Source of the DNA: Patescibacteria group bacterium | Lineage (GTDB): Bacteria > Patescibacteriota > Patescibacteriia > Buchananbacterales > UBA6539 | Assembly (NCBI GenBank): GCA_041649675.1 | Contig: JBAZMQ010000001.1 | Span: 253 to 64,252 of the forward strand | Length of the DNA: 64,000 nucleotides | Direction of reading: 5' to 3' | In this document: positions 1-64,000 of the stretch, one piece after another | Layout: every line of letters begins with the position of its first letter | How positions within the stretch are numbered: position 1 is the first letter of the stretch | Position numbers and translations under genes: made by a program | Notes under the pieces: model-generated | Seen by the model: the letters and a program-made list of their open reading frames with translations, nothing else | Told to the model about the DNA's origin: nothing | Databases searched by the model: none

Positions 1-570
1 TTGTTCCAGCTCGGTGGTCACTTTTTCCTTGTCCGGCCAGGAAAGCTTATCCCAGGCCGAAGCGACATCTTTGATTACTGGCAAGTCATTCTGCCAGCAT
101 TGGAGCAGCTCGTACAAATGGCGTTTTCGCTTGTTGGCGGCAATGGCGCTGGTTAAAGCGTCATTGATATCAAGCCAGCGGGAATACAACATTCCCGTAA
201 CCCAATTTTTCACACCGGGCTTTTTCAGGAGCGCTTCCGCTTGCCGACAGGCGTCGGTTTTGATGTCGTCATCCTCTTCTGGGTCAACGACCATGAGCAC
301 AAGGTGCTGGCAGTTTTGGCCATCATGCAATAATTGCATTTGGGCCTTGATTTTTTCAATGGTTGCCTCCTGTGTTGTAATAGTTAGGCAACCTTGGAAA
401 ATCATTGCCATGTGCGGGCTAGTTTCTGGCACCAACCATTTTTTGCCCCGGTGCATCACCCAAAACGGCGATCCTGGTTTTTTGTCTTTTTCGGCGAGCA
501 CGGCAGTGTCAGCCGAGATGACGGCACTAAAGAGCATACCGTCTGGTGGTTGTTTTGGTGATTTTTTCAT
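1..570 (-). CDS. hypothetical protein, 3-prime partial (ORF runs off window start)
   Basis: Minus-strand ORF with ATG at 568-570 preceded by GGAGGA Shine-Dalgarno (revcomp of atcctcc at 571-577). Translation MKKSPKQPPDGMLFSAVISADTAVLAEKDKKPGSPFWVMHRGKKW... has plausible composition. The plus-strand ORF 14..583 in the track is its antisense. Confidence 0.55.
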   Translation of the reverse strand, partial: MKKSPKQPPDGMLFSAVISADTAVLAEKDKKPGSPFWVMHRGKKWLVPETSPHMAMIFQGCLTITTQEATIEKIKAQMQLLHDGQNCQHLVLMVVDPEEDDDIKTDACRQAEALLKKPGVKNWVTGMLYSRWLDINDALTSAIAANKRKRHLYELLQCWQNDLPVIKDVASAWDKLSWPDKEKVTTELEQ

Positions 571-683
571 ATCCTCCGATTGATCCTTTCTAGCCTGTTA
601 TCTGTGGTTTCATTTTTTTACATTGACGGTTTAACCTTAGACCCTATCACTTTTTTGGTTATTTGTCAATATATATTGAGTAA

Positions 684-705
684 AACAAAAAACCAGATGC
701 TGGTT
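684..705 (-). terminator. rho-independent terminator downstream of rpmA
   Basis: aaaccag-atg-ctggttt hairpin; on the minus strand it is followed by a T-run (plus-strand aaaaaa at 684-690). Confidence 0.5.
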
Positions 706-742
706 TAATTCAAAATTAATTGAATACCGATCTGGTGATTTG

Positions 743-1027
743 TTATTTTTTTGTCGGAGTAATATTGACGAATTTAACCCATTCCAGCGAGCCGTTAAAT
801 TTTTTCATTTTTTTGCGGCTAAATTTAACAATGCCCGAGACTAATGCGTATAAAGTATCGTCAGCGCCTTTTTTGACATTCAAACCTGGTCTGATTTTAC
901 TGCCCCTTTGGCGAACCAAGATATTGCCAGCTTTAGCAATTTCTCCGGCAAAAAGTTTGGTGCCTAACCGTTGAGCTTGGGAGTCACGGCCTAGACTAGT
1001 TGAACCGCCTGCTTTTTTATGAGCCAT
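743..1027 (-). CDS. rpmA: 50S ribosomal protein L27
   Basis: [22 protein letters not shown]...[15 protein letters not shown] matches the conserved L27 N-terminus; 94 aa. Confidence 0.93.
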
Positions 1028-1092
1028 ATTTTTTTAGGTAATTAGGTTTTAGGTAATTAGGTATGAAAATAGTATAAATGATTATGCTTGAA

Positions 1093-1121
1093 TTGTCAAG
1101 AAAGGTAGATTATTGTATAAT
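1093..1121 (+). promoter_or_regulatory. sigma70-like promoter (TTGTCA-17-TATAAT), probably leaderless mRNA
   Basis: -35 ttgtca at 1093-1098, 17-nt spacer, -10 tataat at 1116-1121; ATG at 1131 lies about 10 nt after the -10. Confidence 0.5.
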
Positions 1122-1130
1122 GGCAAGCAT

Positions 1131-1970
1131 ATGAACCATAAACATTTATTTTTAATTGTACTAGCTTTTGCTTTTTTAGCTGGCTGCCAAACCCAGAATC
1201 AGGCTTTGGTAAATCAGAATATGCCAGTTAATTCAGATAACCAAAATAATCAACCAGCGCCCGTTGAGACTTCAACTGTAAGTTTGGTAAATAATTCGGT
1301 CAATACCAACCAAGCTGTTACCTCAACTGTGCCAGTTAATAAACCCACCAGTACGCCAAGCCAGACAACAACGGCAAAATTTTTGGACTACCCGGTGGCC
1401 TTTGCCACTCAGGCGCCTTATTCTAATTGGGATGCTTTGCACGAAGAAGCTTGTGAGGAAGCGAGTATGACCATGGCGGAAAAATACGTCAAAAATGAAC
1501 CCTTGACGGCGCACATCATGGAACAGTCAATTTTGAATGTCATTAAGTGGGAAGGGGAGAATGGTTATAAAGTTGATTTGTCAGCCCAGGAAGCCGTTGA
1601 TATATTGGCAAAATATTTTAACGTCAAATCGCAATTAGATAATACCGTGACAACGGCGGAGATTAAAAAACAATTACAAGCGGGAAATATTATTATCATT
1701 CCGGCCGCGGGTAGGCATTTGGGTAATCCTAACTTTAAGGCGCCGGGTCCGCTTTACCACATGTTAGTCGTTCGGGGATATGATGATAATAGGGGTGAGT
1801 TTATCACCAACGATCCCGGAACCAGAAAGGGCGAAGGCTATCGTTATAAATATCAGGTTTTAATTGATGCTATCCATAATTGGGATCATTTATGGGACCA
1901 GAACGGAGCCACTGTAACTGATTCGCAAATGGTGCAAGGTAAGAAAGTGATGATAATTATTAATAAATAA
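1131..1970 (+). CDS. lipoprotein with C39-like cysteine peptidase domain (Peptidase_C39_2-like)
   Basis: Signal peptide with lipobox LAGC; Thr/Asn/Gln-rich linker; C-terminal domain with conserved Cys (EEACEEAS) and His (YHMLVVRGYDD) as in YvpB-like C39 peptidases. The track start 1113 is a TTG; ATG 1131 preferred. Confidence 0.6.
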   Translation: MNHKHLFLIVLAFAFLAGCQTQNQALVNQNMPVNSDNQNNQPAPVETSTVSLVNNSVNTNQAVTSTVPVNKPTSTPSQTTTAKFLDYPVAFATQAPYSNWDALHEEACEEASMTMAEKYVKNEPLTAHIMEQSILNVIKWEGENGYKVDLSAQEAVDILAKYFNVKSQLDNTVTTAEIKKQLQAGNIIIIPAAGRHLGNPNFKAPGPLYHMLVVRGYDDNRGEFITNDPGTRKGEGYRYKYQVLIDAIHNWDHLWDQNGATVTDSQMVQGKKVMIIINK

Positions 1971-2003
1971 ATTTAGGCTTCAATATTATATTTTAAGAGG
2001 GTC

Positions 2004-2031
2004 TTGACAAAGTTTTTTGGCGTGCTAAAAT
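2004..2031 (+). promoter_or_regulatory. sigma70-like promoter of the isc operon (TTGACA-16-TAAAAT)
   Basis: ttgaca 2004-2009, taaaat 2026-2031. Confidence 0.45.
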
Positions 2032-2113
2032 GTAAATACCAACTAAAATGGTTGGTATTAATTATTAACACCTAAGATATTATGACCGGACCAGGTTGCT
2101 GCTAATCGCAGCT

Positions 2114-2146
2114 GAGGTGGGCAGGCCTAGCGCCTGCCTATACCTC
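2114..2146 (+). promoter_or_regulatory. GC-rich compound hairpin in the iscR 5-prime leader
   Basis: gaggt-gggcaggc-ctagc-gcctgcc-t-atacctc nested perfect stems, directly upstream of iscR; an 8-bp hairpin ataccaac/gttggtat at 2036-2058 precedes it. Confidence 0.3.
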
Positions 2147-2159
2147 TTGAATATAGTTT

Positions 2160-2561
2160 ATGAAATTTTCTACCCGATCGTCTTATGGATTAAGAGCAAT
2201 AATCCATTTGGCTAAAAATTACCAAAAAACTCCGTATTCCTTGGCTAAAATTGCCCGGGAAGAAAAAATTTCCCTGGCTTACCTGGAGAGGTTGTTTTCT
2301 GGCTTAAAAAGCGCCGGTTTAGTGACTAGTTCTAAAGGAATGGCTGGTGGCTACCAATTGGCCAAAAGTCCGTCTAAAATCACCGTTTTTAGCGTTATAA
2401 AGGCTCTTGAAGGCCAGATGTCGGTTTTTCATTGCCTAAATGAAAAAGGGGAAATTTTTTGCGGTCAAAAATGTTGCCCTTCGGTCAAGGTTTACCAAAA
2501 GGTCCAAAAGGCGATTGCCGATAGTTTGCAATCAATGACACTTAAAGATTTAATAAAATAA
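2160..2561 (+). CDS. iscR: Rrf2 family transcriptional regulator (IscR-like)
   Basis: MKFSTRSSYGLRAIIHLA... Rrf2 wHTH; C-terminal Cys cluster HCLNEKGEIFCGQKCC; leads the iscU/iscS operon. Confidence 0.85.
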   Translation: MKFSTRSSYGLRAIIHLAKNYQKTPYSLAKIAREEKISLAYLERLFSGLKSAGLVTSSKGMAGGYQLAKSPSKITVFSVIKALEGQMSVFHCLNEKGEIFCGQKCCPSVKVYQKVQKAIADSLQSMTLKDLIK

Positions 2562-2562
2562 T

Positions 2563-3015
2563 ATGGCATATTCACAAAAAGTAATGGATCATTTTAAAAA
2601 TCCTCATAACCAGGGTCAGATTCAAGATGCGTCAACAATTGGTGAGGTGGGCAATCCTCTTTGTGGTGATATGATGAAAATTTATCTTAAAATTGATCAT
2701 CAGCCGTCAACCGTTGATTATTTAGACGATACAATTACTGATATTAAGTTTGAGACCCTGGGTTGCGCTGCCGCTATTGCTTGTTCGTCAGTTTCAACCG
2801 ACATGGTCAAAGGCAAGACTCTGCGCGAGGCTTTTGGTTTGGAAAAAAAGGATATTGTTAATGAACTAGGAGAATTGCCGCCGGTAAAATTGCATTGTTC
2901 GGTTTTAGCGTCCGATGGTTTGAAAGTAGCCATTAAGAATTATTTACAAAATCAAGGAGTTTTAGAAGATTATCCAGAGGTTAAATCGTTCAAAATTGAA
3001 GATAATTTGCACTAG
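2563..3015 (+). CDS. iscU: Fe-S cluster assembly scaffold IscU/NifU N-terminal domain
   Basis: MAYSQKVMDHFKNPHNQG...PLCGDMMK...LGCAAAIACSS...LHCSV: the three conserved Cys motifs of IscU. Confidence 0.9.
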   Translation: MAYSQKVMDHFKNPHNQGQIQDASTIGEVGNPLCGDMMKIYLKIDHQPSTVDYLDDTITDIKFETLGCAAAIACSSVSTDMVKGKTLREAFGLEKKDIVNELGELPPVKLHCSVLASDGLKVAIKNYLQNQGVLEDYPEVKSFKIEDNLH

Positions 3016-3073
3016 CTTTTAGCTGGTAGCTTGTAGCTTGTAGGATTCTACCAGTTACAAGCTAAAAGCTAAT
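3014..3073. repeat. intergenic palindromic repeat family A (TTAGCTGGTAGCTTGTAGC / AGCTAAAAGCT), copy 1
   Basis: agcttttagctggtagcttgtagcttgtag...ccagttacaagctaaaagcta; related copies lie immediately upstream of murB (22319-22350) and rplJ (39897-39955). Confidence 0.5.
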
Positions 3074-3082
3074 AGTAAAATT

Positions 3083-3307
3083 ATGAAAGATGAAGTTAAA
3101 AAAGTTTTAGATGAAATCAGACCTAATTTGCAGGCCGATGGCGGCGATGTTGAGTTAGTGGAAGTTGATGAAAAATCTGGCGTCGTTAAAGTCCGGTTGC
3201 AAGGTGCCTGCCAGGGTTGTCCAATGTCACAAATGACTTTAAAGGAAGGGATTGGTCGGGCTTTAAAGAATAAGGTTGCAGGTTTTAAGGATATCGAGTC
3301 AGTTTAG
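3083..3307 (+). CDS. NifU C-terminal (Nfu-like) Fe-S cluster domain protein
   Basis: 74 aa with CQGCPMS CxxC motif typical of the Nfu/NifU C-terminal domain; encoded separately from the IscU domain. Confidence 0.85.
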   Translation: MKDEVKKVLDEIRPNLQADGGDVELVEVDEKSGVVKVRLQGACQGCPMSQMTLKEGIGRALKNKVAGFKDIESV

Positions 3308-3328
3308 ATGAGTAAAGGCAAGTATAAA

Positions 3329-3412
3329 AAATTAAGAAATTAAGAAAATAAAAGATTAAAGCCAAGCTAGTTTTAATTTCTTAATTTATTAATTTTTTAT
3401 TTTCTTAAATTC
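3329..3412. repeat. AT-rich inverted repeat family B (AATTAAGAAAT / ATTTCTTAATT), copy 1
   Basis: aaattaagaaattaagaaaat...aatttcttaatttattaattttttattttcttaaattc between nfu and iscS; relatives at 16862-16892, 52051-52128 and 54930-55025. Confidence 0.45.
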
Positions 3413-3413
3413 T

Positions 3414-4583
3414 ATGTCTAGCCAAAAAATCTATTTTGATCATTCGGCAACAACGCCCGTTGATCGTGAAGTCTTAAAAGCGATGACACCATTTTTTACT
3501 GAAGTTTTTGGCAATGCTTCTTCGATTCACGCTTTTGGTCAGCAAGCAATTAAAGCGGTTGATGATTCAAGGGAAAAAATCGCGGATTTTTTGGGTTGTA
3601 AAACTAATGAAGTAATATTTACTTCTGGTGCCAGCGAGAGTGATAATATTGTAATTTTAGGTTTGGCTAAACCCAGGCAGCATATTATTACTTCAAAAAT
3701 TGAGCATCCGGCAATTTTAGAACCTTGTAGGGAAATGGAAAAACAGGGTGTTGAAGTAACTTATTTAGATGTTAACAAGAAAGGATTAGTTGAGCTAGAA
3801 TCGGTTAAAAAAGCGATTAAGGAAAACACAAAGCTAATTTCAATAATGTATGTTAATAACGAAATTGGTACGATTCAACCGATCAGTGAGATTGGGAAGT
3901 TGATAAAAAAAGAAAACCGAGAACGGAAATCAGAAAACAGAATTTATTTTCATACCGATGCGGTCCAGGCTACTAATTATTGCGAAATGAATGTTGATCA
4001 GCTTGGTGTTGATTTGGTTTCAATCTCTGGTCATAAGATTTATGCCCCCAAAGGGATTGGAGCACTGTATAAAAGAGCCGGTACGCCGATTAGACCAATT
4101 CAGTTTGGTGGTCACCAAGAATATGGTATTCGGCCCGGAACCTTGAATGTGCCTGGTATTGTTGGTCTAGGTAAAGCAGTTGAATTAATTTCCCAAAGCA
4201 AAAATGATAACGAAAAAATAAAAAAATTACGCGATAAATTAATTGCTGGAATTTTGGCTAAAATTCCTAACGCTATAGTTAATGGTGATTTAGAGAAACG
4301 AGTGCCAGCTAATGCTCATTTTAGTTTTAAAGGTGTAGAAGGGGAAAGTATGCTTTTATTGTTAGACCAGGAAGGCATTGCGGTTTCAACTGGCTCGGCT
4401 TGCTCTTCGGGTTCGTTAGAACCATCTGCCGTTTTAATGGCCTTAGGCATGGATCCACTTTTAGCCCATGGCAGTTTAAGAATAACTTTGGGGAAGTTTA
4501 ATACGGAAAAAGAAATTGATTGTCTGTTGGAAAAATTACCTCCAATTATTGAAAAATTAAGAAAAATTTCGCCAATAAAATAG
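3414..4583 (+). CDS. iscS: cysteine desulfurase (class V aminotransferase)
   Basis: SSIHAFGQQA, SGHKIYAPKGIGALY (PLP-Lys), C-terminal SGSACSS active-site Cys loop; 389 aa. Contains a short insertion KKENRERKSENR at 3912-3942. Confidence 0.93.
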   Translation: MSSQKIYFDHSATTPVDREVLKAMTPFFTEVFGNASSIHAFGQQAIKAVDDSREKIADFLGCKTNEVIFTSGASESDNIVILGLAKPRQHIITSKIEHPAILEPCREMEKQGVEVTYLDVNKKGLVELESVKKAIKENTKLISIMYVNNEIGTIQPISEIGKLIKKENRERKSENRIYFHTDAVQATNYCEMNVDQLGVDLVSISGHKIYAPKGIGALYKRAGTPIRPIQFGGHQEYGIRPGTLNVPGIVGLGKAVELISQSKNDNEKIKKLRDKLIAGILAKIPNAIVNGDLEKRVPANAHFSFKGVEGESMLLLLDQEGIAVSTGSACSSGSLEPSAVLMALGMDPLLAHGSLRITLGKFNTEKEIDCLLEKLPPIIEKLRKISPIK

Positions 4584-4592
4584 TTAGGGTAA

Positions 4593-4628
4593 TAAAAAAA
4601 AGACAGGTCAGCGCCTGTCTTTTTTTTA
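4593..4628. terminator. bidirectional rho-independent terminator
   Basis: A-run, agacagg-tcagcg-cctgtct hairpin (4601-4620), T-run; lies between convergent iscS and the pilus-operon end. Confidence 0.6.
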
Positions 4629-4635
4629 TTACTAA

Positions 4636-4968
4636 TCAATCAATGCCTTGAATCGTTTGTTTATTTGGTAAGTTGGCGGTGAATGGATTTTTAATCTCAG
4701 CCCAGTTGATTTTGTCGGGGGCGGAAAATTTTTTATCTAGCGCTGTCAGCGCTGTTCTGAATTTTTCAACGTTAATTGTGTAGGGTGATACCTCGGCTCG
4801 TAAAACAACAATTTCTTGTGATTGAGTGATAGTTTGGTAGAAATTTTTGTATAGAAATAAACTCAGAAATCCAATACTAATCAAAAATGTTATTAGAATA
4901 ACAATCGTAATAATTCTAGCTGAAGCCAGGAGTTTAATTATTCTTTGTATTAATTGCTTTATTTTCAT
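4636..4968 (-). CDS. hypothetical single-pass membrane protein (last gene of the pilus operon)
   Basis: 110 aa, N-terminal TM helix; operon context with pilO. Confidence 0.5.
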   Translation of the reverse strand: MKIKQLIQRIIKLLASARIITIVILITFLISIGFLSLFLYKNFYQTITQSQEIVVLRAEVSPYTINVEKFRTALTALDKKFSAPDKINWAEIKNPFTANLPNKQTIQGID

Positions 4969-4974
4969 ACCGGT

Positions 4975-5511
4975 TTATTTTTTTTCGGTATTAGATTGAG
5001 TAAAGGCATTGCTGTAAAGGGTGGCAGTGATTGAATCTTTCTCGGCATTAAACTGTAAGTTAGTAATATTTAAATAATAGTTAAGCTTTTCTAGTCCAGT
5101 TAAGTATTTCATTATCTGATAAAAATTGCCTTGAATTGTCATTTTGATTGGCAAGACTTGTAGATCGCCAGTTTTGGTGGTGCTTTGGGTATTTAATTCA
5201 AGATTTTGTTTGACACCGTTGGTGCTGGCAACATCTTCAAGGGTAGAAATAAATTTTAATTCATTTCCCTGGGGAATAAAAACTGTATTGAGTTTATCTT
5301 TTTGCGGTTTTATTTCTTCAAAATCGTTAACAGTTTTTTTTAATAGTTGCCCCCTTAAATATTTTTTTTCCAAATCGACTCTCTCAGCGTAAATAGCATT
5401 GCTGATTTTTTTTATATCATGGATAGTTGGGATTATAACCAAACCAGCAACTAAGCCAATAATGATAACGAAAAGTAGAATTGAAATAATTATCTTTATT
5501 TTAAAATTCAT
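4975..5511 (-). CDS. pilO: type IV pilus assembly protein PilO-like
   Basis: 178 aa, N-terminal TM helix then coiled-coil then C-terminal domain; position downstream of pilN. Confidence 0.55.
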   Translation of the reverse strand: MNFKIKIIISILLFVIIIGLVAGLVIIPTIHDIKKISNAIYAERVDLEKKYLRGQLLKKTVNDFEEIKPQKDKLNTVFIPQGNELKFISTLEDVASTNGVKQNLELNTQSTTKTGDLQVLPIKMTIQGNFYQIMKYLTGLEKLNYYLNITNLQFNAEKDSITATLYSNAFTQSNTEKK

Positions 5512-6074
5512 AAGTTTGCTAGTTGGTCAAGGTTGATTTTACCCTCAACTTGAAAATCTATATTTTCTTTTTTTAGAAGGTAATCCAGAGGTATGTCAAT
5601 ATCAGAAAGGAGGGAAAAGCTTTCCAGATTGCTTTTGAATTTTAATAAATTATCTCGGGTTTTGGCAAAACCATTAATTATAATTTGATTTTCCTCGCTG
5701 CTTTCTATATTTAAATTATAAAGACTGACATTATCCGGAATAATTAAAATAAATTTATTCATAAAACTAGTCCAGCTAAAGTAGCTCCCTTGGATTTTAT
5801 TTACGAGTGATAGCTGTTTATTAAAGTTTTCAATATCGGTATTTAATATTCTGCCATATTTTGTGGTCAAAGTGCTATTAGCGACCACTTCATTAAAATT
5901 ATTTTGTAAAGTTATTTTTGCTATCATTAAAACTACGGCAATAAAAATTGTGAAAAGTAAAAAAATTATAGTTAAATTTTTTATGACAATATAAAACTGA
6001 CGGAGGTTTAGTTCTTCTTTTTTTTGCGGTGGGATTAAATTCAAACTAATCATCGGTGTTTTTCCTTTTGCCAT
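5508..6074 (-). CDS. pilN: type IV pilus assembly protein PilN-like
   Basis: 188 aa, single TM, follows pilM with overlapping stop/start. Confidence 0.55.
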   Translation of the reverse strand: MAKGKTPMISLNLIPPQKKEELNLRQFYIVIKNLTIIFLLFTIFIAVVLMIAKITLQNNFNEVVANSTLTTKYGRILNTDIENFNKQLSLVNKIQGSYFSWTSFMNKFILIIPDNVSLYNLNIESSEENQIIINGFAKTRDNLLKFKSNLESFSLLSDIDIPLDYLLKKENIDFQVEGKINLDQLANL

Positions 6075-7117
6075 ACCCTTAAACCTAAGCCAATAGCAGT
6101 TGTATAGGATAGCAATTTATCCTGGGGGATTTTTATCTTTCTGTTTTTACCCAAATTAATTAAGGGATTAGCGATAGTTACTGGTAATTTTAGTTTTTCG
6201 GTCAGTACTTTGTCAATTTGACATAAATTAGCCCCGCCGCCACAAAGAATAATTTCAGTAACGGCATTGCTGTCCGGGGAGTTAGTCTTATAGAAGGTAA
6301 TGGCTTGATTTATATGATTGGCTAAATTATCAATCGCTAAGGCCATGATTTTTAAAACCGCCCCTTCGCATTTTTGCGGGTCCAGCCCACAAACTATTTT
6401 TGCCTTTTCAGCCTGGGCAAGCTCTAATTTTAAATTTGTAGCGATTGTTTCGGTTATTTTGTTACCAGAAATTGGTAGGCTGGAAGTAAATTGAACCGTT
6501 TGTTGATCATAGACGATTAAACCAGTCCTGGTAGCACCAAAGTCAATAATAATCTTAGCTTGTTTGGTATTTTTTTCTTTTTCGTCAATTACTGCGCGAG
6601 CAATAGCGATCGCTTCTATTTCAAAAATTAGTGGTATGAGCCCAGCTTTTTGGATGGCTGAAAAATAGGAATTAGATATTTCTTGGGGTACTACTCCGAC
6701 TAAAATTTTTGTTGTTTTATTGCTTTGTTCAACTATTTGCCAATCAAAGCAAGCCTCTTCTAAGTTTAAGGGAATGTGTTTTTTTATTTCTTCTTTAATT
6801 GATTCCGAGAGGTCTTTTTCTTTGCTAATATAAGGAATTTCAATAACTTTGATAAAAGTTTTTGGTTCAGGTAAAACGGTGACTACGTCTTTAGCAATTA
6901 TTTTTTTCTCTTGGCTAGTTTTAACTAATTTAGTAATTGAAGATACTAAATTATCCAATTTAGCAATTTCACCATTGATGATAATGCCTTGGTCGATCTT
7001 AATTTCATTAAAGGAAAAAATAATTAAATTTTTACCTCGTTTTTTGAGTTGAATTAATCGTAAAGCGCCTTCGCTAACATCTAGGCCAAAAGTATTTTTA
7101 GAAAAGTTGAATAACAT
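6050..7117 (-). CDS. pilM: type IV pilus assembly protein PilM (actin-like ATPase fold)
   Basis: 355 aa; MLFNFSKNTFGLDVSEGALRLIQLKK... PilM/FtsA-like N-terminus; GGG motif CGGGANL. Confidence 0.85.
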   Translation of the reverse strand: MLFNFSKNTFGLDVSEGALRLIQLKKRGKNLIIFSFNEIKIDQGIIINGEIAKLDNLVSSITKLVKTSQEKKIIAKDVVTVLPEPKTFIKVIEIPYISKEKDLSESIKEEIKKHIPLNLEEACFDWQIVEQSNKTTKILVGVVPQEISNSYFSAIQKAGLIPLIFEIEAIAIARAVIDEKEKNTKQAKIIIDFGATRTGLIVYDQQTVQFTSSLPISGNKITETIATNLKLELAQAEKAKIVCGLDPQKCEGAVLKIMALAIDNLANHINQAITFYKTNSPDSNAVTEIILCGGGANLCQIDKVLTEKLKLPVTIANPLINLGKNRKIKIPQDKLLSYTTAIGLGLRVWQKEKHR

Positions 7118-7126
7118 AGTTTTTTA

Positions 7127-8530
7127 TTATCGGTTCATTTCTTCCCAGGAAATGAATTCATACTTACCGCTGGTCGGAAAATATGGTGGCGGGGCGTAGA
7201 GAGTATTAGGATCGTAAACATAAGCACGATTTGCGTAGCCACTTGAGCCACTAGACATATAGGGCGTTAAATTACTGATTGTTGTGCCATATAGCGTAAA
7301 TTGGTTTCTTGATACAGTGGAACCGCATTCATAGCTTGAGCCATAATCAGGTCGATAGCGTTTGCCATTTTTAGCGATTAAAACAGCATCAATTTCTAAA
7401 TTATCAGCGCTGTATAATCCGATAACCACATTATTCTGAGCAATAAGGCCAATAACATCGTGTCCATCCTTGTTGGTGTATAACAAATTGTTATTTAGAA
7501 AAATATCGGCTGTGCCAGTATCAAGCGGTTCTTTGGCCGCAACAACTGTTGCTCGGCTATGGTCTATTGTCCCGTCAATCCAGACATTATCTTTGACAAA
7601 AATCATGCCATTTTCGGGAATCGTTGTGGTTTGCCAATCAGTTTTGTAATTGCCGATGCCGCCAGTTGGTTGATTGTTACAGTCTGACGTCTTAGTTTCT
7701 ACTGTGCGATAGCGGAAAGTATTATTAGTTTGAAATTGGAGGTGGTAACCTTGGTAGCCTGAAGCGGGTAGAAAAAATCCACTTGATGTAGCAGCCGCTT
7801 CCATCGTACTTAGATTTTGAGTAAAACCGGTAAAATCGACTGCTGGTACGGGAAATTCTTTGCCGGCCAAAAACACTTGACTTTCATGAGATTGACTAGT
7901 CCAAACTCCGTCGTGCCAAGAACCGCTATACCAATATTGTTGTAAGGCGCTGCTGATTATATTATGAGCGACACCATCAAATCTGACACCACCATTAGAA
8001 ATCACTGGACCATAAGTTTCAGAACCAGTTCCGTAATCAATATTGCTATTGACTACCGTAGTAAAACGGGCAAGGGAAGGGACGCCAAGTCGAACAGCCA
8101 CAATCTTTTTAGTGTTAGGGTAGTTTACTGTCCAGCCAGTTGATTTAATTTGAACTACAGTTGAGCCTGGGTAGTCTGGGTCGGGCGGAGTGATTGTTAA
8201 GCTGAAATAACCCAATAAATCACCACTTGGATCATGGTATTCATGAACATAAGGGCCGCAAGGATAGCAACTACTTTGGCCGGTGCCGTCGGTATAATCT
8301 TGCAAAGCATGAGCTAAATGCCAACGGTAGTAATTTGCGCCAGCTTCGGCAATTTGTTGAGCCAGACTCTGAGCTTCCCATTGGCGGCTTAGGCGCCTTT
8401 GTTGATTAACTAAACCAATCAGACCACTGGCAATTATTAAAAAGACACCCATAAAAACCAATGTTGTTATCAGTATATCACCTTTTTGCTGGTAAACCAA
8501 GATATTTTTTTTATAAATTTGGTGGTTCAT
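7127..8530 (-). CDS. PilX-like N-terminal TM protein (putative minor pilin or tip-associated protein)
   Basis: 467 aa; the N-terminal hydrophobic helix GDILITTLVFMGVFLIIASGLIGLV followed by QQRRLSRQWEAQ resembles the PilX_N domain. Confidence 0.45.
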   Translation of the reverse strand: MNHQIYKKNILVYQQKGDILITTLVFMGVFLIIASGLIGLVNQQRRLSRQWEAQSLAQQIAEAGANYYRWHLAHALQDYTDGTGQSSCYPCGPYVHEYHDPSGDLLGYFSLTITPPDPDYPGSTVVQIKSTGWTVNYPNTKKIVAVRLGVPSLARFTTVVNSNIDYGTGSETYGPVISNGGVRFDGVAHNIISSALQQYWYSGSWHDGVWTSQSHESQVFLAGKEFPVPAVDFTGFTQNLSTMEAAATSSGFFLPASGYQGYHLQFQTNNTFRYRTVETKTSDCNNQPTGGIGNYKTDWQTTTIPENGMIFVKDNVWIDGTIDHSRATVVAAKEPLDTGTADIFLNNNLLYTNKDGHDVIGLIAQNNVVIGLYSADNLEIDAVLIAKNGKRYRPDYGSSYECGSTVSRNQFTLYGTTISNLTPYMSSGSSGYANRAYVYDPNTLYAPPPYFPTSGKYEFISWEEMNR

Positions 8531-8558
8531 TTTTTATTTTAGTATTGAGATGTAATAT

Positions 8559-9191
8559 CTATAAATTATCTTTGAGGTTTCTGATCTGGGCATTTGAGAT
8601 TAAAATATAACTATCAGGAGCCTTGTCAATATCAATATTTATTTTTAAAAATAATCTTATTAGACGAATTTGGTTAACTGCCGCTGGCGTTGGTAGGGGA
8701 TTATTGGTGGTGTCGGTTGGGTAATTGCTGTTGTAGTAATAAAAAATTGGCGTGCTGGAATTTTGGACATATTTTGAAACTGTGGTGATGGTTTCGGTAG
8801 CAGTGTATTGCGCTGGGAAACCAGTTGGAACAATGACACCTTTTTTTAATTCAGTGTTGTCTAGAAAGTATCTTACTTTTTCAAACACTCCATCATTATT
8901 AATATCACTATAGAAAGCCAGGCTTTGGTTTTGGGCCGACTCTATTGGGTAGCTGCCATTTTCGGCCGGTGATGCTTTTCTGATTTCTTTTACCATAGTA
9001 TCAATATTTTTTCGGGCATAACTAATGGCATCACTTTGCTCCAAAGCAAAACGATTGGCCTCAAAACTTTGTTTCATGAAAGTTAAGACTAAAGAGCTAG
9101 CCATTAGGAATATACCAATTGCAATTAATGTTTCAGCTAAAGTGAAACCAAGCGGCTGAGTTATTTTTTGCGGCATTAATTTAACATTCAT
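8559..9191 (-). CDS. type IV pilin (prepilin-type N-terminal cleavage/methylation domain)
   Basis: Class III signal: ...TQPLG/FTLAETLIAIGIFL (G-FTLxE motif). Confidence 0.8.
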   Translation of the reverse strand: MNVKLMPQKITQPLGFTLAETLIAIGIFLMASSLVLTFMKQSFEANRFALEQSDAISYARKNIDTMVKEIRKASPAENGSYPIESAQNQSLAFYSDINNDGVFEKVRYFLDNTELKKGVIVPTGFPAQYTATETITTVSKYVQNSSTPIFYYYNSNYPTDTTNNPLPTPAAVNQIRLIRLFLKINIDIDKAPDSYILISNAQIRNLKDNL

Positions 9192-9192
9192 C

Positions 9193-12100
9193 TTATTCTA
9201 AATTTAGATTTATAGTTATGTTATCTCCTGGATTCAGTGAAACTGGTAACGGCGGTTCAGTACTAATAATTGTGTATCGTGAACCAGCTTGAAGCGAAAT
9301 TGAATAAGTGTCCCACTCCAAATTATTTAAAAGTAGTTGCCCACTAGCATTAGTAGAAAGATTTTGACTGTATTTAAAAATGTCAGGATTGGTGCCAACT
9401 TTTTTAGCCCCAGTTATAACTAAAGGTACATTGGCAGTATTGGTGTAAGCATTTGGATCAGCAGCATATTCAGCGGCAATAATATCATAATTGCCGCTTC
9501 GATTATCTTGCCAGGTAACAACCAAGTTTCCGGCTTGATTAATTATGATACCTGGATTTTTTTGATCGCCAGTAGTATTAGCATTAATTCTAATGTCGTT
9601 TGGCCATTGAGTAGTGCCAGCTGAATTTATTTTTTGGGTGTAGATATCAGTATCACCATTTCTAATGTCTTGCCAAACTACAAAGATGTTGCCAGAACTA
9701 TCCAAAGCGGCTCTGGGGTTTTCTTGGACACTACCAGAATGGGAGCTAATTGCCTGATCGCCATTTGGCCATAAGACATTGCCAGCAGAGTCATATTTTT
9801 GGCCATAAATATCATTATCGCCATTACGGTCATCTTCCCAAAAAATATAAATATTATTCTCATTATCAATTTTAACCACCGGATTATTTTGGTTGCCGCC
9901 GGCATTAGTGTTTATTCGAATATCATTTGGCCAAACAATATTACCGTTTGGATCAATTTTTTGGATAAATATATCATAATTATCAATCTGGTAATCTTCC
10001 CAAACAACATAAATATTTTCATCCTGATCAATTGCTAAATTAACTGATTGAGAATAACCGCCACCACTGGTGGTATGGGAATAGCCAATGTCAATTTGAT
10101 CCAAATTGATTTGTTGGCTGCCGTTACTCAGCAGGAAGGCTTTAAAGATAATTTTCCCTCGGGTGGTTGAAAAGGTTTTAATATGGTCATTAATGACACT
10201 GGCGGTATTGTAGTTTGGGCCACCCGCTTGGGCCCAATTAGTTCCGTTCCAGTATTTCCAAGTAACGCCATCGTCAGATAGTTGATAGTAAATTTCACCA
10301 CCATTTTTTGTCGCTGTTTCTGTGAAAGAATCCCAAGAAACTAAATTGCTGACAGTTAAAGAGCTAAGAGGTAAAACGCTTGGGCCGTTAGCTGGATAGC
10401 CTGCTCCTGATTCAGTCCATTGACAACCAGTTTGATTTTGGCAACTTAACTGAGTCAAGAAGTTAGAACAGCTGATCGTAGTGCCACTACATGGCCCTTG
10501 AATATCCCAATTACAACTGGTTTGGGTGCAGATTGGGCCAGTAGTTTGATTTTGGCATAAACAAGTGCCAGAACAAGTACCTTGTTGGGAACCCCAACTG
10601 CAGCTGGCCGCTTGGCAGGTAGACTGGCTAGAAATTTGGTTACAGTTACAGCCGGGGTTATCATAGCAAAACCAAAAAAACCAAGAGCAACCGCTGGTAG
10701 CCTTGCAAGTATTTTTACTGCCAATTGAGCCACAAGAACAATTGCCACTGCAACTTTGAGCGCCTGCTTGCCAACTGCAACTGGGCGCAGAAATACATTG
10801 GTTTTGGTCAGTAATTGTTGAGCACCCGCAGGTGTCACCGCTGCATGGTCCTTCTGCATCCCAATTGCAGGTACTTTGGTTGGTGCAGGATGTGGCACTG
10901 GAAAAAGTGGCACAATCACTGGCTGTGCCATTGCAAATTTTTATTGGCACTAATTGGGCAACGCCAGTAACAATTTTGACATTTGTCGTGCCGTCGCAAT
11001 TGCCACCGTCGCATTGGTAGTCAGCTAAGTTATTAAAGTCCCAATTGAAAGAATCTGTTGCTTTGTACATTGACGAAGAATTAGCATTGACTTTTAATTC
11101 ACTAGCCCAAATCATTTGACCATTAACATCAAATTTCTGTAAATAAATATCAGATTTGCCATTGCCAGCCCTTTCGTCTTTAAAAGCAATATATTCGGCC
11201 GTACTTGAAGCATTTAAAGCAATCTTAGGATAAATTTGATCAGCGGAAGTGCTGTCAGTATTAACTTTTATCGGCTGACTAAATAAACCATTGCCAGCGG
11301 TGTCGTATTTGTTAAAATAAATATCTTGGTTATTATTTTTATCATCATGCCAAGTGATGTAAATATTATTATTTTTATCAATTGCTAAATCCGCTCCGCC
11401 CTGATTATCAGAGCTAGTCATTGCTAAATCGTTGCTCCATTGTTTAGTTTGGGCGGTATATTTTTGGGTATAAATCCGACTGTTGTAATTACGGAAATCT
11501 TGCCAAGCAAAATAATAGTTTTGGTCAGCGCCCAAGGCAATAGCTGGGAAAAATTGGTCGGCGGTACCAACGTCAGTATTCACTGTCCATTCCGAGGGAA
11601 TGGTTTGAGAAAGGGTATGGATATCCAGGGTGGCAATTTTATCAATCGCAAAGCTAATTCTGGTTAGGCTACCTTCAATAACAGTTGCGTCAGGTTTGAT
11701 CGGGTTAGGATTACCAGCTGAATCACTGCAGCTAGTGCCATCAGGATCAATTGAACAAGTTGAATCAGTACTGTAGCCATCTTTGGTGACAATAATGTGG
11801 TAAGAGCTATTGGCTTGCGGTACGCTGGAATAATAGTAGCCTAAAGAGTTGGTTTGATGTGAAGAGTCATTAATTATTGGATTAGTTTGATTGTTAATAA
11901 TATGAATTGAAGCTTGGGAAACGGGTTGGCCATTAGCATCAATAGTATTAATCCACAAAACCCCAGCTCCTTGATTTGCTTCAATACCTTTTGGCGCGAT
12001 TGTGGTTACCGACACTACTTCTTTTGTGCCAAAGTGACCTAACCAAGAAACAGCGATTCTAACTTTCTTATAATCATTACCCAATTCGTCGGTTCCGGCT

Positions 12101-12453
12101 TCAACTGTGCCGTCGAACGGATCGTCTACGTAATCAACGCTAACGGCAATATTATAATTAATATTATTTAAAGTGGTGGAGTCGGATTGACTAATTGAGC
12201 CCGGGACTAAACCACCAACAGTGCCGACCTTGTCGTAAGGTAAATTATGAATCGTTTCTGATACTTCATTGGCAATAGTAATAGCACCAATTCTAGCTTT
12301 GCTTTCAGTAATGACCTTGGCGGAAAATTGAAACATTCCTAACACGCCTATACTGGTAATTGCCAAAATTAAAATTGCCACCAGAACTTCAACTAGGGTA
12401 AAACCAGTGCCAGCTGCCTTATCTCTGGCTGAGATTTTTAGTTTTTTGTGCAT
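9193..12453 (-). CDS. giant prepilin-type protein (1086 aa) with CarbopepD_reg-like domain, 7 beta-propeller-like repeats and 5 Cys-rich repeats
   Basis: N-terminus AAGTG/FTLVEVLVAILILAI prepilin signal. Seven ~47-aa repeats [IY]W.D.R.G..DIY.QK.D..G...WP. Five ~28-aa repeats C.C...C...C.W. Segment IHIINNQTNP...GYYY...YHIIVTKDGY is carboxypeptidase-regulatory-like. Confidence 0.8.
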   Translation of the reverse strand: MHKKLKISARDKAAGTGFTLVEVLVAILILAITSIGVLGMFQFSAKVITESKARIGAITIANEVSETIHNLPYDKVGTVGGLVPGSISQSDSTTLNNINYNIAVSVDYVDDPFDGTVEAGTDELGNDYKKVRIAVSWLGHFGTKEVVSVTTIAPKGIEANQGAGVLWINTIDANGQPVSQASIHIINNQTNPIINDSSHQTNSLGYYYSSVPQANSSYHIIVTKDGYSTDSTCSIDPDGTSCSDSAGNPNPIKPDATVIEGSLTRISFAIDKIATLDIHTLSQTIPSEWTVNTDVGTADQFFPAIALGADQNYYFAWQDFRNYNSRIYTQKYTAQTKQWSNDLAMTSSDNQGGADLAIDKNNNIYITWHDDKNNNQDIYFNKYDTAGNGLFSQPIKVNTDSTSADQIYPKIALNASSTAEYIAFKDERAGNGKSDIYLQKFDVNGQMIWASELKVNANSSSMYKATDSFNWDFNNLADYQCDGGNCDGTTNVKIVTGVAQLVPIKICNGTASDCATFSSATSCTNQSTCNWDAEGPCSGDTCGCSTITDQNQCISAPSCSWQAGAQSCSGNCSCGSIGSKNTCKATSGCSWFFWFCYDNPGCNCNQISSQSTCQAASCSWGSQQGTCSGTCLCQNQTTGPICTQTSCNWDIQGPCSGTTISCSNFLTQLSCQNQTGCQWTESGAGYPANGPSVLPLSSLTVSNLVSWDSFTETATKNGGEIYYQLSDDGVTWKYWNGTNWAQAGGPNYNTASVINDHIKTFSTTRGKIIFKAFLLSNGSQQINLDQIDIGYSHTTSGGGYSQSVNLAIDQDENIYVVWEDYQIDNYDIFIQKIDPNGNIVWPNDIRINTNAGGNQNNPVVKIDNENNIYIFWEDDRNGDNDIYGQKYDSAGNVLWPNGDQAISSHSGSVQENPRAALDSSGNIFVVWQDIRNGDTDIYTQKINSAGTTQWPNDIRINANTTGDQKNPGIIINQAGNLVVTWQDNRSGNYDIIAAEYAADPNAYTNTANVPLVITGAKKVGTNPDIFKYSQNLSTNASGQLLLNNLEWDTYSISLQAGSRYTIISTEPPLPVSLNPGDNITINLNLE

Positions 12454-13548
12454 TTATATTGCCTGACTTAAGGAGTACATTGGCGTAATAACGGCCACGG
12501 CCATTCCGGCCACGGCCACACCTAAAATAACCATTAAGACTGGTTCAAGGATAGAAGGCAAATTAGTCATGGTCTGATTAACTTCTTCTTCATAAAATAT
12601 CGCTGACTCTTCCAAAATATTGTCTAAAGCGCCGGTCTCTTCACCAACCGCAATCATTTGGAGAATTACGGGAGGAAAGAGTTTTGAGTGAGGTGCTAGA
12701 GAAACTTGAATATTGACCCCTTTTTTTATTTTTTCTTTTGCCTCTATTAAGGCGTCTTGATAAATAGTATTGCCTAAAACTCTGGAAGTAATTTCAAACG
12801 ATTGAACGATTGGGATGTCGGTCTTTAAAAGTGAACTTAAGGTTCGGCAGAATCGAGCGATGTTAATTTTTCTAATTATGGCGCCGATGATCGGTAAGAG
12901 TAAAAGGAATCTATGTAATTGACGTTTGCCTTTTGGTAAAGTAACGATTCGGCCAAAAATTGCAATGAAAATGCCAGCACCAATAGCTAAATAAATTCCG
13001 TATTTTACCGAAAATTCACTGGCGCCGATTAAAATTCTGGTGGCTAAGGGCAGGGGAACATTAATTTCTTTAAAGACGCTGGAAATGGTTGGAATAACGT
13101 AAACCAACATTAATATGCCAATGCCTAGCATCATCGTTATTACAATCGCCGGATAAATCATGGCACTTTTAACTTTGGCGATAATCTCATGATCCTTTTT
13201 CATCTGAATAAATAGTTGGTTTAAAACCTCTTCTAATTTACCGGAAGTTTCGCCAGCCCTGATCATGTTAATGAATAAATCACCAAAAATTCTTTGGTAG
13301 TTTTCCAAGCCCTTGGAAAGGAGGTTGCCTTTTTCAACATTCAGTTCAAGGTCAATTAAAATTGCTTTGAAACTTTTAGAAGATGATTGTTCGCTTAGAG
13401 TCTTTAAGGCAACCGACAAAGATATGCCGGCCTTAAGCATAATACCAAGCTGTTGGACAAAAAATATTTTTTGGGCCAAAGGGATCTTTTTTTGGATTTT
13501 TAGCCAACGAGAAATATTAAATTTTTCTGGCTTATTTTCGGTCGCCAT
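12454..13548 (-). CDS. pilC: type IV pilus platform protein PilC (GspF family)
   Basis: 364 aa, two GspF-like repeats, polytopic membrane protein. Confidence 0.9.
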   Translation of the reverse strand: MATENKPEKFNISRWLKIQKKIPLAQKIFFVQQLGIMLKAGISLSVALKTLSEQSSSKSFKAILIDLELNVEKGNLLSKGLENYQRIFGDLFINMIRAGETSGKLEEVLNQLFIQMKKDHEIIAKVKSAMIYPAIVITMMLGIGILMLVYVIPTISSVFKEINVPLPLATRILIGASEFSVKYGIYLAIGAGIFIAIFGRIVTLPKGKRQLHRFLLLLPIIGAIIRKINIARFCRTLSSLLKTDIPIVQSFEITSRVLGNTIYQDALIEAKEKIKKGVNIQVSLAPHSKLFPPVILQMIAVGEETGALDNILEESAIFYEEEVNQTMTNLPSILEPVLMVILGVAVAGMAVAVITPMYSLSQAI

Positions 13549-13572
13549 TTTTGTTTTTCGTTTTAAACTAAT

Positions 13573-15303
13573 TTAGTCTTTGGTCACTCGAAGCACTTCT
13601 TCAATGGTAGTGATGCCGCTTTTCGCTTTAACAAAACCATCTTCCATAATTGTAATCATGCCATCAGCTTTAGCGGCTTTTTGAATTTCGGCTGCCGTGG
13701 TACCCTTGAGGATTAATTCGGCAATTTTAGGGGTAATTTCTAAAACTTCATAAAGACCCATGCGGCCTTTGTAGCCGGTTTTGTCGCATTTTTTGCAGCC
13801 TTTACCGCGATAAAAAAGTAATGATTCTTTGCTTTGTTTTTTGGTAATCAAACTTTGTTTTTCCAAAGCCTCCAAAATTGATTGGAAATTAATTTCTTTT
13901 TCCAATTTATCCAACTCAGTTTTGGTCAAATTATAGCTTTCAATGCATTCCTGACAAATTTTTCTAACCAACCGTTGGGCGATAATTAAATTGCAGGTTG
14001 AAGAGATTAAAAACGCTGGTACACCCATTTCACTTAAACGTGGTAGGGTGGTTGGGGCGTCGTTGGTATGTAGGGTCGATAAAACCAGGTGACCAGTTAA
14101 GGCGGCATGAATCGCGATTTCGGCCGTTTCTTGGTCCCGAATTTCTCCAACCATAATAATGTTAGGATCTTGCCGTAAAAAAGCGCGCAGACCAGTGGCA
14201 AAAGTGTAACCAATTTTTGGATTAATTTGGCTTTGGTTTAATCCTGGAATTCGATATTCAATCGGGTCTTCAATGGTAGTAATATTCACTTCCGGCCGGT
14301 TTAAAATATTTAAGATAGAATAAAGAGTGGTGGTTTTACCCGAACCGGTCGGACCAGTAACCAATACCATGCCGTGTGGTTTTTTGATATTTCTTTTAAC
14401 CTTTTCTAAATTTTCTTTTTGAAAACCTAATTGTTCCAAGCTAATAATACCGGTTTGTTCGTTCAATGCCCGTAAAACGATTTTTTCGCCATCATAAGTC
14501 GGAATAATAGAAACACGGAAAGAAACATTATAATCGTTAGTGGCGACTTTAAAACGGCTGTCTTGAGGTAAGCGGTGTTCATCTAATTTGAGGTTTGATA
14601 AAATTTTGATCCTGGCGATAATGCCTGAATGGACGGTTTTGGGCAAAGTCATCACTGTTCTTAAAACCCCGTCAATCCGATAACGGACCATTACTTCTTT
14701 TTCGGTTGGTTCAATGTGAATATCAGAAGCATTTTCAAAAATGGCGTATTCCAGTAGGGTATCAACAATTCTGATAACTGGCAGATCGTGGGCCAGCTCC
14801 TTTAGTTTTGAACCGGTTTCGGTTTGGTCAGCAGTTTCTTTTTCTTTGGTTAATTCTTGAAATTCCGCTTTTAAACCCTTGTGATAATTTTTTAAAGCTT
14901 CATTAATGCTTTCGGGTGTAGTCAAATGAATTTTTATTTCTAAGCCAGTTTTTTTGCCTAAAAATTCAAAAATTTGTAGATCCTCTGGATTAAGAGAAGC
15001 AACTTTAAGTTCAGAATCGGTTTTATCAAAGGTGATGATTTTATGAGTAGTAGCGATTGTTTCGGGAATCAAAAAAAGAATATCTTTACGAATATTCTCA
15101 TTTTTTAAATTGATGAACGGGACGTTGAAAAACTGAGCGGCAATTTCATAAAGCCGCTCCTCGCCAATAATTTTTTGAGAGGTTAAGTATTGCTCCAGGC
15201 CCTGGTTTCTTTTTTTAGCTTCATCTAGATAAAGTTCCAGCTCTTTTTGGGCAATAGTATTGGTTTTTAGGAGAATGTCTTCTAGTTGGGCTTCATTAAA
15301 CAT
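13573..15303 (-). CDS. pilB: type IV pilus assembly ATPase PilB (GspE family)
   Basis: Walker A VLVTGPTGSGKTTTL, His box, tetracysteine CKKC...C motif; 576 aa. Confidence 0.93.
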   Translation of the reverse strand: MFNEAQLEDILLKTNTIAQKELELYLDEAKKRNQGLEQYLTSQKIIGEERLYEIAAQFFNVPFINLKNENIRKDILFLIPETIATTHKIITFDKTDSELKVASLNPEDLQIFEFLGKKTGLEIKIHLTTPESINEALKNYHKGLKAEFQELTKEKETADQTETGSKLKELAHDLPVIRIVDTLLEYAIFENASDIHIEPTEKEVMVRYRIDGVLRTVMTLPKTVHSGIIARIKILSNLKLDEHRLPQDSRFKVATNDYNVSFRVSIIPTYDGEKIVLRALNEQTGIISLEQLGFQKENLEKVKRNIKKPHGMVLVTGPTGSGKTTTLYSILNILNRPEVNITTIEDPIEYRIPGLNQSQINPKIGYTFATGLRAFLRQDPNIIMVGEIRDQETAEIAIHAALTGHLVLSTLHTNDAPTTLPRLSEMGVPAFLISSTCNLIIAQRLVRKICQECIESYNLTKTELDKLEKEINFQSILEALEKQSLITKKQSKESLLFYRGKGCKKCDKTGYKGRMGLYEVLEITPKIAELILKGTTAAEIQKAAKADGMITIMEDGFVKAKSGITTIEEVLRVTKD

Positions 15304-15444
15304 ATCTATGATTTTGGTTTTTGATTTAGGTAACTAGCGATGTTAATTATACCATAAAATTAATTTTTTAAAAAGAAAAGTGGACAAAACTGGGAATTAT
15401 TATTATTATTAAGATAGCTTTAACCGTTTAACTCTAGATTTCCT

Positions 15445-15816
15445 ATGTTTAATCAGCCCTATAATCCCATACTTTTTGATTCTTATTGGCGGGATAAAAA
15501 GATTAAAATTAATTTGATTTTTAGTTTACTCATTAATTTATCGCTCTGGGTGGGGTTGCTTTGGCAAGAGAGAGCTTTTTCTGATTCAATTCCGCTTCAT
15601 TATAATATCTATTATGGTATTGACCTTTTAGGGCCTTGGTATCAAATTCTTTTGTTGCCAGGATTAGGTCTCATTTTTTTAGTTTTGAATTTTGGTCTAG
15701 CTTCCATATTCTATCGTAAAGAAAAAATTGTTAGCTACTTTTTGGTTTTTAGTTGTAGTTTTGTTCAGTTAATTTTTATTCTCGCTTCAATGCTTATTGT
15801 TTTGATTAATTACTAA
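15445..15816 (+). CDS. hypothetical polytopic membrane protein
   Basis: 123 aa, 3-4 predicted TM helices, immediately upstream of mraY. Confidence 0.45.
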   Translation: MFNQPYNPILFDSYWRDKKIKINLIFSLLINLSLWVGLLWQERAFSDSIPLHYNIYYGIDLLGPWYQILLLPGLGLIFLVLNFGLASIFYRKEKIVSYFLVFSCSFVQLIFILASMLIVLINY

Positions 15817-15820
15817 ATTT

Positions 15821-16861
15821 GTGAAAAATTTTTTCATCAGTAAAATTTTTATTTTGGCGACTCTGTCATTTGTCTTGGCCTTAGCCTGGACACCGATACT
15901 GACTCGCTTTTTATACAAATACGGCATCGGCAAGGGGATAAGAGATTCTAAGGCGGCCCCAATTTTTGCCCGAATGCACAAGAAAAAGGCCGGTACGCCA
16001 ACTATGGGCGGTATTTTAGTTTGGGCAACTACTTTATTTTTATGTCTTTTATTTTTTTATTTAGCAAAATTTTTTGACGGCATTTTTGGTCAATTAAATT
16101 TTTTTTCCCGTCAGCAAACATTATTGCCGCTGGGGGCGCTGGTGGCTTCCGCTTTAGTCGGTTTAGTTGATGATTTGTTTGATAGTTACCGCATGGGTAA
16201 AAATGGTGGAGGTTTAAGAATGCGCCATCGATTTTTAATTTATAGTTTTATTGCCACCGTTGGCGCTTGGTGGTTTTATTATAAATTAGGTTGGACTACT
16301 CTTTATGTACCGTTTGCCGGTTACATTGATATCGGTTTGTGGTACATCCCATTTTTCATTTTTGTCATTGTTGCCACTGCTTTTTCGGTCAATGAGGTTG
16401 ATGGTTTAGACGGTTTGGCCGGTGGTACTTTATTGGTGGCTTTCGGGGCTTATGGCGCCATTGCTTTTGCTCAAGGCCGTTACGATCTAGCGGCATTTTG
16501 CGGGGTTATCGGCGGCGCTCTTTTGGCTTTTTTGTGGTTTAATATCAATCCGGCCAGGTTTTTTATGGGCGATACCGGGTCAATGTCTTTGGGTGTTACT
16601 TTAGGGATTATTGCGATGCTGACCAACGGTGCTTTGTTTTTGCCAATCATCGGTTTTATTTTTGTCGTTGAGACGGTTTCAGTTTTGATTCAAATGACTT
16701 CCAAGAAAGTATTTGGCAAGAAATTTTTTATCTCTTCGCCGCTGCATCATCATCTTGAAGCCAAAGGCTGGCCGGAACCAAAAATCGTAATGCGGTTTTG
16801 GGTAATTTCCGGAGTTTGCTCAATTGTTGGCTTAATCTTGTTTTTAGCGGATAAAATTTAA
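15821..16861 (+). CDS. mraY: phospho-N-acetylmuramoyl-pentapeptide transferase
   Basis: NEVDGLDGLAGG motif and 10 TM topology; 346 aa. Confidence 0.93.
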   Translation: MKNFFISKIFILATLSFVLALAWTPILTRFLYKYGIGKGIRDSKAAPIFARMHKKKAGTPTMGGILVWATTLFLCLLFFYLAKFFDGIFGQLNFFSRQQTLLPLGALVASALVGLVDDLFDSYRMGKNGGGLRMRHRFLIYSFIATVGAWWFYYKLGWTTLYVPFAGYIDIGLWYIPFFIFVIVATAFSVNEVDGLDGLAGGTLLVAFGAYGAIAFAQGRYDLAAFCGVIGGALLAFLWFNINPARFFMGDTGSMSLGVTLGIIAMLTNGALFLPIIGFIFVVETVSVLIQMTSKKVFGKKFFISSPLHHHLEAKGWPEPKIVMRFWVISGVCSIVGLILFLADKI

Positions 16862-17001
16862 AAGAATCAAGAATTATGAATTATGAATAAAGAAGAAAAC
16901 AATTTTGTCTATATTAAAAAAGAAAAAGCCCTCCGGACAGAGACGGAAACTCCTCAAGACTTTTTTTTAATGATAATATATTGTTATTAGTTTTTAATAA
17001 A

Positions 17002-18456
17002 ATGGCCAACTTAAAGGGTAAAAAAGTTACAGTAATGGGTTTGGGACTCCACGGCGGCGGAGTCGCTTCTGTTAATTGGTTGGTAAAACATGGCGCTAAA
17101 GTGACCGTGACTGATTTAAAAACGGCTAAGGAATTAAAATTATCACTTAAAAAACTTAATAACTTATCAAAATGTAAACTGGTATTGGGCCGACACCGAG
17201 AGATTGACTTTAGGAATGCTGACATAATCGTGCAAAATCCGGATGTGCCCAAAGAGTCAAAATATTTAAAAATTGCCAAGAAGGCCGGTATTTTGATTGA
17301 AAATGAAGCCAGTCTTTTTTTTAAAAATTGTGCGGCAAAGATTGTTGGGGTAACTGGCACTCGCGGGAAATCAACTACCAGTACTTTGATTTATGAAATA
17401 TTAAATAAATCAGAGATCAGAAATCAGAGATCAGAAATCAGAGATCAGAAATCAGAGATCAGAAATCAGAGATCAGAAATCAGAATCTGGCTGGCTGGTC
17501 AGCCCCAGCAGCCGATGATGGCGATTTTGGATAAGGTTAAAAAAAACGATTTGGTTGTTTTGGAACTTTCTTCCTGGCAGTTGGAAATATTGGGCCAGCA
17601 AAAATTAAGTCCACATGTTGCCATAGTTACCAATATCTATCCGGATCATTTGAATCGCTATTCTTCAATGGCCGGGTATATCACCGCTAAAAAAAATATT
17701 TTTAAATTTCAAAGTAAAAACGATTTTGTAATTTTAAATTTTGATAATACTCAAACCAAAAAGATGGGTCGCGAAGTTTTGAGCCAAAGATTTTGGTTTT
17801 CCAAAAAATATTTAGCTGATCAGAACAGTTGTTTTTTAAAAGGGGATTATATATATTTTCAACAAAATGGCAAAATAAGCAAACTGGTTAATCCAGAAAT
17901 TTCTAAATTAAAGGGTGAGCATAATTTGGAAAATATTTTAGCCGCCAGCGCAGTCGCTGGTATTTTTGGCGCTAAGCCAAAAGATATCCAAAATGGTCTG
18001 AAGAATTTTTTTGGCTTGCCCGGAAGAATTGAATTGATCAGAACAGTTAAAGGTATAAAATATATCAATGATACAACGGCAACTACGCCTGACGGAACAA
18101 TGGCAGCGCTTAAGGCTTTGCCGGCAAAAAAGATAGTTTTAATCGCCGGCGGCACTTCAAAAAATATTCCCGATTTTAAATATCGGGAATTAGCCAAAAT
18201 AATTAGTCAACGATGCAGGGCTGTAGTTTTATTACCTGGTGGCGGCAGTGATCAAATTCTAAAGGTCTTAAGCCGGGTTAACTTTAAACCAGTTGTTTAT
18301 CATACCGCTGACATGGTGCAGGCAGTTACTTTGGCCGCCAGCTTGGCCAAAAACAATGATATTGTTTTGTTGTCGCCAGCTTGTGCTTCTTTTAATATTT
18401 TTATCAATGAGTTTGACCGTGGTGATAAATTTAATCAGGTAGTAGCAAAATTATGA
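17002..18456 (+). CDS. murD: UDP-N-acetylmuramoylalanine--D-glutamate ligase
   Basis: KGKKVTVMGLGLHGGG Rossmann N-terminus, GTRGKSTTSTL P-loop, Mur ligase C-domain. Track start 16981; ATG 17002 (MANLKGKK) fits the MurD N-terminus better. Carries an in-frame heptanucleotide repeat insert. Confidence 0.9.
   Translation: MANLKGKKVTVMGLGLHGGGVASVNWLVKHGAKVTVTDLKTAKELKLSLKKLNNLSKCKLVLGRHREIDFRNADIIVQNPDVPKESKYLKIAKKAGILIENEASLFFKNCAAKIVGVTGTRGKSTTSTLIYEILNKSEIRNQRSEIRDQKSEIRNQRSEIRIWLAGQPQQPMMAILDKVKKNDLVVLELSSWQLEILGQQKLSPHVAIVTNIYPDHLNRYSSMAGYITAKKNIFKFQSKNDFVILNFDNTQTKKMGREVLSQRFWFSKKYLADQNSCFLKGDYIYFQQNGKISKLVNPEISKLKGEHNLENILAASAVAGIFGAKPKDIQNGLKNFFGLPGRIELIRTVKGIKYINDTTATTPDGTMAALKALPAKKIVLIAGGTSKNIPDFKYRELAKIISQRCRAVVLLPGGGSDQILKVLSRVNFKPVVYHTADMVQAVTLAASLAKNNDIVLLSPACASFNIFINEFDRGDKFNQVVAKL
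17411..17487 (+). repeat. tandem heptanucleotide repeat (CAGAGAT/CAGAAAT, about 11 units) inside murD
   Basis: cagagatcagaaat repeated; translates in frame as SEIRNQR SEIRDQK SEIRNQR SEIR, inserted after the P-loop. Confidence 0.9.
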
Positions 18457-19622
18457 GAATGGTTCGGGCTTCACAAAGAAATAATGCACCAAAATTTTTT
18501 CGAACAGCGAACAAATATTTAGGTTTGCCTGATTATTTTTTGTTATCAGTAATTTTTGGCATTGTTCTTTTTGGTTTAGTAATGCTTTCCTCCGCTTCTA
18601 GCGTTGAATCTTACCGACGGTTTAATGACACTTATTATCTATTCAAACATCAGGCGCTTTTTGGTTTGCTGCCGGGCTTGATTTTATTTTTTTTCTTTTA
18701 TAAATTTGATTACCATAAATTAGAAAAACACACAGTTAAATTTTTTGCCGCTTCAATTATACTTTTGATTTTAGTTTTTATTCCCGGCATTGGTTTGAGT
18801 CATGGGCAAGCAAAAAGTTGGCTTAACTTGGGGTTTACTTCGGTTCAGCCAACTGAAGTGGTTAAATTATTATTAATTTTGTCTTTGGCCGGCTGGTTTT
18901 CCTATCGCGGTAAAGAAATGAATAAAGATTTTTGGAATGGCTTAGTGCCTTTCACGGTAATGCTGGGTTTGGTTTCATTATTGATAATTTTAGAGCCTGA
19001 CTTTGGTACGTTGTTAGTAATTGCCACAATTGCGTTGGCAGTTTATTTTTCAGCCGGTGCCAGCTTAATGCATATTTTTAGCCTGGGTTTGGCGGGACTA
19101 GCCGGCATTGGCCTATTATTTACCATGGCGCCTTATCGGCTGGCCAGATTAACAATTTTTTTAAATCCCGGACTTGATCCGCAGGGAACCGGTTACCATA
19201 TTAGCCAAGCTTTGCTGGCTATTGGTTCTGGTGGCTGGTTGGGATTAGGTTTTGGTCAATCGCAGCAGAAATTTGCTTATTTGCCCGAAGTAATTGGCGA
19301 TTCAATTTTTGCAGTCATTAGCGAGGAGTTAGGATTTTTATTTGCTGCCGCTTTGGTCATTGCCTTTTTAGTTTTAGCTTGGCGAGGCTTTAAATTAGCT
19401 CAATCAGCTCCTGATGATTACGCCCGTTATATTGTCGTTGGTATTATCTCTTGGTTTGTTTTTCAAGCCTTTATTAATATTGCTGCCATTGTCGGTTTAA
19501 TGCCGCTAACCGGTGTGCCTTTGCCTTTCATCAGCTACGGTGGTACCGCCTTGGCAGCGGCTTTAGGGGCAGCGGGAATTTTAGCCAATATTTCGCGGCA
19601 AACAAAAAGCTTAAACAGTTAA
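18453..19622 (+). CDS. ftsW: SEDS family peptidoglycan glycosyltransferase FtsW/RodA
   Basis: 389 aa, 10 TM, conserved FtsW/RodA C-terminal motifs (PLPFISYGGT). Confidence 0.9.
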   Translation: MRMVRASQRNNAPKFFRTANKYLGLPDYFLLSVIFGIVLFGLVMLSSASSVESYRRFNDTYYLFKHQALFGLLPGLILFFFFYKFDYHKLEKHTVKFFAASIILLILVFIPGIGLSHGQAKSWLNLGFTSVQPTEVVKLLLILSLAGWFSYRGKEMNKDFWNGLVPFTVMLGLVSLLIILEPDFGTLLVIATIALAVYFSAGASLMHIFSLGLAGLAGIGLLFTMAPYRLARLTIFLNPGLDPQGTGYHISQALLAIGSGGWLGLGFGQSQQKFAYLPEVIGDSIFAVISEELGFLFAAALVIAFLVLAWRGFKLAQSAPDDYARYIVVGIISWFVFQAFINIAAIVGLMPLTGVPLPFISYGGTALAAALGAAGILANISRQTKSLNS

Positions 19623-19640
19623 AATAGATATAAAAATAAA

Positions 19641-19668
19641 CTGTGACCATATGGTTACAGTTTTATTA
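19641..19668 (+). terminator. rho-independent terminator of ftsW
   Basis: ctgtgacca-ta-tggttacag 9-bp stem (one GU) followed by ttttatt. Confidence 0.6.
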
Positions 19669-19686
19669 TATAAAAAGTATTTTATG

Positions 19687-19823
19687 AGTGGCGTGATTTT
19701 TCGCCGAAGGCGAGTTATCCCGACGTAAAGTCGGGATCCCCTGGGGTGGCGATCCGCTATCACGTTGATTGAATTCAGTTCGGACTAAAAATGGCGCTAA
19801 GCGCCACCCCCGAGCCCCCACGC
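19687..19823 (+). ncRNA. candidate structured RNA (GC-rich island, unidentified class)
   Basis: About 140 nt at roughly 60% GC in a genome under 40% GC. Nested stems: cgcc-gaa-ggcg, cccgac-gtaaa-gtcggg, ggcgc-taa-gcgcc, long-range ggggtggcg/cgccacccc. No ORF. No confident match to SRP, tmRNA or RNase P motifs could be made by eye. Confidence 0.25.
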
Positions 19824-19880
19824 TTAATTTAATTTTTATTTATCATTGATTTTTTCTTAAAAATCTGCTATTTTTTTAAC

Positions 19881-20927
19881 ATGAGAATTATATTTTCCGG
19901 GGGTGGAACAATGGGTTCAGTTAGCCCTCTGATTGCTATTTTTGAGCAAATAAAAAAACAAGAGCCGCAGTCGGAATTTTTGTGGGTTGCCACGAAAGAT
20001 GGGCCGGAAACTACTTTAATTTCCAGTTACCAAATTCCAATCAAAAAAATTTCTGCCGGTAAACTTCGTCGTTATTTTAGCATCAAAAATTTATTTGATC
20101 CGTTTTTGGTCATGGCGGGTTTTCTTCAATCGCTTTTTATTATTAGCCGATTTAAACCCCAAGTGGTAATTTCGGCCGGTGGTTTTGTTTGCGTGCCTTT
20201 AATTTGGGCCGCTTGGCTATTGCGCCGCCCGACTTTGATTCACCAGCAAGATATTGAACCAGGTTTAGCCAATAAACTAATGGCGCCGGTGGCCAATATT
20301 ATTACGGTTACTTTTGAAAAATCGTTGGCTGATTTTGGGCCCAAAAAAACAGTTTGGGTTGGTAATCCTTTTCGGCCAGATATTTTAGAAGGAAATAAAG
20401 AAGAAGGCTATAAATTTTTTAATTTTGATCCGGCCATACCGACAATTTTGATAACCGGCGGCGGCACGGGGGCGGCTGGTTTAAATGATTTAGTTTTAGC
20501 CAGTGTTTCTGGGTTAGTTCAGTTTTGCCAAGTAATTCATCTAACCGGTGGTCGGACCAAAGAACAGGCAACCCACTCGCGCTATCGCAGCTATGATTTT
20601 TTAACCGACCAGCTAAAAAACGCTTATGCCATTTCTGATTTAGTTATCAGCCGAGCAGGCTTGGCTACTTTAACCGAGTTGGTGGCCCTAAAGAAGCCGG
20701 CTATTATTATTCCGATGGCCAGAAGTCATCAAGAAAAAAATGCTTTGGAGTTTTTCCGTAATAACGCTGTTGCTATGCTATCGCAAGAAGGTTTAACCCC
20801 TGAAAGTTTTGTTTTAGCAATTAAGCAATTATTGTTTGATTCGGCTGAACTAAATAATTTGAGCCGAAATATTGCCAAGATGATGCCACTTGATGCCACA
20901 GAAAAAATTATTAAAATGATTTCTTAG
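19881..20927 (+). CDS. murG: undecaprenyldiphospho-muramoylpentapeptide beta-N-acetylglucosaminyltransferase
   Basis: MRIIFSGGGTMGSVSPLIAI and ITGGGTGAAGLN motifs; 348 aa. Confidence 0.92.
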   Translation: MRIIFSGGGTMGSVSPLIAIFEQIKKQEPQSEFLWVATKDGPETTLISSYQIPIKKISAGKLRRYFSIKNLFDPFLVMAGFLQSLFIISRFKPQVVISAGGFVCVPLIWAAWLLRRPTLIHQQDIEPGLANKLMAPVANIITVTFEKSLADFGPKKTVWVGNPFRPDILEGNKEEGYKFFNFDPAIPTILITGGGTGAAGLNDLVLASVSGLVQFCQVIHLTGGRTKEQATHSRYRSYDFLTDQLKNAYAISDLVISRAGLATLTELVALKKPAIIIPMARSHQEKNALEFFRNNAVAMLSQEGLTPESFVLAIKQLLFDSAELNNLSRNIAKMMPLDATEKIIKMIS

Positions 20928-20930
20928 TTT

Positions 20931-22322
20931 ATGACAGTTGATTTAAGTAAAATTAAAACAGTATATTTTATTGGCATTAAGGGTGTAGCCATGTCAGGGT
21001 TAGCCGTGATTTGTAAGCAGCGGGGTATGGCAGTTTTTGGTTCGGATGTTTCAGAAAAATTCATCACTGATAAAATATTAGCGGACTCTAACATTGAAGT
21101 TTATGAGGAATTCTTGGCTCAAAATTTGGATTGCAATCCGGATTTAGTAGTGATTGGCACTTCCTGGGGTGATGACAACGTTGAAGTAGAAGAAACAAAA
21201 AAAAGAAAGATTCCTTTTATTACTGATTCGCAAATGCGCGGCTTATTGAGCCAGGAAAAAAGAACCATTGCCGTTACCGGAGTGCACGGTAAAACCACTA
21301 CGACCGGAATTTTAGCTTATCTTTTTTTTAAAGCTGGTTTACAACCAAGTTTTTTAATTGGCACTGGCATTGTGCCGGATTTAAAAAGCAATGCCGCCTG
21401 GAGTAAGGGTAAACATTTTATTGTTGAAGGTGATGAATACGTGCGGAGTCGGGAAGATAAAATCCCGAAATTTTTAGATTTAGAACCGGCTATTTCTTTA
21501 ATTACGAGTTTGGAATGGGAACATGTTGATGTCTATCCGAGCCTAGAATCAATGGAAAAAGTTTTTGCCGAGTTGATTTTAAAAACCAAAGATTTGACCG
21601 TGGTTTGTGGCGACTGGCCCAGTCTTAAAAAAATAATTTTGGGAATTGATAAAAAAATTATTACTTACGGGTTTGACGAAAATAATTTATGGCAAGCTTA
21701 TGATGTCAGGCAAGATTTTGATCAGACTTACTTTAAAGTTCGGCAAAAAGACAAAGAGTTTGGCGAATTTAGTTTAAAGCTTTTTGGTGACCACAATGTT
21801 TTAAATGCTTTAGCCGCAATTGTAATTGGTTTAAATGAAGGGATAGATTTAGAAAAAATTCGGATAATTTTAAAAGATTTTTTAGGCACGGAGCGGCGAT
21901 TTGATGTTTCCCAAAGAGATGATATTACTTTTATTGATGATTATGCTCACCACCCAACTGCCATAAAAACTACCTTAAAAGCAATTCGCCATCGTTATCC
22001 CAGCCAGTCGGTTTGGTGCGTGTTTCAGCCGCACATGGCTTCGCGGACCAAGGCTTTACTTGATGAATTTGCTCAAAGTTTTTCGGACGTGGATTTGGTT
22101 TTATTGGCCGATATTTTTGCTTCGGCCCGCGAGCAAGCCACTGATATTACCTCAAAAGATTTAGCTGAAGCGACCAAAAAGTATCAACCAAACACAATCT
22201 ACTCAGGCGACTTAAATCAAACCATTGATTATTTGAAAGATAAAATTAAACCGGGAATGGTTTTAGTCACTATGGGAGCAGGGGATGTGTATCGGGTGAG
22301 AGATAAGTTATTAGGCTATTAG
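20931..22322 (+). CDS. murC: UDP-N-acetylmuramate--L-alanine ligase
   Basis: IGIKGVAMSGLA Rossmann N-terminus, IAVTGVHGKTTTTGIL P-loop; 463 aa. Confidence 0.93.
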   Translation: MTVDLSKIKTVYFIGIKGVAMSGLAVICKQRGMAVFGSDVSEKFITDKILADSNIEVYEEFLAQNLDCNPDLVVIGTSWGDDNVEVEETKKRKIPFITDSQMRGLLSQEKRTIAVTGVHGKTTTTGILAYLFFKAGLQPSFLIGTGIVPDLKSNAAWSKGKHFIVEGDEYVRSREDKIPKFLDLEPAISLITSLEWEHVDVYPSLESMEKVFAELILKTKDLTVVCGDWPSLKKIILGIDKKIITYGFDENNLWQAYDVRQDFDQTYFKVRQKDKEFGEFSLKLFGDHNVLNALAAIVIGLNEGIDLEKIRIILKDFLGTERRFDVSQRDDITFIDDYAHHPTAIKTTLKAIRHRYPSQSVWCVFQPHMASRTKALLDEFAQSFSDVDLVLLADIFASAREQATDITSKDLAEATKKYQPNTIYSGDLNQTIDYLKDKIKPGMVLVTMGAGDVYRVRDKLLGY

Positions 22323-22350
22323 CTTGTAGCTTTTAGCTGTTAGAAATTAT
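22319..22350. repeat. intergenic repeat family A, copy 2
   Basis: ttagcttgtagcttttagctgttag directly upstream of murB start; shares agcttgtag and agcttttagctg with copies at 3014 and 39897. Confidence 0.4.
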
Positions 22351-22356
22351 CTAAAA

Positions 22357-23328
22357 GTGATTATGCTTAATAAATTGCAACAAAAACTTGGAGATGTCAA
22401 AACTGATGAGCCGATGGCTCAGCATACGACTTTTAAAATTGGCGGACCGGCCAAGTATTTTTATACGGCTAAAAACAGTGCGGAATTGTTAAACGCAGTT
22501 AAAATTGCCGAGAAGCTTAAATTGTCATATTTTATTTTAGGTTGGGGGAGCAACTTGCTGGTTTCTGACAATGGTTACGATGGTTTGATTATTAAAAACT
22601 TAAGTGACAAACTTGAAGTTCAAGGTGATGAAATTTTTGTGGAATCCGGAGTTAACCTTAGCCGTTTAGTCGGCTTGGCGGCTCAAGCCGGGTTAAGCGG
22701 CTTAGAAACTTTAGCGGGGATTCCCGGAACGGTTGGGGGAGCGGCTTTTGGCAATGCGGGTGCGTACGGGATTAGCATCGGCAAGCTAGTTAAAGAAGTT
22801 GAAATTTATCAAAACGGTAAGGTAAAAAAATTGAGTCAAACGGAAATGCAGTATGATTACCGAAATAGCATTTTAAAAAGTCAGCCGGGCATAGTTTTGT
22901 CAGTAACAGTCAAACTGCAGCCAGGTGACAAAAAAGAGATTCATAATAAAGTTATTGAATTAATTTCTGAACGCAATCAAAAATTACCAGCCGAACCCAG
23001 TGCCGGTTGTATTTTTAAAAATATCAAACTAGGCAAAGTTGATATTGATAAACAAAGATTTATGAAAGAGCTTGAAATTACCGAAGCGGAATGGCAAAAA
23101 GCCACCATGCACGGCAAGCTGTCAATTGCTTTTATTTTGGACCGTTTAGGCCTAAAAGGAAAAACTATTGGCGGTTGTCAAATCTCGGAAAAACAAGCAA
23201 ATTTTTTTGTTAACATTGGCAATGCCAAGGCGGAACACGTGATTATGCTAATTTCCGAAGTTAAAATGCGGGTGCGTAATCAGCTGGTAGTTCAACTTGA
23301 AGAAGAAATTCGTTATTTGGGTTTTTAA
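22357..23328 (+). CDS. murB: UDP-N-acetylenolpyruvoylglucosamine reductase
   Basis: TTFKIGGPAKYF, ILGWGSNLLVSDNGYDGLII FAD-binding motifs; 323 aa. Confidence 0.92.
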   Translation: MIMLNKLQQKLGDVKTDEPMAQHTTFKIGGPAKYFYTAKNSAELLNAVKIAEKLKLSYFILGWGSNLLVSDNGYDGLIIKNLSDKLEVQGDEIFVESGVNLSRLVGLAAQAGLSGLETLAGIPGTVGGAAFGNAGAYGISIGKLVKEVEIYQNGKVKKLSQTEMQYDYRNSILKSQPGIVLSVTVKLQPGDKKEIHNKVIELISERNQKLPAEPSAGCIFKNIKLGKVDIDKQRFMKELEITEAEWQKATMHGKLSIAFILDRLGLKGKTIGGCQISEKQANFFVNIGNAKAEHVIMLISEVKMRVRNQLVVQLEEEIRYLGF

Positions 23329-23332
23329 AAAA

Positions 23333-23361
23333 AGAGAGCGATTCACTTTTTGGAATCGCCC
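23333..23361. terminator. bidirectional terminator between murB and the converging response regulator gene
   Basis: agcgattc-actttttg-gaatcgcc hairpin flanked by A/T runs. Confidence 0.45.
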
Positions 23362-23367
23362 TGGTTG

Positions 23368-23757
23368 TCAGGTTATTTCGGCCGCAAGGACCTGTTTGAT
23401 GAGCACAATTATATTTTTCAGGCTTGTTGCTGGTGGCTTATTAAAGTAGCCATCCAGTCCCAAGGCGGCCGGGTCTTCAAACCGTCTGGTGACGTCTGGG
23501 TCGCCAGACATCAGGATGAACTTTACACCGTATTTGAGCTCTTGGATTTGATGCAACAACTCCAAGCCGGCGTCCAGAGCCGGGGCATTTTTGTCGCAAA
23601 CAACTAAGTCAAGTTGTAGCCCAGTGCTTATTGCTTCCAAGGCTTCGTTTGTGTCGTTCACACTCAGAACATTAAACCCAGCCGTTCGCAGAGATTCGGA
23701 TAGAATTTCCAGCAATTCTGGGTCATCATCAACAACTAATATTTTCTGTTTTTCCAT
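23368..23757 (-). CDS. single-domain response regulator (REC/CheY-like)
   Basis: MEKQKILVVDDDPELLEIL..., acidic pocket DD, phospho-acceptor region LVVCD, conserved T/K positions; strong RBS AGGAGGGAG. GC about 46%, higher than flanking genes. Confidence 0.75.
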   Translation of the reverse strand: MEKQKILVVDDDPELLEILSESLRTAGFNVLSVNDTNEALEAISTGLQLDLVVCDKNAPALDAGLELLHQIQELKYGVKFILMSGDPDVTRRFEDPAALGLDGYFNKPPATSLKNIIVLIKQVLAAEIT

Positions 23758-23836
23758 GCATCTCCCTCCTTTCAGGGTAATTGCAAATATTGTAGTTTGT
23801 ACGCCCGACTCATTATGGTACTAAGATTTGTTACCC

Positions 23837-23865
23837 TTGTCAAGATTGCAAAAATATAGTAAAAT
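23837..23865 (+). promoter_or_regulatory. sigma70-like promoter upstream of secA (TTGTCA-17-TAAAAT)
   Basis: ttgtca 23837-23842, taaaat 23860-23865. Confidence 0.45.
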
Positions 23866-23909
23866 ATTAGGACAATATTTAAAGAATTTATATTTTAATT
23901 TAATTTCCA

Positions 23910-26639
23910 ATGGCTATACTCAGTAAAATTTTTGGTGACCCCAATGCTAAATTTATTAAAACTTTGCAGCCTTTGGTTGATCAAATTAATCAGCTTGAAG
24001 AAAAAATTAAGGCTTTATCTGACCAGCAGCTTAAAGAACAAACCCAAAAATTCAAAAATGAGTTAAAGAATGGCAAAACCTTGGATGATATTTTACCTGA
24101 GGCTTTTGCCAGTGTTAGGGAAGCTGCCCGGCGAACCTTAGGTTTGCGTCATTACGATGTTCAGCTTTTGGCGGGTATGGTTTTGCATCGGGGACAAATT
24201 TCAGAACAAAAAACTGGGGAAGGAAAAACTTTATCAGCGACTTTAGCGTTATATTTAAATTCGCTTACGGGCAAAGGTTGTCATTTGGTAACAGTCAATG
24301 ATTATTTGTCCCGTCGCGACTGCGGTTGGATGAGTCCGATTTACAATTTATTGGGAGTAAGCTCCGGCGTCATTATTCATGAGGCGGCTTTTTTGTATGA
24401 CCCTGAATATACTGATCAAAATTCTACCGATGAAAACCTGATTCATTTGCGGCCCTCGCCGCGGCGGGAAGTTTACCAAGCTGATATTACTTACGGTACC
24501 AACAATGAATTCGGTTTTGACTATTTGCGCGACAACATGGTTGCGGAGTCCGAACAGATGTCGCAGCGGGAATTAAATTATGCCATTGTTGATGAGGTGG
24601 ATAGTATTTTAATTGACGAAGCCAGAACGCCTTTAATTATTTCTGCGCCGGACATGGAGTCAACTGATAAATATCAAAAGTTTGCGCGGCTAGTTACTCA
24701 GCTTAAAGAAAACGAAGATTACAATATTGATGAAAAAATGCGGGCAGCGACTTTGACCGAAGAGGGAATTAGCAAAATGGAAAAATTGTTGGGCGTGGAA
24801 AACATTTATACCGAAGGCGGCATTACCGAAGTTCATCATGTTGAGCAGGCTTTGCGGGCTTATGCTCTTTTTAAACTTGACCGCGATTATGTCGTTAAAG
24901 ACGGTGAAATAATTATTGTTGATGAATTTACCGGCCGGATGATGTATGGCCGTCGTTACAGCGAAGGTTTGCACCAAGCAATTGAAGCCAAGGAAGGTGT
25001 TGAAGTTCAAAGAGAAAGCCGGACGTTAGCGACTGTGACTTTCCAAAATTATTTTCGGTTGTATGACAAATTGGCCGGCATGACCGGAACCGCTGCGACC
25101 GAAGCTGAAGAGTTTTCTAAAATTTATAATTTAGACGTAACCGTAATACCGACTAACAAGCAAATGATTCGGCTTGATCTGGCCGACCGGATTTATAAAA
25201 ATGAAGAAGCCAAATTTAAAGCGGTCGTCCAAGAAGTTAAAGAACGAAACGCCAAAGGTCAGCCGGTTTTAATTGGTACAATTTCCATTGAAAAAAATGA
25301 GCTGTTGGGCGAAATGCTTAAGCGCGATGGCATTGAGCCGCAGATTTTAAATGCCAAATTTCACGAAAAAGAAGCCCAAATTATTTCCCAAGCTGGACGT
25401 TTGGGCGCCGTGACAGTCGCTACTAACATGGCTGGCCGCGGTGTTGATATTAAATTGGGCGGCGACCCAACCGACTCCGAAGAAGAAAAAAAAGTTAAAG
25501 AGTTAGGTGGTCTTTTAATTATTGGCACGGAGCGGCATGAATCGCGGCGCATTGATAACCAGTTGCGCGGTCGCGGCGGTCGGCAAGGTGATCCCGGCAG
25601 CTCGCAGTTTTATATTTCCATGGATGATGATTTGATGCGCATTTTTGGTTCCAACCGGATTAAAAATATGATGGAAACTTTAAAAATTCCCGATGATATG
25701 CCAATTGAGCACGGCATGATTTCTAAATCAATTGAAGCGGCTCAAAAGAAAGTTGAAGGCTATCATTTTGATACCAGAAAACATTTGGTTGAATATGATG
25801 ATGTTTTAAATAAACACCGCGAAACGATTTATAAAAAACGCCGCGACATTTTGGCCAAGGCGGAATTAAAAACTCAAGTTTTAAATTTGATTCAAGAAGA
25901 ATTGATGGAGGTGGTTAATTTTCATACTGCCGCCGGCGATGAGAGTAGCTGGGATATTGAGGAAATTTATGAAGTAATTAATACAATTTTTTCGGTGCCA
26001 AACCCGGTTCGGTTAAAATTAAAAGACATTCAGCTGCAGGCGGGCAATGAAATTCAAGATAAAACTGCCAGGGGCAAATTGATCGGTTATTTATATAAAT
26101 TGGCCGTTGAAAATTACAATGCTTTGGAAGAACAAATTGGCAAAACCGTTGGCCGAGATGATGCCATGCGCGACGTGGAAAAAGGAATTTTACTCAGAAG
26201 CATTGATACTTTGTGGATTGAGCACTTGGAAGCCATTGATCATTTGCGCACCGGTATTGGCCTGCGTGGTTATGGCCAACGCGATCCTTTGGTAGAATAC
26301 AAAAAGGAAGCTTTTCGGCTGTTTAAAGATTTGTTAGTGATAATTAGAAAGCAAGTGGTTTATAGTATTTATAAAATTGGTGTGGCCTCGCAAATCGCGC
26401 CTTCAGTTATGCAGCAAGCCGGCAGTTTGAATTTTAATGCGCCGGCCAAGGAAATGACCAAAGGTTATTCCGCTATCAAACAAGCGGCGGCTGATACGCC
26501 ACAGCAAAAAGAAGCGGCTAGCCACAATCAACCGTTGCCCAATGATGACAATACTCATTTTGACGGCCAAAAAGTCGGCCGCAATGATCCTTGTCCTTGC
26601 GGATCCGGCAAGAAGTTTAAAAAGTGTTGCGGAAAATAA
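23910..26639 (+). CDS. secA: preprotein translocase ATPase SecA
   Basis: 909 aa; DEAD-like motor domains, C-terminal zinc-binding CPCGSGKKFKKCCG. Confidence 0.95.
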   Translation: MAILSKIFGDPNAKFIKTLQPLVDQINQLEEKIKALSDQQLKEQTQKFKNELKNGKTLDDILPEAFASVREAARRTLGLRHYDVQLLAGMVLHRGQISEQKTGEGKTLSATLALYLNSLTGKGCHLVTVNDYLSRRDCGWMSPIYNLLGVSSGVIIHEAAFLYDPEYTDQNSTDENLIHLRPSPRREVYQADITYGTNNEFGFDYLRDNMVAESEQMSQRELNYAIVDEVDSILIDEARTPLIISAPDMESTDKYQKFARLVTQLKENEDYNIDEKMRAATLTEEGISKMEKLLGVENIYTEGGITEVHHVEQALRAYALFKLDRDYVVKDGEIIIVDEFTGRMMYGRRYSEGLHQAIEAKEGVEVQRESRTLATVTFQNYFRLYDKLAGMTGTAATEAEEFSKIYNLDVTVIPTNKQMIRLDLADRIYKNEEAKFKAVVQEVKERNAKGQPVLIGTISIEKNELLGEMLKRDGIEPQILNAKFHEKEAQIISQAGRLGAVTVATNMAGRGVDIKLGGDPTDSEEEKKVKELGGLLIIGTERHESRRIDNQLRGRGGRQGDPGSSQFYISMDDDLMRIFGSNRIKNMMETLKIPDDMPIEHGMISKSIEAAQKKVEGYHFDTRKHLVEYDDVLNKHRETIYKKRRDILAKAELKTQVLNLIQEELMEVVNFHTAAGDESSWDIEEIYEVINTIFSVPNPVRLKLKDIQLQAGNEIQDKTARGKLIGYLYKLAVENYNALEEQIGKTVGRDDAMRDVEKGILLRSIDTLWIEHLEAIDHLRTGIGLRGYGQRDPLVEYKKEAFRLFKDLLVIIRKQVVYSIYKIGVASQIAPSVMQQAGSLNFNAPAKEMTKGYSAIKQAAADTPQQKEAASHNQPLPNDDNTHFDGQKVGRNDPCPCGSGKKFKKCCGK

Positions 26640-26667
26640 AAATATTATAATAAATTTATAAAATAAT

Positions 26668-27135
26668 ATGAATAATTTTAATAGAATATTTGGTTCGGGG
26701 CCGATAGGATTACTTATAAGCTTGGTATTATTATTTTTTGCATTTTATCTAAAAGATTTATTTGACACTCCAAAAATATTTATTGCCCAAGATTTTACAC
26801 GTCTGCTAATTTTTACAACTTTAACTATTGTTAGTGTTGTAATTATTGTTTGGAGTATCGTTTCACTAAACCCAAAATTAAGAGGAAAAACCCTCATAAC
26901 AACAGGAGCTTTAAAATATTTTCGTCATCCCTTATATGCCGCGTTTCTAACTTTTTTTAATTTCGGATTGGCGATTTTATTAAACAATTGGATATTTATT
27001 ATCTGGGCAATCCTTCTCCACCCTATATGGCATTTACTTGTTGCCAAAGAAGAAAAGATGTTAAAAATAACCTTCCCTAATGATTACGAAGATTATTGCA
27101 ATAAGACAGGAAGATTTTTCCCTAAATTATTTTAA
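26668..27135 (+). CDS. isoprenylcysteine carboxyl methyltransferase (ICMT/PEMT) family membrane protein
   Basis: TTGALKYFRHPLYAAFL matches the ICMT family G.Y...RHP.Y motif; 155 aa, 4 TM. Confidence 0.6.
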   Translation: MNNFNRIFGSGPIGLLISLVLLFFAFYLKDLFDTPKIFIAQDFTRLLIFTTLTIVSVVIIVWSIVSLNPKLRGKTLITTGALKYFRHPLYAAFLTFFNFGLAILLNNWIFIIWAILLHPIWHLLVAKEEKMLKITFPNDYEDYCNKTGRFFPKLF

Positions 27136-27329
27136 AATTTAATATATTATTAAAACGTTGCTCGTCTGCCGAGTTTACGAAAGACAAAGTCGCAGATTCA
27201 GCAGACGAGCAGGCGAGAAAAATCGATTGGGCAAAAGCTCCCCAGTCTCCTACTAACCCCTGCGGTTAACCATAGAAATATAAATAGTGTAATAGAGACA
27301 AAATTTAGGAGAAACTAATTAATATAGTT

Positions 27330-27436
27330 CCTCTCTCCGTTCTCGGAGAGAGGACAGGAGTGAGGCAACAAACTCCGTAACCTCACCCGGTCTCTTGGCT
27401 TCGCTTAAGGACCACCCTCTCCGTCTTCGGAGAGGG
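27330..27436. repeat. GC-rich hairpin repeat cluster (copies H1 and H2 plus gtaacctcaccc box)
   Basis: cctctctccg-ttct-cggagagagg (27330-27353); gtgagg...cctcac; gtaacctcaccc (27378-27389); ccctctccg-tctt-cggagaggg (27415-27436). Related copies at 29603-29626 and 30007-30043. Confidence 0.5.
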
Positions 27437-27477
27437 AAGATAATAAAGGTATAAGCAGTGCCATGGAAAGTAGAACT

Positions 27478-27966
27478 ATGAAAATAACTTTTATCCAAAT
27501 TGGCGGAACTATTGATAAAGAATATCCCAGATTAACTAAAGGATATGCCTTTGAAATAGGTGAGCCAGCGGTCAAAAGGATTTTAGAGAAGGTAAATCCT
27601 GGATTTGAGTATGAAATTATTTCTTTACTGCAAAAAGACAGCCTGGATCTCACTGAGGCAGACCGACAAAAAATTCTTGAGACTGGCAAAAGTATTTCTA
27701 ACGATAAGATTATTATGACTCATGGTACTGATACAATGATTGAGACTGCAAACAAGCTAAGTGAAATAAAGGATAAAACTATTGTAATCACGGGCGCCAT
27801 GAGACCGGAGAAATTTTCTGATTCCGATGCTATGTTTAATGTCGGTGCGGCGGTTATTGCTTTGCAAACATTGCCTCACGGCGTCTATATCGTTATGAAC
27901 GGAAAAGTTTATAGTTATAATAAGGTTAAAAGAGATACGGAAACCGGCCAATTTGTTGAAATTTAA
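27478..27966 (+). CDS. L-asparaginase N-terminal domain protein (short, 163 aa)
   Basis: MKITFIQIGGTI (TGGTIA-like) and HGTDTM motifs of the asparaginase/GatD N-domain; no C-terminal domain. Track start 27463; ATG 27478 fits the family N-terminus. Confidence 0.7.
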   Translation: MKITFIQIGGTIDKEYPRLTKGYAFEIGEPAVKRILEKVNPGFEYEIISLLQKDSLDLTEADRQKILETGKSISNDKIIMTHGTDTMIETANKLSEIKDKTIVITGAMRPEKFSDSDAMFNVGAAVIALQTLPHGVYIVMNGKVYSYNKVKRDTETGQFVEI

Positions 27967-28041
27967 TTTTTTAGTGGTGAAGGGGTAGTATATTCGTCTG
28001 AATATGTTAAAATTTAAATAGTTTGAATTAACAATAAATTT

Positions 28042-28908
28042 ATGTTTGAAAGACATCAAAAACAATTTAGAGCCGAGCCGCAGGGAGCCGAAACTGACAG
28101 TCTTAAGGATATTGAGGAAATTGAAGAAGGTGAAACTTCTGAAACTGAAGATATTAGCGTGCCAAAATCAGAAGCTCAAGAACCGCGCCAAGAATCAGTT
28201 GAAACCGTAGCTGAGCTTTTGGTTTCTTGGGCTAAAGATTACGAAGAGGTTCAGGATGAAGGAGCTAAAAGAGAGTTGGCTTACAAAATTTTAAAAATGG
28301 AAATGGCTTTAGGCACTGCCAAACTTAGTGCTGATAAAGTAAAAATTAGGAAAGCTGAGAATGGAACATTGGGACTTTTTGATCCCGAAAGTGGGGAAAT
28401 TGCCATTACTGAAGAAGGTCTTGAATTGCCGCCCCAGCATTTTGCCGATGTTTTTGTTCATGAGTCAGCCCATGCCGGCAAGCTAACCGGACATTCAATT
28501 ATGGATGAAGGGATGGCTGAGTGGTTTACCATTCATCGTTTGCCAAATGCCATGCAAGGAATTTATGTTCAAGAGCGTCAAAGGGCTATAAATACTTTTG
28601 GCGCCGACGCCATGGCTAAGGCAGCTGAAAAATATGATTACCACAGACCCACCAGGTTAGCTGAATTGTATTTGGAAACTGAGTTGGAGGATAGATGGAA
28701 CTTGGGTTTAAAAAGGAAAGTAAGCGCCAAATCAGGCAAAGAAGATAAAACTTTGGCCAAAGCCGCGGCTGGTGAATTAAAATTGGTTGATAATCTTTTT
28801 AAAAAAGGAGTGCCGGACTTATGGCATTCTCTTAAAGAAGTTGATTCTGATTTTTTTCAGGCCGTTGGTTTAAAAATATTAAAGCGTTTAAATAAGCAGG
28901 AAGCTTAA
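28042..28908 (+). CDS. hypothetical acidic protein with HExxH motif (possible metallopeptidase-like)
   Basis: 288 aa; acidic N-terminal region; VHESAHAG HExxH motif; no other recognisable domain. Confidence 0.45.
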   Translation: MFERHQKQFRAEPQGAETDSLKDIEEIEEGETSETEDISVPKSEAQEPRQESVETVAELLVSWAKDYEEVQDEGAKRELAYKILKMEMALGTAKLSADKVKIRKAENGTLGLFDPESGEIAITEEGLELPPQHFADVFVHESAHAGKLTGHSIMDEGMAEWFTIHRLPNAMQGIYVQERQRAINTFGADAMAKAAEKYDYHRPTRLAELYLETELEDRWNLGLKRKVSAKSGKEDKTLAKAAAGELKLVDNLFKKGVPDLWHSLKEVDSDFFQAVGLKILKRLNKQEA

Positions 28909-28923
28909 TATACATCTTCAAGT

Positions 28924-29595
28924 ATGGAGACAAAAGACAAAATCCGTACTTTGGCAAAAAAAATTTGGGATTACCATTTATTAAATCAGAAATTGGAAAA
29001 AGCTGATTGTCTTTTGGTTTTAGGCAGCAATGATTTGAGGGTGGCTCAGAGGGCAGCCCAATTATTTTTAGACGGTTTTGCGCCTTACATTGTTTTTTCC
29101 GGCACCGGTTTTGGCCATAAAGATGATTTACTTTCAACCAGCTGGTCTGAATGGGGCAAAGCCGAAGCCGAAGTTTTTGCTGATGCGGCCATAGAGTTAG
29201 GCGTACCCAAGGATAAAATTATTATTGAGAAAGAATCGCAAAACACCGGTCAAAACATTTTGTTTACCAAAAAATTGTTAAATAGTCTTGACCTAAATCC
29301 AAAAAAAATAATTTTGGTCCAAAAATCATATATGGAACGCCGGGCTTTTGCCACGATTAAAAAGTTTTGGCCAGAGATTGAAGTAATTGTTACTTCACCG
29401 CCAATTTCTTTTGACAATTACCCAAATGATCAAATTTCTGAAGAAAAATTAATTAATCTTTTAGTTGGGGATTTACAGCGGATTAAATTGTATCCGCAAA
29501 AAGGTTTTCAAATTCCGCAAGAAATTCCCGCTGATGTTTGGCAGGCCTATGAGGATTTGGTAGCGGCTGGTTATAATCAACATTTAGTAAATTAA
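28924..29595 (+). CDS. YdcF/ElyC/SanA (DUF218) family protein
   Basis: CLLVLGSNDLRVAQRAAQLF...IVFSGTG and QNTGQNI motifs typical of DUF218. Confidence 0.7.
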   Translation: METKDKIRTLAKKIWDYHLLNQKLEKADCLLVLGSNDLRVAQRAAQLFLDGFAPYIVFSGTGFGHKDDLLSTSWSEWGKAEAEVFADAAIELGVPKDKIIIEKESQNTGQNILFTKKLLNSLDLNPKKIILVQKSYMERRAFATIKKFWPEIEVIVTSPPISFDNYPNDQISEEKLINLLVGDLQRIKLYPQKGFQIPQEIPADVWQAYEDLVAAGYNQHLVN

Positions 29596-29602
29596 AGAAG
29601 TT

Positions 29603-29626
29603 CCCTTCTCCCATTTGGGAGAAGGG
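29603..29626. repeat. GC-rich hairpin repeat copy H3
   Basis: cccttctccc-attt-gggagaaggg perfect 10-bp stem, followed by ggaaggggatgagg; directly upstream of the DUF559 gene. Confidence 0.4.
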
Positions 29627-29647
29627 GAAGGGGATGAGGTAGCGGAC

Positions 29648-29986
29648 ATGAATACCAACATTTCTAGAATATTACGTAAAAACCAAACTCCTCACGAAAG
29701 AAAACTTTGGGGTTGTCTTAGAAATCGTGAATTGCAGAATTTAAAATTCAGGCGTCAATATAAAATTGGCAAATATGTTGTTGATTTTTACTGTCCAACC
29801 AAAAAATTAGTAATTGAGCTTGATGGCGGTTGGCACAACGAAGAAAAGAATATAATTAAGGACGAGGAAAGAAGCAGATACCTCGAGAGTCAAGGTCATA
29901 GAGTCTTGAGGCTTTGGAATAATGATATTGATAATAATTTAGAAGGTGTGATTGAAGAAATTATAAAATTTTGTGGTTTAAATTAG
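29648..29986 (+). CDS. DUF559 endonuclease-domain protein (Vsr-like restriction-endonuclease fold)
   Basis: RKNQTPHERKLW...VVDFYCPTKKLVIELDGGWH...HRVLRLWNNDI, the DUF559 signature. Track start 29615 lies inside hairpin H3; ATG 29648 preferred. Confidence 0.75.
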   Translation: MNTNISRILRKNQTPHERKLWGCLRNRELQNLKFRRQYKIGKYVVDFYCPTKKLVIELDGGWHNEEKNIIKDEERSRYLESQGHRVLRLWNNDIDNNLEGVIEEIIKFCGLN

Positions 29987-30006
29987 TTTAAGTAATTATT
30001 GAGTTT

Positions 30007-30043
30007 GTAACCTCACCCCAACCCTCTCCGTGATCGGAGAGGG
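30007..30043. repeat. GC-rich hairpin repeat copy H4 with gtaacctcaccc box
   Basis: gtaacctcacccc-aa-ccctctccg-tgat-cggagaggg; same box plus stem as 27378-27436 but lacking the 26-nt internal segment. Confidence 0.5.
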
Positions 30044-30075
30044 AGGGCTATGGAAAAATTAAATATAAAAAAATT

Positions 30076-30348
30076 ATGGAAAATTTAGAACAAAGAATTC
30101 AAAAAATTGAAGCAAGAAATTTAAGCGTTCAAAAAGATAAGGCTTGGGAAACCAGCTGGACCAGGCGAATATTACTGGCAATATTTTCTTATTTGGCAAT
30201 CGGGGTTTATCTTTGGGCTATTAAAATTCCGCATGCCTGGTTAAATGCCATTGTGCCGGCCGTGGCCTTTATGATTCAAACTTTGACTTTGCCGTTTTTT
30301 AAAAAACTTTGGTTAAATTTTAAGGGTAATGGACAACAAAAATTTTGA
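30076..30348 (+). CDS. hypothetical small membrane protein
   Basis: 90 aa, two predicted TM helices. Confidence 0.5.
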   Translation: MENLEQRIQKIEARNLSVQKDKAWETSWTRRILLAIFSYLAIGVYLWAIKIPHAWLNAIVPAVAFMIQTLTLPFFKKLWLNFKGNGQQKF

Positions 30349-30553
30349 TTGTATGGAACCGATTCTATTTAAAAAATTTGATTCAATTTCGGAAGCGGAG
30401 TTGGCAAAAAATATTTTAATCAAAAAAGGGATAAAGAGTTTTATTGAGAAAGGCGGTTTACAGTTTCCCGGCGACTCGGGCGATATGTACGGAGCGGATT
30501 TATATGTTTTAACCAAAGATTTAAAACAAGCCGAGGAAATTTTAAATTTATAA
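30329..30553 (+). CDS. hypothetical small protein (DUF2007-like putative signal-transducing domain)
   Basis: 74 aa; composition and length resemble DUF2007; an alternative ATG lies at 30353. Confidence 0.4.
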   Translation: MDNKNFDCMEPILFKKFDSISEAELAKNILIKKGIKSFIEKGGLQFPGDSGDMYGADLYVLTKDLKQAEEILNL

Positions 30554-30557
30554 AAAA

Positions 30558-30582
30558 AGACTCCTTTTGATTTTAGGAGTCT
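30558..30582. terminator. bidirectional terminator between convergent genes
   Basis: agactcct-tttgatttt-aggagtct 8-bp stem with flanking A/T runs. Confidence 0.5.
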
Positions 30583-31052
30583 GGTGTTTGTGGAGAAAAG
30601 AGAGCGTCAATTGCTGTTCCTACGGGGCTGTTGCTGGTCAGTTGCTTGTACCAGGTACCAAGCTCTTCTGTGGCTTCAGCGAATTGGTCAATAATGCCGA
30701 GCGGGAAATCCTCACTTAATTTAATCAGGCCGTTAAGACTGAATTTGATAAGTTGGAGATAGATAAGCATCTCCTCAGGGTTGCCTTTCTGAACCCAGAG
30801 TTTATCTGGATCAATGTCTTTAATCGGTATTATACCTTGATGAAAGATATTGACTATTTGCCTGATTCCTTCGGTGACCTGATCGTATTCCGGAAGACGG
30901 CTGGCAAATTTTTCCAGGTTAGCAAGGCCTGCTTCCATTTTTTGAATGACCGAACTGGGAATACCCAGGTTTTGCAGCCTTATAATCATCCAAAAGATTG
31001 TTTGGGCCGCCATTACTACTGATGAGGTTGATGTCTTTTTTGAATCAATCAT
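30573..31052 (-). CDS. hypothetical protein
   Basis: 159 aa ORF, GC about 45%, no recognisable motif. Confidence 0.45.
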   Translation of the reverse strand: MIDSKKTSTSSVVMAAQTIFWMIIRLQNLGIPSSVIQKMEAGLANLEKFASRLPEYDQVTEGIRQIVNIFHQGIIPIKDIDPDKLWVQKGNPEEMLIYLQLIKFSLNGLIKLSEDFPLGIIDQFAEATEELGTWYKQLTSNSPVGTAIDALFSPQTPDS

Positions 31053-31149
31053 TTCTATACTCCTTGTAACGAGTTTTTGTGTCCACTGAAGTGAAATAGG
31101 GTGCTACTTACTATAGGGAAATTACTATTTAAAAATAATTTTGTCAAAT

Positions 31150-32061
31150 ATGCCTGAGCTACCTGAAGTTGAAACTTTACGCCGAGAGTTAAATTCAATA
31201 ATCAAAGGTAAGGTAATCAAATCTGCGGTTTGCAATTGGCCAAAGATGGTTAAGCCATTGACGGTTTTGGAATTTCAAAATCAAATTAAGAATAAAAAAA
31301 TTACAGACATAAAAAGAAAAGCTAAAGTTTTAATTTTAGATCTTGCCGGTCCGTTGTCGCTTTTGATCCATCTTAAGCTAACTGGACAGTTGATTTACAG
31401 AGATAAGAAAACAGAGAACAGAAATCAGAGGCTTGTTGTTGGGGGGCATCCGCTGCCGCTTCGTTCCAGCGAGACAAATCCTCAAAAAGGTGGTAGCAAT
31501 GGTTTACCGAATAAATTTACTCATTTGACTTTGAATTTTAGCGATGGTTCAAAACTATTTTTTAATGATTTGCGGAAATTCGGTTGGGCAAAGCTAGTTG
31601 ATGATTCAGGTTTGGCTGAAGTGATTGAAAAACATGGACCCGAACCTTTAACTAAGGAGTTTACTTTCAAATATTTTTTAGCGATATTAAAAAAGTATCC
31701 GAACCGAAAAATTAAACAGATTCTATTGGATCAAAATTTAATTTCCGGTTTGGGCAATATTTATGCTGATGAAAGTTGTTTTTGGGCTAAAGTCAGGCCA
31801 ACCAGAGTTAATAAGACTTTAAAACCCGAAGAGATCAAAAAATTATTTTATTGTATTCCAAAGATTTTAAAGTTTGCCATTGGCAAAAAGGGGACATCGG
31901 CTAATACTTATGTTCGTTTGTCTGGCCAGCCTGGCGGCATGGAGCCGTATTTAAAAGTTTACGGCAGAAAAGGGGAGAAATGCCAGCGTTGCGGCGGGGT
32001 AGTGGAAAAAATAAAATTAAACGGCCGCGGGACGCATTTTTGTCCAAAGTGTCAGAAATAA
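31150..32061 (+). CDS. mutM: formamidopyrimidine-DNA glycosylase (Fpg/MutM)
   Basis: MPELPEVETLRREL catalytic N-terminus, H2TH, C-terminal zinc finger CQRCGG...CPKC. Track start 31141 is a TTG. Contains an insertion relative to canonical Fpg around 31407-31431 (KKTENRNQR...). Confidence 0.92.
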   Translation: MPELPEVETLRRELNSIIKGKVIKSAVCNWPKMVKPLTVLEFQNQIKNKKITDIKRKAKVLILDLAGPLSLLIHLKLTGQLIYRDKKTENRNQRLVVGGHPLPLRSSETNPQKGGSNGLPNKFTHLTLNFSDGSKLFFNDLRKFGWAKLVDDSGLAEVIEKHGPEPLTKEFTFKYFLAILKKYPNRKIKQILLDQNLISGLGNIYADESCFWAKVRPTRVNKTLKPEEIKKLFYCIPKILKFAIGKKGTSANTYVRLSGQPGGMEPYLKVYGRKGEKCQRCGGVVEKIKLNGRGTHFCPKCQK

Positions 32062-32104
32062 AAAAATAACCCTGTGATTCCGTAAGGGAAAAACAGAGTT
32101 AGGA

Positions 32105-32971
32105 TTAATGAGCGGTTTGGATTTTGGCAACGAGCGCCATCAGCCTCCGGCCGTATTCAACATAGCTTTTGTAGAGCTCTTCTTCGCTATCGGCTTTTTG
32201 TCCGGTGTGGACTACGGCCGCCAGGTGCGGCTCAATGGAAAAACCGCCATCATAGCCTTTAGTCAGCAAGTCTTGGATGATTTCCTCGACATAGCCATCA
32301 CCATCACCAGGGTAGGTGTAAATTTCTGGTTTATCAGGGTCCAATATTTTGGCGTCTTTGATATGGACGTAGCCAATATCTTTTCTGACGGCCTGATACC
32401 ACTTCCAGGAGTTTTTGCCGTGGGCGGGTGCATTACCGGTGTCAAAAAGAACCTTAAATGCGGAATAGGCGGCCATGGCTTCAAGCAGGGCGACATTGTT
32501 TTCTACCGATATACCGCCATAGCCGCTGCAGTTTTCGTGAGCAAGCGTTATCCTAAGATCTCCAGCGATATTGGCTAATTCGCGCATGCGGCGAATGGCT
32601 TCACGGCGCCAGTCGGCTTCAGAAACGGGATTTTTGGGATCGTTGGGCCAGCTCATGACCCGAATTCGTCGCTCTGGCATTTCCAGGATATCCATGCAAG
32701 CCGCTGCGGCATACAGATCAATGATATCCAGGGAAAAATCTCCCGTAATCGGCCGCGACCAGTCGCCGATTTTGCTGGCCAGATTGGAAACAGTTATACC
32801 GGCTTGTTTGAGTTGCCTGGCAATTTTTATCACCTTTGATAACGGCAGGTCAAGGATTGGTATGCCATCAACCAATCTTAATTCCAAATACTCCCAGCCC
32901 AATTCTTCATGGGCTTTGATTTGGTCGTCAATAGCCTGCCCGGCTTCATCAGATATTCCTGAGAAAAACAC
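32105..32971 (-). CDS. sugar phosphate isomerase/epimerase (xylose isomerase-like TIM barrel)
   Basis: 288 aa with TIM-barrel AP_endonuc_2-like motifs (HENCSGYGG, FDTGN, IEPH); GC about 50%, well above the genome background. Confidence 0.75.
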   Translation of the reverse strand: MFFSGISDEAGQAIDDQIKAHEELGWEYLELRLVDGIPILDLPLSKVIKIARQLKQAGITVSNLASKIGDWSRPITGDFSLDIIDLYAAAACMDILEMPERRIRVMSWPNDPKNPVSEADWRREAIRRMRELANIAGDLRITLAHENCSGYGGISVENNVALLEAMAAYSAFKVLFDTGNAPAHGKNSWKWYQAVRKDIGYVHIKDAKILDPDKPEIYTYPGDGDGYVEEIIQDLLTKGYDGGFSIEPHLAAVVHTGQKADSEEELYKSYVEYGRRLMALVAKIQTAH

Positions 32972-33197
32972 AGTTTATTCCTCCTTCTTTTACCCTGAGT
33001 CCCAGGGTTGTTTTTGGCTGACGGAAATTAGCATAGCAAGACAATGCAATGCTTTATGTTTTTTAGCTTTTTTGGGATTAATTGTCAAGCCTTAAATTTA
33101 TAAATTAAGCAGATTTAATAATAGGTTAATGTTTATCAAACACGATACGACCCCAGAGTGAGATTTAACTCCGGGGTCGTTAATTGCAATGAACTTT

Positions 33198-33683
33198 TTA
33201 CAGATCCTGCAGTTGGATTTCTAGGTCGTTGACCTTTAACAGAGTCACATACTTTGCAACCATTTTGCCGATGTCCGGCTGGCGTTTCAGATATTTTTTA
33301 ATCTGACTTGTTACCAGCCGGTCGTTGCTCCACAAGGCCGCAGCTACCGCAATGGCGGCATTAGGCTGCCGCTCAGGTGGTAAACTGTTTATCCAGGTAC
33401 CGAGACTGGTTAAAACATCACCTTGACTGGCGCTGGTCGGAAAGTAAATCCGGTAGTTGGTTTTTAGCCTGGCGTATTCTACTTCAGTGGTTTCTAAAAT
33501 TACGCCGAGCTGATAGAGGTAACCTATTACCTCTTTGGCGGTGCCATGTTTATTCAACCGCCGTAGCTGATGGCTTAAGTGTATTGGCCAGATCAATACA
33601 ATACAGGCAAATACTCCGCAGCCTAATACTACCAAAAACACATCCAACTTACTCATACTGTTTCCTTTTTTCTTGCCGCTCAT
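33198..33683 (-). CDS. hypothetical membrane-anchored protein
   Basis: 161 aa, N-terminal TM helix; GC-rich like its neighbour 32105-32971. Confidence 0.45.
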   Translation of the reverse strand: MSGKKKGNSMSKLDVFLVVLGCGVFACIVLIWPIHLSHQLRRLNKHGTAKEVIGYLYQLGVILETTEVEYARLKTNYRIYFPTSASQGDVLTSLGTWINSLPPERQPNAAIAVAAALWSNDRLVTSQIKKYLKRQPDIGKMVAKYVTLLKVNDLEIQLQDL

Positions 33684-33911
33684 ATTTGAGCGTGCAGTTG
33701 TGCTTAAACACTTTTTTAGACTAGACGGACCAGTCCCGGGAAGACGGACCTCCCGATGGTTAAGCTTCGTTGTAATATATCATATAATTTGTTATTTGTC
33801 AATGTTATTTAATTTTTTTATTTAAATTGAGCTATTTTTGAGTACAAAAAATCTCGTTTTTCACGAGAAAATTAAAATAAACTAAAGATGACGTTTCTTA
33901 AACAAAAAAAA

Positions 33912-34340
33912 CTATAATAAGCTCAAAAACCAGGTCAAAACTATTCCCCAGAGAGCGCCGGCCGAAACTTCTAAAACACTGTGGCCCATTTGTTCACGAA
34001 AAAGCGGCAAGTCTTTTTTTTCCGTTTCGGGTAATCGTTTAATAAACTTATTGAAGGTTTTGGCTTGCTGGCCTAAGATATTTCTGAAGCCAGCTGCATC
34101 GCGCATGGTTAATAGAGTAAAAACCAAAGCTAAGGCAAAAATTGGTGAATCCAAACCTTGCCTGATTGCGATTAAGGTTGTGATTGAAACAGCAAAAGCA
34201 GTATGGGAAGAGGGCATGCCGCCATAACTAATAAACATGCTCTTGAGATCAAAATTGCCTTTAATGCCATCGGTTAGCAGTTTTAAAGTTTGGCTGGTAA
34301 TTAATGCAATAATTGGTATAATAATATAAGACAGATCCAT
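33912..34340 (-). CDS. divergent PAP2 family protein (DUF212)
   Basis: YGGMPSSHTA and RDAAGFRN motifs; 142 aa, 4 TM. Confidence 0.75.
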   Translation of the reverse strand: MDLSYIIIPIIALITSQTLKLLTDGIKGNFDLKSMFISYGGMPSSHTAFAVSITTLIAIRQGLDSPIFALALVFTLLTMRDAAGFRNILGQQAKTFNKFIKRLPETEKKDLPLFREQMGHSVLEVSAGALWGIVLTWFLSLL

Positions 34341-34358
34341 GGTTTTGGAATTATGAAT

Positions 34359-34392
34359 CCCGCCTACGCTCGCTTCAGCGAGCTTCGGCGGG
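34359..34392. other. GC-rich nested hairpin in divergent intergenic region
   Basis: cccgcc-tacg-ctcgc-ttca-gcgag-cttc-ggcggg between divergently transcribed PAP2 and uppP. Confidence 0.3.
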
Positions 34393-34425
34393 CAAGTATG
34401 AATTAGAATATATAATTTTAATTTT

Positions 34426-35250
34426 TTGTTTATGGATATACTTTATTCAACTATTGCTGGTATAATCCAAGGTTTAACGGAATTTTTACCGGTTTCCAGC
34501 TCCGGTCATTTGGTTTTTTTTCACTATTTTTTTGGTTTTGATTTTATCAATGATTTGTCGTTTGATGCGGTTTTGCATTTGGGTACTCTGGCGGCACTAG
34601 GGTTATTTTTTTTCTCCGATATTTTCAAATACCTGGCTGCGTTTTTTCAAAGTTTTATCCGTTGGAATATTAAATCGGATGTTAATCAGCGTTTAGCTTG
34701 GTATCTTTTTTTGGCTACCATTCCGGCGTTATTGGTTGGTTATTTTTTTGAAAGTCAGATTGAAACAGTTTTTCGCAGCCCGGCTTTAGTGGCTTGGGTT
34801 TTTATAATTTTTGGTGTGATTCTTTATTTGGCGGATAAGTATTTGCTGACTAACCGGTCAATGAATCAATTAACTTTAAGTAATTCGTTAATCATTGGTC
34901 TGGCCCAAGCCCTGGCTTTGATTCCGGGCGTTTCGCGGTCCGGTATTACCATTGTAGCAGGTTTGACCCAAAATTTAAAACGGGAACAGGCCGCCCGTTT
35001 TTCTTTTTTGCTGGCCATACCGGCAGTTTTTGCCGCCGGCGCCAAAAAAATGCTTGATTTATATCAGCTGCAGGCTTTTTCTTATTCTAATTCTTTAATT
35101 TTGTTGGTTGGATTTTTAGCTTCAGCTGTAGTCGGTTATTTGTGTATTAAATATTTTCTTAAATTTTTAGAAAATCATTCTTTGAAGGTTTTTGCTTATT
35201 ATCGCATTGTCGTGGGAGTTATAGTCTTAGTAGTTTTATTTTTTAGTTAA
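34426..35250 (+). CDS. uppP: undecaprenyl-diphosphatase
   Basis: GLTEFLPVSSSGHL and PGVSRSG motifs; 274 aa. Confidence 0.92.
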   Translation: MFMDILYSTIAGIIQGLTEFLPVSSSGHLVFFHYFFGFDFINDLSFDAVLHLGTLAALGLFFFSDIFKYLAAFFQSFIRWNIKSDVNQRLAWYLFLATIPALLVGYFFESQIETVFRSPALVAWVFIIFGVILYLADKYLLTNRSMNQLTLSNSLIIGLAQALALIPGVSRSGITIVAGLTQNLKREQAARFSFLLAIPAVFAAGAKKMLDLYQLQAFSYSNSLILLVGFLASAVVGYLCIKYFLKFLENHSLKVFAYYRIVVGVIVLVVLFFS

Positions 35251-35253
35251 AAT

Positions 35254-35865
35254 ATGCAAGAATTAATCACTGAATTAATTAAGCAAAGCTATCTTAAGAC
35301 GCCGTATATCATTGACGCTTTTTACAAAATAAAACGGCGGGATTTTTTGCCAGCGGATTTAGTTAGCCAAGAATCGTTAAATGCGCCCTTGCCAATTGGT
35401 CATGGCCAAACAATATCGCAGCCGTTGACCGTGGCTTTTATGTTTGAATTGCTTAAACCCGAACTTGGCCAAAAAATTGTTGATATCGGATCGGGCTCTG
35501 GCTGGACCACGGCGCTGCTAGCCGAAATTGTTGGTCCTGGCGGTACGGTTTATGCGGTTGAGCGGGTGCCGGAGTTAGAAAAATTTGGCCAGAAAAATGT
35601 TTCTAAATATAATTTTTCTAATGTTGAATTTTTTTGTCAGGACGGCGCCAAAGGGTTGCCAGAAAAAGCACCTTTTGATAGGATTATTGTTGCGGCGGCG
35701 GCCTATGAAGTGCCAAAAGCCCTAAAGGATCAGCTAAAAATTGGCGGGCGGCTGGTAATACCGGTTGCCGACCAAAGTTTAAGGCTAATTGAAAAAACCG
35801 GCAAAAATGAATACCAGGAAAGAACTTATCCGGGGTTTACTTTTGTGCCGTTAATTGAAGATTAA
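35254..35865 (+). CDS. pcm: protein-L-isoaspartate O-methyltransferase
   Basis: DIGSGSGWTTALLAEIVG SAM motif I and PIMT family length (203 aa). Confidence 0.88.
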   Translation: MQELITELIKQSYLKTPYIIDAFYKIKRRDFLPADLVSQESLNAPLPIGHGQTISQPLTVAFMFELLKPELGQKIVDIGSGSGWTTALLAEIVGPGGTVYAVERVPELEKFGQKNVSKYNFSNVEFFCQDGAKGLPEKAPFDRIIVAAAAYEVPKALKDQLKIGGRLVIPVADQSLRLIEKTGKNEYQERTYPGFTFVPLIED

Positions 35866-35868
35866 TTT

Positions 35869-36624
35869 ATGAGTGATCATCTAGCTGCTGAAATTGCCGA
35901 AACATCTAACGGAGTTGAAATAAGTCCTTATCTTTGGCGTATTGTTACGTCAGGACAAGTTTACGAAAAATTAAATAAACTTTTGGATAATGGCGAAACA
36001 GCGGCCGCCAATGGAGAATTTGAGACCTCTTACAAACATTCTATTGATGTTGCTAAGTTGGCTGAAAGTTATGCTGACAGTACAGAATTACTTGAGCCAG
36101 AAAAAGAAATTTTTATCACGGCTGCTTTGTTGCATGATATTGGTAAAGATGAAGTGCCGTTAGAAATTTTAACTAAAGACAAACCCTTGTCGCCAGAGGA
36201 GAGGCAACAAATTCAGACTCACGCGGTTTCAAGCTGGCAAGACTGCAAAGAGATTGCTGACTCTTTTGCTGACGATGACGAAAAAAGAAAAATGTTTTTA
36301 ATGATTTCTGAGATTGTTTTAAGACATCACCGGCCAGGTAGTGGAGAATCTTATCCTGATGATGAATTTTTAAAGCATCATTTGGACAATGATCCCAAAG
36401 CAGCGGTTTTTCTAGAAGCTGGTAATCGGCCGGCCACAATTGAAGAAATGTCAAATCAACTTTCGGTAATTGATATCTTTGAGTCTTTAAGATCGCATCG
36501 GGCGTATCGTGAGCCAGCCGAGGCAGGAGAGGTAGGCAAAATATTGCAGGCCAAATTTCCACTAGTTAATTATCCTAAGGAGCAAAAGTTAATTAATTTT
36601 TTAATTTCTAAATTACCAAAATAA
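35869..36624 (+). CDS. HD domain phosphohydrolase
   Basis: AALLHDIGK HD motif; 251 aa. Confidence 0.7.
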   Translation: MSDHLAAEIAETSNGVEISPYLWRIVTSGQVYEKLNKLLDNGETAAANGEFETSYKHSIDVAKLAESYADSTELLEPEKEIFITAALLHDIGKDEVPLEILTKDKPLSPEERQQIQTHAVSSWQDCKEIADSFADDDEKRKMFLMISEIVLRHHRPGSGESYPDDEFLKHHLDNDPKAAVFLEAGNRPATIEEMSNQLSVIDIFESLRSHRAYREPAEAGEVGKILQAKFPLVNYPKEQKLINFLISKLPK

Positions 36625-36626
36625 AA

Positions 36627-37346
36627 ATGCAAGCAATAATTTTAGCTGGCGGCGAAGGTACTCGTCTTCGGCCGTTAACCTATGAAATTCCTAAAGCGTT
36701 GATTCCACTTCAGGGCAGGACTCTAACCGAGCAGGTTTTTGATATTTACAAAGAAGTTGGCGTAAAAGATATTATTCTTTCGGTTAGCTATTTGGCTGAC
36801 AAAATGATTGCTTATTTTGGTAATGGCAGCAAATTTGGGTTTGCAATCCAATATTTGCGCGAAGATAAGCCGCGCGGTACAGCCGGACCTTTATTGATGT
36901 TAAAAGAACAAAGTAAGCCGCTAGACCAAGATTTTTTTATGTGTAATGGTGATAATTTGTTCTCTTTGGATTTGAATAAAATGGTTGAATTTCATAGAAA
37001 TAATAAGGCAGTGGCAACCATTGCTTTAGTTAAGGCGCCGGACCCGACTCAGGTTGGAGTAGTTAAAATGCAAGGGGATTTAATTTTGGATTTCGTAGAA
37101 AAGCCCAGTCGGCAGCAGGCGCCATCAGATTATGCTAATTCCGGTTATTACGTTTTTTCACCAAAAATTTTTGATTATTTGCCTCAAAAAGATTTTGTGA
37201 TGTTGGAAAAAGATGTTTTTCCGGTTTTAGCCAAAGCCGGAAAACTGTTTGGTTTTAAAGCTGAGGGCCAGTGGTTTGATACGGGCACACCCCAGCGTTA
37301 TGATCAGGTTCAAAAAGAATGGCGAGGAGTGAACAAAACCATTTAA
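36627..37346 (+). CDS. sugar-phosphate nucleotidyltransferase
   Basis: MQAIILAGGEGTRLRPLT G-x-G-T-R-L motif of the NTP_transferase family. Confidence 0.8.
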   Translation: MQAIILAGGEGTRLRPLTYEIPKALIPLQGRTLTEQVFDIYKEVGVKDIILSVSYLADKMIAYFGNGSKFGFAIQYLREDKPRGTAGPLLMLKEQSKPLDQDFFMCNGDNLFSLDLNKMVEFHRNNKAVATIALVKAPDPTQVGVVKMQGDLILDFVEKPSRQQAPSDYANSGYYVFSPKIFDYLPQKDFVMLEKDVFPVLAKAGKLFGFKAEGQWFDTGTPQRYDQVQKEWRGVNKTI

Positions 37347-37356
37347 TAATTAACTT

Positions 37357-38379
37357 TTGAAAATGATTAAAAAAGTAATTAAATTGATTCTATCGATTAT
37401 TATTATAACCGTCGTTGGTGGGGTGGCTTATTATTTTTATGATATTGGTGTGCCTAATTCTAAAGATAGTCAAACTAGAATTTTTATCGTGCCTCAGGGT
37501 TTAGGCAGTACCAAAATTAGCCAAGAGTTAAAAAAGAATGGCTTCATTAATAATGATATTATTTTTGAACTTTATGTTTGGATTAATGGTATTAGTAGTA
37601 AATTGCAGCCAGGAACTTATGATTTGGCCGGTAATTTAAACATTAAAGAAATTGCCAATATCTTAAGCCATGGTAAAGGTGTAACTCGGGAAATCAGTTT
37701 AACCTTTATTGAAGGTTGGAATAATAAAAAGGTGGCCGAAGAATTGGTTAAGGATAATATTACTACGGCTAAAGATTTTTTTGACGTTGTTCAGAAAAAA
37801 GCTGATTGGTGGGATAAGTATGATTTTTTGGATAGTAAACCAAGAAATTTAGATCTTGAGGGTTATCTTTTTCCGGACACCTATTCAATTTTTCGTGATG
37901 CGAAAGTCCAAGATATCGTCGAAAAAATGTTAGATAATTTTGGTAAAAAGTTGACACCTGAATTGAGACAAGAAATCGAAAAACAAGGCAAAACCGTTCA
38001 TCAGATTATAACCATGGCTTCGATTATCGAAAAAGAAGTCTCGGTAGATAGTGATCGTAAGATGGTAGCAGACATTTTTTATAAACGATTGGCAATTAAT
38101 ATGCCTTTACAGTCTGACGCGACGGTTAATTATATTACCGGTGGTTCTAGTGTTCGGCCAACTTACAGTGACATCAATATTGATAATCTTTACAATACTT
38201 ATAAATACAAAGGTTTGCCGCCTGGGCCGATTTGTAATCCCGGCTTGTCAGCAATTTTAGCCGCTATTTATCCAACGCCTAATCAATATTATTATTTTCT
38301 AACTACGCCTGACGGCCAGGTGATTTACAGTAAAACGAACGAAGAACATGCTAAGGCCAAAGCAAAATATTTAAAATAG
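37357..38379 (+). CDS. mltG: endolytic murein transglycosylase MltG (YceG family)
   Basis: N-terminal TM; YceG-like domain with conserved catalytic region (EKEVSVDSDR...). 340 aa. Confidence 0.85.
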   Translation: MKMIKKVIKLILSIIIITVVGGVAYYFYDIGVPNSKDSQTRIFIVPQGLGSTKISQELKKNGFINNDIIFELYVWINGISSKLQPGTYDLAGNLNIKEIANILSHGKGVTREISLTFIEGWNNKKVAEELVKDNITTAKDFFDVVQKKADWWDKYDFLDSKPRNLDLEGYLFPDTYSIFRDAKVQDIVEKMLDNFGKKLTPELRQEIEKQGKTVHQIITMASIIEKEVSVDSDRKMVADIFYKRLAINMPLQSDATVNYITGGSSVRPTYSDINIDNLYNTYKYKGLPPGPICNPGLSAILAAIYPTPNQYYYFLTTPDGQVIYSKTNEEHAKAKAKYLK

Positions 38380-38382
38380 GGT

Positions 38383-39018
38383 ATGACAGTTTGGGACAAG
38401 ATTTACAGAGATTATCAAAAGAATGGCCAGGGTTGGGCAACATTGGGTAAGGATATCCACCCCTTTTTTAAAAAATTTTTCCGGCAATCAAAATTTAAAA
38501 ATAAAATGGTTTTGGACTTAGGCTGCGGCGAAGGTAAATATTTAAGATTACTTGATCAGTTTGGTTTTACTGTTTTAGGCATTGATTCCAGTAAAACAGC
38601 AGTTAAGATGGCTAACCAAGTTTTGGCTGGTAAGTCCAGGGCAAAATTATCTGATATTTACCGTTACCAAATCCCTAAAAATAAATTTGGTTTGGTTATA
38701 TCAATTCGGGCCTTGCATCATGCTGACAAGCAGAAAGTAAAAAAATTGATTGACAGTATTTATTTTTCATTAGTGCCTGGCGGAAAAATTTTTATTACTT
38801 TACCCGACATTTCCGGAGTAGATAAATGGCGGACATTTCAGAAGGGAAGAGTTAATGTGGCCAAAGGAGTTTTTATTCCCACAGTCGGGCCGGAGAAAGG
38901 ATTGGTGCACAGTTTTTATTCTCAGGCAGAAATTTTAAAATTATTTTCTAAATTTAAAAAACTCAAATTGGTTATTAAGGACAAAACCGCGCAATGGTTT
39001 ATTACGGCCGTTAAATAG
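38383..39018 (+). CDS. class I SAM-dependent methyltransferase
   Basis: VLDLGCGEGKY motif I. Confidence 0.7.
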   Translation: MTVWDKIYRDYQKNGQGWATLGKDIHPFFKKFFRQSKFKNKMVLDLGCGEGKYLRLLDQFGFTVLGIDSSKTAVKMANQVLAGKSRAKLSDIYRYQIPKNKFGLVISIRALHHADKQKVKKLIDSIYFSLVPGGKIFITLPDISGVDKWRTFQKGRVNVAKGVFIPTVGPEKGLVHSFYSQAEILKLFSKFKKLKLVIKDKTAQWFITAVK

Positions 39019-39033
39019 CTAACTATAAAATTT

Positions 39034-39717
39034 ATGGCAAAAACTTTAGTTATGTCGCTGGGTGGTTCGTTAATTGCGCCCGACGGAGTGGATGTTAATT
39101 TTTTAAAAAAATTTCGTTTATTGATTTTAAATTACATTAAAAAAGGTAACCGGGTGATTTTAATTTGTGGCGGCGGTAATACCTGCCGTAATTACAATAA
39201 AGCCGCTAAAGCAGTTAATCCAAAAGTGAGCAACCGGGATTTGGATTGGATTGGCATTGCCTCAACCAAGCTTAACGCCGAATTAGTCAGTGCCATTTTT
39301 GGTGATGCGGCTGATGAGAGTATCTTAGTTGTACCAAATAAAAAAGTCAGGACAAATAGACGAATTACAGTTGGCGCTGGTTATAAGCCTGGATCTTCCT
39401 CGGACAAAGATGCAGTTTTAGCGGCCAAGGCTTTTGGCGCAAAAACCGTAATTAACCTTTCAAATATTACTTATGTTTACGATAAAGATCCAAAAAAGTT
39501 TGCCAATGCTAAGCCGCAAAAGCAGATGAGCTGGAAGGAATTTTTAGTTATTGTTGGTAATAAACACATTCCGGGAATGCATGTACCGTTTGATCCGGTG
39601 GCCAGTCGTTTGGCGGCAAAATGGGGTATGAAGCTGGTGGTGATGAAAGGCAGCGATTTAAATAATCTGAATAATTTTTTGTTAAACAAAAGCTACCGAG
39701 GAACAACCGTTAGTTAG
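39034..39717 (+). CDS. pyrH: UMP kinase (amino acid kinase family, archaeal/CPR type)
   Basis: SLGGSLI... ICGGGN motifs of the uridylate kinase family; 227 aa. Confidence 0.7.
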   Translation: MAKTLVMSLGGSLIAPDGVDVNFLKKFRLLILNYIKKGNRVILICGGGNTCRNYNKAAKAVNPKVSNRDLDWIGIASTKLNAELVSAIFGDAADESILVVPNKKVRTNRRITVGAGYKPGSSSDKDAVLAAKAFGAKTVINLSNITYVYDKDPKKFANAKPQKQMSWKEFLVIVGNKHIPGMHVPFDPVASRLAAKWGMKLVVMKGSDLNNLNNFLLNKSYRGTTVS

Positions 39718-39729
39718 CCGTTGTGTTTA

Positions 39730-39757
39730 TTGACATTTTTTGATTATTTGTTATACT
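39730..39757 (+). promoter_or_regulatory. sigma70-like promoter of rplJ-rplL (TTGACA-16-TATACT)
   Basis: ttgaca 39730-39735, tatact 39752-39757. Confidence 0.45.
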
Positions 39758-39759
39758 AA

Positions 39760-39960
39760 CTAAGTACAATTTAGAGAGACCACAGACCGTAGGGGCAAAA
39801 TTGCTCAAATTAGACAAATTCTAGCCCTGCGCAGGCCAAATAGCTAAATCTTTTAGCTTTTTATTGCAAGTCTGTGGCCAAACCACAGCTTTTTGTTTAG
39901 CTGGTAACTTATAGCTTGTAGTCCATTGCTAAAAGCTAAAAGCTAAAAGCTAATTACTAA
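39760..39960 (+). promoter_or_regulatory. ribosomal protein L10 leader with intrinsic attenuator hairpin
   Basis: About 200-nt structured leader before rplJ: ccacagac...gtctgtgg long-range pairing, palindrome cctgcgcagg, and ctgtgg-ccaaa-ccacag + ctttttgttt terminator-like hairpin at 39872-39898. Also carries repeat family A copy 3 (39897-39955). Confidence 0.45.
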
Positions 39961-39965
39961 ATATT

Positions 39966-40490
39966 ATGGCTAAAACAAGACAGCAAAAAGAAACAACCGT
40001 AAAAGATTTAGTCTCTCGGCTAAAAAGCAGCAAATCAATTGTATTTGCCAACTTTGATAAACTCAAAGTTAAAGAGATAGAAAAATTAAGAAAGAATTGC
40101 CATCGGGAAAATGTTGATTACGTGGTGGCCAAAAAGACTTTAATGAAAGTTGCTTTTAAGGAAGCGGGGATTACTGACGTTGACCCAAAGACCCTAGATC
40201 AGGGTATAGCTTTGGTTTTGGGTATTAATGATGAAGTAGCGCCAGCTAGAATTATTCAAGACTTTGCTAAAGACCATGAGGCTTTAAAAGCCATTGGCGG
40301 CGTTTTGGAAGGCAAATTCATTCCTCGGGAAAAAATTATTGAACTGGCTAAGTTACCAAGCAGAGAAGTTTTATTGGCCAAAGTTCTTGGCTCAATCAAG
40401 GCTCCAGTCTCTGGGTTTGTTAATGTTTTAGCCGGAAATTTGCGGAATTTTGTTTACGTTTTAAATGCGATTAAAGAAACTAAAAATTAA
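39966..40490 (+). CDS. rplJ: 50S ribosomal protein L10
   Basis: 174 aa, L10 family N-terminus [15 protein letters not shown]... Confidence 0.93.
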
Positions 40491-40525
40491 TAATTAAGAT
40501 AATAAATTTTAAGGAGAATAAAATT

Positions 40526-40939
40526 ATGTCAGAAGAAAAAAAAGTATCCGCCTCTGGCGGAGAAGTACCAGCTAAATTCAAATCATTGGTTGAAGAAATT
40601 GAAAAAATGTCAGTCATTGATTTGGCCGATTTAGTCAAAGTGTTAGAAGAAAAATTTGGTGTCTCGGCGGCCGCGCCAGTTGCTGCCGTAGCTGTTGCCG
40701 GTGCTGGTGCCGCCGCAGCTGAAGAAAAAACGGAATTTACCGTTGAATTAACTTCAGCTGGTGACAATAAAATTAATGTCATTAAGGCAGTTAGAACCGT
40801 TACCGAGCTAGGCTTAAAAGAAGCCAAAGATTTAGTTGACGGTGCGCCAAAGGTTGTCAAAGAAGGTGTCAAGAAAGAAGAAGCTGACAAAATCAAAAAG
40901 ACCTTGGAAGAAGCCGGTGCCAAAGTTACTTTGAAATAA
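40526..40939 (+). CDS. rplL: 50S ribosomal protein L7/L12
   Basis: Ala-rich hinge and conserved C-terminal domain ([28 protein letters not shown]). Confidence 0.95.
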
Positions 40940-40966
40940 TTTATTTCAAAATAGGTAGAAAGAATT

Positions 40967-40996
40967 CCCCAATTTTATGTTGGGGTTTTCTTTTTG
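40967..40996 (+). terminator. rho-independent terminator of rplL
   Basis: ccccaa-ttttatgt-ttgggg then ttttctttttg. Confidence 0.5.
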
Positions 40997-41076
40997 TAAA
41001 AAAAATAAGAGGCTTCGCAAATTTTTGCGTTGCCTCGGTGTTATTCCTCCATTTTTTTGGCGTCTGCATCTTGAGT

Positions 41077-41952
41077 TTAGCCCCACAACGTTTTGATGCA
41101 GCTAATACTGGTGCGCGCTGTTTCTTCGGGGTCAAGCTCGTTGAAATTAAAGCCTTCAACTGAGAGCCAGTGCGGATAGCCGGATTCCTTAAGGGCAGCG
41201 GCAACGGGTTGGAAGTCATACTCGCCGCAGCCAGGCCCGCTTAAGTTGCCGGGGTCGTTGAGATGACAGTGCCTGGCTATCGGGGTATACTTTTTAATCA
41301 ACGAAACCACGGTTTCGGGGCTGGAGCCATAACCCCGGGCCATAGCCTTAATATCCAGGTGTCCTTGGAATTGGTGATGGTCAACTACTTGCACCATATG
41401 AGCAAGGTCTGCCATGGTGTTGCAAAAGTTAGTTTCCTCCCAAGCCAGTTGTTCAAAGCAAGCGATGACATCATTGTCTGGCTGGAGTTGGTCAAATACC
41501 CGAAGGTAAACTTCGGTGGCGGCAAGTAAGGCTTCGTGTTGGCTGACTTCTGGCAGCAAAGTGCGCTGTTTAGGCGAGCCGTGGACGACTACTTCGCAGT
41601 CAAGATCATAAGCCAAATCCATTAGCTCGGCAATTACTTTGGCGGTTTTTACCTTGACCCCTGGATCAAGGCTGGTTAAATGAACGCCTTGTTGCCCGGC
41701 TAATAACCAATGGATGGCATAAATTTGCAGCTTGACTGCCTCGGCGGCTTGGCGATAGGCATCGCGCTTGGCCAAAGACATGCTAAGCGGGTTTGGGTTC
41801 AGTGTTGGCGCTACAATCTCAACACCGTCATAGCCCAGACTGGCTATAATTTCAAGCACGCGCTTGAAGGTATCCAGGTCTGGTGTACCTTTGGCGTTGG
41901 GATTAAACAACGTGTAAAATCCTTCAACGCAAAATGCTACCTTGTTAATCAT
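41077..41952 (-). CDS. sugar phosphate isomerase/epimerase (xylose isomerase-like TIM barrel)
   Basis: 291 aa, AP_endonuc_2-like TIM barrel motifs; GC about 50%, atypical for this genome; second such gene in the window. Confidence 0.75.
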   Translation of the reverse strand: MINKVAFCVEGFYTLFNPNAKGTPDLDTFKRVLEIIASLGYDGVEIVAPTLNPNPLSMSLAKRDAYRQAAEAVKLQIYAIHWLLAGQQGVHLTSLDPGVKVKTAKVIAELMDLAYDLDCEVVVHGSPKQRTLLPEVSQHEALLAATEVYLRVFDQLQPDNDVIACFEQLAWEETNFCNTMADLAHMVQVVDHHQFQGHLDIKAMARGYGSSPETVVSLIKKYTPIARHCHLNDPGNLSGPGCGEYDFQPVAAALKESGYPHWLSVEGFNFNELDPEETARTSISCIKTLWG

Positions 41953-42034
41953 ACTGTGTTCCTTTCTTCCGATGCTTTACATTACTGAAATTAAGGTGTT
42001 ATAGGAATATTAGTAACATTATTTAACTTTGTCA

Positions 42035-42066
42035 ATAAAAAAATCTCCAGTGTTTAAGCGGGGATT
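42035..42066 (-). terminator. terminator downstream of the 768-aa gene
   Basis: aaatctcc-agtgtttaagc-ggggattt with flanking A/T runs. Confidence 0.4.
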
Positions 42067-42093
42067 TTTTTAAGTTGGCCAAGCTGCCTTTAT

Positions 42094-44400
42094 TTATTTT
42101 AGGTGTTGAGCTGGTACGCCAAGGATTGAAGTGCCATTTAATAAATACATTTTCTTTTCCCTTTCAACCACGATAAAGTCTTTAAGGTCAGTAAAAGCCT
42201 CAGAATGGTATTGGTTGATTAAATTGCCATTTTTATCAAAAACTATCAGGCGCTTGGTTGGGGGATCAAGCACATAAAGATATTTTGAAAATTCATCAGT
42301 TTTGATTTTGGTTGGATTTTGAATTTTTGGATCAACCACATTGGTTTTAAAATCAACTGGCTTGCCATTTTGCAGCTTAATAATTGAACCGTCAGTTTTA
42401 ACAATGTAAATTGAACCATCAACCGTAAAGGCTTTGGCGTCATTCAAAACGATATTATCTTTTAACCAGCCGTTAACTTTGCTGTAATCATTATTAACTT
42501 TTGAATAGCGATAGATTTGGCTATTTTTGCTGTCTAGAGTGTAGAGCTGACCCTTGAAGGAAGTAAAATCAGCAATGTTGATATTTTTATTAAAATTTAT
42601 ATTCAATTTTGGAAAAGAATCAGTGCCGGGTGTGAGCAAGAATGGAGTGTTTGAAGCGTTTAAAAAAATCAACTCTTTATCACTTACAGCTGTGCCAAAA
42701 ATTAAGCTTGCAGTGTTTGAATCCGGCGATAGAGCTGCTGTCAATACTCTTGTATCTAAATTTGCTTTATAAATTGATTGATTATTTTGATTTTGAGTGT
42801 AAACATTTCTACCAGAAAGCAGAATAACATTGGCAATTTTGGCCTGAGAATCAAGATTGCCAAAATTAACAATTTGAATTGGCTCGGTAATTTCAATTAA
42901 ATGGCGGAGTTTTTGTAGTTGCTCCTCAATACCTTGTTGGAGCAAAATAATTTGTTGTTTTTGAAATTTTGTAATCGGTTTTAGGTTGGCAATCATGTTT
43001 TTTGAATCAACCAAAAATTGCCTGGCCTGATTTTCATCGCGGTAAATTAAACTGGCTTCCGCCTCATTTTTTTTATTTTCCGCTTGGGCAAATACCAAGT
43101 TAAAAGCATCTTTTTTCTGATCTTGCCAATTTTTTATTCCTAGCCAAAATAAGCTAAGGGAGAATAACACGGCTAAAATGATTGTTGTTATTAATAAAAC
43201 TTGGCTTGATTTTGGCAACTGTTTATACTTACCAATCGGATTAGCCAAAGCCTTATTAATCAAAGTAACTGCTTTGGCCCAAAACGGCTGGTTGGTAATC
43301 TTGGAACCAATGGTTTTGCTAACAGTTAAAATTGGTTGGGTTATTTTTTTAGTATCAAAGTGAAGATTAGCCAGGGGATTAGTTATTTTTATTTTTGGAG
43401 TTATTTTATTTAGATTGAATCTTGGTTGGAAATTAAATTTTGGGATGATTGTTTTCTTTTGTTTTTCATAAAGACGGTTGGTTTTCTTTTTAGCTTGGCC
43501 AAGATAGTTTTGCAATTGATTCTTCAAGGCAATAGTATATTTTTTAACTTCCGGCATAATTGACGGGGTTAAAAATTTTTCGGTTTCTCTTTCAGTATTA
43601 ATCAACTCTTTGATTGAATCTTGCGAGGCGGCTTGACGGTAATCAAACTCTTGCGGACTGACTGGTTTTTTTTCTAAAGCGGTTATCTTTTCTAATTCAG
43701 CAGTCATTATGCCAAAGTTTTCCTTACTGCCGGTAGTGGCTAATAATTTTTTTAATTCCAATAGTCCTTCAGACGGTAAATTGGTAGCAATTATATTTTT
43801 TATTCTTTCTAAAGAGAAATAGTCAAGAATATTGGCCGTGCTGACAAATAAAATATCCCTTGATTTAATTTTTCCGCTGATGATTTGGGAAAATAATCGG
43901 AAAGGGTCGGGCAGGCTTAATGGGGCCTGGGTTGATTCCAGGATATTGATTATTCGGTAGGAGCTAAGGTTGGTATTATAAAAAAGAATTGCTCCAATGT
44001 TGCCAATAACAGCAAAATGCAAATCTTGGTTACAAATAACAGCAACCATAATGTTTATTTTTTCTAGATTCAGAGATATTTGTTCACTTTCTAGGAAAGA
44101 AGCAATTGATAGATTAGTTTTTTTTAAAGCCGCTTCAAACTTTTCGGACAGCAGCAACGGCTTTTCTTCTAGTGTTGATTTTTTTTGGTAGTAATAGTTA
44201 TTTTTAATTTCATCAACAATTAGGTCAATTAAATCAGAATTTTTTTCATCATCAGCTTGGATTTCAATTAAGCCAAATACTTTTCCAAGCTTACCAGCCA
44301 AGTCCTTGGTTGGCTTGGTGGCAAATGTTCTTACATAGGTTTTTGGCTGACCAGGTCGCTGGACAACTAGCTGATTAATTTTTGTTTCTAAATAATCCAT
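42094..44400 (-). CDS. large hypothetical membrane protein (768 aa)
   Basis: Central TM segments (VLLITTIILAVLFSLSLFWLGI), long soluble N- and C-terminal regions, no confidently recognisable domain. Confidence 0.55.
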   Translation of the reverse strand: MDYLETKINQLVVQRPGQPKTYVRTFATKPTKDLAGKLGKVFGLIEIQADDEKNSDLIDLIVDEIKNNYYYQKKSTLEEKPLLLSEKFEAALKKTNLSIASFLESEQISLNLEKINIMVAVICNQDLHFAVIGNIGAILFYNTNLSSYRIINILESTQAPLSLPDPFRLFSQIISGKIKSRDILFVSTANILDYFSLERIKNIIATNLPSEGLLELKKLLATTGSKENFGIMTAELEKITALEKKPVSPQEFDYRQAASQDSIKELINTERETEKFLTPSIMPEVKKYTIALKNQLQNYLGQAKKKTNRLYEKQKKTIIPKFNFQPRFNLNKITPKIKITNPLANLHFDTKKITQPILTVSKTIGSKITNQPFWAKAVTLINKALANPIGKYKQLPKSSQVLLITTIILAVLFSLSLFWLGIKNWQDQKKDAFNLVFAQAENKKNEAEASLIYRDENQARQFLVDSKNMIANLKPITKFQKQQIILLQQGIEEQLQKLRHLIEITEPIQIVNFGNLDSQAKIANVILLSGRNVYTQNQNNQSIYKANLDTRVLTAALSPDSNTASLIFGTAVSDKELIFLNASNTPFLLTPGTDSFPKLNINFNKNINIADFTSFKGQLYTLDSKNSQIYRYSKVNNDYSKVNGWLKDNIVLNDAKAFTVDGSIYIVKTDGSIIKLQNGKPVDFKTNVVDPKIQNPTKIKTDEFSKYLYVLDPPTKRLIVFDKNGNLINQYHSEAFTDLKDFIVVEREKKMYLLNGTSILGVPAQHLK

Positions 44401-44613
44401 TTAATCCGGTTTATTTGTCAGTATTTAGTATTTATATTATACTATAAATAGTCATCGGTGACCAGTCTTTTAAAAAATCCCAAGCTCCAATTTCCAAATC
44501 CTAAATAAATACCAAATTTCAAATTACAAATTCAAGATTCGTTTGAAAAATTGTAATTGATGATTTGAAATTTGTTTGGAATTGGTGATTTTGGATTTTG
44601 AATTTTACTAATT

Positions 44614-45219
44614 ATGCTTGAACAATTATTTAGTTCAAAGACCAGAGTGAAGCTTTTGCGGTTATTTTTGAATAATCCGTCTCAACCTTATTATCTCCGT
44701 GAATTGGCCAGAAAATTAGGTACTCAGCTAAATTCAATCCGACGGGAGATTGAAAATTTGGAAAAGATCGGCATTATTAAATCGGTTCATCTAGAAGAGT
44801 CGGTTGGTAAAAATCAAGCGGCTGATGAAAAACCGGGGGCGAAAAAATATTTTTTGGCCGATACCGAGTTTATTTTATATCCAGAGCTAAAGGCTTTGCT
44901 TTTGAAGGCACAGTTACTTTTGGAGCGTAATTTTGTCAGTAAGATTGAAAAATTGGCCCAGATCAAACTTTTTATTCTAACCGGAATTTTTGTCGGTGTT
45001 GATAACTATCCAACGGATTTGTTATTAATCGGCACTGTTAACCGTAAAGCCTTGGCCAAGATTGTCCATGATTTTGAAAGGGAATTGGGCCGAGTGGTCA
45101 ATTATACGGTAATGAGTTTTGCCGAATACAAATATCGCCAAGACATTACCGATAAGTTTTTGTATGATATTTTGGAGGGCAGAAAAATAGTGGTAATTGA
45201 TAAAATTCATAAACTCTAA
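44614..45219 (+). CDS. winged-helix DNA-binding protein (ArsR-like N-terminal wHTH)
   Basis: N-terminus SKTRVKLLRLFLNNPSQPYYLRELARKLGTQLNSIRREIENLEKIGII is wHTH-like; 201 aa. Confidence 0.5.
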   Translation: MLEQLFSSKTRVKLLRLFLNNPSQPYYLRELARKLGTQLNSIRREIENLEKIGIIKSVHLEESVGKNQAADEKPGAKKYFLADTEFILYPELKALLLKAQLLLERNFVSKIEKLAQIKLFILTGIFVGVDNYPTDLLLIGTVNRKALAKIVHDFERELGRVVNYTVMSFAEYKYRQDITDKFLYDILEGRKIVVIDKIHKL

Positions 45220-46010
45220 TGAGAAAAAATATTAGTTTTAAAAATCGTCAGGGCCAAAAGATTGTTGGCGTTTTTAATATCCCTAAAACCAAGCCGCCAT
45301 ATCCGGCAGTAATTATTTGTCATGGCTTTAAAGGGTATAAGGAGCAGGCTCATTTGAAAAGTTTAGCGGCTAAATTGGCGGCTAGTGGCATTTTGGTTTT
45401 CCGGTTTGACTTTGGTAATGGCGTTGGCCAAAGCTATGGCCAGCTTGAAGATATTACCTTTAGTCAATATTTGTTTGATTTGAAAACAGCCATTGATTAT
45501 ATTTATAAAAATAAACTCGTTGATAAAAACCGGATTGGTTTGGCCGGCCATAGTTTTGGCGGTCAAATAATTTTACATTATGCGTCTAGTGATAAGAGAA
45601 TAAAAGTTATAGCTGATTTGGCCGGTGTGGTTTTTCGAGGTGGCGGTCAAACTAATCTTGAAAGGCATATCATTTTACAGTTAACTGAAGCCAAAAAAAC
45701 CGGTTACTTTGTGGTAACCAGCAAAAGCACCGGGAAAAAATATAAAATAAAAATTGGCTATTATTTTGATATTTTAAAACATGATACACCGGCTCAAGTT
45801 AAAAAGATTAAAATTCCAACTTTGATCGTCCATGGTTCTAAAGACGAGAGTGTCCCTATCAAGCATGCCAGATTGGCTTATAAATTGGTAAAAGGGCAAA
45901 AGAAATTAGTGATTATGCCTGGCGTGCCACACACTTGGCGGCAGCCAAAATATTATAAGAAAATTAATCCAATTATAGTTGGATGGTTTAAAAAATATTT
46001 ATCCCGTTAG
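45219..46010 (+). CDS. alpha/beta hydrolase (dienelactone hydrolase/peptidase S9-like)
   Basis: GLAGHSFGG nucleophile elbow and C-terminal D/H catalytic residues; 263 aa. Confidence 0.75.
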   Translation: MRKNISFKNRQGQKIVGVFNIPKTKPPYPAVIICHGFKGYKEQAHLKSLAAKLAASGILVFRFDFGNGVGQSYGQLEDITFSQYLFDLKTAIDYIYKNKLVDKNRIGLAGHSFGGQIILHYASSDKRIKVIADLAGVVFRGGGQTNLERHIILQLTEAKKTGYFVVTSKSTGKKYKIKIGYYFDILKHDTPAQVKKIKIPTLIVHGSKDESVPIKHARLAYKLVKGQKKLVIMPGVPHTWRQPKYYKKINPIIVGWFKKYLSR

Positions 46011-46016
46011 AAATTT

Positions 46017-47180
46017 TTGTTTTTGTTAACCAATATGATTTTATTAATTAATACATCAGATGCTAGCGAAGTGATAATTGGTTTAACTAAGGCCGGCAAG
46101 ATGGTGGCCAAAAAGCAATTTAAAGCGCCTTACCGTCAGGCCGAAATTTTATTAGCAAAAATTGATGATTTGTTAGTGTTGGCTAAATGCGAGCTTAGAC
46201 AATTAAAGGGAATTGCCGTTGTCAGTGGTCCCGGACCATTTACCGCTTTAAGGATAGGAATTGCGACGGCCAATACCTTGGCTTGGGCTTTGAAAATCCC
46301 AATTGTTGGGATAAAGCTTAAGGAATTTAAAGACTTGAACGAGCTGGTAGAGGTTATTACTAAAAAAATGAAAAAGGCTAAGCTTGATAGTATTGTGCCG
46401 CCTTTTTATGGCAAAGAACCTAATATTACGATGAAAAAAATTGCCATGCTCGTTGGAATTTTCATTTTATTTTTGCCTGCCTTGGCTTTTGCCGCTGATA
46501 ATGCCAATATTGATTCTGACTCTGACGGTTTAACTGACTTTAAAGAAATAAATATTTATCATACTGACCCTAATAATGCCGATACTGATGGTGATGGGTT
46601 TGCCGATAATCAGGAATTAATCAATGGTTATTCACCGCTTTACAAAGACAAAAGATTGGTTGACACTGATTCTGACGGTGATGGTTTGAATGACGGCTAT
46701 GAATTAGCTTTGCATACTGATTTAAAAAATTCTGACAGTAATAGTAATAGTGTTTCTGACGGTGAAGAATTCAAACAAGGTTTAGACCCAAGCAAACCAG
46801 ATAAAGTGAAATTAGAAAAATGGCTTGATGTTAATTTAACTGCCCAGCGCCTAAATTATTATTTAGGCCCAGTTAGACTTAATGTATTTACCGTTTCAAC
46901 TGGCAAGGCTTTAACTCCAACTCCGGTTGGCACTTTCAAAATAACTGCTAAGCGGCCAAAAGCTTGGTCAAGGCTGGCTGGCCTTTGGATGCCTTACTGG
47001 ATGCAGTTTGACGGGGCTAATGCTCTTCATGAATTGCCCGAATGGCCAAATGGTACCAAAGAAGGAACAAACCATTTAGGTACCCCAGTTTCTCATGGCT
47101 GTATTCGGTTAGGTATTGGGCCAGCAAAATTCATTTACGATTGGGCACCAGTTGGAACTAAATTGGTAATTCATAAATAG
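46017..47180 (+). CDS. continuous ORF: TsaB(YeaZ)-like N-terminal domain read in frame into a signal-peptide L,D-transpeptidase (YkuD) protein
   Basis: N-terminal 135 aa (MILLINTSDASEVIIGL...GPGPFTALRIGIATA) matches the TsaB N-domain. Then MKKIAMLVGIFILFLPALAFA signal peptide, DxDxDG calcium-binding repeats and a C-terminal YkuD domain (HGCIRL). No stop codon between the two parts. Confidence 0.45.
   Translation: MFLLTNMILLINTSDASEVIIGLTKAGKMVAKKQFKAPYRQAEILLAKIDDLLVLAKCELRQLKGIAVVSGPGPFTALRIGIATANTLAWALKIPIVGIKLKEFKDLNELVEVITKKMKKAKLDSIVPPFYGKEPNITMKKIAMLVGIFILFLPALAFAADNANIDSDSDGLTDFKEINIYHTDPNNADTDGDGFADNQELINGYSPLYKDKRLVDTDSDGDGLNDGYELALHTDLKNSDSNSNSVSDGEEFKQGLDPSKPDKVKLEKWLDVNLTAQRLNYYLGPVRLNVFTVSTGKALTPTPVGTFKITAKRPKAWSRLAGLWMPYWMQFDGANALHELPEWPNGTKEGTNHLGTPVSHGCIRLGIGPAKFIYDWAPVGTKLVIHK
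46431..47180 (+). CDS. secreted L,D-transpeptidase (YkuD domain) with thrombospondin-type-3-like Ca-binding repeats (alternative internal start)
   Basis: ATG at 46431 begins a canonical signal peptide; catalytic SHGCIRL motif near the C-terminus. Confidence 0.5.
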   Translation: MKKIAMLVGIFILFLPALAFAADNANIDSDSDGLTDFKEINIYHTDPNNADTDGDGFADNQELINGYSPLYKDKRLVDTDSDGDGLNDGYELALHTDLKNSDSNSNSVSDGEEFKQGLDPSKPDKVKLEKWLDVNLTAQRLNYYLGPVRLNVFTVSTGKALTPTPVGTFKITAKRPKAWSRLAGLWMPYWMQFDGANALHELPEWPNGTKEGTNHLGTPVSHGCIRLGIGPAKFIYDWAPVGTKLVIHK

Positions 47181-47184
47181 TAGC

Positions 47185-47655
47185 ATGCCACTTCAATTTA
47201 AGTTAATTACGACGTTGTGTTATATTGTTAATGACCAAGCAGAAGTTTTATTGATTAAAAAGAAGAGGGGATTTGGAGTTGGCAAATGGAATGGGCCGGG
47301 CGGTAAGGTGAAAATTGATGAAAAGCCGCTTGAGTCAATGATTCGCGAGATCAAAGAGGAAACTGGATTAACTGTTAAAAACTCCAAAGAGCTGGGATTT
47401 ATTGAATATATTTGGCCAGTCAGTTTAAAAAGTTGGAGTACTCGTTGTTATGTTTATTTTTGCCAAGAGTTTGAGGGCGAACCTAAAGAATCAGAGGAGG
47501 GTGTACCAAAATGGTTTAAATTCTCTGAAATTCCTTATGCACAGATGTGGGATGATGACCAGTATTGGTATCCTCAGGTACTTTTAGGCCAGCCAATCAA
47601 AAAAAGATTTTATTTTAATGAAAAAGAAAAAGTAATTAAGCAGGAAGATATCTAA
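47185..47655 (+). CDS. NUDIX hydrolase
   Basis: Nudix box GGKVKIDEKPLESMIREIKEETGL. Confidence 0.85.
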   Translation: MPLQFKLITTLCYIVNDQAEVLLIKKKRGFGVGKWNGPGGKVKIDEKPLESMIREIKEETGLTVKNSKELGFIEYIWPVSLKSWSTRCYVYFCQEFEGEPKESEEGVPKWFKFSEIPYAQMWDDDQYWYPQVLLGQPIKKRFYFNEKEKVIKQEDI

Positions 47656-47659
47656 TTTT

Positions 47660-48034
47660 ATGATTGATAAAAAAATATTACTGGTTGAAGATGATCGTGA
47701 CCTTTTGTTTTTGATGAATAAAAAATTAGCCGACGAAGGTTTTAAGGTTATTAAAGCGGAAACCGGCCAAGAAGCTTTAGATATTTTAGAAAAAGAAAAA
47801 CCAGATTTGGTTTTACTTGATATTTTATTGCCAGACATTGATGGGTTAACAATTTTAAATGAAATCGCTAGTCATGCGGAAACTAAAGATATTCCGGTTA
47901 TTATCTTAAGCAATTTGGCTGATCAAGGTTCTTTTGAACAGGCAGCGGCCGTAGGCAACTATGAATACTTAGTCAAAGCAAAAACCGATTTAAGCGAAGT
48001 AGTGTTAAGAGTAAAAAAGAAATTGGGGATTTAA
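47660..48034 (+). CDS. single-domain response regulator (REC/CheY-like)
   Basis: ILLVEDDRDL, DLVLLDILLPDIDG, ILSNL, K near the C-terminus; 124 aa. Confidence 0.8.
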   Translation: MIDKKILLVEDDRDLLFLMNKKLADEGFKVIKAETGQEALDILEKEKPDLVLLDILLPDIDGLTILNEIASHAETKDIPVIILSNLADQGSFEQAAAVGNYEYLVKAKTDLSEVVLRVKKKLGI

Positions 48035-48103
48035 GGGGTAATTTTTGATTTATCCACAGACTTTAATTGAATATTGACAAAACTAGCAAATTTTATTCAA
48101 AAA

Positions 48104-48128
48104 GTGGCCGAAAAGGCCATTTTTTTAT
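48104..48128 (+). terminator. rho-independent terminator
   Basis: tggcc-gaaaa-ggcca followed by tttttttatt. Confidence 0.5.
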
Positions 48129-48241
48129 TGGGCTGTGAAGTGGTTGACCCGCCCACCTTTTAAATTTTTGCAATATAATTACATTAAAATTTACAAATAT
48201 TTTGTTATTTTAGCGATTTTAATCGTTAGAAGGTGGGTGGG

Positions 48242-48270
48242 TTGACAGTGGTGGTCTTGTGGTGTAAAAT
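48242..48270 (+). promoter_or_regulatory. consensus sigma70-like promoter of the mraZ (dcw) operon, TTGACA-17-TAAAAT
   Basis: ttgaca 48242-48247, 17-nt spacer, taaaat 48265-48270. Confidence 0.55.
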
Positions 48271-48276
48271 GGAATT

Positions 48277-48325
48277 ATAGTGGTGGAAAGTGGATGAAAG
48301 TGGGGATAACTAGGAATTAGGGTGG
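48277..48325 (+). promoter_or_regulatory. putative MraZ operator: direct repeats of (A/T)AGTGG at 10-nt spacing
   Basis: atagtgg / aaagtgg / aaagtgg at about 48277, 48287, 48297, then ggtgg at 48321, immediately downstream of the -10. Further GTGG-rich repeats lie upstream (48231-48262). Confidence 0.45.
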
Positions 48326-48440
48326 ATAAGCCTGATTAAGAGCCAAAAGCCAAAAAATCAAAACTAAAAACCAAAAACAAAGAAAAAACTAATAAATTTA
48401 ACTAATCTTATTAAAATCAGTCAGAGCTAGTTTAAGATTT

Positions 48441-48872
48441 ATGTTTATTGGAGAATACCAACACAACATTGACCAAAAGGGCCGCTTAGCCGTACCCGCC
48501 AAGTTTCGTCAGCAGTTGTCCAAAGGGGCAGTAGTGACTAAAGGTTTAGACGACTGTCTTTTTTTGTACCCAAAAAACGAATGGCAAAAACTAGCCGGTA
48601 AATTGGCGGCTTTGCCGATTTCCAAAGCCAATACCCGGGCATTCTCCCGTTTAATGTTGGCTGGCGCCATGGACGTAGAAATTGATAAACAAGGCCGAAT
48701 GTTAATTCCCGACTACCTTAGGCAGTATGCAGCGATGTCTAAAGAAGTGGTTATCACCGGTTTATATAATCGTTTGGAAATTTGGGATAAGCAGAAATGG
48801 GATAAATATAAGCAAGGAACGGAATCCAAGAGTGGTGATATCGCCGAAGCTTTGGGTGAATTAGGAGTTTAA
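48441..48872 (+). CDS. mraZ: transcriptional regulator MraZ
   Basis: MFIGEYQHNIDQKGRLAVPAKFR; two MraZ/SpoVT-AbrB repeats; 143 aa. Confidence 0.93.
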   Translation: MFIGEYQHNIDQKGRLAVPAKFRQQLSKGAVVTKGLDDCLFLYPKNEWQKLAGKLAALPISKANTRAFSRLMLAGAMDVEIDKQGRMLIPDYLRQYAAMSKEVVITGLYNRLEIWDKQKWDKYKQGTESKSGDIAEALGELGV

Positions 48873-48881
48873 TTTTACAAT

Positions 48882-49820
48882 ATGAAAAATTTTCACCAGC
48901 CGGTGATGCTTGAACAAGTCATTCATTATTTGCAGCCAAAAGCTGGTAACAATTTTATTGATTGCACCTTAGGGGGTGGCGGCCACGCTGAAGAAATTTT
49001 AAAAAGGACAGCGCCAAGTGGTAAAGTTCTGGGTATTGATTTAGACCCGTTGGCAATTCAAAATGCCCAAACCGTGGCTAAAAATTATAAAAATAGATTA
49101 ATCATTGTTCAAAATAATTTTAAAAAACTAAAACAAATAGCAAATGATTTCCAGTTTAATAAAGTTAACGGCATCTTACTTGACCTTGGCTTATCCAGTG
49201 GTCAGCTCCAAGATCACAGTCGGGGATTTTCTTTTTTGGCGCAAGGTTCGCTAGATATGCGTTTTGGCAATCAGTTAGAGCTAACAGCCAAAGAAATTTT
49301 AAACACTTATAATCAAAAGCAGCTAATTGAAATATTCAAAAATTTTGGTGAGGAAAAATTAGCCAAACCGATTACTGACAAAATTATTGCTTTTAGGAAA
49401 GAAAAACCAATTACTAAGCCAAGCGAACTAGTTGAAATCGTTGCTGATATTTACAAAAGATTTTATCGGCTTAAGTCAAAGATTAATCCGGCCACTAAAA
49501 TTTTTCAAGCTTTAAGGATTGAAGTGAATCAAGAATTACAAAATTTGACTGAAGTTTTACCTCAAGCCATAAGTTTATTGGCCAAGGGCGGCCGACTGGT
49601 TGTTATTAGTTATCATTCTTTGGAAGATCGGATTGTTAAGGGACTATTTCAGCAAGAAAGCCGTGACTGTATTTGCCCAGTGACAATGCCCCTTTGTCAA
49701 TGTGATCACAAAAAAACCTTAAAAATTATTACCAAAAAACCTGTTGTAACGACTGAATCAGAAGTATTAGAAAATCCCAGAGCCCGAAGCGCCAAAATAA
49801 GAGTCGCTGAAAAAATTTAA
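48882..49820 (+). CDS. rsmH: 16S rRNA (cytosine1402-N4)-methyltransferase RsmH
   Basis: FIDCTLGGGGHAEEIL and RsmH C-terminal motifs; 312 aa. Confidence 0.93.
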   Translation: MKNFHQPVMLEQVIHYLQPKAGNNFIDCTLGGGGHAEEILKRTAPSGKVLGIDLDPLAIQNAQTVAKNYKNRLIIVQNNFKKLKQIANDFQFNKVNGILLDLGLSSGQLQDHSRGFSFLAQGSLDMRFGNQLELTAKEILNTYNQKQLIEIFKNFGEEKLAKPITDKIIAFRKEKPITKPSELVEIVADIYKRFYRLKSKINPATKIFQALRIEVNQELQNLTEVLPQAISLLAKGGRLVVISYHSLEDRIVKGLFQQESRDCICPVTMPLCQCDHKKTLKIITKKPVVTTESEVLENPRARSAKIRVAEKI

Positions 49821-49872
49821 AATAAAAATAAAAATTTAAAATTCTCGACAGTTTCGAGAGCAAAACAAAAAT

Positions 49873-50226
49873 ATGACTAAATTTTCCCATCTGGCCAAAC
49901 CAACGATGAAAAATTATTCAGCCCAAAAAAAATTATCAGGGTTTAAATTAAGTTTTCCTTTGATTAATGGTATAGTGGCAGTTTGTTGCATTGTCTTTTT
50001 TGTCACTTATTTAATTCAAGTTAACAGTTTGGCAACAAAAGGTTACCAAATAAAAGAGCTAGAAAAAAAGATTAGTGATTTAGAACAGCAGAAAGCTGAT
50101 CTAGATTTGCAGACTTTGAGTTTACAGTCAGTTGGCGCATTAAAGGATAAAGTGGGTTCTTTAGGGATGGTGGCAGTCGGTAAAACTGATTATTTAGCCG
50201 ATAAACCAGTGGCTTTGGCCCAATAA
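49873..50226 (+). CDS. ftsL: FtsL-like cell division protein (single TM plus coiled coil)
   Basis: 117 aa, N-terminal TM then coiled-coil; position between rsmH and ftsI. Confidence 0.55.
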   Translation: MTKFSHLAKPTMKNYSAQKKLSGFKLSFPLINGIVAVCCIVFFVTYLIQVNSLATKGYQIKELEKKISDLEQQKADLDLQTLSLQSVGALKDKVGSLGMVAVGKTDYLADKPVALAQ

Positions 50227-50310
50227 TTTATTTTGAAATCTCTTTTAATATCAATCAATTAACCCCGTTTAGTCCTCACGGGGTTTAATTGAAAAAGAAA
50301 CTTTTTAATC

Positions 50311-52050
50311 ATGGCATTCTACTCACCAAAAAAAATAGAGCCGGCAAAAAGTAATTTGAATATTAGAATGATATTTTTGCTGCTGGTTATTTTTTTTGTT
50401 GGTGTAGTAATTATTTTTCGGTTATTTAGCTTGCAAATATTGCAGCATTCTTTTTATAATACCTTAGCTTCGCAAGAGCATGAAACTTACAAAGATTTGC
50501 TGGCGGAAAGAGGCTCAATTTATACTAAAGAAAAAGATCAGTTATATCCTTTGGTCACTAACCGCGGCTATTATTTAATTTATGCTGAACCAATCAGAAT
50601 TGAAAAACCTAATGAGGTAACTAATGCCATTGCATCAATATTAAATTTTACTGATTCTGAAAAGCAGGAGTTACTTGCTCGGCTAAGTAAAACTAATGAT
50701 GTCTATGAACCGATTAAACATAAAATTACTTTGGCCCAAGTTGATCAAATTAAGAATTTAAAATTAGCGGGCATTGGTTTTGCACCAGAAAGTTATCGTT
50801 TTTATCCGGAAAAGGGCATTGGTGGACATGTTTTTGGGTTTATTGGTTTTAAAGATGACAAAAAAGTTGGCGAGTATGGTTTGGAAGGCTATTTTGATCA
50901 GGAGTTATCCGGTCAGCCGGGTTTGATTAAAGCGGCTAAAGACGCTTTGGGCTCAATTATCACTGTTGGTCAGCGATCAGTCAAAAAAGCCGAAAATGGC
51001 TCGGACTTAGTTTTAACCATTGACCGGCAAATTCAATTCGTGGCTTGCCAGAAGCTAAAAGAATTTGCCGATAAATTCAAAGCCGATGGCGGTAGCGTTG
51101 TGATTATGGCGCCAACTGGTGAAATATTAGCTATGTGTGGTTTGCCGGATTTTGATCCTGACAATTATCAAGACACTGAAGATATTAACGCTTTTAACAA
51201 CCCAGTAATTTTTTCAGCTTACGAGCCGGGCTCAGTTTTTAAAGGTATTACCATGGCAGCCGGTTTAGATTCGGGTGCGGTTGATATCAATACCACCTAT
51301 GAAGATACCGGTGAAGTTAAAATTGGCGGATTTACAATTAAAAATTCTGACTTGAAAGCGCACGGTAAAACGACGATGGTTGGGATTTTGGAAAAATCTT
51401 TAAATACAGGCGCAATTTTTGTTGAGCAGAAAGTTGGTAAAACAACTTTTGAAAATTATGTCAGGAATTTTGGCTTCGGAAAGCTGACTGGTATAACTTT
51501 AGAAAAGGAAGTGCCGGGTGATCTTTCTGCCTTAAGCAAGCCAGGTGAAATTTACGGCATGACCGCTTCGTATGGCCAAGGAATCATGGTAACGCCAATC
51601 CAATTAGTAGCCGCTTATGGTGCAATTGCCAATCAGGGCAAATTATATAAACCATACATTGTTTCAGAAATTATAAATCCTAATGGCCAAAAACAAACAT
51701 TTGGCCCTCAATCGGTCAGGCAAGTAATTTCACCCAAGGCCGCTTCATTGCTGACAGGAATGCTAACTTCGGTGGTTGAACATGGTTATGGCCAGTTAGC
51801 TGGTAATAAAGGCTACTATTTTGCCGGTAAGACCGGAACGGCTCAAGTGGCTTCGCCTGGCGGTGGTTATGGCAGTAAAACCAACCATACTTTTGTCGGG
51901 TTTGGCCCAATTTCTAAGCCAGCTTTCATTATGGTCACTGTCCTTAATAATCCCAAAGGCGTTAAGTTTGCCGAAAGTAGCGCTACGCCACTTTTTGGTC
52001 AGATTGCCCAATTTTTGTTAAACTATTATCAGATTAAGCCAGATTATTAA
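50311..52050 (+). CDS. ftsI: penicillin-binding protein 2 / FtsI (class B PBP transpeptidase)
   Basis: N-terminal TM, PBP dimerisation domain, SVFK (SxxK), SLN (SxN) and KTGTAQ (KTG) motifs; 579 aa. Confidence 0.9.
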   Translation: MAFYSPKKIEPAKSNLNIRMIFLLLVIFFVGVVIIFRLFSLQILQHSFYNTLASQEHETYKDLLAERGSIYTKEKDQLYPLVTNRGYYLIYAEPIRIEKPNEVTNAIASILNFTDSEKQELLARLSKTNDVYEPIKHKITLAQVDQIKNLKLAGIGFAPESYRFYPEKGIGGHVFGFIGFKDDKKVGEYGLEGYFDQELSGQPGLIKAAKDALGSIITVGQRSVKKAENGSDLVLTIDRQIQFVACQKLKEFADKFKADGGSVVIMAPTGEILAMCGLPDFDPDNYQDTEDINAFNNPVIFSAYEPGSVFKGITMAAGLDSGAVDINTTYEDTGEVKIGGFTIKNSDLKAHGKTTMVGILEKSLNTGAIFVEQKVGKTTFENYVRNFGFGKLTGITLEKEVPGDLSALSKPGEIYGMTASYGQGIMVTPIQLVAAYGAIANQGKLYKPYIVSEIINPNGQKQTFGPQSVRQVISPKAASLLTGMLTSVVEHGYGQLAGNKGYYFAGKTGTAQVASPGGGYGSKTNHTFVGFGPISKPAFIMVTVLNNPKGVKFAESSATPLFGQIAQFLLNYYQIKPDY

Positions 52051-52128
52051 GAATTAAGAATTTAGAATTACGAATTATGTTTGACTCTTAATTCTAAATT
52101 CATAATTCTTAATTCATAATCTCAATTC
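52051..52128. repeat. AT-rich inverted repeat family B, copy 3
   Basis: gaattaagaatttagaattacgaatt...aattcataattcttaattcataat. Confidence 0.45.
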
Positions 52129-53433
52129 ATGAAAAATCAGCTAAAAAAAATATTAGAAAAAACTCTCCGGGTTTTTGCAATTAAGATTTTAAAAAAATAT
52201 CAGCCAGAAATCGTAGCCATTACTGGTAGTGTTGGCAAAACTTCAACCAAAGAGGCAATCTTTACCGTTTTGTCCTCATCTTTTAATGTTAGACAAAATA
52301 TAAAAAATTATAATAACGAGATTGGCATTCCCTTAACAATTATCAACAGTCAGGCAGCGGGTAAATCAATCATTGGCTGGCTGGCAGTTTTTTTAAAAGC
52401 AATAAAATTGATAATTAGTACTGACAAAAATTATCCAAAAATATTAATTTTAGAAATGGGCGCTGACCATGCAGGTGATATTAAATATTTAACTAAATTC
52501 ATTCCCGTTAAAGTTGGCGTGATTACGGCTGTGGCGCCGGTCCATTTAGAATATTTTAAAACCCTTGAAGAAGTGGCCAAAGAGAAAAGCAATTTAATTA
52601 AATCATTATCAAAATCTGGTTGGGCGGTTTTGAATTACGATGACAAGTTAGTCAATGAAATGAAAAAGAATACGGCGGCTTTGGTTGTTTCTTTTGGTTT
52701 AATTCCGCAAGCTGACATCTTTGCCAGTGAAATTGCCATTAGCCATGATGTTGATTATAAAGACGTAACAACGATTCAGGGGATTAGTTTTAAATTGAAT
52801 TATAAAGGCAATGTCGTGCCAATACTTTTACCCCAGGTTTTGGGGCAGCACTTAGTTTATTCAGCCTTGGCGGCAATTGCCGTTGGCATTATTTATAAAA
52901 TCAATTTGCACAAGATTATTGAAAGCCTAAAGACTTACCAGCCGCCAAAAGGTCGGATGCATATTATACCTGGTATTAAACACACTTTGATTATTGATGA
53001 TAGTTATAATTCATCACCTTTAGCTGCCCAAAAAGCGCTGCATCAGCTTGGACAAATTAATTTAGATAAACATCATAAGAAATATGCTGTCCTGGGTGAT
53101 ATGCTGGAACTGGGCAGTTATACGGAGCAAGCACATCAAGAAGTGGGTCAGGCAGTTTATAATTACGGGGTTGACTACTTAGTCACGGTTGGCGAAGTTT
53201 CGCGCGATATGGTTCGCGGTGCGATTGCCGCTGGCATGAACAAAGATCACTGTTTTAATTTCAAAAATAGCGCTGAAGCTGGATTATTTTTGCAGCAGCG
53301 CATTGAACAAGGAGATTTGATTTTAGTTAAAGGTTCTCAAGGAACCAGGATGGAAAAAGTGGTTAAGGAATTAATGGCTGAACCACAAAAAGCTGAAGAG
53401 TTACTGGTCAGACAGGGCAAAGAGTGGCAGTAA
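52129..53433 (+). CDS. murF: UDP-N-acetylmuramoyl-tripeptide--D-alanyl-D-alanine ligase
   Basis: ITGSVGKTSTKE P-loop and NYNNEIGIPLT motif characteristic of MurF; 434 aa. MurE cannot be fully excluded. Confidence 0.8.
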   Translation: MKNQLKKILEKTLRVFAIKILKKYQPEIVAITGSVGKTSTKEAIFTVLSSSFNVRQNIKNYNNEIGIPLTIINSQAAGKSIIGWLAVFLKAIKLIISTDKNYPKILILEMGADHAGDIKYLTKFIPVKVGVITAVAPVHLEYFKTLEEVAKEKSNLIKSLSKSGWAVLNYDDKLVNEMKKNTAALVVSFGLIPQADIFASEIAISHDVDYKDVTTIQGISFKLNYKGNVVPILLPQVLGQHLVYSALAAIAVGIIYKINLHKIIESLKTYQPPKGRMHIIPGIKHTLIIDDSYNSSPLAAQKALHQLGQINLDKHHKKYAVLGDMLELGSYTEQAHQEVGQAVYNYGVDYLVTVGEVSRDMVRGAIAAGMNKDHCFNFKNSAEAGLFLQQRIEQGDLILVKGSQGTRMEKVVKELMAEPQKAEELLVRQGKEWQ

Positions 53434-53507
53434 ATAAGCAAGATAAGCAAGACAAGAAGAAGGTGGTAAGCCTTCTCTTTTTGGTATTTTTTTGCTAAAA
53501 TTAACCT

Positions 53508-54929
53508 ATGGAAAAACTTTTTTTGTATAATACTCTAGCGCGGAAAAAAGAGGAATTTAAGCCACTTAAAGATAAAGTGGTGACTTTTTATCAGTGCGGG
53601 CCAACGGTTTACTGGACCCAGCATATCGGTAATTTGCGGGCCATGGTGATGGCCGATTTGATTGAAAGGTCATTGGAATATTTAGGCTACAAAGTTAAAT
53701 TTGTTAGGAATTATACTGATGTTGGCCATTTAACTTCGGACGAGGACGAAGGTGAAGATAAAATTGAAAAAGGCGCTAAGCGTGAAGGACTTAAGCCTTT
53801 TGAGATTGCCAAAAAATATATTAAAATTTTTGAACAAGACGTTAAAGCTTTAGCTGTTTTGGAACCTTGGAAAAAACCAAAGGCAACTGAGTATATCTCA
53901 GAAATGCAAAAAATGGTCAAAGAGTTATTAGTCAAAGGTTATGCTTACGCAACTGACTTGGCGATTTATTTTGACGTGACTAAAGCCAAGGATTATACAA
54001 AACTTTCCGGTCAGGATTTAGAAAAAAACATCACTGACGCGGGTAAAGGTGAAATTAGTGATATAAATAAAAAACATCCAGCTGATTTCGCTTTGTGGTT
54101 TTTCAAAGCTGGGGTTCACCAAAATGCTTTGCAAACCTGGCCCAGTCCTTTTGAGTCAAAGTTGGTCGCTAAGGGTCAGGGTTTTCCGGGTTGGCATATT
54201 GAATGTTCGGCCATGGCCAAAAAATTATTAGGCGATACGCTTGATCTTCACATGGGCGGAGTTGAACATATTCCGGTGCACCATACCAATGAAATTGCCC
54301 AGTCCGAAGCGGCCAATGGGGTCAAATTCGTCAATTATTGGCTCCATAACGAGCATTTAACCGTTGATGGGGGCAAGATGGCCAAATCAGCCGGCACCAG
54401 CTATTCTTTGCAAGATATTAAAGACAAAGGTTTTGACCCAATGGCTTTGCGTTATTTATTTTTGCAGGCACATTATCGCTCCAAGCAAAATTTTACTTGG
54501 AAATCTTTAGCTGCCGCCCAAATCTCATTAAATGGTATACGAGATAGAATTTTAGATTATAAAAAAAGAAATGAGCAGGGAAAAATTAATGATGAATTTA
54601 GGGATAAATTTACGGAAGCATTAAAAGATGATTTTAATGTTCCTAAAGCATTAGCCATTACTTGGGATCTTTTAAAATCTGGTTTGGGTAATAATGATAA
54701 GCTTGCTACCTTTTTAGATTTTAATGAAGTTCTGGGTTTAAAAGTAGATTTAGGTAAAAATAAGGAGATAAAGATTCCTGAAAAAGTAATTGATTTGGCG
54801 GAAAAAAGATTGCAAGCCAGGGTGGCCAAAGATTGGCAGAAATCCGATGAAATTAGAAAGGAGATTGAAGCCCAAGGTTATTTAGTTGAGGATACTAAAG
54901 ACGGATATATTGTTAAGGATAAGAAATAA
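53508..54929 (+). CDS. cysS: cysteine--tRNA ligase
   Basis: LYNTLARKKEEFKP...YQCGPTVY..HIGN (HIGH) and KMAKSAGT (KMSKS); 473 aa. Confidence 0.93.
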   Translation: MEKLFLYNTLARKKEEFKPLKDKVVTFYQCGPTVYWTQHIGNLRAMVMADLIERSLEYLGYKVKFVRNYTDVGHLTSDEDEGEDKIEKGAKREGLKPFEIAKKYIKIFEQDVKALAVLEPWKKPKATEYISEMQKMVKELLVKGYAYATDLAIYFDVTKAKDYTKLSGQDLEKNITDAGKGEISDINKKHPADFALWFFKAGVHQNALQTWPSPFESKLVAKGQGFPGWHIECSAMAKKLLGDTLDLHMGGVEHIPVHHTNEIAQSEAANGVKFVNYWLHNEHLTVDGGKMAKSAGTSYSLQDIKDKGFDPMALRYLFLQAHYRSKQNFTWKSLAAAQISLNGIRDRILDYKKRNEQGKINDEFRDKFTEALKDDFNVPKALAITWDLLKSGLGNNDKLATFLDFNEVLGLKVDLGKNKEIKIPEKVIDLAEKRLQARVAKDWQKSDEIRKEIEAQGYLVEDTKDGYIVKDKK

Positions 54930-55025
54930 TTGAATTAGAAATTATGAATTAGGGATAAATAAAATTCTTAATTCCTAATTCTTAATTCCTAATTCTTAGT
55001 TCATAATTCTTAATTCCTAAGATAA
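54930..55025. repeat. AT-rich repeat family B, copy 4 (tandem ATTCTTAATTCCTA units)
   Basis: aattcttaattcctaattcttaattcctaattcttagttcataattcttaattcctaag. Confidence 0.45.
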
Positions 55026-56150
55026 ATGCCAAAAAAAGTTTTAATTGTTTATGCCACCGGCGGTATGGGACATGTTTCGGCTGCCCGGGCCATTGAGCAA
55101 GCCTTTAAGGAAAAATATCCGGAGGTTGAAATCAAAAATGTTGATGTGATTGATTTTGCCATGAAGGTTTATAAAAAAGTCTTTGTTGACGGTTATAATT
55201 ATGTTAGCGCCAAAACCCCCGAACTTTGGGGCTGGCTTTACCGTACTTACAACAATAAATCAAAACAAAAGTTGCCGCAGTTATTGTCCCAGCTGGCAAT
55301 TGAGGGTAAATTTATCCCTTTTATTGAAGAGTTTAAACCAGATTTCATAATTTCCACCCATCCGCTGCCGATGCTTTTAGTATCTCATTCCAAAAAGAAG
55401 CAGATTATAAATATTTTATCGTCCATGGTCTTAACCGATTTTGGCTGCCATAGCTTTTGGATTGCGCCGGAGGTCAATTACTATTTTGTGGCGACTGACA
55501 ATGTCAAACAATGTTTGTTTGATTATAAAGTTAAACCCGAGCAAGTGGCGGTAACTGGCATTCCAATTGAAACTAAATTTTCTAAAACGCCAGCCAAGGC
55601 CGAATTAATAAAAAAATTTGGCCTGGAAGCTGGTTTATTTACGGTTTTAATTGTTGGCGGGCAATTCACTTACTCGGCTTTGCAGGCGATTATTAGCGGC
55701 ATTACCAAAAAGCATGACGGTAAAGTCCAGTTTTTAGTGGTGGCCGGCCGCGACCAGGATTTAAAAGAAGCGCTGGATAAATCAGATTTGAATAAAAATT
55801 CAAAAATAAAAACTTTTGGTTTTGTGAATTATATGCAGGAGCTAATGGCGGTATCGGATTTAATTTTTTCCAAAGCCGGCGGCTTAACCGTTTCGGAATG
55901 CATGGCAATGGGTTTACCGATGGTGATAAATAAAGTAATTCCTGGTCAGGAAGAAGATAATGTTAATTATTTGGTTGATGCCGGTGCAGCGGTTAAAGTC
56001 CAAAATTTTGATGAAGTGGTAAATGCGGTTAATGATTTGGTTTCTGACCCGCAAAAGATTGCAAAGATGAAAGCGGCTTGTCAAAAAATTGGCCACCCGA
56101 ATTCAGCCGTGGCTTTAGCGGACTTTGTCTATACTAAAATTAGCAGTTAA
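55026..56150 (+). CDS. glycosyltransferase, MGDG-synthase-like (UgtP/YpfP diacylglycerol glycosyltransferase family)
   Basis: N-terminus MPKKVLIVYATGGMGHVSAARAIEQAF typical of MGDG_synth; GT-B C-terminal domain; 374 aa. Confidence 0.7.
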   Translation: MPKKVLIVYATGGMGHVSAARAIEQAFKEKYPEVEIKNVDVIDFAMKVYKKVFVDGYNYVSAKTPELWGWLYRTYNNKSKQKLPQLLSQLAIEGKFIPFIEEFKPDFIISTHPLPMLLVSHSKKKQIINILSSMVLTDFGCHSFWIAPEVNYYFVATDNVKQCLFDYKVKPEQVAVTGIPIETKFSKTPAKAELIKKFGLEAGLFTVLIVGGQFTYSALQAIISGITKKHDGKVQFLVVAGRDQDLKEALDKSDLNKNSKIKTFGFVNYMQELMAVSDLIFSKAGGLTVSECMAMGLPMVINKVIPGQEEDNVNYLVDAGAAVKVQNFDEVVNAVNDLVSDPQKIAKMKAACQKIGHPNSAVALADFVYTKISS

Positions 56151-56199
56151 AAAATAGCGACTAATTTTTTATTATGCGTTATTGTAAAATTTTAGCAAC

Positions 56200-57135
56200 A
56201 TGAAAAACTTTTGGCAAAAATTAGATAAACCCATTCTCGCGCTGGCTCCGATGGCCGGCGTTTCGGATTCAGCTTTTCGCCAGCTCTGCAAGTCTTTTGG
56301 CGCTGACGTGGTATATACGGAAATGGTTTCAGCCGACGGCTTGCATTATGATGCCAAAAAAACTTTAGAGCTTTTAAAATTTGCCAAAACCGAAAAGCCA
56401 ATTGTTTGCCAACTGTTTGGCAAGCGGCCGGAAATGTTTGCCAAAGCCGCCAAAATTGCCCAAAAAGCTGGGTTTGACGGCATTGATTTGAATTTTGGTT
56501 GTCCGGCCAAAAAAGTCGTGGCTCACGGCGGCGGGGTAACTATGATGAAAGATTTAAAGCATTGCCATAAGCTGATTGAAACAGTTTTACAAAATACTGA
56601 TTTGCCGGTTTCAGTAAAAATTCGTAGTGGCATTGAAAAAGTAACGGCTTTGGACTTTGTAAAAGCCATCAGTGATTTGCCGGTTTCGGCTTTGATGATT
56701 CACGGCCGGCCGTTTAAAAATCCTTATTCAGCACCGATTGATTACGAAATGATTAAGCAGGTTAAAGAAAATTTTTCGGGTGTGGTTTTGGGTAATGGTG
56801 GAATATTTACGCCTCAAGATGCCAAATTGATGATTGAAAAGACTGGTGTGGATGGAGTTGGTTTGGCCCGAGGTCTTTATGGCAAACCTTGGTTGTTCAA
56901 ACAAATTAAAGATTATTTAAAAAAAGGAAAATATCAGGAATTTGATTTTAAAGACATTAAAAAAGTAGCAATCAGGCATGCTTTGTTAGCCCAGAAAGCT
57001 AAAGGCAAATGGGGGATAGTAGAGACCCGAAAGCACTTGGCTTGGTATGTCAAAGGTTTTGCCGGGGCGGCGGATTTGCGTAAACAACTAGTTCAAGCAG
57101 AAACTATTGATCAGATCAAAAAAATTTTGAAATAA
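56200..57135 (+). CDS. dusB: tRNA-dihydrouridine synthase
   Basis: LAPMAGVSDSAFRQL and TIM-barrel Dus motifs, catalytic Cys in DLNFGCP; 311 aa. Confidence 0.9.
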   Translation: MKNFWQKLDKPILALAPMAGVSDSAFRQLCKSFGADVVYTEMVSADGLHYDAKKTLELLKFAKTEKPIVCQLFGKRPEMFAKAAKIAQKAGFDGIDLNFGCPAKKVVAHGGGVTMMKDLKHCHKLIETVLQNTDLPVSVKIRSGIEKVTALDFVKAISDLPVSALMIHGRPFKNPYSAPIDYEMIKQVKENFSGVVLGNGGIFTPQDAKLMIEKTGVDGVGLARGLYGKPWLFKQIKDYLKKGKYQEFDFKDIKKVAIRHALLAQKAKGKWGIVETRKHLAWYVKGFAGAADLRKQLVQAETIDQIKKILK

Positions 57136-57195
57136 ATAGCAAAACCCCGGACAAACTGCGCATCACTGCAATCGGTCCGGGGTGTTAAAATTGTC

Positions 57196-57315
57196 TTAAA
57201 TTATTATGATGGCGCCGACAACCAGCGCTAAGCCGATGACAAAGCCCAGGACAATCGCCCAGCCAGTATTGCTCTTGGCTGAGGTTTTTTTAGTCCTTGT
57301 TTTATTACTCCTCAT
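57196..57315 (-). CDS. small membrane peptide (39 aa)
   Basis: ATG preceded by GGAGGA (6-nt spacing); MRSNKTRTKKTSAKSNTGWAIVLGFVIGLALVVGAIIII has a basic N-terminus plus one TM helix. Own TTGACA-17-TATACT promoter and a terminator. Not in the ORF track (too short). Confidence 0.45.
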   Translation of the reverse strand: MRSNKTRTKKTSAKSNTGWAIVLGFVIGLALVVGAIIII

Positions 57316-57356
57316 TGGTCCTCCTTTTGCTACCTGGTTGTATAAGGTAACTAATA

Positions 57357-57385
57357 AGTATAACATATTTATTTGATTATGTCAA
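57357..57385 (-). promoter_or_regulatory. sigma70-like promoter (TTGACA-17-TATACT) for the 39-aa peptide gene
   Basis: Minus-strand ttgaca (57380-57385) and tatact (57357-57362). Confidence 0.4.
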
Positions 57386-57402
57386 TACTTATAAATAATT
57401 TA

Positions 57403-57453
57403 ACTAAAAAGAAAAAGACCCGGATATAGCTAGGGCTAATCATCTGGGTCTTT
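57403..57453 (-). terminator. terminator downstream of MPIP-A
   Basis: aaagaccc...gggtcttt 9-bp stem; minus-strand T-run follows. Confidence 0.4.
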
Positions 57454-57482
57454 GGTCTAAAGGGCATTGGGTCGTTCTTTTG

Positions 57483-57725
57483 TTAGTAAACCGCTGTCAG
57501 TGATTGTCGCAATTTAGCCTTGGTTTTTTGGGTTTGATGGGCTAAACACTTAGTGTCTGTCCGTTTACGCAATGTTTTGGACCCAATTCTTTTAGGGCAA
57601 TCTACCGCATGGATGTTGCTTACTAGCAGCTTACAGCCGCATGGATAAATTGCTAACCTGGTACCGCCACGGCACTTGGGACAATCAGTCCATTCGGTCC
57701 TTGGGAGATCTTTTGGAATAGGCAT
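57483..57725 (-). CDS. small Cys-rich protein MPIP-A (putative zinc-ribbon)
   Basis: MPIPKDLPRTEWTDCPKCRGGTRLAIYPCGC...; paralogous to 58875-59090 (same MPIP start and CPxCxGG motif). RBS AAGGAGG upstream. Confidence 0.6.
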   Translation of the reverse strand: MPIPKDLPRTEWTDCPKCRGGTRLAIYPCGCKLLVSNIHAVDCPKRIGSKTLRKRTDTKCLAHQTQKTKAKLRQSLTAVY

Positions 57726-57729
57726 TTTT

Positions 57730-57909
57730 TTGCCTCCTTAATCTATAGTTATTATTACTTTGAAATTTCAGTTTTTTCTTCCCTTATTTACTCTAAGGAA
57801 AGCTATCAAAAAACCATTAGGTTTTTAGTTTTTTGGCAACTTTCCTTAGTCTCAAATTTAAAAGAGCAAGTAAACATCTAATTAAAGCACGTTTAGAAAA
57901 AAATATCAA
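57730..57909 (-). promoter_or_regulatory. conserved upstream element copy A (promoter TTGATA-17-TTTAAT plus 19-nt inverted repeat)
   Basis: About 80% identical to 59095-59265. IR aaggaaagctatcaaaaaa (57795-57813) / ttttttggcaactttcctt (57829-57847). Minus-strand -10 at 57881-57886 and -35 at 57904-57909. Confidence 0.5.
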
Positions 57910-57927
57910 GTCAATTTAGCAATTTGG

Positions 57928-57980
57928 AAAAAATAAAGCCCAGACGATTAGCAAGGTGCCAAAAGTCTGAGCTTGGGTTT
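57928..57980 (-). terminator. terminator downstream of paralog B2
   Basis: aaagcccagac...gtctgagcttgggttt stem followed on the minus strand by a T-run. Confidence 0.4.
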
Positions 57981-58013
57981 AAAGAGCGGGAGAAAGGGAA
58001 GTGGGGGATGGGA

Positions 58014-58427
58014 TCAACCGCCGTGTGTGCTGATGGCACTCAGAACATCTTCTGCCGACGTATTCGGACCAACTTCCATTGCCATCGGATCCGGAACGAC
58101 CATTACCATCCCGGCGGCGGCTGAAGGTTGTTGGGTCTGAAGGTGGGCTTCAAGGGCGTCTTTTTCACCATCGAATACGCTGACGGTGAAAGGCAGCGGG
58201 GTTGATTCGCCCAGATTTAAGGCGGTACGGACCTGTTCCAGATTGAATTCACCAACCGCTACGAGGAACCGTGGCGGATAGCCAAGTATTCCTTTGACTT
58301 CTTGCCCAGAACCTTTGTAAAGCAGCGCATTAAGCATCGCTGCCGCTTCCATGGTCCAACCAACGATACCATTAGCACAAGCCAGTTCAAAGATGGTCCA
58401 TTTTGTTATCGGTGCACCAATATTCAT
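58014..58427 (-). CDS. hypothetical protein, paralog B2 (137 aa)
   Basis: Aligns with 58450-58824: YPPRFLVAVGEFNLEQVRTALNLG...EAHLQT vs YPTRFLAIAGAFSEEQVRAALAGV...EAHLQT. GC about 50%. Confidence 0.6.
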   Translation of the reverse strand: MNIGAPITKWTIFELACANGIVGWTMEAAAMLNALLYKGSGQEVKGILGYPPRFLVAVGEFNLEQVRTALNLGESTPLPFTVSVFDGEKDALEAHLQTQQPSAAAGMVMVVPDPMAMEVGPNTSAEDVLSAISTHGG

Positions 58428-58449
58428 AAGCGAGACTCCAATCTACCCT

Positions 58450-58824
58450 TTATGGGTTTTGTATGGCCGTTTGGCCAGTTTTTCCATTGTCATGGCGTAT
58501 AGTTTGAAGGTGGGCTTCAAGGGTTTGTTCTCTACCCCTGAAGGGAAAAACGGTAAATGACGGGATTTCTTTTACTCCCGCCAGGGCAGCCCGAACTTGT
58601 TCTTCCGAGAATGCCCCGGCGATGGCCAGAAACCGGGTGGGATAAATGATTACCCCACAAAATTCCTGAGCCGGGTTAACGGCGTAGATTCTTTTATTGA
58701 TCACTTCTCCTGCTTTTTTTGGCCAGGAGAAAAAACCATTTCCTGAATCTAATACTGTCCAGTCATCCACGACTGTCCAGTCGTCAACTGGTAATGTGGC
58801 ATTACTACCCGTAGCTGGTTCCAT
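58450..58824 (-). CDS. hypothetical protein, paralog B1 (about 124 aa from ATG 58824; the track extends to a GTG at 58890)
   Basis: ATG at 58822-58824 preceded by AAGGAG; contains tandem DDWTV-DDWTV pentapeptide; paralogous to B2. Confidence 0.6.
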   Translation of the reverse strand: MEPATGSNATLPVDDWTVVDDWTVLDSGNGFFSWPKKAGEVINKRIYAVNPAQEFCGVIIYPTRFLAIAGAFSEEQVRAALAGVKEIPSFTVFPFRGREQTLEAHLQTIRHDNGKTGQTAIQNP

Positions 58825-58874
58825 GCAAGCTCCTTTCTTATCCTTTACGGGTTTGTATGGCCTTGGGCCAGAAG

Positions 58875-59090
58875 TTATATGGCTCCACACAACGCCAGGG
58901 AAAGGTATATCGTCCTTAGGTGTGGCTGCTGTGTTATGCGGTTAGCGCCGCAATTTTTGTCGTGGCGGTTGCCACTGGTTTCGCAATGGCCAGGCCCCCA
59001 AATTATTTCGCGATGGCCGCCGCTGCAACCAGGGCAATTAACCCAGCGTGAACTTTCTGGCGTTTTTCCATCTAAACTTGGTATCGGCAT
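58875..59090 (-). CDS. small Cys-rich protein MPIP-B (putative zinc-ribbon)
   Basis: MPIPSLDGKTPESSRWVNCPGCSGGH...HCETSGNRHDKNCG; paralog of MPIP-A. Confidence 0.6.
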   Translation of the reverse strand: MPIPSLDGKTPESSRWVNCPGCSGGHREIIWGPGHCETSGNRHDKNCGANRITQQPHLRTIYLSLALCGAI

Positions 59091-59094
59091 CCGA

Positions 59095-59265
59095 CGTTCT
59101 CCTTATTATCAGATTTTGCTTTTTATTTTTTCTTCCCTTAATCACTCTTTAAGGAAAGCTGCCAAAAAACTATCAAATTTGTAATCTTTTGGCAACCTTC
59201 CTTAAAGTTATATTTTAAAGAACACTTAAACATTTAATTAAAGCACATTTATAAAAATTTGTCAA
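59095..59265 (-). promoter_or_regulatory. conserved upstream element copy B (promoter TTGACA-17-TTTAAT plus 18-19-nt inverted repeat)
   Basis: IR aaggaaagctgccaaaaaa (59151-59169) / cttttggcaaccttcctt (59186-59203). Minus-strand -35 at 59260-59265 and -10 at 59237-59242. Confidence 0.5.
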
Positions 59266-59267
59266 AT

Positions 59268-59288
59268 AAACCCCTGAATTAGGGGTTT
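59268..59288 (-). terminator. terminator downstream of corA
   Basis: aaacccct-gaat-aggggttt. Confidence 0.45.
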
Positions 59289-59322
59289 ATGCTTATTTTG
59301 CTTGTTACTGATAATTTGTATC

Positions 59323-60255
59323 TTACAACCAGTTATTTTTTTTAAAGATTGCCAACATGATTAACCAAATGGTTGCCATTAGAGCAATAATATACCAAAA
59401 ACCAAATTGACTGCTAACTAAAGGCATGCTGACAACCGTATTCATACCAAAGATAGCGGCAATCAAAGTCAGCGGAAAAGTAAAAACCGAAATAATGGTT
59501 AGGATTCGCATGGTGTCAGACAGTTTAAAAGAGATTTGAGATTCATTGGTTTCCTGAAGGGCTTCAATGGTTTCTTTCAAATTTTCTAAAGTGTCCCAAA
59601 TTTCTTTGGCCGAATCCAATAAGCTTTCAAAATAAGCATCGGTTTTTTTCATGACAAACAAAGGATTTTCTTTAAAACTATAAATCATTTTTTTCAAAAC
59701 AGTTTTGTGGACTTGCATAATTTTGCGAAAGTCGGTGATATTGCGGCGAATAATCAAAATTTCCGAAACCATTTGTCTTTCTTTGCCCGAAAAAATTGCT
59801 TTTTCAATATTGTTGCAGTCAATGCTTAAATGATCAATCATCGGAAAACAGTACAGAAATAATTTGTTCAGAATTTCGTAAAGGAGCTTTTCCGGTGATT
59901 TTTCGTTATATTTTTGGCGTAAATCAGTACTCAAACGCAGAAGTTCAAAGAAATCGGTAAAACTTTGTAAATCATCATGATGAATGGTAATAAGAAAATT
60001 TTTGCTGATAAAAATATTGATTTCGGCCGGTAGAATTTCTCGGGTTTCACGATTATAAATTGGCACCCGAAAAACAATAAAAGTATAGCGAGGGTAAACA
60101 TCAATTTTAGTCCTTTGGCTGGTTGATAAACAGTCGGCCAAATCAAGCGGATGAAATTTATACTTTTCACCCAGTTCTCTTAAATTTTGTTCGTCTGGAT
60201 TAGAAATGTTAAGCCAGGAAAAATTTTCAAACTCAATTTTTTGGGTACTCGACAT
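59323..60255 (-). CDS. corA: CorA family magnesium/cobalt transporter
   Basis: 310 aa, two C-terminal TM helices with the GMN motif (AAIFGMNTV). Confidence 0.85.
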   Translation of the reverse strand: MSSTQKIEFENFSWLNISNPDEQNLRELGEKYKFHPLDLADCLSTSQRTKIDVYPRYTFIVFRVPIYNRETREILPAEINIFISKNFLITIHHDDLQSFTDFFELLRLSTDLRQKYNEKSPEKLLYEILNKLFLYCFPMIDHLSIDCNNIEKAIFSGKERQMVSEILIIRRNITDFRKIMQVHKTVLKKMIYSFKENPLFVMKKTDAYFESLLDSAKEIWDTLENLKETIEALQETNESQISFKLSDTMRILTIISVFTFPLTLIAAIFGMNTVVSMPLVSSQFGFWYIIALMATIWLIMLAIFKKNNWL

Positions 60256-60357
60256 AAGTAAAAGTTATTTTATTTTACTTAACTATAGCATAATTTTAGT
60301 CGGTGGGAAAGATTTTTGTATTTTGCCTTGAATTATAGTATAATATAAACAAAATAT

Positions 60358-60882
60358 ATGCCTACCAATCCTTTCCAAAATTTAGCCGAAACCGGCAAAA
60401 ATCAATTAGAAAAAAAAGACAGTTTTGGAATTGGCAAAACTGATTCAGTTGAGTTCAAACCAACACCAGAAATACCCAGCCCGATTTCGGAATCTGAGCA
60501 AGAAAGAATGAAACAGGAGGTTTTAAAAGAGATTCAGGAAACCGAGCAACCCCTTAAAAAATTCGGGACTTTGCCTCCAGGCCAGCCAATCACACCGCCA
60601 AGCGCGCCGAAAAGTCCAGCTTTGATAAAAATTGAAGGAATTTTGGAGCAAGACTTGCAGGCTGCCTATTTAAAAATGGAACCAAAAATCCAGCAGAAAT
60701 TTAAAGCCGAAGGGGAAAAAACCGCTGCTAAAATTGAAAGAATTTTAATGCAGACTAAAATTAAGGCCAAGGATATTTTTAAATTAATCTTTTCCTGGCT
60801 CAAAATTATTCCTGGTGTAAATAAGTTTTTTATCAAGCAGGAAGCAAAAATAAAAACCGATAAAATCATAAAACTAAAGTAA
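60358..60882 (+). CDS. hypothetical Pro/Glu/Lys-rich protein
   Basis: 174 aa, low-complexity N-terminal half, amphipathic C-terminal half; immediately upstream of the VirD4-like ATPase. Confidence 0.45.
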   Translation: MPTNPFQNLAETGKNQLEKKDSFGIGKTDSVEFKPTPEIPSPISESEQERMKQEVLKEIQETEQPLKKFGTLPPGQPITPPSAPKSPALIKIEGILEQDLQAAYLKMEPKIQQKFKAEGEKTAAKIERILMQTKIKAKDIFKLIFSWLKIIPGVNKFFIKQEAKIKTDKIIKLK

Positions 60883-60885
60883 TTT

Positions 60886-63456
60886 ATGAATCAATTTGGA
60901 GTCCCGGATAATACTTACTCCATCAATTTTGATCCAGCAGCAATTATTAACCAGGCTTATTTTTTTGTTGTTTTTGATGTTTTGGCTATATTGTTTCTTT
61001 TTTTGCTTCTGGTGGTTTTAATTGCCGCTTTGCTTAGGGCTAGAAATTATTTGCCCACCGCCTTTCAAAAGGTGGTTTTTTTAGTCACGGTTCCCAAGGA
61101 ATCAGCTGACTCGGCTGATCAGAAAGAAACTATTGAAATAATTCGTAGTCAAATTGCCTTGGCTGAAAGTTGGTTTTCGACTTTAGGCGGACTGAAAGCG
61201 CACAGAGGACCAAGAGCTTGGCTTTGGGGCCGGACTGACCACTTTTCTTTTGAAATAATTTTTAAAGACGGCTTAATTTCTTTTTACGTGGCTGCCCCTT
61301 ATTACATGAGAGATTACATGGAGCAGCAGATTTTGGCCCAATATCCAGAAGCCAGTATCAGCGAGGTCCAAGATTATAATATTTTTTCCCCTCAGGGTAC
61401 AATTTTAGCCGGCTATTTAAAATTCACCCGGAGTTATATTTTTCCGATCAAAACTTACCAAGCCTTAAATTCCGATCCTTTAAATGCTTTGGCCAGTTCT
61501 TTTACCAAAATTGCCAAAGGTGACGGAGCCGCAATTCAAATAATTGCCCGCTCCGCCAAAAAGAGCTGGCATAAAAAAGGTTCAAAGGTGGCCATTCAAA
61601 TGCAGAAAGGCAAAACGATTCAGGAAGCCATGTATGAGGTCAGTATTTTTAGTTTTTTTAAGTATTTTAATATCTTTAATACCAAAACGCCTGAACAGCT
61701 GGCAGTGGAAAAAACCAAGCCTAACCGGTTACTTTCGCCAATGGAACAGGAGTTAGTCAAAGGTTTGGAACAAAAATCTTCACGGGCGGGACTTGATTGT
61801 AATATCCGAATTATTGTTTCGGCTCAAAATAAACTAACGGCTCAAACTTATTTAAGCAATATTGTTGATTCATTTTCCCAGTTTAATTATTACCAATACG
61901 GCAATAGTCTAAAAATCATGAAGGTTTCGGCCAATAAATTGGTCAATGATTTTATCTACCGGCATTTTCGGCGTAAACAAAAATTGTTATTAAATACCGA
62001 AGAACTGGCCAGTATTTATCATTTCCCAACGCCATTTTTAGAAACGCCAATTATTCGTTGGCTGCTGGCTAAAAAATTGCCGCCGGCACCGAATTTGCCG
62101 CCGGAAGGTTTACTTTTGGGCGAAAATATTTACCGGGGCGTAAAAAACTTTGTCTATTTAAAAACTGATGACCGCCGGCGACATGTTTATATGAACGGAA
62201 TGACTGGTACTGGTAAATCGGTTCTGATGGGTAATTTGGCAATTCAAGATATCCGAAATGGTAAGGGTGTTTGCGTAATTGATCCGCACGGCAGCTTGGT
62301 TGAAAGTATTTTGCCTTGCATTCCTAAAGAAAGAATGGAAGACGTAATTTATTTTAATCCTTCGGATGTTGATCGGCCAATTGGTTTAAATATGCTGGAA
62401 GCCGAAACGCCCGAACAGCAGGATTTTGTAATTCAGGAAATGATTTCAATTTTTTATAAATTAGTGACTGATCCGTCAATGATTGGCCCGATGTTTGAAC
62501 ATAACATGAGAAATGCGATGCTGACTTTGATGGCTGACCGGCAATCTCTGGGCACCATGGCGGAAATTCCTAGAATTTTTACGGACAAGGAATTCCAAAA
62601 ATATAAATTAACCAAGGTCACTGATCCAATGGTTCGTTCGTTTTGGGAACAAGAAATGGCCAAAACTTCTGATTTTCATAAATCAGAAATGCTGGGCTAT
62701 TTAATTTCCAAAGTCGGCCGGTTTGTGGAAAATGCCATGATTAGAAATATTATTGGCCAGCCAAAATCTGGTTTTAATTTCCGCAGCGTTATGGATCAAC
62801 AGAAAATTTTATTGGTTAATCTGGCCAAAGGTACAACCGGGGAAGTAAATAGTAATTTGTTAGGTTTAATTATAGTCGCTAAATTGCAAATGGCGGCTTT
62901 GGGCCGTACCGATATGGCTGAAGCGGCCCGGAAAGATTTTTATCTTTACATTGATGAGTTTCAAAATTTTATTACCGATAGTGTAGCTACGATTATGGCT
63001 GAAGCGCGTAAGTACAAACTTAATTTAACCTTGGGCCATCAATATATCGGTCAGCTAACCGAAGGCAGTGGCCCGGAAGGCAAAAGCTTTGGCAATAAAA
63101 TTAAAGATGCTATTTTTGGCAATGTCGGAACGTTAGTTTCTTTTCGGATTGGCGTTGAGGATGCCGAAATAATTGCCAAACAAATGGCGCCAGTAGTCAG
63201 TGAATATGATTTAATCAATATTGAACGATATAATGCTTATCTGCGGCTTTTGGTTGATAATCAGCCTTTAAAAGCTTTTAATATCCATACTTTCCCGCCG
63301 ATTGCCGGCGATGAAAAAATGATTGGTGATATTAAAGAATTTTCACGCTGGAAATATGGCTCTGATCGGCGTAAAGTCGAGGCCGATATTTTGGAAAGAA
63401 GCCGTTTAGGCTTAGCTAAGTCGGATATCACTCCGCCAATAGAAAGGACTTTGTAA
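60886..63456 (+). CDS. TraD/TraG/VirD4-like type IV coupling protein (FtsK/HerA-superfamily ATPase with N-terminal TM)
   Basis: N-terminal TM helices; Walker A YMNGMTGTGKSVLMGN; Walker B LYIDEFQNF; 856 aa. Confidence 0.7.
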   Translation: MNQFGVPDNTYSINFDPAAIINQAYFFVVFDVLAILFLFLLLVVLIAALLRARNYLPTAFQKVVFLVTVPKESADSADQKETIEIIRSQIALAESWFSTLGGLKAHRGPRAWLWGRTDHFSFEIIFKDGLISFYVAAPYYMRDYMEQQILAQYPEASISEVQDYNIFSPQGTILAGYLKFTRSYIFPIKTYQALNSDPLNALASSFTKIAKGDGAAIQIIARSAKKSWHKKGSKVAIQMQKGKTIQEAMYEVSIFSFFKYFNIFNTKTPEQLAVEKTKPNRLLSPMEQELVKGLEQKSSRAGLDCNIRIIVSAQNKLTAQTYLSNIVDSFSQFNYYQYGNSLKIMKVSANKLVNDFIYRHFRRKQKLLLNTEELASIYHFPTPFLETPIIRWLLAKKLPPAPNLPPEGLLLGENIYRGVKNFVYLKTDDRRRHVYMNGMTGTGKSVLMGNLAIQDIRNGKGVCVIDPHGSLVESILPCIPKERMEDVIYFNPSDVDRPIGLNMLEAETPEQQDFVIQEMISIFYKLVTDPSMIGPMFEHNMRNAMLTLMADRQSLGTMAEIPRIFTDKEFQKYKLTKVTDPMVRSFWEQEMAKTSDFHKSEMLGYLISKVGRFVENAMIRNIIGQPKSGFNFRSVMDQQKILLVNLAKGTTGEVNSNLLGLIIVAKLQMAALGRTDMAEAARKDFYLYIDEFQNFITDSVATIMAEARKYKLNLTLGHQYIGQLTEGSGPEGKSFGNKIKDAIFGNVGTLVSFRIGVEDAEIIAKQMAPVVSEYDLINIERYNAYLRLLVDNQPLKAFNIHTFPPIAGDEKMIGDIKEFSRWKYGSDRRKVEADILERSRLGLAKSDITPPIERTL

Positions 63457-63471
63457 AAAATATGTCTGATT

Positions 63472-64000
63472 TGGTTTTTGCCCTCAGTTTTTTATTCTTC
63501 CTTTTGGTTTTTGCAGTTTTAGGTAGCCTGGCTTTAGCCGGCTTATCCGCTGCGCCCTGGGTGCCTTTGTGGAAAAAAGATATTAGGCGAATGTTAAAAG
63601 TTGCCGACGTTAAACCGGGTGAAATTGTTTACGATTTAGGCGCTGGCGATGGCCGAATTATAATTATTGCCGCCGCTGAGTTTGGTGCCTTAGCCACTGG
63701 TTTTGAGTTCGCCTTCTTGCCATATTTTTTGGCTTGGGCTAAAATAAAGCTACTGGGTCTTAGTAAAAAGGCTAAATTAAAATATGGCAATTTTTTCCGG
63801 ACTGATTTTAGCCAAGCCGATGTAATTTGCACTTTTCTCACGCCCCAGGCAATGGCAAAATTAAAACCAAAATTTGAAACAAATACTAAATCTGGCTGCC
63901 GGATAGTATCATATGCTTTCAGTATTCCTGGTTGGCAGCCAAAAATTATTGACAAACCAAACCAAAAAACAACCGTGGTCTATCTGTACCAAAAAGAAAA
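63472..64000 (+). CDS. membrane-anchored class I SAM-dependent methyltransferase, 3-prime partial (runs off window end)
   Basis: N-terminal TM helix then VYDLGAGDGRIIIIAA motif I; no stop before position 64000. The track's minus ORF 63629-63955 is antisense to it. Confidence 0.55.

Follow-up and report, generated by a model that had tools for sequence, protein, structure and literature searches.

Three housekeeping genes of a Patescibacteria group bacterium carry, in frame, short tandem arrays of one heptanucleotide family. We conclude that these arrays are probably simple-sequence repeats of a repeat-rich CPR genome, with lengths set by slippage and selection. The genes lie in a 64,000-nucleotide stretch of DNA, referred to throughout as the window. 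Briefly, strand slippage, or unequal exchange within an array, would add or remove units. Purifying selection, in essential genes, would remove alleles that do not differ by a multiple of three units. Selection would also remove arrays with stop codons, or arrays outside tolerant surface loops and linkers. The insert shared by the three genes would then be the remainder, after a stop-codon and tolerance filter has acted on a genome-wide repeat process. As in microsatellites, short units are arranged head-to-tail, copy number varies (in murD), and the arrays are in excess over composition.

All three genes, and their arrays, are on the forward strand. The first gene (3414 to 4583) encodes a NifS/IscS-type class V cysteine desulfurase (NCBIfam TIGR03402, 1.4e-153; PDB 9wep, 1.6e-105). 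Note that the family matches are strong, yet fall under curated equivalog cut-offs. Genes for Rrf2, NifU_N and NifU are located upstream. The array in this gene, hereafter iscS, is degenerate (3906 to 3942; TRF period 7, 5.3 copies, 73% matches). Its roughly five units are AAAAAGA, AAACCGA, GAACGGA, AATCAGA and AAACAGA, and they encode KKENRERKSENR. The second gene is murD (17002 to 18456; TIGR01087, 3.3e-104, 349 bits), encoding UDP-N-acetylmuramoyl-L-alanine--D-glutamate ligase, and is part of an mraY-murD-ftsW-murG-murC-murB cluster. Its 484-residue product is NCBI entry MFA5021469.1. Here, the (AAATCAG-AGATCAG) array is perfect (17407 to 17485; TRF score 156, 11.3 heptamers) and encodes SEIRNQRSEIRDQKSEIRNQRSEIR. 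Viewed as a 14-mer, AAATCAGAGATCAG, there are 5.6 copies with 100% identity (TRF). The third gene is fpg/mutM (31150 to 32061; TIGR00577, 1.8e-81, 273 bits), for formamidopyrimidine-DNA glycosylase, with the start set at MPELPEVE. The exact Fpg protein is present on other assemblies. The fpg array is degenerate (31397 to 31431; TRF periods 7 and 14, 4.9 heptamer copies), comprising about five units (ACAGAGA, TAAGAAA, ACAGAGA, ACAGAAA and TCAGAGG) that encode YRDKKTENRNQR. The nearest proteins are from MAGs of Patescibacteria (CPR), several labelled Candidatus Buchananbacteria.

One heptamer family, WCNGARA, with the core AAATCAG/AGATCAG, makes up all three arrays. A 23-nt core, GAAAACMGAGAACRGAAATCAGA, matches exactly at 3912 (iscS) and 31407 (fpg). 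Allowing up to three mismatches, further matches in the window are found only within the murD array. The expected number of matches is 0.00, from 100 dinucleotide-preserving shuffles. The iscS and fpg cores are identical at 21 of 23 nucleotides and have three variant units in the same order. In iscS, the core is read in the frame gaa-aac-cga, giving ENRERKS. In fpg, the frame is g-aaa-aca-gag, giving KTENRNQ. Hence, because the cores are translated in different frames, their resemblance is at the DNA level and is not due to peptide convergence. An earlier note on this DNA had reported closely related sequence in iscS, murD and fpg, expansion to about 11 tandem heptamers in murD, and reading frames that stay open. 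Each of these observations holds, and a single ORF crosses the murD array. Conversely, a trivial A-rich bias, named in the same note as a possible source of the similarity, does not account for a core that is specific to three sites.

Period-7 arrays are a general property of this DNA. The window contains 10, compared to 0.05 expected from shuffles, and 7 with period 14, where 0 are expected. In a uniform scan, other repeat periods gave between approximately 0 and 2 arrays. Relaxing the threshold gave 12 arrays, and 10 of these are between genes, though intergenic DNA is 11% of the window. The GTAGCTT/AAAAGCT family occurs at 3019, 22320 and 39925, with an inverted partner at 3059. The AAGAATT family is found at 16862, 52045, 52097 and 54963. 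The AAATCAG family occupies murD and, in degenerate versions, iscS and fpg. Each family is thus present at 3-4 loci in 64 kb. Similarly, in a related genome of 922 kb, the density of period-7 arrays is 8-9 per 21 kb, and periods 5, 6, 8 and 9 have 0-2. Inverted heptamer-array hairpins occupy orthologous intergenic sites in the window and in this relative (L218/L219), and are built from different families in each. Scans of the window with Rfam (gathering threshold), and for tRNAs, gave no matches.

Logically, only some heptamers can be tolerated in genes. Since 7 and 3 have no common factor, the periodic peptide of 7 residues is the same whichever frame a heptamer array is read in, and the downstream frame survives only if the number of units changes by 3n. 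If there is a stop among the seven cyclic triplets, the array cannot persist in a gene. The AAGAATT, AAAAGCT, AATTAGG and AATTATG heptamers have stops on both strands and were seen here only in intergenic DNA. The AAATCAG/AGATCAG (SEIRNQK/SEIRDQR) and AAGCTAC (KLQATSY) heptamers are stop-free, on one strand only. These are the two families inside ORFs, both in the open orientation. Note that AAGCTAC is the reverse complement of the intergenic GTAGCTT family in the window. Hence, because AAATCAG is the readable family of this genome and gives the hydrophilic SEIRNQK/TENRNQR peptide, three genes look as though they share one element.

The inserts are at sites where distant homologues of all three proteins have short loops, as had been proposed. 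In MurD, there are 21 additional residues compared to S. agalactiae MurD (PDB 3lk7), between the post-P-loop helix and the next strand. An AlphaFold2 model of MurD, made with 25 homologues, has a mean pLDDT of 85.5 and an intact three-domain fold. Residues 141-157, between helix 123-135 and strand 162-165, form an excursion with pLDDT below 50, while the remainder of the model is confident. In Fpg, the region is 30 residues longer than in PDB 1tdz, and the heptamer piece is about 5-7 residues of this. The array is in the turn between LKLTGQL and VVGGH, where most CPR homologues have P-K-K-G-K, and the net gain is 5 residues rather than 7. A 30-nt insert of fpg, encoding PLPLRSSETN, has no second copy within the window. 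In IscS, the loop has 6 more residues than PDB 9wep, with the gap opposite the array, but only 2 more than the consensus of its own clade, in which the loop is K/N/R-rich (KELNKSRK-NK). Hence, alignment supports the extra residues that the earlier note described, while the insert sizes had to be corrected to those given above.

It could be argued that the peptides themselves are selected, as charged, flexible or helical heptad linkers, with the DNA similarity a by-product of codon usage for K, E, N, R, Q and S. The inserts are hydrophilic, have heptad periodicity and are kept at the same sites across species. Furthermore, the length of the NeuO heptad repeat tunes activity (PMC13001214). Even so, we consider this explanation improbable. 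Between iscS and fpg, the reading frame through the shared DNA changes, so that the peptides differ, and the murD array keeps 100% identity at period 14, synonymous positions included. At the same sites, relatives have QATSYKL, or quite different inserts, and many relatives are without any. The MurD insert is without a confident predicted structure, and a 14-residue difference between near-identical strains, described below, argues for tolerance over tuned length. Most likely, the peptides are passengers that the proteins tolerate, and not functional modules. A role as the slippery heptamer of a -1 programmed frameshift was also rejected: AAATCAG does not have the form X XXY YYZ, a single ORF spans the array, and the murD array RNA has no significant fold, being no better than shuffles (z = -0.76).

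Our preferred explanation, slippage followed by selection, is supported by changes in length. We compared the window with contig k141_3103547 of assembly ERZ27247363 over approximately 35 kb, in which the two are 99.98-100% identical. The differences are one SNP (window position 11701), a 194-nt tandem duplication near 27299-27469, and the murD array. In ERZ27247363, the array is 42 nt shorter. This corresponds to 6 heptamers, three 14-mers or 14 amino acids. Hence, the two murD alleles have 11 and 5 units, encode proteins of 484 and 470 residues, and are both in frame. Because the 14-nt period is perfect, no step smaller than 42 nt would leave the frame intact. The iscS and fpg arrays, and every intergenic array of the compared stretch, are unchanged between assemblies, and the comparison shows no differences in array presence or absence. 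Copy number across strains therefore varies by 6 units in murD, for which there are two assembled alleles at this one locus, and is constant in the short degenerate arrays of iscS and fpg. The suggestion that the sequence is slippage-prone, and expands in frame, agrees with the 42-nt difference and with the 7-residue steps between orthologous MurD loops (see below).

Assembly from short reads can give tandem repeats the wrong length, and the available murD alleles are just two, both from assemblies. The tracts, or their difference in length, might then be artefacts of metagenome assembly, caused by collapse, expansion or chimeric joins. We regard this as highly improbable. Independent assemblies from ENA, Logan and NCBI agree exactly on the iscS and fpg arrays, with the iscS array unchanged between the first two. 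At 79 nt, the murD array does not reach the k=141 that the ENA contig name implies, and both murD alleles are in frame. Orthologous arrays are present in several other species and samples, and isolate genomes carry such arrays too.

A coding 7-bp repeat with a divisible-by-3 rule is already known. The neuO gene, of E. coli K1 prophage CUS-3, yields full-length protein only if the number of 5'-AAGACTC-3' copies is a multiple of 3 (PMC13001214). As in the window, the neuO repeat encodes heptad peptides, and neuO copy number varies by slippage. However, neuO is a non-essential on/off switch for surface modification, is out of frame in 66% of genomes, and has its repeats at the 5' end (PMC13001214). 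In the window, the arrays are internal, the genes that carry them are essential or housekeeping, and every allele found among the assemblies is in frame. We rejected a neuO-type phase-variable contingency locus, since both murD alleles and five orthologous arrays are in frame and the genes concerned encode MurD, Fpg and a cysteine desulfurase.

Next, consider the age of the arrays. Five other MurD genes, with approximately 60-65% identity, were read at the DNA level, and WCAGARA arrays are present at the MurD site in four other species (L208, L209, L207 and L205). In L208, a perfect (AAATCAG)x4 is followed by AAAAAA, equivalent to 4.6 units. Mixed ACAGAAA, TCAGAAA and TCAGAGA units are found in L209 and in L207, which has 7 units. 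The L205 array is degenerate and GC-enriched. The orthologous MurD arrays have 4-7 units, all in frame, and the loop from a conserved K to WLAG is 12, 12, 12, 12, 19 or 26 residues long. These are steps of 7 residues (21 nt, 3 units). More distant MurD proteins have, at the array site, 2-5 residues or unrelated inserts. In the 922-kb related genome, IscS (L219, 79% identity) has GAAAACA, GAAAACG, GAAATCA and GAAAACA in the same place. Likewise, at the same Fpg site (L218, 68% identity), there are AGAAATA, AGAAATC, AGATATC and AGAAATC units, followed by AGAAG. Species with as little as 61-79% protein identity share the array sites, so the arrays are old. The insertions belong to the clade and are not recent events in this genome. 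Sharing of the same residues by distant orthologs had been put forward as an argument against insertion. Close relatives do share the residues, and distant ones do not.

The idea of a mobile mini-element that inserts into genes, also raised in the earlier note, fares poorly. The arrays are at the same codon-level sites in species with 61-79% protein identity, and we saw no terminal inverted repeats or target-site duplications, beyond the repeat unit, when array borders were read. Like MITE and REP sequences, the arrays are short, non-coding and multi-copy, and can fall in frame inside genes. Unlike them, the arrays are pure tandem repeats, orthologous across species and not variably present. 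A MITE/REP-type element was rejected on these grounds, there being no terminal inverted repeats or target-site duplication at the borders read and no presence/absence polymorphism in the approximately 35 kb compared between strains.

Slippage alone does not explain why there are few heptamer families per genome, each at many loci. Neither does it explain why arrays of the unrelated AAATCAG and AAGCTAC families are found at one Fpg site in sister lineages. In four relatives, Fpg has KLQATSYKL at the same site, encoded by (AAGCTAC)n (DNA checked in L217). An AAGCTAC array is also present at a second loop of L207 MurD. One solution would be that arrays originate as copies of a pre-formed heptamer module, of approximately 32-35 nt and taken from another array, with local slippage only modulating length later. 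Copying could occur by ectopic templated repair, by gene conversion between dispersed arrays, or by an unknown non-autonomous mobile process. The few families at many loci, the two families at the identical Fpg site, and the second array of L207 MurD are all consistent with this. So too are the orthologous intergenic hairpins made from different families, and the three variant units, in the same order, in iscS and fpg (21/23 nt). In addition, array DNA is conserved past synonymous expectation. In cross-species comparison, 18 of 19 third-codon positions in array DNA are identical, against 49% elsewhere in the gene (binomial p ~3e-5 versus the gene-wide rate, and weaker allowing for A-ending codon bias). 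Homogenisation could account for this conservation, as could conversion between arrays or selection acting at the nucleotide level. Conversely, we saw no terminal inverted repeats, target-site duplications or associated gene, the three coding arrays are orthologous across species of 61-79% identity with no recent movement seen, and the approximately 35 kb strain comparison found no presence/absence difference.

The resemblance between iscS and fpg can be set against other DNA. Six unrelated metagenome contigs, none from this organism, also contain the exact 23-mer that these two genes share, in each case within mixed heptamer arrays. With each unit having two binary variable positions, agreement over three units is approximately a 1-in-64 event. 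Such a match hints at copying but does not prove it. Similarly, the motif is not special in itself. In viral contigs, the sequences used for this control, TCAGARA arrays occur at 12 loci, compared to 13, 38 and 39 for three composition-matched heptamers. The control set comprised TGACARA, CTGAARA and ACTGARA, two of which overlap in cyclic class and so are not fully independent. Hence, control heptamers are equally common or commoner, and arrays of heptamers are frequent in general.

We also scanned one genome per species for (TCAGARA)x3.7 and obtained at least 120 stretches. Among the matches listed are Verrucomicrobiota, Planctomycetota, Acidobacteriota, Bacteroidota, Chloroflexota, Actinomycetota, CPR, cyanobacteria and a Methanosarcina, with isolate genomes included. 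Many of these matches are approximately 32-33 nt long, in frame, and have sharp borders even in DNA of 60-70% GC. The size mode, among the matches listed, is 31-35 nt (about 4.6 units), which accounts for 75% of arrays inside ORFs and 41% outside. Since the mode persists outside ORFs, frame selection was rejected as the full cause of the 32-33-nt preference. The mode, with borders that remain sharp at high GC, is a further point for a copied module. It is because of the few families, the two families at the Fpg site, the gain of 5 residues in Fpg, the size mode and the array conservation that we keep copying or conversion as an explanation that is unlikely but still carries some weight.

A broader version is that arrays do not originate in local slippage but are seeded by active, family-specific copying, each module measuring about 4.6 units (32-35 nt) on arrival. 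Such copying would take place in this CPR clade and, in the case of (AAATCAG)4.6, across many bacterial phyla. We consider this a decidedly unlikely explanation. Candidate processes may be templated ectopic repair, conversion between arrays, or an unrecognised enzyme. If true, modules would be placed in frame in loops and linkers of conserved proteins, and beside start codons. The modal size, given as "four units" for the unrelated GGGAATC repeats too, would then be the footprint of the process.

Simple-sequence repeats, acted on by slippage and selection, remain our favoured explanation, and comparable repeats are known. Many bacteria have an excess of heptameric SSRs, for which slippage is the proposed cause (PMC4692102). 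Mrazek et al. 2007 are cited there for examples such as GGGAATC in Xanthomonas and GGGGA(C/T)T in Nostoc (PMC4692102). Rehm et al. attributed the four-unit preference of GGGAATC to G-quadruplexes. The window arrays share much with these repeats: tandem 7-bp units found genome-wide, a strong intergenic and gene-end bias, few families per genome, inverted pairs that could form hairpins, length variation between relatives, a mode near four units, and slippage as the proposed cause. The differences are that the host is one of the CPR/Patescibacteria, with a small AT-rich genome, and that the motifs are A-rich and without G-quadruplexes. Furthermore, while the published G-rich repeats are under-represented in ORFs, several window arrays are translated inside essential genes. 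Because AAATCAG cannot form G-quadruplexes, the G-quadruplex account of the four-unit mode cannot apply here.

The window arrays can also be compared with the STRR heptamers of cyanobacteria. These have sequences, CCCCAGT and others, that are unrelated to the window motifs. Vioque, in 1997, reportedly described such heptamers inside the cyanobacterial RNase P RNA gene. In both cases, few heptamer families are found at many loci, occasionally at a tolerant peripheral position of a functional gene. However, the STRR host gene makes an RNA, to which no reading-frame rule applies, and the sequences and taxon are different. Hence, the window arrays work like STRR but are not members: both the consensus and a heterocystous-cyanobacterial host are absent.

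In our searches of the literature, neither heptamer repeats nor in-frame repeat inserts had been described for CPR/Patescibacteria. The repeat class is already known in bacteria. Here, the host is a CPR bacterium, the location in essential genes is unusual, and one tract is perfect and polymorphic. An apparent mobile in-frame element is replaced by a rule: only stop-free families, only loops, and steps of three units (7 amino acids). The perfect, polymorphic 79-nt tract of murD should yield frameshifted, and probably lethal, variants at an appreciable rate. This makes it a useful case for asking what mutational load small-genome symbionts tolerate. For annotators, such tracts can break gene calls or assemblies. 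Finally, the occurrence of different families at one protein or intergenic site, and the mode of about 4.6 units shared with G-rich repeats, provide a handle on the origin of heptamer repeats.

In other phyla, according to Pfam, in-frame TCAGARA arrays are found in linkers or loops of Mfd, an E2 acyltransferase, FolC, transketolase, HisRS, oxoprolinase, CstA and IleRS. Another is in a Memo-AMMECR1 fusion encoded by a Buchananbacteria MAG. At three further loci (L005, L034 and L124), TCAGARA arrays are located immediately 5' of start codons.

Arrays of (AAATCAG)n were compared across many phyla, with one genome taken per species (loci L005-L124). Among the matches listed, modal array length is 31-35 nt, equivalent to around 4.6 units, and the repeats have sharp borders within unrelated, often high-GC sequence. 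The same size mode persists outside open reading frames. Note that it agrees with the "four units" published for GGGAATC repeats, the G-rich heptameric repeats of Xanthomonas. Genes that carry the repeat in frame, again among the matches listed, encode Mfd, E2, FolC, transketolase, HisRS, oxoprolinase, CstA, and IleRS. The CstA array occupies an identical site in three species (L094, L108, and L111). At L005, L034, and L124, the repeat is immediately 5' of a start codon and, in the last case, the gene downstream is a putative uppS.

Intergenic heptamer arrays in the window frequently take the form of inverted pairs, directly 3' of gene ends. Folding predicts that two such pairs form long hairpins, at positions 3008-3085 (-33.1 kcal/mol, z = -5.0) and 52040-52125 (-27.5 kcal/mol, z = -7.9). 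Both stems consist of tandem heptamers throughout, and of nothing else. Hence, the intergenic hairpins are candidate terminators, or candidate stabilisers of the transcript. Further intergenic arrays are located at 16861-16898, 22319-22344, 39924-39960, and 54962-55020.

Heptamer arrays are also present at orthologous intergenic sites of the related 922-kb genome. These are 3' of nifU-N (L219 9601-9672, compared to 3013-3080 in the window) and murC (L218 1350-1419, compared to 22319-22344). Both arrays of the relative are inverted pairs, as is the window array after nifU-N. The heptamer family differs, being AAGAATC in the 922-kb genome and GTAGCTT in the window. Judged by sequence, the motif is swapped at these sites while the repeat architecture is retained.

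In homologue alignments, the MurD and Fpg loop sites hold very dissimilar inserts in other CPR relatives (proteins P0013, P0243, P0254, P0256, and P0257). Examples are CHPESSSRVCEMPKQVRHDKK, ACLPAGRSE, and PRLRSGQA. Such peptides resemble translations of palindromic, GC-rich repeat DNA, an indication that the two loops may be general sinks for short repetitive DNA. The IscS loop of P0129, P0140, P0147, and P0151 has another 7-residue periodicity, KTQNAKR-KTQNLGK; in P0134, periodicity of this type is broken by an additional 15-aa insert. This hints at another heptamer, or a 21-nt repeat, at the same IscS site in relatives.

The window fpg gene has a second, non-repetitive, insert of 10 aa (PLPLRSSETN, 31450-31479) after VVGGH. 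No further copy was found within the 64-kb window. Only some Fpg relatives (P0244, P0254, P0256, P0257, and P0279) share this insert, which the closest, P0243, lacks.

Separately, the near-identical strain (contig L001) has a tandem duplication (20256-20623) in the spacer 5' of the asparaginase-like gene, compared to one copy in the window (27299-27469). The two 174-nt copies are 194 nt apart and share 94% identity.

Follow-up and report, generated by a model that had tools for sequence, protein, structure and literature searches.

Background

Modular pilins graft adhesive modules, probably tip-exposed, onto a type IV pilin (Raynaud 2021, PMC8179133), and in an InterPro survey the combination of a pilin with a CarboxypepD_reg domain (PF13620) was among the 15 most frequent architectures, with several of the 15 representatives coming from CPR bacteria (PMC8179133). 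In the Patescibacteria, PilX2 of Nanosynbacter lyticus TM7x, a minor pilin whose C-terminus forms a heptabladed propeller, is needed for efficient host binding (Grossman 2024, PMC11623550). It is a proposed adhesin whose propeller, described as having RCC1 repeats, lies near the PLL and CV39L fucose lectins in structure, and its signal is non-canonical and not predicted to be a PilD substrate. In tip complexes, the cap is the subunit without Glu5 (PMC10191384). The PilY1/PilC proteins of diderm T4aP are large tip-associated seven-bladed propeller proteins that work with a minor-pilin priming complex. Here we describe a giant prepilin-type protein encoded in a stretch of 64,000 nucleotides of DNA (the window) from an ultrasmall bacterium of the Patescibacteria. 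A first-pass annotation of this DNA considered such proteins rarely characterised; this view does not agree with the catalogue of modular pilins of 2021 (PMC8179133), nor with the knockout of a propeller minor pilin that aids host binding in a cultivated Saccharibacterium (PMC11623550).

Results

The 1086-codon ORF runs from ATG to stop over exactly the positions given in the first-pass annotation, which left the strand unstated; the gene is on the minus strand, and the plus strand translates into nothing but stops (Table 1). NCBI holds an identical protein, named 'prepilin-type N-terminal cleavage/methylation domain-containing protein [Patescibacteria group bacterium]', in agreement with the CPR (Patescibacteria) origin suggested earlier. 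The gene lies between pilC and two more pilin-like genes in a pilB-pilC-...-pilMNO operon: the pilC stop abuts its ATG, giving a zero-base junction, and a single base separates it from the next pilin gene. The type IV pilus context had been recognised correctly, PilB, PilC, PilM, PilN and PilO all being found with Pfam (PilN just under the cutoff), and the order of the genes is kept in relatives. The protein is thus a prepilin-type subunit encoded with T4P/T2SS assembly machinery in a Patescibacteria T4P operon.

Table 1. Features of the 1086-aa protein and its operon (coordinates within the window)
Feature	Coordinates	Strand	Evidence and remarks
Extension ATPase PilB	13573-15303	-	Pfam T2SSE, 2.5e-133
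Platform protein PilC	12454-13548	-	Pfam T2SSF, 2.4e-50
Whole gene, 1086-aa modular minor prepilin	9193-12453	-	ATG 12451-12453, stop 9193-9195
Class III signal leader, residues 1-17 (MHKKLKISARDKAAGTG)	12403-12453	-	Sequence, TIGR02532; predicted prepilin-peptidase cut after Gly17
Pilin module, residues 18-160	11974-12402	-	AF2 pLDDT mostly ~80-90; Phe+1, Glu+5, long alpha1 helix 20-69, 4-stranded head
CarboxypepD_reg-like beta-sandwich, residues 161-290	11584-11973	-	PF13620; AF2 pLDDT 80-96
Propeller blades 1-3, residues 298-470	11044-11562	-	
Insert start, linker with Cys481/Cys486, residues 471-506	10936-11043	-	Absent from ~740-aa relatives; low pLDDT
Six ~30-aa Cys-rich repeats, residues 507-686	10396-10935	-	Motif C-x(3-6)-C-(x-C)-x8-C-x(4-5)-C-x-W; a stalk stabilised by disulfides is proposed
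Inserted ~115-aa beta-sandwich, residues 687-800	10054-10395	-	Motif ETATKNGGEIYYQLSDDGVTW; Asp-box-like at 726-732
Propeller blades 4-7, residues 801-1004	9442-10053	-	Repeat motif; structure model/comparison
C-terminal beta-sandwich, residues 1005-1086	9196-9441	-	AF2 pLDDT ~90; prealbumin/CarbopepD_reg_2-like in relatives
210-aa minor prepilin, G/FTLAE	8559-9191	-	Sub-threshold ComGE, ComGF, GspJ, GspI; putative tip-complex partner
467-aa pilin-like protein, …QQKG/DILIT… without Glu+5	7127-8530	-	Weak sub-threshold PilX_N, ComGE, ComGG; putative cap
PilM	6050-7117	-	Pfam PilM_2, 2.9e-46
PilN	5508-6074	-	Pfam, 1.8e-04, 21.9 bits, just under the 22.8 cutoff
PilO	4975-5511	-	Pfam, 1.6e-07
110-aa membrane protein	4636-4968	-	

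The 210-aa neighbour, previously taken for a conventional short pilin, matches only minor-pilin families and those below threshold; it is kept at the same position at four related loci. For the 467-aa neighbour, called PilX-like, a PilX_N match does exist, but it is weak, sub-threshold and accompanied by ComGE and ComGG. PDB sequence searches with these two proteins returned nothing useful. Among the ~55 window ORFs scanned with Pfam (short ORFs left out) there was no match for a secretin, for PilD (Peptidase_A24) or for PilT. The lack of a secretin, remarked upon before, stands as an observation and not as a peculiarity, since it is expected in a monoderm lineage. The window contains no further prepilin motif, and neither the major pilin nor PilD lies in it.

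Nine full-length orthologues, at 52-63% identity, keep the architecture, and conservation among orthologues is about equal over all domains (51-66%). A chimera or a frameshift is ruled out by this common architecture and by a gene order that is unchanged in the one orthologue checked. Because the DNA repeats inside the gene share only 60-74% identity, TRF finds no tandem array in it and the repeat numbers equal those of the orthologues, we also regard an assembly collapse as unlikely. The close relatives are Patescibacteria MAGs labelled Kerfeldbacteria and Falkowbacteria. A single-protein scan for related loci returned two close MAG relatives, one Kerfeldbacteria relative and three weak matches outside Patescibacteria.

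The N-terminus, MHKKLKISARDKAAGTG/FTLVEVLVAILILAI (the slash marking the predicted cut), consists of a basic leader up to Gly17 followed by Phe+1, Glu+5 and a hydrophobic helix; the cleavage context, …AAGTG/FTLVEVLVAILILAITSIGVLGMF, has the Gly, the Phe/Met at +1, the Glu at +5 and the ~20 hydrophobic residues of a class III signal. The canonical signal proposed earlier (G17/FTLVE) is upheld by TIGR02532, at 17.1 bits against a cutoff of 16.3, and by relatives that exceed the Pfam N_methyl cutoff with 27.8-34.5 bits; the 1086-aa protein itself is a borderline case for N_methyl, its 18.9-21.1 bits lying just below the cutoff of 21.2. From this sequence, processing by a prepilin peptidase is predicted. 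In the AF2 model the long N-terminal helix packs on an antiparallel beta-sheet (strands 90-95, 98-109, 128-139 and 142-152), a predicted lollipop head whose acidic loop D110-K129 has D111, D114, D127, Y128 and K129 invariant and D110 and D122 nearly so. Matches to named pilin families are sub-threshold and confined to the helix: TIGR02523 (PilV; residues 16-68, E 3e-6, 27.8 bits against a cutoff of 52.2), GspI (residues 16-68, E 0.003) and ComGE. The sandwich that follows matches PF13620 at residues 171-235, scoring 32.4 bits where the gathering score is 32.3, as the CarbopepD_reg-like assignment had predicted, and contains a Cys233/Cys242 pair conserved among orthologues. At the C-terminal sandwich, two relatives have PF13715 and PF17802 matches.

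Between these sandwiches we observed seven copies of the repeat W-x-D-x-R-x-G-x-x-D-I-Y-x-Q-K. The seven propeller-like repeats reported earlier are real and their fold is indeed a propeller, but the period is ~51-58 aa (DNA spacing 153-174 nt), not ~47 aa. The blades are also non-contiguous: they are split 3+4 by an insert of ~330 aa, so that the order along the protein is pilin module, sandwich, blades 1-3, insert, blades 4-7 and sandwich, and the Cys-stalk with its sandwich is nested between blades 3 and 4 instead of following the propeller, as had been supposed. The Asp-box reading of the blades had to be abandoned on a direct motif test, since their motif is W-x-D-x-R-x-G-x-x-D-I-Y, S-x-D-x-G-x-T-W does not recur in them and S.D.G.[TS]W has no match anywhere in the protein; a BNR/Asp-box (sialidase-like) label is accordingly rejected. 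The sole Asp-box-like motif, SDDGVTW, lies in the inserted sandwich and is one residue short; it is canonical in 14 of 26 homologues.

With the family profile, a search of the PDB identified the CylK propeller (E 4e-11), whereas phmmer with the single sequence gave no match. Five stretches resemble TIGR04275 (beta_prop_Msarc; E 1e-10); at 41 bits against a cutoff of 85, and with SBBP (PF06739) at E 9.2, membership of either family is rejected and only a resemblance is left. Pfam gave no match for the isolated blades 1-3, noise for blades 4-7 (B_lectin 3e-4, SBBP 9.2) and no RCC1 match in the whole protein. By sequence, then, the blades appear CylK-like, with a weaker, sub-threshold resemblance to beta_prop_Msarc. 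Given the nine full-length orthologues, the CylK profile match and the TIGR04275 stretches, the architecture is not a product of chance.

The insert sits between blades 3 and 4, at a position that in propellers is a top-face loop, and is made up of the Cys linker, the Cys repeats and the ~115-aa sandwich. The repeats number six and measure ~30 aa, instead of the five of ~28 aa first counted; they contain 4/5/5/5/5/4 cysteines in order, and the C-x-C of the pattern first described is present in the middle four and missing from the two outer ones. Thirty of the 32 cysteines of the protein lie between residues 481 and 677, and all 32 positions are fixed in the six orthologues examined. A disulfide-capable, Cys-rich region is therefore present, as claimed, while the 'Cys-knot' is overstated: the structure prediction called for in the first-pass annotation yields the seven-bladed propeller but gives the putative stalk a pLDDT of 23-63. 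A separate AF2 model of the insert, based on the 18 proteins recovered by a homology search with it, raised the confidence for the sandwich and not for the Cys repeats. The repeats have no match in Pfam, NCBIfam or the PDB, both halves of the isolated insert are without a Pfam match, and an insert profile gave only a non-significant disintegrin match in the PDB (E 4.3). No disulfide-forming system was found among the window ORFs scanned. Matches to the cassette itself occur in ~800 cluster representatives; among the best 150 of these, about half begin with a pilin-like N-terminus, and many cassette-bearing proteins combine such an N-terminus, with Gln at +1, with lengths of up to 2400 aa.

The insert is missing in ~40 relatives of ~740 aa and present in 10 orthologues. 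As the shorter form is far more widespread and unrelated pilin-like proteins carry the cassette independently, we favour an insertion in the long form over deletions in the short ones. Variants of 1084, 1185 and 1366 aa occupy the same slot, pilB-pilC-[X]-~200aa-~470-505aa-pilMNO; a 742-aa variant has the same order from pilC onward, no pilB being called upstream at that locus.

Discussion

With PF13620, a seven-bladed propeller and further sandwiches behind its pilin module, the protein is a modular pilin in the sense of Raynaud et al. (2021). Like S. sanguinis PilB (vWA) and PilC (lectin domain), it joins a small pilin module, headed by a class III signal, to grafted non-T4P domains, and like other modular pilins, with which it shares PF13620, it is encoded among minor pilins and is predicted to bind a ligand at the tip; its payload, however, is far larger and multi-domain, with a sandwich, a propeller, a nested Cys-stalk and sandwich, and a final sandwich. 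Since most of this payload is invisible to Pfam, surveys of InterPro signatures would log the protein only as a pilin with PF13620. It shares with PilX2, as that protein has been described, the phylum, the minor-pilin character, a seven-bladed propeller with the PLL and CV39L fucose lectins as structural neighbours and the proposed role of a pilus adhesin, but it differs in its canonical G/FTLVE signal, its CylK-like blades, its extra sandwiches and the insertion in its propeller; the same description, set beside the canonical signal and the missing RCC1 match, speaks against an RCC1-repeat propeller pilin of the PilX2 type. It resembles PilY1/PilC in general design, but the label of that family (PF05567 / IPR008707), whose members lack a pilin N-terminus and have a C-terminal propeller signature of the PilY1 type, was rejected on a direct test. 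Integrin alpha, with its inserted I domain, and V. cholerae neuraminidase, with its inserted lectin domain, are analogies only (5-9% identity); the module inserted here is a Cys-repeat stalk with a small sandwich, between blades 3 and 4. The kind of protein is thus already known from modular pilins, from pilins with PF13620 in CPR and from PilX2; the novelty lies in the cassette, a nested Cys-stalk with a sandwich, and in the insertion hot spots.

From these observations, we hypothesize that the protein is a tip-located modular minor type IV pilin that displays its propeller payload for ligand binding, a reading we think probable, with a glycan, probably one of the host surface, as the most likely ligand. 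Cleavage after Gly17 and methylation of Phe18 would fall to a prepilin peptidase whose gene lies outside the window. By its hydrophobic alpha1 helix and Glu+5, the small pilin module (residues 18-160) would then dock with the 467-aa protein, the likely cap because it has no Glu+5, and with the 210-aa protein, in which Glu+5 is present. Together, these three pilin-like proteins may make up the priming complex for assembly by the PilB/PilC/PilMNO machine, a role that would place them at the tip. There, a payload of ~930 residues would comprise the CarboxypepD_reg-like sandwich as a spacer, the propeller and the C-terminal sandwich, with the six disulfide-capable repeats serving as a stalk for the CBM-like inserted sandwich. 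The propeller, the inserted sandwich or both could bind a ligand on another cell or surface, and the outcome would be pilus-mediated attachment of a host-dependent bacterium. The tip adhesin for host or surface attachment proposed earlier is hence plausible in view of the prepilin signal, the propeller and the operon, its adhesive function following by inference. The equal conservation of the domains counts against a tip adhesin, since a determinant of host specificity that evolves fast would be expected to have a hypervariable binding surface, and there is no sign of one.

The class III signal might alternatively serve only for membrane anchoring and export, with the protein acting as a surface adhesin or receptor or in a short pseudopilus, like the archaeal 'bindosome' or T2SS pseudopilins. 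A payload of this size could impede passage through the wall, the major pilin, PilT and PilD are not in the window, and the longest proteins with the same cassette and Gln at +1 are hard to picture on a filament. Against this, the gene is tightly coupled within a complete assembly operon, where it holds the first minor-pilin slot, a slot kept across variants, Glu+5 is present, and the modular pilins that have been characterised are assembled into filaments (PMC8179133), so that we consider anchoring alone unlikely. Unlikely too is a propeller that, instead of being a passive lectin, is an enzyme displayed or delivered by the pilus to cleave a polymer of the host's cell wall or capsule, the candidates being a sialidase-like activity, a glycoside hydrolase and a polysaccharide lyase. 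CylK, the closest sequence relative with a solved structure, is an enzyme, and some relatives match Pfam BNR_4 above threshold; yet CylK, an alkylating enzyme of the cyanobacterial cytoplasm, relies for its active site on an N-terminal Ca-binding domain that is absent here, identity to these enzymes is 6-14%, the invariant propeller columns are those of the repeated W-x-D structural motif, among which no unique catalytic constellation stands out, and lectin propellers score as well as enzyme propellers in the structure comparison.

Scavenging of DNA and nucleotides is attributed to CPR bacteria, and the best, sub-threshold matches of all three pilin-like proteins are ComG-type minor pilins, as might be expected of a competence pilus whose giant minor pilin acts as a DNA receptor, like ComZ of Thermus. 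We judge such a role very improbable, given that the propeller, the Cys-rich repeats and the CBM-like sandwiches typically serve to recognise proteins or glycans and not to bind DNA, that the protein as a whole is acidic and polar (D+E = 105 vs K+R = 58), and that the TM7x pilin mutants tested retained wild-type competence (PMC11623550).

Returning to the tip-located pilin, we tentatively raise a further possibility, which we hold with some doubt: the first minor-pilin slot could encode a cassette-swappable, integrin-like tip head, in which a conserved pilin-sandwich-propeller-sandwich scaffold accepts nested modules at hot spots and the Cys-stalk with the Asp-box sandwich is a mobile recognition cassette. 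The candidate hot spots are the blade 3/4 junction, the loop of the pilin head at about residue 121 and a site beyond residue ~371, in the region of blade 2.

Conclusions

Patescibacteria rely on other cells, and type IV pili, through the work on Saccharibacteria, are so far the best experimental lead to the way in which they recognise a host. In another lineage, which is uncultivated, this locus offers a candidate for the recognition subunit that is well conserved and can be interpreted structurally. It overturns no concept, and extends the modular-pilin idea by a nested-insertion design. Its two unannotated building blocks, the ~30-aa Cys repeat and the ~115-aa Asp-box sandwich, recur in ~800 protein clusters, and defining both would improve the annotation of many large 'hypothetical' pilin-like proteins. 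If the tip head is indeed cassette-swappable, the host or substrate range of uncultivated episymbionts would be set by the insertion of modules into a pilus-tip propeller, and the cassette, shared by hundreds of giant pilin-like proteins (some >2000 aa), would represent a new family of disulfide-rich receptor-binding modules.

Integrity of the giant-pilin gene

The giant-pilin gene is an open reading frame of 1086 codons that runs from ATG to stop on the minus strand (window 9193-12453); the plus strand over the same interval has stops throughout. The encoded N-terminus reads MHKKLKISARDKAAGTG followed by FTLVEVLVAILILAITSIGVLGMF: a basic leader up to Gly17, then Phe at +1, Glu at +5 and a hydrophobic stretch, which bears out the canonical class III prepilin signal read in the first-pass annotation. 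The NCBIfam model TIGR02532 passes its cutoff (17.1 vs 16.3), Pfam N_methyl falls narrowly under its own (18.9-21.1 vs 21.2), and relatives of the same family score over the latter, at 27.8-34.5 bits. The ATG is directly abutted by the pilC stop codon, and a single base separates the giant-pilin stop from the start of the following gene. NCBI holds an identical protein from a Patescibacteria MAG, named 'prepilin-type N-terminal cleavage/methylation domain-containing protein'.

We observed that the giant pilin aligns over its full length with nine proteins of 1081-1112 aa, at 52-63% identity, that all 32 cysteine positions are conserved in the six orthologues examined, and that one orthologue, on a 922-kb contig, shares the gene order and the flanking genes, which are mraY/murD/ftsW at one end and those for cysteine desulfurase and NifU at the other. 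Together these exclude a frameshift or a chimera, an artefact that had been considered from the outset. Because the internal DNA repeat copies are just 60-74% identical and TRF finds no tandem array in the gene, assembly collapse is judged unlikely.

Repeats and predicted structure

Seven W-x-D-x-R-x-G-x-x-D-I-Y-x-Q-K units are present, as first read, but they recur every 51-58 residues or so (153-174 nt apart in the DNA) rather than every ~47, and they are split into groups of three and four by a cysteine-bearing insert (Table). Its cysteine repeats number six of ~30 residues, where five of ~28 had been counted, and follow the motif C-x(3-6)-C-(x-C)-x8-C-x(4-5)-C-x-W. All but two of the 32 cysteines fall within residues 481-677; the conserved pair C233 and C242 belongs to the CarboxypepD_reg-like domain. 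The blade repeats had also been described as Asp-box-like; S-x-D-x-G-x-T-W has no match anywhere in the giant pilin, and we therefore reject an Asp-box propeller. The sequence SDDGVTW (726-732), one residue short of an Asp-box, is located in the inserted domain, and the motif at this position is a canonical Asp-box in 14 of 26 homologues. An RCC1-type propeller and membership of the PilY1 family were likewise rejected.

An AlphaFold2 model built on a 50-sequence alignment (mean pLDDT 75.7) assigns high confidence to a lollipop pilin, two sandwiches and the blades, while the cysteine region is ill-defined (pLDDT 23-55). Fold comparison aligned more than 300 residues, which is more than either blade half, so that in the model the three and four blades form one seven-bladed propeller, in agreement with the fold originally proposed. 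The family profile matches the propeller of CylK by sequence (E 4e-11), and TIGR04275 (beta_prop_Msarc) matches five blades, under its cutoff. The pilin head has an acidic loop, DDPFDG…D…DYK, in which D111, D114, D127, Y128 and K129 are invariant and D110 and D122 nearly so across 50 family members; the loop may be a metal-binding site, and it is also the site of a ~420-aa insert in variants of 1150-1185 aa.

Features of the window, of the giant pilin and of its relatives' loci
Feature	Position	Strand or basis	Remarks
PilB	13573-15303	-	
PilC	12454-13548	-	
Giant-pilin gene	9193-12453	-	
210-aa prepilin	8559-9191	-	G/FTLAE; sub-threshold ComGE, ComGF, GspJ, GspI matches
467-aa protein	7127-8530	-	weak PilX_N, ComGE, ComGG similarity
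PilM	6050-7117	-	
PilN	5508-6074	-	
PilO	4975-5511	-	
110-aa membrane protein	4636-4968	-	
Lollipop pilin, helix	residues 20-69	AlphaFold2, high confidence	
Lollipop pilin, four strands	residues 90-152	AlphaFold2, high confidence	
Acidic loop	residues 110-129 (window 12067-12126)	-	pilin head
Beta-sandwich	residues 164-285	AlphaFold2, high confidence	
CarboxypepD_reg match	residues 171-235	profile	at gathering threshold
Blade repeats	residues 298-470 and 801-1004	motif	three and four units
Blades	residues 300-470 and 800-1000	AlphaFold2, high confidence	
Linker	residues 471-506		two Cys; between blade groups
Six Cys-rich units	residues 507-686		~30 residues each; Cys 4/5/5/5/5/4
~115-residue domain	residues 687-800		between Cys units and second blade group
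C-terminal sandwich	residues 1005-1086	AlphaFold2, high confidence	
742-aa variant, Falkowbacteria-type	L003		no insert; pilB upstream not called
1084-aa variant	L001		insert at blade 3/4 as in giant pilin; pilB upstream
1185-aa variant	L012 (7001-10558)		~420-aa insert, pilin-head loop, residue 121/122; pilB upstream
1366-aa variant	L011 (7001-11101)		~700-aa insert after residue ~371; pilB upstream

The insert and its recurrence

Some 40 relatives of ~740 aa align to giant-pilin residues 1-460 and 800-1086, with the seven blades contiguous and no counterpart of residues 471-800. This alignment indicates that the long form has a ~330-aa insertion precisely where strand D of blade 3 would otherwise lead into strand A of blade 4; by sequence register, GGGYSQSVNLAID (residues 796-808) is the displaced strand A. 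The D-to-A connections of propellers lie on the top face, as in CylK (PMC8916777), and by analogy the insert would be attached there, on the usual binding face. Modelled alone, the insert gives a well-defined sandwich (pLDDT 81-96) and less certain cysteine repeats (31-63), with a short strand-helix-helix element predicted for each unit.

Used as the query of an exhaustive HMMER search, the insert returned 797 cluster representatives (E <= 1e-3). Among the best 150 of these, the best-matching stretch is mostly the ~115-aa domain; many also have cysteine repeats, in variable number (0 to 6), about half start with a pilin-like G/(Q or F)-S-L-x-E helix, and some are longer than 2000 aa. Named members belong to Parcubacteria and Magasanikbacteria, and 'giant pilins' with insert matches appear to be common. 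Many of the proteins P0123-P0160 are very large (800 to >2400 aa) proteins with pilin-like N-termini and Gln at +1 (G/QSLLEV…), in which one to several stretches match the insert query, chiefly over the ~115-aa Asp-box sandwich; P0131 and P0129, for example, measure 2414 and 2277 aa.

The pilus operon and its variable slot

All genes of the pilus operon lie on the minus strand, and the window contains two canonical prepilin motifs only and no major pilin. The 210-aa protein, previously taken for a conventional short pilin, matches minor-pilin families only, all below threshold. The 467-aa protein (N-terminus …QQKG/DILIT…) lacks Glu at +5; its PilX-like label keeps some basis in PilX_N similarity, which is weak and accompanied by similarity to ComGE and ComGG. 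Among the ~55 window ORFs scanned we found no match to PilD, PilT or, as already noticed, a secretin, whose absence is expected in a monoderm lineage.

The slot that follows pilC and precedes the two pilin-like genes and pilMNO is occupied by four size variants (Table), which suggest defined insertion hot spots in the pilin scaffold. Large inserts that differ from that of the giant pilin are found in L011 and L012 and in the proteins P0043, P0048, P0049, P0054 and P0056-P0064. A ~600-aa pilin and CarboxypepD_reg relative with no propeller is found at another location, in L010.

On one side of the operon, a Peptidase_C39_2-like protein (1113-1970, +) adjoins the flanking Fe-S genes Rrf2, NifU and cysteine desulfurase, a neighbourhood also conserved in the 922-kb relative. 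A MurD-like ORF (16981-18456, +) has an in-frame heptad tandem insert, SEIRNQR-SEIRDQK-SEIRNQR-SEIR, at residues ~150-180, within the Mur ligase. Elsewhere, a TsaD-like N-terminal segment occurs together with bacterial TSP3 (Ca-binding) repeats and a YkuD L,D-transpeptidase domain in a 387-aa ORF (46017-47180, +), an unusual fusion that possibly reflects a wrongly called start or the merging of two functions, and a 768-aa ORF (42094-44400, -) has no Pfam match at E<=1e-4. An 856-aa ORF (60886-63456, +) matches the T4SS coupling-protein domains TrwB_AAD_bind, T4SS-DNA_transf and TraG-D_C, and may belong to a monoderm-type conjugation-like T4SS, of the kind reported for Patescibacteria (PMC12102498).

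Proposed function

The first-pass annotation proposed a tip adhesin of a rarely characterised kind. Display at the tip and binding are the reading we favour, from fold, context and analogy, but the kind of protein is already known: the survey of Raynaud et al. (2021) covers over 1200 modular pilins with 264 architectures, pilin plus PF13620 being one of the 15 commonest, and several of its representative proteins come from CPR lineages (PMC8179133), while the work of Grossman et al. (2024) on a cultivated Patescibacterium characterised a minor pilin that bears a propeller (PMC11623550). In the literature we found no description of a canonical prepilin fused to a seven-bladed propeller of CylK-like type, of a blade junction in which a cysteine-repeat stalk and an Asp-box sandwich are nested, of three insertion hot spots within one conserved operon slot, or of the wide recurrence of an unannotated cassette in giant pilin-like proteins.

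Type 4 filaments assemble tip-to-base from a minor-pilin complex capped by a Glu5-less subunit (PMC10191384), and the tip complex of S. sanguinis consists of an I-like subunit and two modular pilins onto which adhesive domains are grafted (PMC10191384; PMC8179133). The three adjacent pilin-like genes fit this capped-complex scheme: the giant pilin and the 210-aa protein have Glu5, the 467-aa protein, which lacks it, is a candidate cap, and the payload of the giant pilin would be displayed at the pilus tip. Less well supported than such display are the readings of the giant pilin as a pilin-anchored surface protein that is never on a long filament and as the DNA receptor of a competence pilus.

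As to what the payload does, a pilus-displayed enzyme that cleaves glycans would agree with the enzyme propellers among the fold matches and with CylK as nearest relative; the Foldseek matches also include the neuraminidase of V. cholerae and numerous GH and PL propellers. We consider an enzyme less well supported than ligand binding, which is favoured because lectin propellers rank with the best structural neighbours, because the conserved propeller residues form a repeated structural motif with no unique catalytic set, and because the inserted cassette looks like a rigid stalk bearing a CBM-like domain. A binding role is further favoured by analogy with PilX2, the propeller-bearing minor pilin that Saccharibacteria TM7x needs in order to bind its host efficiently; host cell-wall glycans matter in that system (PMC11623550). 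The domains of the giant pilin are similarly conserved across orthologues (51-66%), and thus bear no signature of rapid diversification; variation in this family seems instead to proceed by the insertion of modules.

Follow-up and report, generated by a model that had tools for sequence, protein, structure and literature searches.

Among the closest described systems, NeuO, the O-acetyltransferase of the Escherichia coli K1 prophage CUS-3, contains a translated (AAGACTC)n array in which a 7-nt unit gives rise to a 7-aa repeat. Slippage changes the number of units from strain to strain, and only numbers that maintain the reading frame yield full-length protein (PMC13001214). Simple-sequence contingency loci are also known from pathogens adapted to their hosts; Haemophilus influenzae, with its tetranucleotide repeats, is one example (PMC2651432). 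In Borg elements, nucleotide tandem repeats are translated into amino-acid tandem repeats, and all within-ORF units are divisible by three (PMC9879509). Heptamers are, in the accounts given in PMC4679880 and PMC4692102 (citing Mrazek 2007), the most abundant long simple repeats in many prokaryotes, which is put down to polymerase slippage, and the families that these accounts cover include the cyanobacterial repeats, TAACTGA in Beggiatoaceae and the GGGAATC arrays of Xanthomonas and Nostoc. Our literature search found no description of a heptamer repeat excess in Patescibacteria and no bacterial report of the murD repeat sequence described below.

The window, that is, the whole stretch of DNA analysed here, comprises 64,000 nucleotides from an uncultured Patescibacteria group bacterium and carries a heptanucleotide array within murD (Table 1). 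The product of this gene is identical to NCBI MFA5021469.1, annotated as MurD, and has the three-domain architecture of Mur ligases (N-terminal, central ATP-binding and C-terminal), with PF21799, PF08245 and PF02875 (MurD-like_N, Mur_ligase_M and Mur_ligase_C) all above cut-offs and a match of the ORF to the PDB MurD structure 3lk7 at E 1e-49. Its GTRGKSTT motif fits the P-loop consensus GxxGK(S/T). The gene order at the locus is mraY-murD-ftsW-murG-murC-murB, with murD between mraY and ftsW as expected for MurD; a PBP and further Mur ligases lie near this cluster, which is a complete peptidoglycan gene cluster, and there is no second murD within the window. MurD is essential in peptidoglycan-making bacteria.

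Table 1. Features of the murD locus and other heptamer arrays discussed in the text (window positions)
Feature	Position	Strand	Description	Basis
AAAACAG/AAATCAG array, x5.3	3906..3942	+	in frame in IscS/NifS cysteine desulfurase as KKENRERKSENR	TRF, translation
AAGAATT-type heptamer array, x4.7	16862..16894	+	mraY-murD spacer; genome's intergenic heptamer family	TRF
murD CDS	17002..18456	+	484 aa from the NCBI ATG; an upstream TTG at 16981 is also open	ORF list, Pfam, PDB, AlphaFold2
P-loop codons GTRGKSTT	17356..17379	+	Walker A, ATP-binding, Mur ligase central domain	invariant in 22 homologues
Codons STLIYEILNK	17380..17409	+	helix after the P-loop; final Lys codon AAA (17407-17409) opens the array	model helix 123-135
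Heptanucleotide array (AAATCAG AGATCAG)x5.6	17407..17485	+	SEIRNQR/SEIRDQK; encodes the 21-aa loop excess	TRF, translation
Codons IWLAGQP	17485..17505	+	beta strand after the loop and clade LAG(L/Q)P motif	model strand 162-165; alignments
ACAGAGA/AAATCAG-type array, x4.9	31397..31430	+	in frame in Fpg/MutM as KTENRNQR	TRF, translation

The array lies 405 nt into the ORF and consists of five copies of AAATCAG AGATCAG followed by AAATCAG and AATC. TRF reports it both as period 7 (x11.3, 86% match) and as period 14 (x5.6, 100% match, score 156). The original prediction had described about 11 heptamers over 77 nt within murD, and this was right in the cagagat/cagaaat register (17411-17487), where ten perfect alternating heptamers are followed by an imperfect eleventh (cagaatc). 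It had also placed the array directly after the P-loop; the array is indeed near the P-loop, but starts ten codons past GTRGKSTT, at the end of the following helix. Exact period-14 runs of this kind occur twice in the window and never in 30 dinucleotide shuffles, and a chance origin is ruled out.

As a unit length of seven cannot be divided by three, successive units are translated in each of the three phases in turn, and the 7-nt unit becomes a 7-aa repeat; all three sense phases are free of stop codons. The codons are AAA, TCA, GAG/GAA, ATC, AGA, AAT/GAT and CAG (K/R-S-E-I-R-N/D-Q), and the translation, NK-SEIRNQR-SEIRDQK-SEIRNQR-SEIR-IWLAG, contains the SEIRNQR/SEIRDQK repeats that had been read from the ORF. 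The insert is composed almost exclusively of polar residues; being rich in E, R, Q and K, it could take up a helical form. When the loop peptide was used as a protein query, the only matches were short ORFs made up of the repeat alone ('hypothetical proteins'), from many phyla, with no MurD among them.

Three other readings of the sequence were considered and set aside. The array strand shows no more secondary structure than chance would give (DNA fold z +1.47), and a hairpin or slipped-structure element was dropped on this ground. The array contains five GATC sites (the window has 135 against 220 expected), and their reading as methylation sites was dropped as GATC is absent from the orthologous arrays. 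A programmed frameshift was rejected, since the annotated frame runs straight through the array and homologues align on both sides.

The AlphaFold2 model of the window MurD has a mean pLDDT of 94.2 and a TM-score of 0.90-0.91 (normalised to target) against E. coli MurD. The modelling that the original prediction proposed as a check puts the insert in an internal loop that joins helix 123-135 to strand 162-165 and takes up residues 136-161 of the 484; the insert appears as low-confidence coil (two 10-residue blocks averaging pLDDT 53 and 60), while the rest of the protein is modelled with confidence and matches solved MurD structures. The insert is thus predicted to be an unstructured excursion from an otherwise intact MurD fold; its low pLDDT may reflect disorder, or merely an alignment that carries no information there. 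The GGNIG motif that follows the P-loop helix is missing in the window MurD, with LAGQPQQP in its place, and LAGLPQ(K/Q)P replaces GGNIG throughout the subclade (57 of 118 aligned homologues). Alignments indicate that LAG(L/Q)P is a clade-wide variant unlinked to the repeat.

The length of the array is not fixed. ENA contig k141_3103547, assembled with MEGAHIT, differs from positions 1-27469 of the window by one SNP and a sole small indel, which is the murD array: there it is 42 nt shorter (six heptamers or 14 aa; 5.3 against 11.3 units), 42 nt being the smallest frame-preserving multiple of the 14-nt unit. ENA and JGI assemblies of two other species differ by 1 and 3 SNPs, with no indel in 22 kb. 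Array length therefore differs between near-identical genomes, in a comparison of two assemblies that possibly derive from the same or sister samples and for which collapse by one assembler is conceivable; such a collapse would give an in-frame result with a chance of roughly one in three among multiples of 14. Neither of the two murD alleles, as assembly consensus sequences, is out of frame. One Logan contig (k=31), which matches the window at 100% identity, begins inside the array, a break point to be expected for an array of more than 45 nt. Further alleles were sought with the left junction of the array (26 nt) in JGI metagenome contigs and with exact-protein look-ups via a 291-aa ORF and MraY, with no match; look-ups via FtsW and a 123-aa ORF found only the ENA contig and short Logan contigs that break at or before the array and so give no array length.

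Related genomes, where the original prediction had suggested looking for the same array, carry AAAWCAG arrays at the same MurD site in four species, at 62-68% protein identity: a perfect (AAATCAG)x4 (L082), AAAACAG/AAATCAG x2 (L083/L084), seven heptamer units (L085) and a decayed version (L086/L087). Array-bearing loops are 28, 35 and 42 aa long against a baseline of 20-21 aa, that is, 7, 14 and 21 aa longer, and together with the 42-nt difference between the two alleles this bears out the earlier statement that three heptamers make 21 nt and that only such steps keep the frame. More generally, the loop varies from 17 to 52 aa in the LAG(L/Q)P clade, whereas it is fixed at 22 aa in GGNIG MurDs; this hypervariability, together with the AlphaFold2 model, supports the milder of the two earlier suggestions, a tolerated surface-loop expansion.

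In L103, whose MurD is only 36% identical, this loop contains a perfect (AAATCAG)x4 that is read in a different codon phase, which implies at least one independent gain. The MurD of L003 has a different unit there, AAATTCT/TAATTCA. In-frame heptamer arrays also occur in other MurD loops of other species, and none of the arrays named above, nor any of seven arrays in other MurD loops, is out of frame in the assembly consensus. Some close relatives, including P0002 and P0028, have MurDs without an insert, while P0013, P0008 and P0015 have unrelated, non-periodic inserts at the same place; single-copy seed heptamers are present at the site in unexpanded relatives. In a neighbour-joining tree of the clade, built without bootstrap, the array-bearing sequences are scattered over at least three places, a topology that fits a single ancient array lost in some lineages as well as it fits gain on several occasions.

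The murD array is a local case of a genome-wide and phylum-wide heptamer excess. The window has 19 period-7 TRF rows against 2.3 expected (maximum 7 in 40 shuffles) and eight period-14 rows against 0.7, whereas periods 8-11 fall inside the range of the 40 shuffles or reach at most twice its mean; in 77 pooled related Patescibacteria loci the period-7 count is 63 against 17.4. Period-7 arrays are thus specifically enriched over neighbouring periods and shuffled sequence. Most heptamer arrays are intergenic, and some are paired with their reverse complement and form stem-loops. The intergenic AAGAATT-type family has a count of 18 against 3.7 expected, with the AAGAATT class at four loci in the window; the AAAAGCT class occurs at three loci here and in three other genomes, and exact-class heptamer pairs number 6 against 0.37 expected from random genomic heptamers. 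Compared with PDB 9wep, the IscS array adds 6 aa in the stretch from a helix to the FHTDAVQ strand, and the Fpg array sits in a segment of about 34 aa that is missing from the PDB Fpg structure 1tdz.

We favour the reading, with a probability of roughly 0.78, that the murD array is a heptanucleotide microsatellite prone to slippage, which the protein tolerates as a disordered surface loop and whose length selection restricts to 21-nt steps, and that it is no contingency switch. The microsatellite would have expanded in the loop between the post-P-loop helix and the next beta strand, probably from ordinary Lys-Ser or Lys-Thr codons at the helix end (AAA TCA.., AAA ACA G..). Replication slippage or unequal recombination would change its length, keeping in register with the 14-nt double unit, and only single jumps of 42 nt (or of 21 nt at the heptamer level) would survive, since a change by one or two double units puts an essential gene out of frame; with jumps limited in this way, the array would evolve in quanta of seven amino acids and could not act as an on/off switch. 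Fold topology and secondary structure suggest that the loop is on the side of the alpha/beta central domain that faces away from the catalytic cleft, where such folds have their alpha-to-beta loops, and extra peptide there would be close to neutral; neutrality of the insert is assumed.

The recurrence of one unit at many places raises the question of a local origin. ARAWCAG arrays could instead be copies spread by an active or templated process, with the murD loop as one landing site among others; in this they would resemble the STRR heptamers of cyanobacteria and the TAACTGA heptamers of Beggiatoaceae, which are unexplained. All three coding arrays in the window (murD, IscS and Fpg) belong to the ARAWCAG family (13 matches against 1.2 expected). 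The unit also occurs in the corresponding loop of the distant MurD, in a UvrA-like gene and, at a shared position, in two PdxA-like genes; more than 120 metagenome contigs with GC from 0.23 to 0.69 carry it in arrays of up to 31 units, and repeat-only 'hypothetical proteins' are present in several phyla. The AAGAATT and AAAAGCT classes recur within and between genomes in a similar manner. That distant MurDs share the unit at this loop, and that high-GC metagenome contigs are rich in it, goes beyond what simple local slippage would lead one to expect. However, no mobile-element signature, target duplication or associated gene was seen, the single-copy seeds in unexpanded relatives point to origin in place, and a coding filter by itself predicts convergence on T-poor, purine-rich, stop-free units with only polar codons. 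Dispersal is on balance unlikely. A broader proposal, in which ARAWCAG (encoding SEIRNQK- and TENREQR-type peptides) is a dispersed family that spreads across bacterial phyla by a templated mechanism and repeatedly colonises permissive loops (MurD, IscS, Fpg, PdxA and UvrA), and in which MurD repeat number in addition tunes the enzyme or its interactions in 7-aa quanta, is a speculation that we hold to be decidedly improbable.

Tuning might also operate without dispersal, the 7-aa repeat being selected as a spacer or interaction arm to division and cell-wall proteins, or as a rheostat of activity or stability, as in NeuO, whose activity rises with repeat number according to earlier work cited in PMC13001214. 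The persistence of arrays at this loop across species at 62-68% identity, their recurrence in the MurD of 36% identity and the expanded, variable loop of the whole LAG(L/Q)P clade are consistent with such a role. Against it, close relatives lack the insert or have unrelated, non-periodic ones, no insert residue is conserved beyond what the DNA repeat dictates, the segment is predicted as low-confidence coil and similar arrays occur in unrelated enzymes, and selection for a tunable insert is very unlikely.

The original prediction had raised the possibility of a phase-variable or contingency-like site, at which slippage by 7 or 14 nt would toggle murD at high frequency and yield a reversible cell-wall-less or growth-arrested subpopulation. 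The array does share the sequence hallmarks of phase-variable genes such as neuO (PMC13001214): a unit that is indivisible by three and lies within an ORF, a long and perfect array, and a repeat number that differs between near-identical genomes. However, natural populations of a contingency locus contain OFF alleles, and none appeared here among the assembly consensus sequences, where both murD alleles and every related array are in frame, compared with 65.6% of neuO genomes out of frame (PMC13001214). The one observed difference in length is, moreover, of the smallest size that keeps the frame. Nor is the gene a dispensable one for surface structure, host interaction or restriction-modification: it sits in a complete peptidoglycan cluster, with no second copy in the window, and the suggestion of a switch is very improbable. 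Equally slight is the probability that an assembler made the array or its window length. In favour of such an artefact, assembly errors are classically found at tandem repeats, different assemblers produced the two lengths, and the k=31 assembly is interrupted at the array. Against it, three independent assemblies (NCBI/JGI MAG, ENA MEGAHIT k141 and Logan) contain the array, which at about 78 nt is shorter than the largest k-mers and reads of such assemblies; four other species, known from additional ENA and JGI assemblies, have arrays of this unit at the site; and the frame is kept at both lengths. The array is confirmed as real rather than assembly noise.

The favoured reading of a tolerated, frame-limited microsatellite shows the fate of a non-triplet slippage repeat in a gene for which OFF is not an option: the repeat persists in perfect form and would vary by rare three-unit jumps, giving a ladder of 7-aa steps in place of ON/OFF switching. 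In the streamlined proteomes of Patescibacteria, new disordered loops seem to arise regularly from heptamer arrays. For annotators of these genomes, such arrays should be taken as real, strain-level length variants are to be expected in core enzymes, and assemblies with short k-mers will be broken at them.

The kind of repeat is already known, from the prokaryotic heptamer excess and from the translated heptamers of NeuO. The period-7 excess, its mostly intergenic location and the recurrence of a unit at many loci resemble the prokaryotic pattern of Mrazek et al. 2007, as relayed in PMC4679880 and PMC4692102, and inverted heptamer arrays that form stem-loops, present in this genome, are among the structures described in PMC4692102. 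Those families are, in the same accounts, mostly non-coding and under-represented in genes, whereas several arrays here are translated inside conserved enzymes, and the host is a small-genome member of the Patescibacteria, a group in which our literature search found no such family described. As in Borgs, recent perfect DNA repeats in ORFs add polar, disordered segments, and homologues tend to have similar repeat composition (PMC9879509); unlike in Borgs, the murD unit is 7 nt long, so that a single-unit change is a lethal frameshift and the peptide period of 7 aa corresponds to three DNA units. With the contingency loci of H. influenzae the murD array shares a non-triplet repeat within an ORF that is mutable by slippage, but those loci serve reversible ON/OFF control of dispensable surface or restriction-modification genes, whereas murD has no OFF state among the alleles seen and is not dispensable. 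NeuO offers the closest parallel, with a 7-nt unit in a coding sequence that is read in three phases as a stop-free 7-aa repeat. The NeuO array, however, lies at the 5' end and forms an N-terminal extension, while that of murD is internal, about 136 codons in, and NeuO is the product of a non-essential, phage-borne surface-modification gene found mostly at OFF lengths, whereas MurD is an essential housekeeping enzyme seen only at in-frame lengths.

The heptamer array of murD lies in an ORF identified as MurD, with 3/3 Mur ligase domains exceeding the Pfam cut-offs, Streptococcus agalactiae MurD (3lk7, E 1e-49) as the top solved relative, and mraY, ftsW, murG, murC and murB adjoining the gene. 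Tandem Repeats Finder (TRF) describes the array either as period 7 (11.3 copies, 86% match) or as period 14 (5.6 copies, 100% match, score 156), and 30 dinucleotide shuffles contained no exact period-14 runs of this kind. The original prediction of about 11 heptamers holds, as 10 perfect alternating cagagat/cagaaat heptamers plus an imperfect eleventh in the 17411-17487 register; its placement directly after the P-loop is only approximate, as the array begins 10 codons downstream of the P-loop, where the next helix ends. The array is translated as NK-SEIRNQR-SEIRDQK-SEIRNQR-SEIR-IWLAG, and the composition of the insert (R6 S4 E4 I4 Q3 N2 D1 K1) follows of necessity from a heptamer poor in T and rich in purines. 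No secondary structure was found for the array strand (z +1.47).

Features in and around the heptamer arrays (window coordinates unless a compared locus, L-number, is named; P-numbers are homologous proteins)
Feature	Location	Description
murD ORF	16981/17002..18456 (+)	484 aa; NCBI MFA5021469.1, encoded on a 173,776-bp contig of a Patescibacteria MAG
murD array	17407-17485	(AAATCAG AGATCAG)x5, then AAATCAG, last AATC
LAG(L/Q)PQ(K/Q)P	17485-17505	replaces the conserved GGNIG strand motif in 57/118 MurD homologues (alignment A2)
IscS array	3906-3942	in frame, KKENRERKSENR; 6-aa insertion versus PDB 9wep
Fpg/MutM array	31397-31430	in frame, KTENRNQR; inside a segment missing from PDB 1tdz
Heptamer/octamer array plus reverse-complement array	3016-3075, 3324-3400, 52046-52113, 54922-55020	intergenic, downstream of genes; one arm grown to 8 units in 54922-55020
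AAGAATT class	16862, 52046, 52089, 54963	18 matches versus 3.7 expected
AAAAGCT class	3059, 22315, 39928	also in other Patescibacteria genomes (L021, L077, L085)
MurD loop array	L082	(AAATCAG)x4, perfect
MurD loop array	L083/L084	AAAACAG AAATCAG, twice
MurD loop array	L085	seven units
MurD loop array	L086/L087	decayed version; GC-richer genome
MurD loop, same position	L003	different heptamer pair, AAATTCT/TAATTCA
MurD post-P-loop array	L103 (JGI Ga0180007_10005873), reverse strand 812-839	(AAATCAG)x4, perfect
Non-periodic MurD loop inserts	L002 2873-3010, L004 858-992	24-31 aa; also proteins P0013, P0008, P0015, P0021
Genes between mraY and murD	L086/L087 2987-5766	sister species; EcoRI-like methylase, GmrSD/HNH, NYN-domain genes
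Duplicated segment	27299-27469; L001 20256-20620	only other structural difference, window versus ENA contig

The array was found in three independent assemblies and is real and polymorphic, as judged between assemblies. The ENA contig ERZ27247363:k141_3103547 (MEGAHIT, 82 kb; L001) differs from window 1-27469 by one SNP (w11701) and by a sole small indel, the murD array, which is exactly 42 nt shorter in the ENA contig (36 versus 78 nt), a gap that amounts to 14 aa, from three of the 14-nt units or six heptamers. No other heptamer array differs within the 28 kb compared. The control consisted of two co-occurring species present both in that ENA assembly and in JGI 3300029288, which over 22 kb differ by 1 and 3 SNPs and have no indel; these are comparisons of assembly sequences, and species overlap between the ENA and JGI assemblies, which may derive from the same or sister samples. 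A Logan contig (k=31, SRR8542065) with 100% identity to the window has its first base inside the array, which an array longer than ~45 nt, or a heterogeneous one, would be expected to produce. Separately, the ENA contig carries an additional diverged copy (9 mismatches) of a ~170-nt segment upstream of an asparaginase-like gene, which adds ~194 nt relative to the window past 27469.

An AlphaFold2 model of the window MurD, built from a 118-sequence alignment (mean pLDDT 94.2, pTM 0.92), places strand 113-118, the P-loop, helix 123-135, the insert (~136-161) and strand 162-165 in that order, and its superposition on E. coli MurD structures gives target-normalised TM scores of 0.90-0.91. The insert is modelled as coil, its two 10-residue blocks averaging pLDDT 53 and 60; modelling, proposed as a check, returned a helix-to-strand loop in an otherwise intact fold. 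In alpha/beta folds like the Mur ligase central domain, the C-terminal strand ends form the ligand-binding side, and loops that lead from a helix into a strand are on the other side. With the two on opposite faces, the predicted insert would be directed away from the ATP and UMA sites.

The suggested look at related genomes did find arrays: several MurDs at 62-68% identity carry heptamer arrays at precisely the codon position of the window array (L082, L083/L084, L085 and L086/L087). The loop, counted between the P-loop and LAG(L/Q)P, the strand motif of the window MurD's subclade, measures 20-21 aa where relatives are unexpanded and 42 aa in the window, with P0001, P0005, P0012 and P0006 (28 aa) and P0003 (35 aa) in between; each step is 7 aa, or three heptamers. 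Only across this subclade is the loop hypervariable (17-52 aa), some members having unrelated, non-periodic inserts; in MurDs that keep the usual GGNIG its length is fixed at 22 aa. The L103 MurD is of GGNIG type and shares just 36% identity with the window protein, and the differing codon phase of its array indicates an independent origin at the same loop. Array-bearing MurDs are scattered over a neighbour-joining tree (no bootstrap), and unexpanded relatives have single unit copies at the site as ordinary Lys-Ser/Lys-Thr codons (AAA TCA A.., AAA ACA G..), plausible seeds for an array.

Two side observations concern these relatives. The L002 MurD insert has short inverted ends at its termini and contains an 8-bp stem without mismatches (ATGCCGAA..TTCGGCAT), features that point to a small hairpin element read in frame. 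In L086/L087, the division/cell-wall cluster is split by defence-type genes.

Heptamer repeats are in excess across the window, with 19 period-7 TRF rows versus 2.3 expected from 40 block-wise dinucleotide shuffles (shuffle maximum 7) and 8 period-14 rows versus 0.7, while periods 8-11 stay inside the shuffle range or at no more than twice the shuffle mean; a further 77 murD loci from Patescibacteria, 445 kb in all, give 63 period-7 rows versus 17.4. Exact-class pairs among the 19 window arrays number 6 versus 0.37 expected. Most window arrays are intergenic, and the paired reverse-complement arrays, the window's strongest inverted repeats (arms 28-30 nt, 82-93% complementary), may act as terminator or RNA-stability stem-loops made of tandem repeats. 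The murD array is the longest translated one in the window, where the ARAWCAG unit family to which it belongs occurs on the gene sense strand only, in IscS, MurD and Fpg. Two further MurD loops (residues ~360-380 and 415-440) contain perfect or near-perfect in-frame heptamer arrays in L006, L008, L021, L037, L042 and L085, with units GAATTAC, CAAGCCC, TAAAAGC, GAAATTA, ACAAATC, ACTAATT and AAGCTAN. Taken with those in IscS, MurD and Fpg, they make translated heptamer arrays a regular feature of these Patescibacteria genomes.

More widely, (ARAWCAG)x4 occurs in JGI metagenome contigs at no fewer than 120 loci (L095-L214), a raw count without a composition-matched control; among the contigs listed, GC is 0.23-0.69 and arrays reach 31 units. 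In-gene examples include two PdxA-like genes (L126, L175) with KSEIRNQKSEI at one shared site and a UvrA-like gene (L182), and a peptide search (P0122-P0190) returned short 'hypothetical proteins' made up of the repeat alone, under names such as Flavobacterium, Niabella, Pseudomonas aeruginosa and Yersinia enterocolitica. In-gene convergence on ARAWCAG is explained by a coding filter that excludes T-containing stop codons and admits only polar codons; the abundance in GC-rich contigs goes beyond what it accounts for. The papers searched for the repeat sequence contain no mention of it in bacteria, and this wider recurrence is the part that merits following up.

The best reading, to which we assign a probability of roughly 0.78, is a tolerated surface-loop expansion, one of the two possibilities originally raised, produced by a genome-wide heptamer slippage bias. 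It builds on four results: the array is perfect and has a non-triplet unit, its length differs in frame between near-identical genomes, orthologues form a 7-aa ladder, and the predicted insert is unstructured within an otherwise intact fold. Length would change by replication slippage or unequal exchange, probably in the register of the 14-nt unit; since 14- and 28-nt changes frameshift essential murD, the 42-nt gap would reflect one three-unit event, or an equivalent. That three-heptamer steps keep the frame, as predicted, agrees with both the allele difference and the orthologue steps. Compared with a contingency repeat of equal length, the array would be far more stable, and would nonetheless carry a load of lethal frameshifts. 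The other possibility, a phase-variable or contingency-like site, is not supported, as the two traits that define a contingency locus are lacking: the murD array sequences examined, all from assemblies, include no OFF alleles, and murD is essential in bacteria that make peptidoglycan.

Among specific known systems, neuO of E. coli K1 comes nearest: (AAGACTC)n in its 5' coding region (n from 3 to 53) permits translation only if n is divisible by three, and the gene is OFF in 65.6% of genomes (PMC13001214). It is also dispensable, and in both respects differs from murD as seen in these assemblies. Heptamer excess in prokaryotes is ascribed to polymerase slippage (Mrazek 2007, as cited in PMC4679880 and PMC4692102). 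Favoured families without a known spreading mechanism (TAACTGA, GGGAATC and cyanobacterial repeats) are also on record, and the recurring window classes resemble such favoured heptamers of cyanobacteria and Beggiatoaceae. In Borg elements, recent tandem repeats likewise create disordered protein regions, but every unit inside an ORF there has a length that is a multiple of three (PMC9879509), whereas the murD unit is 7 nt.
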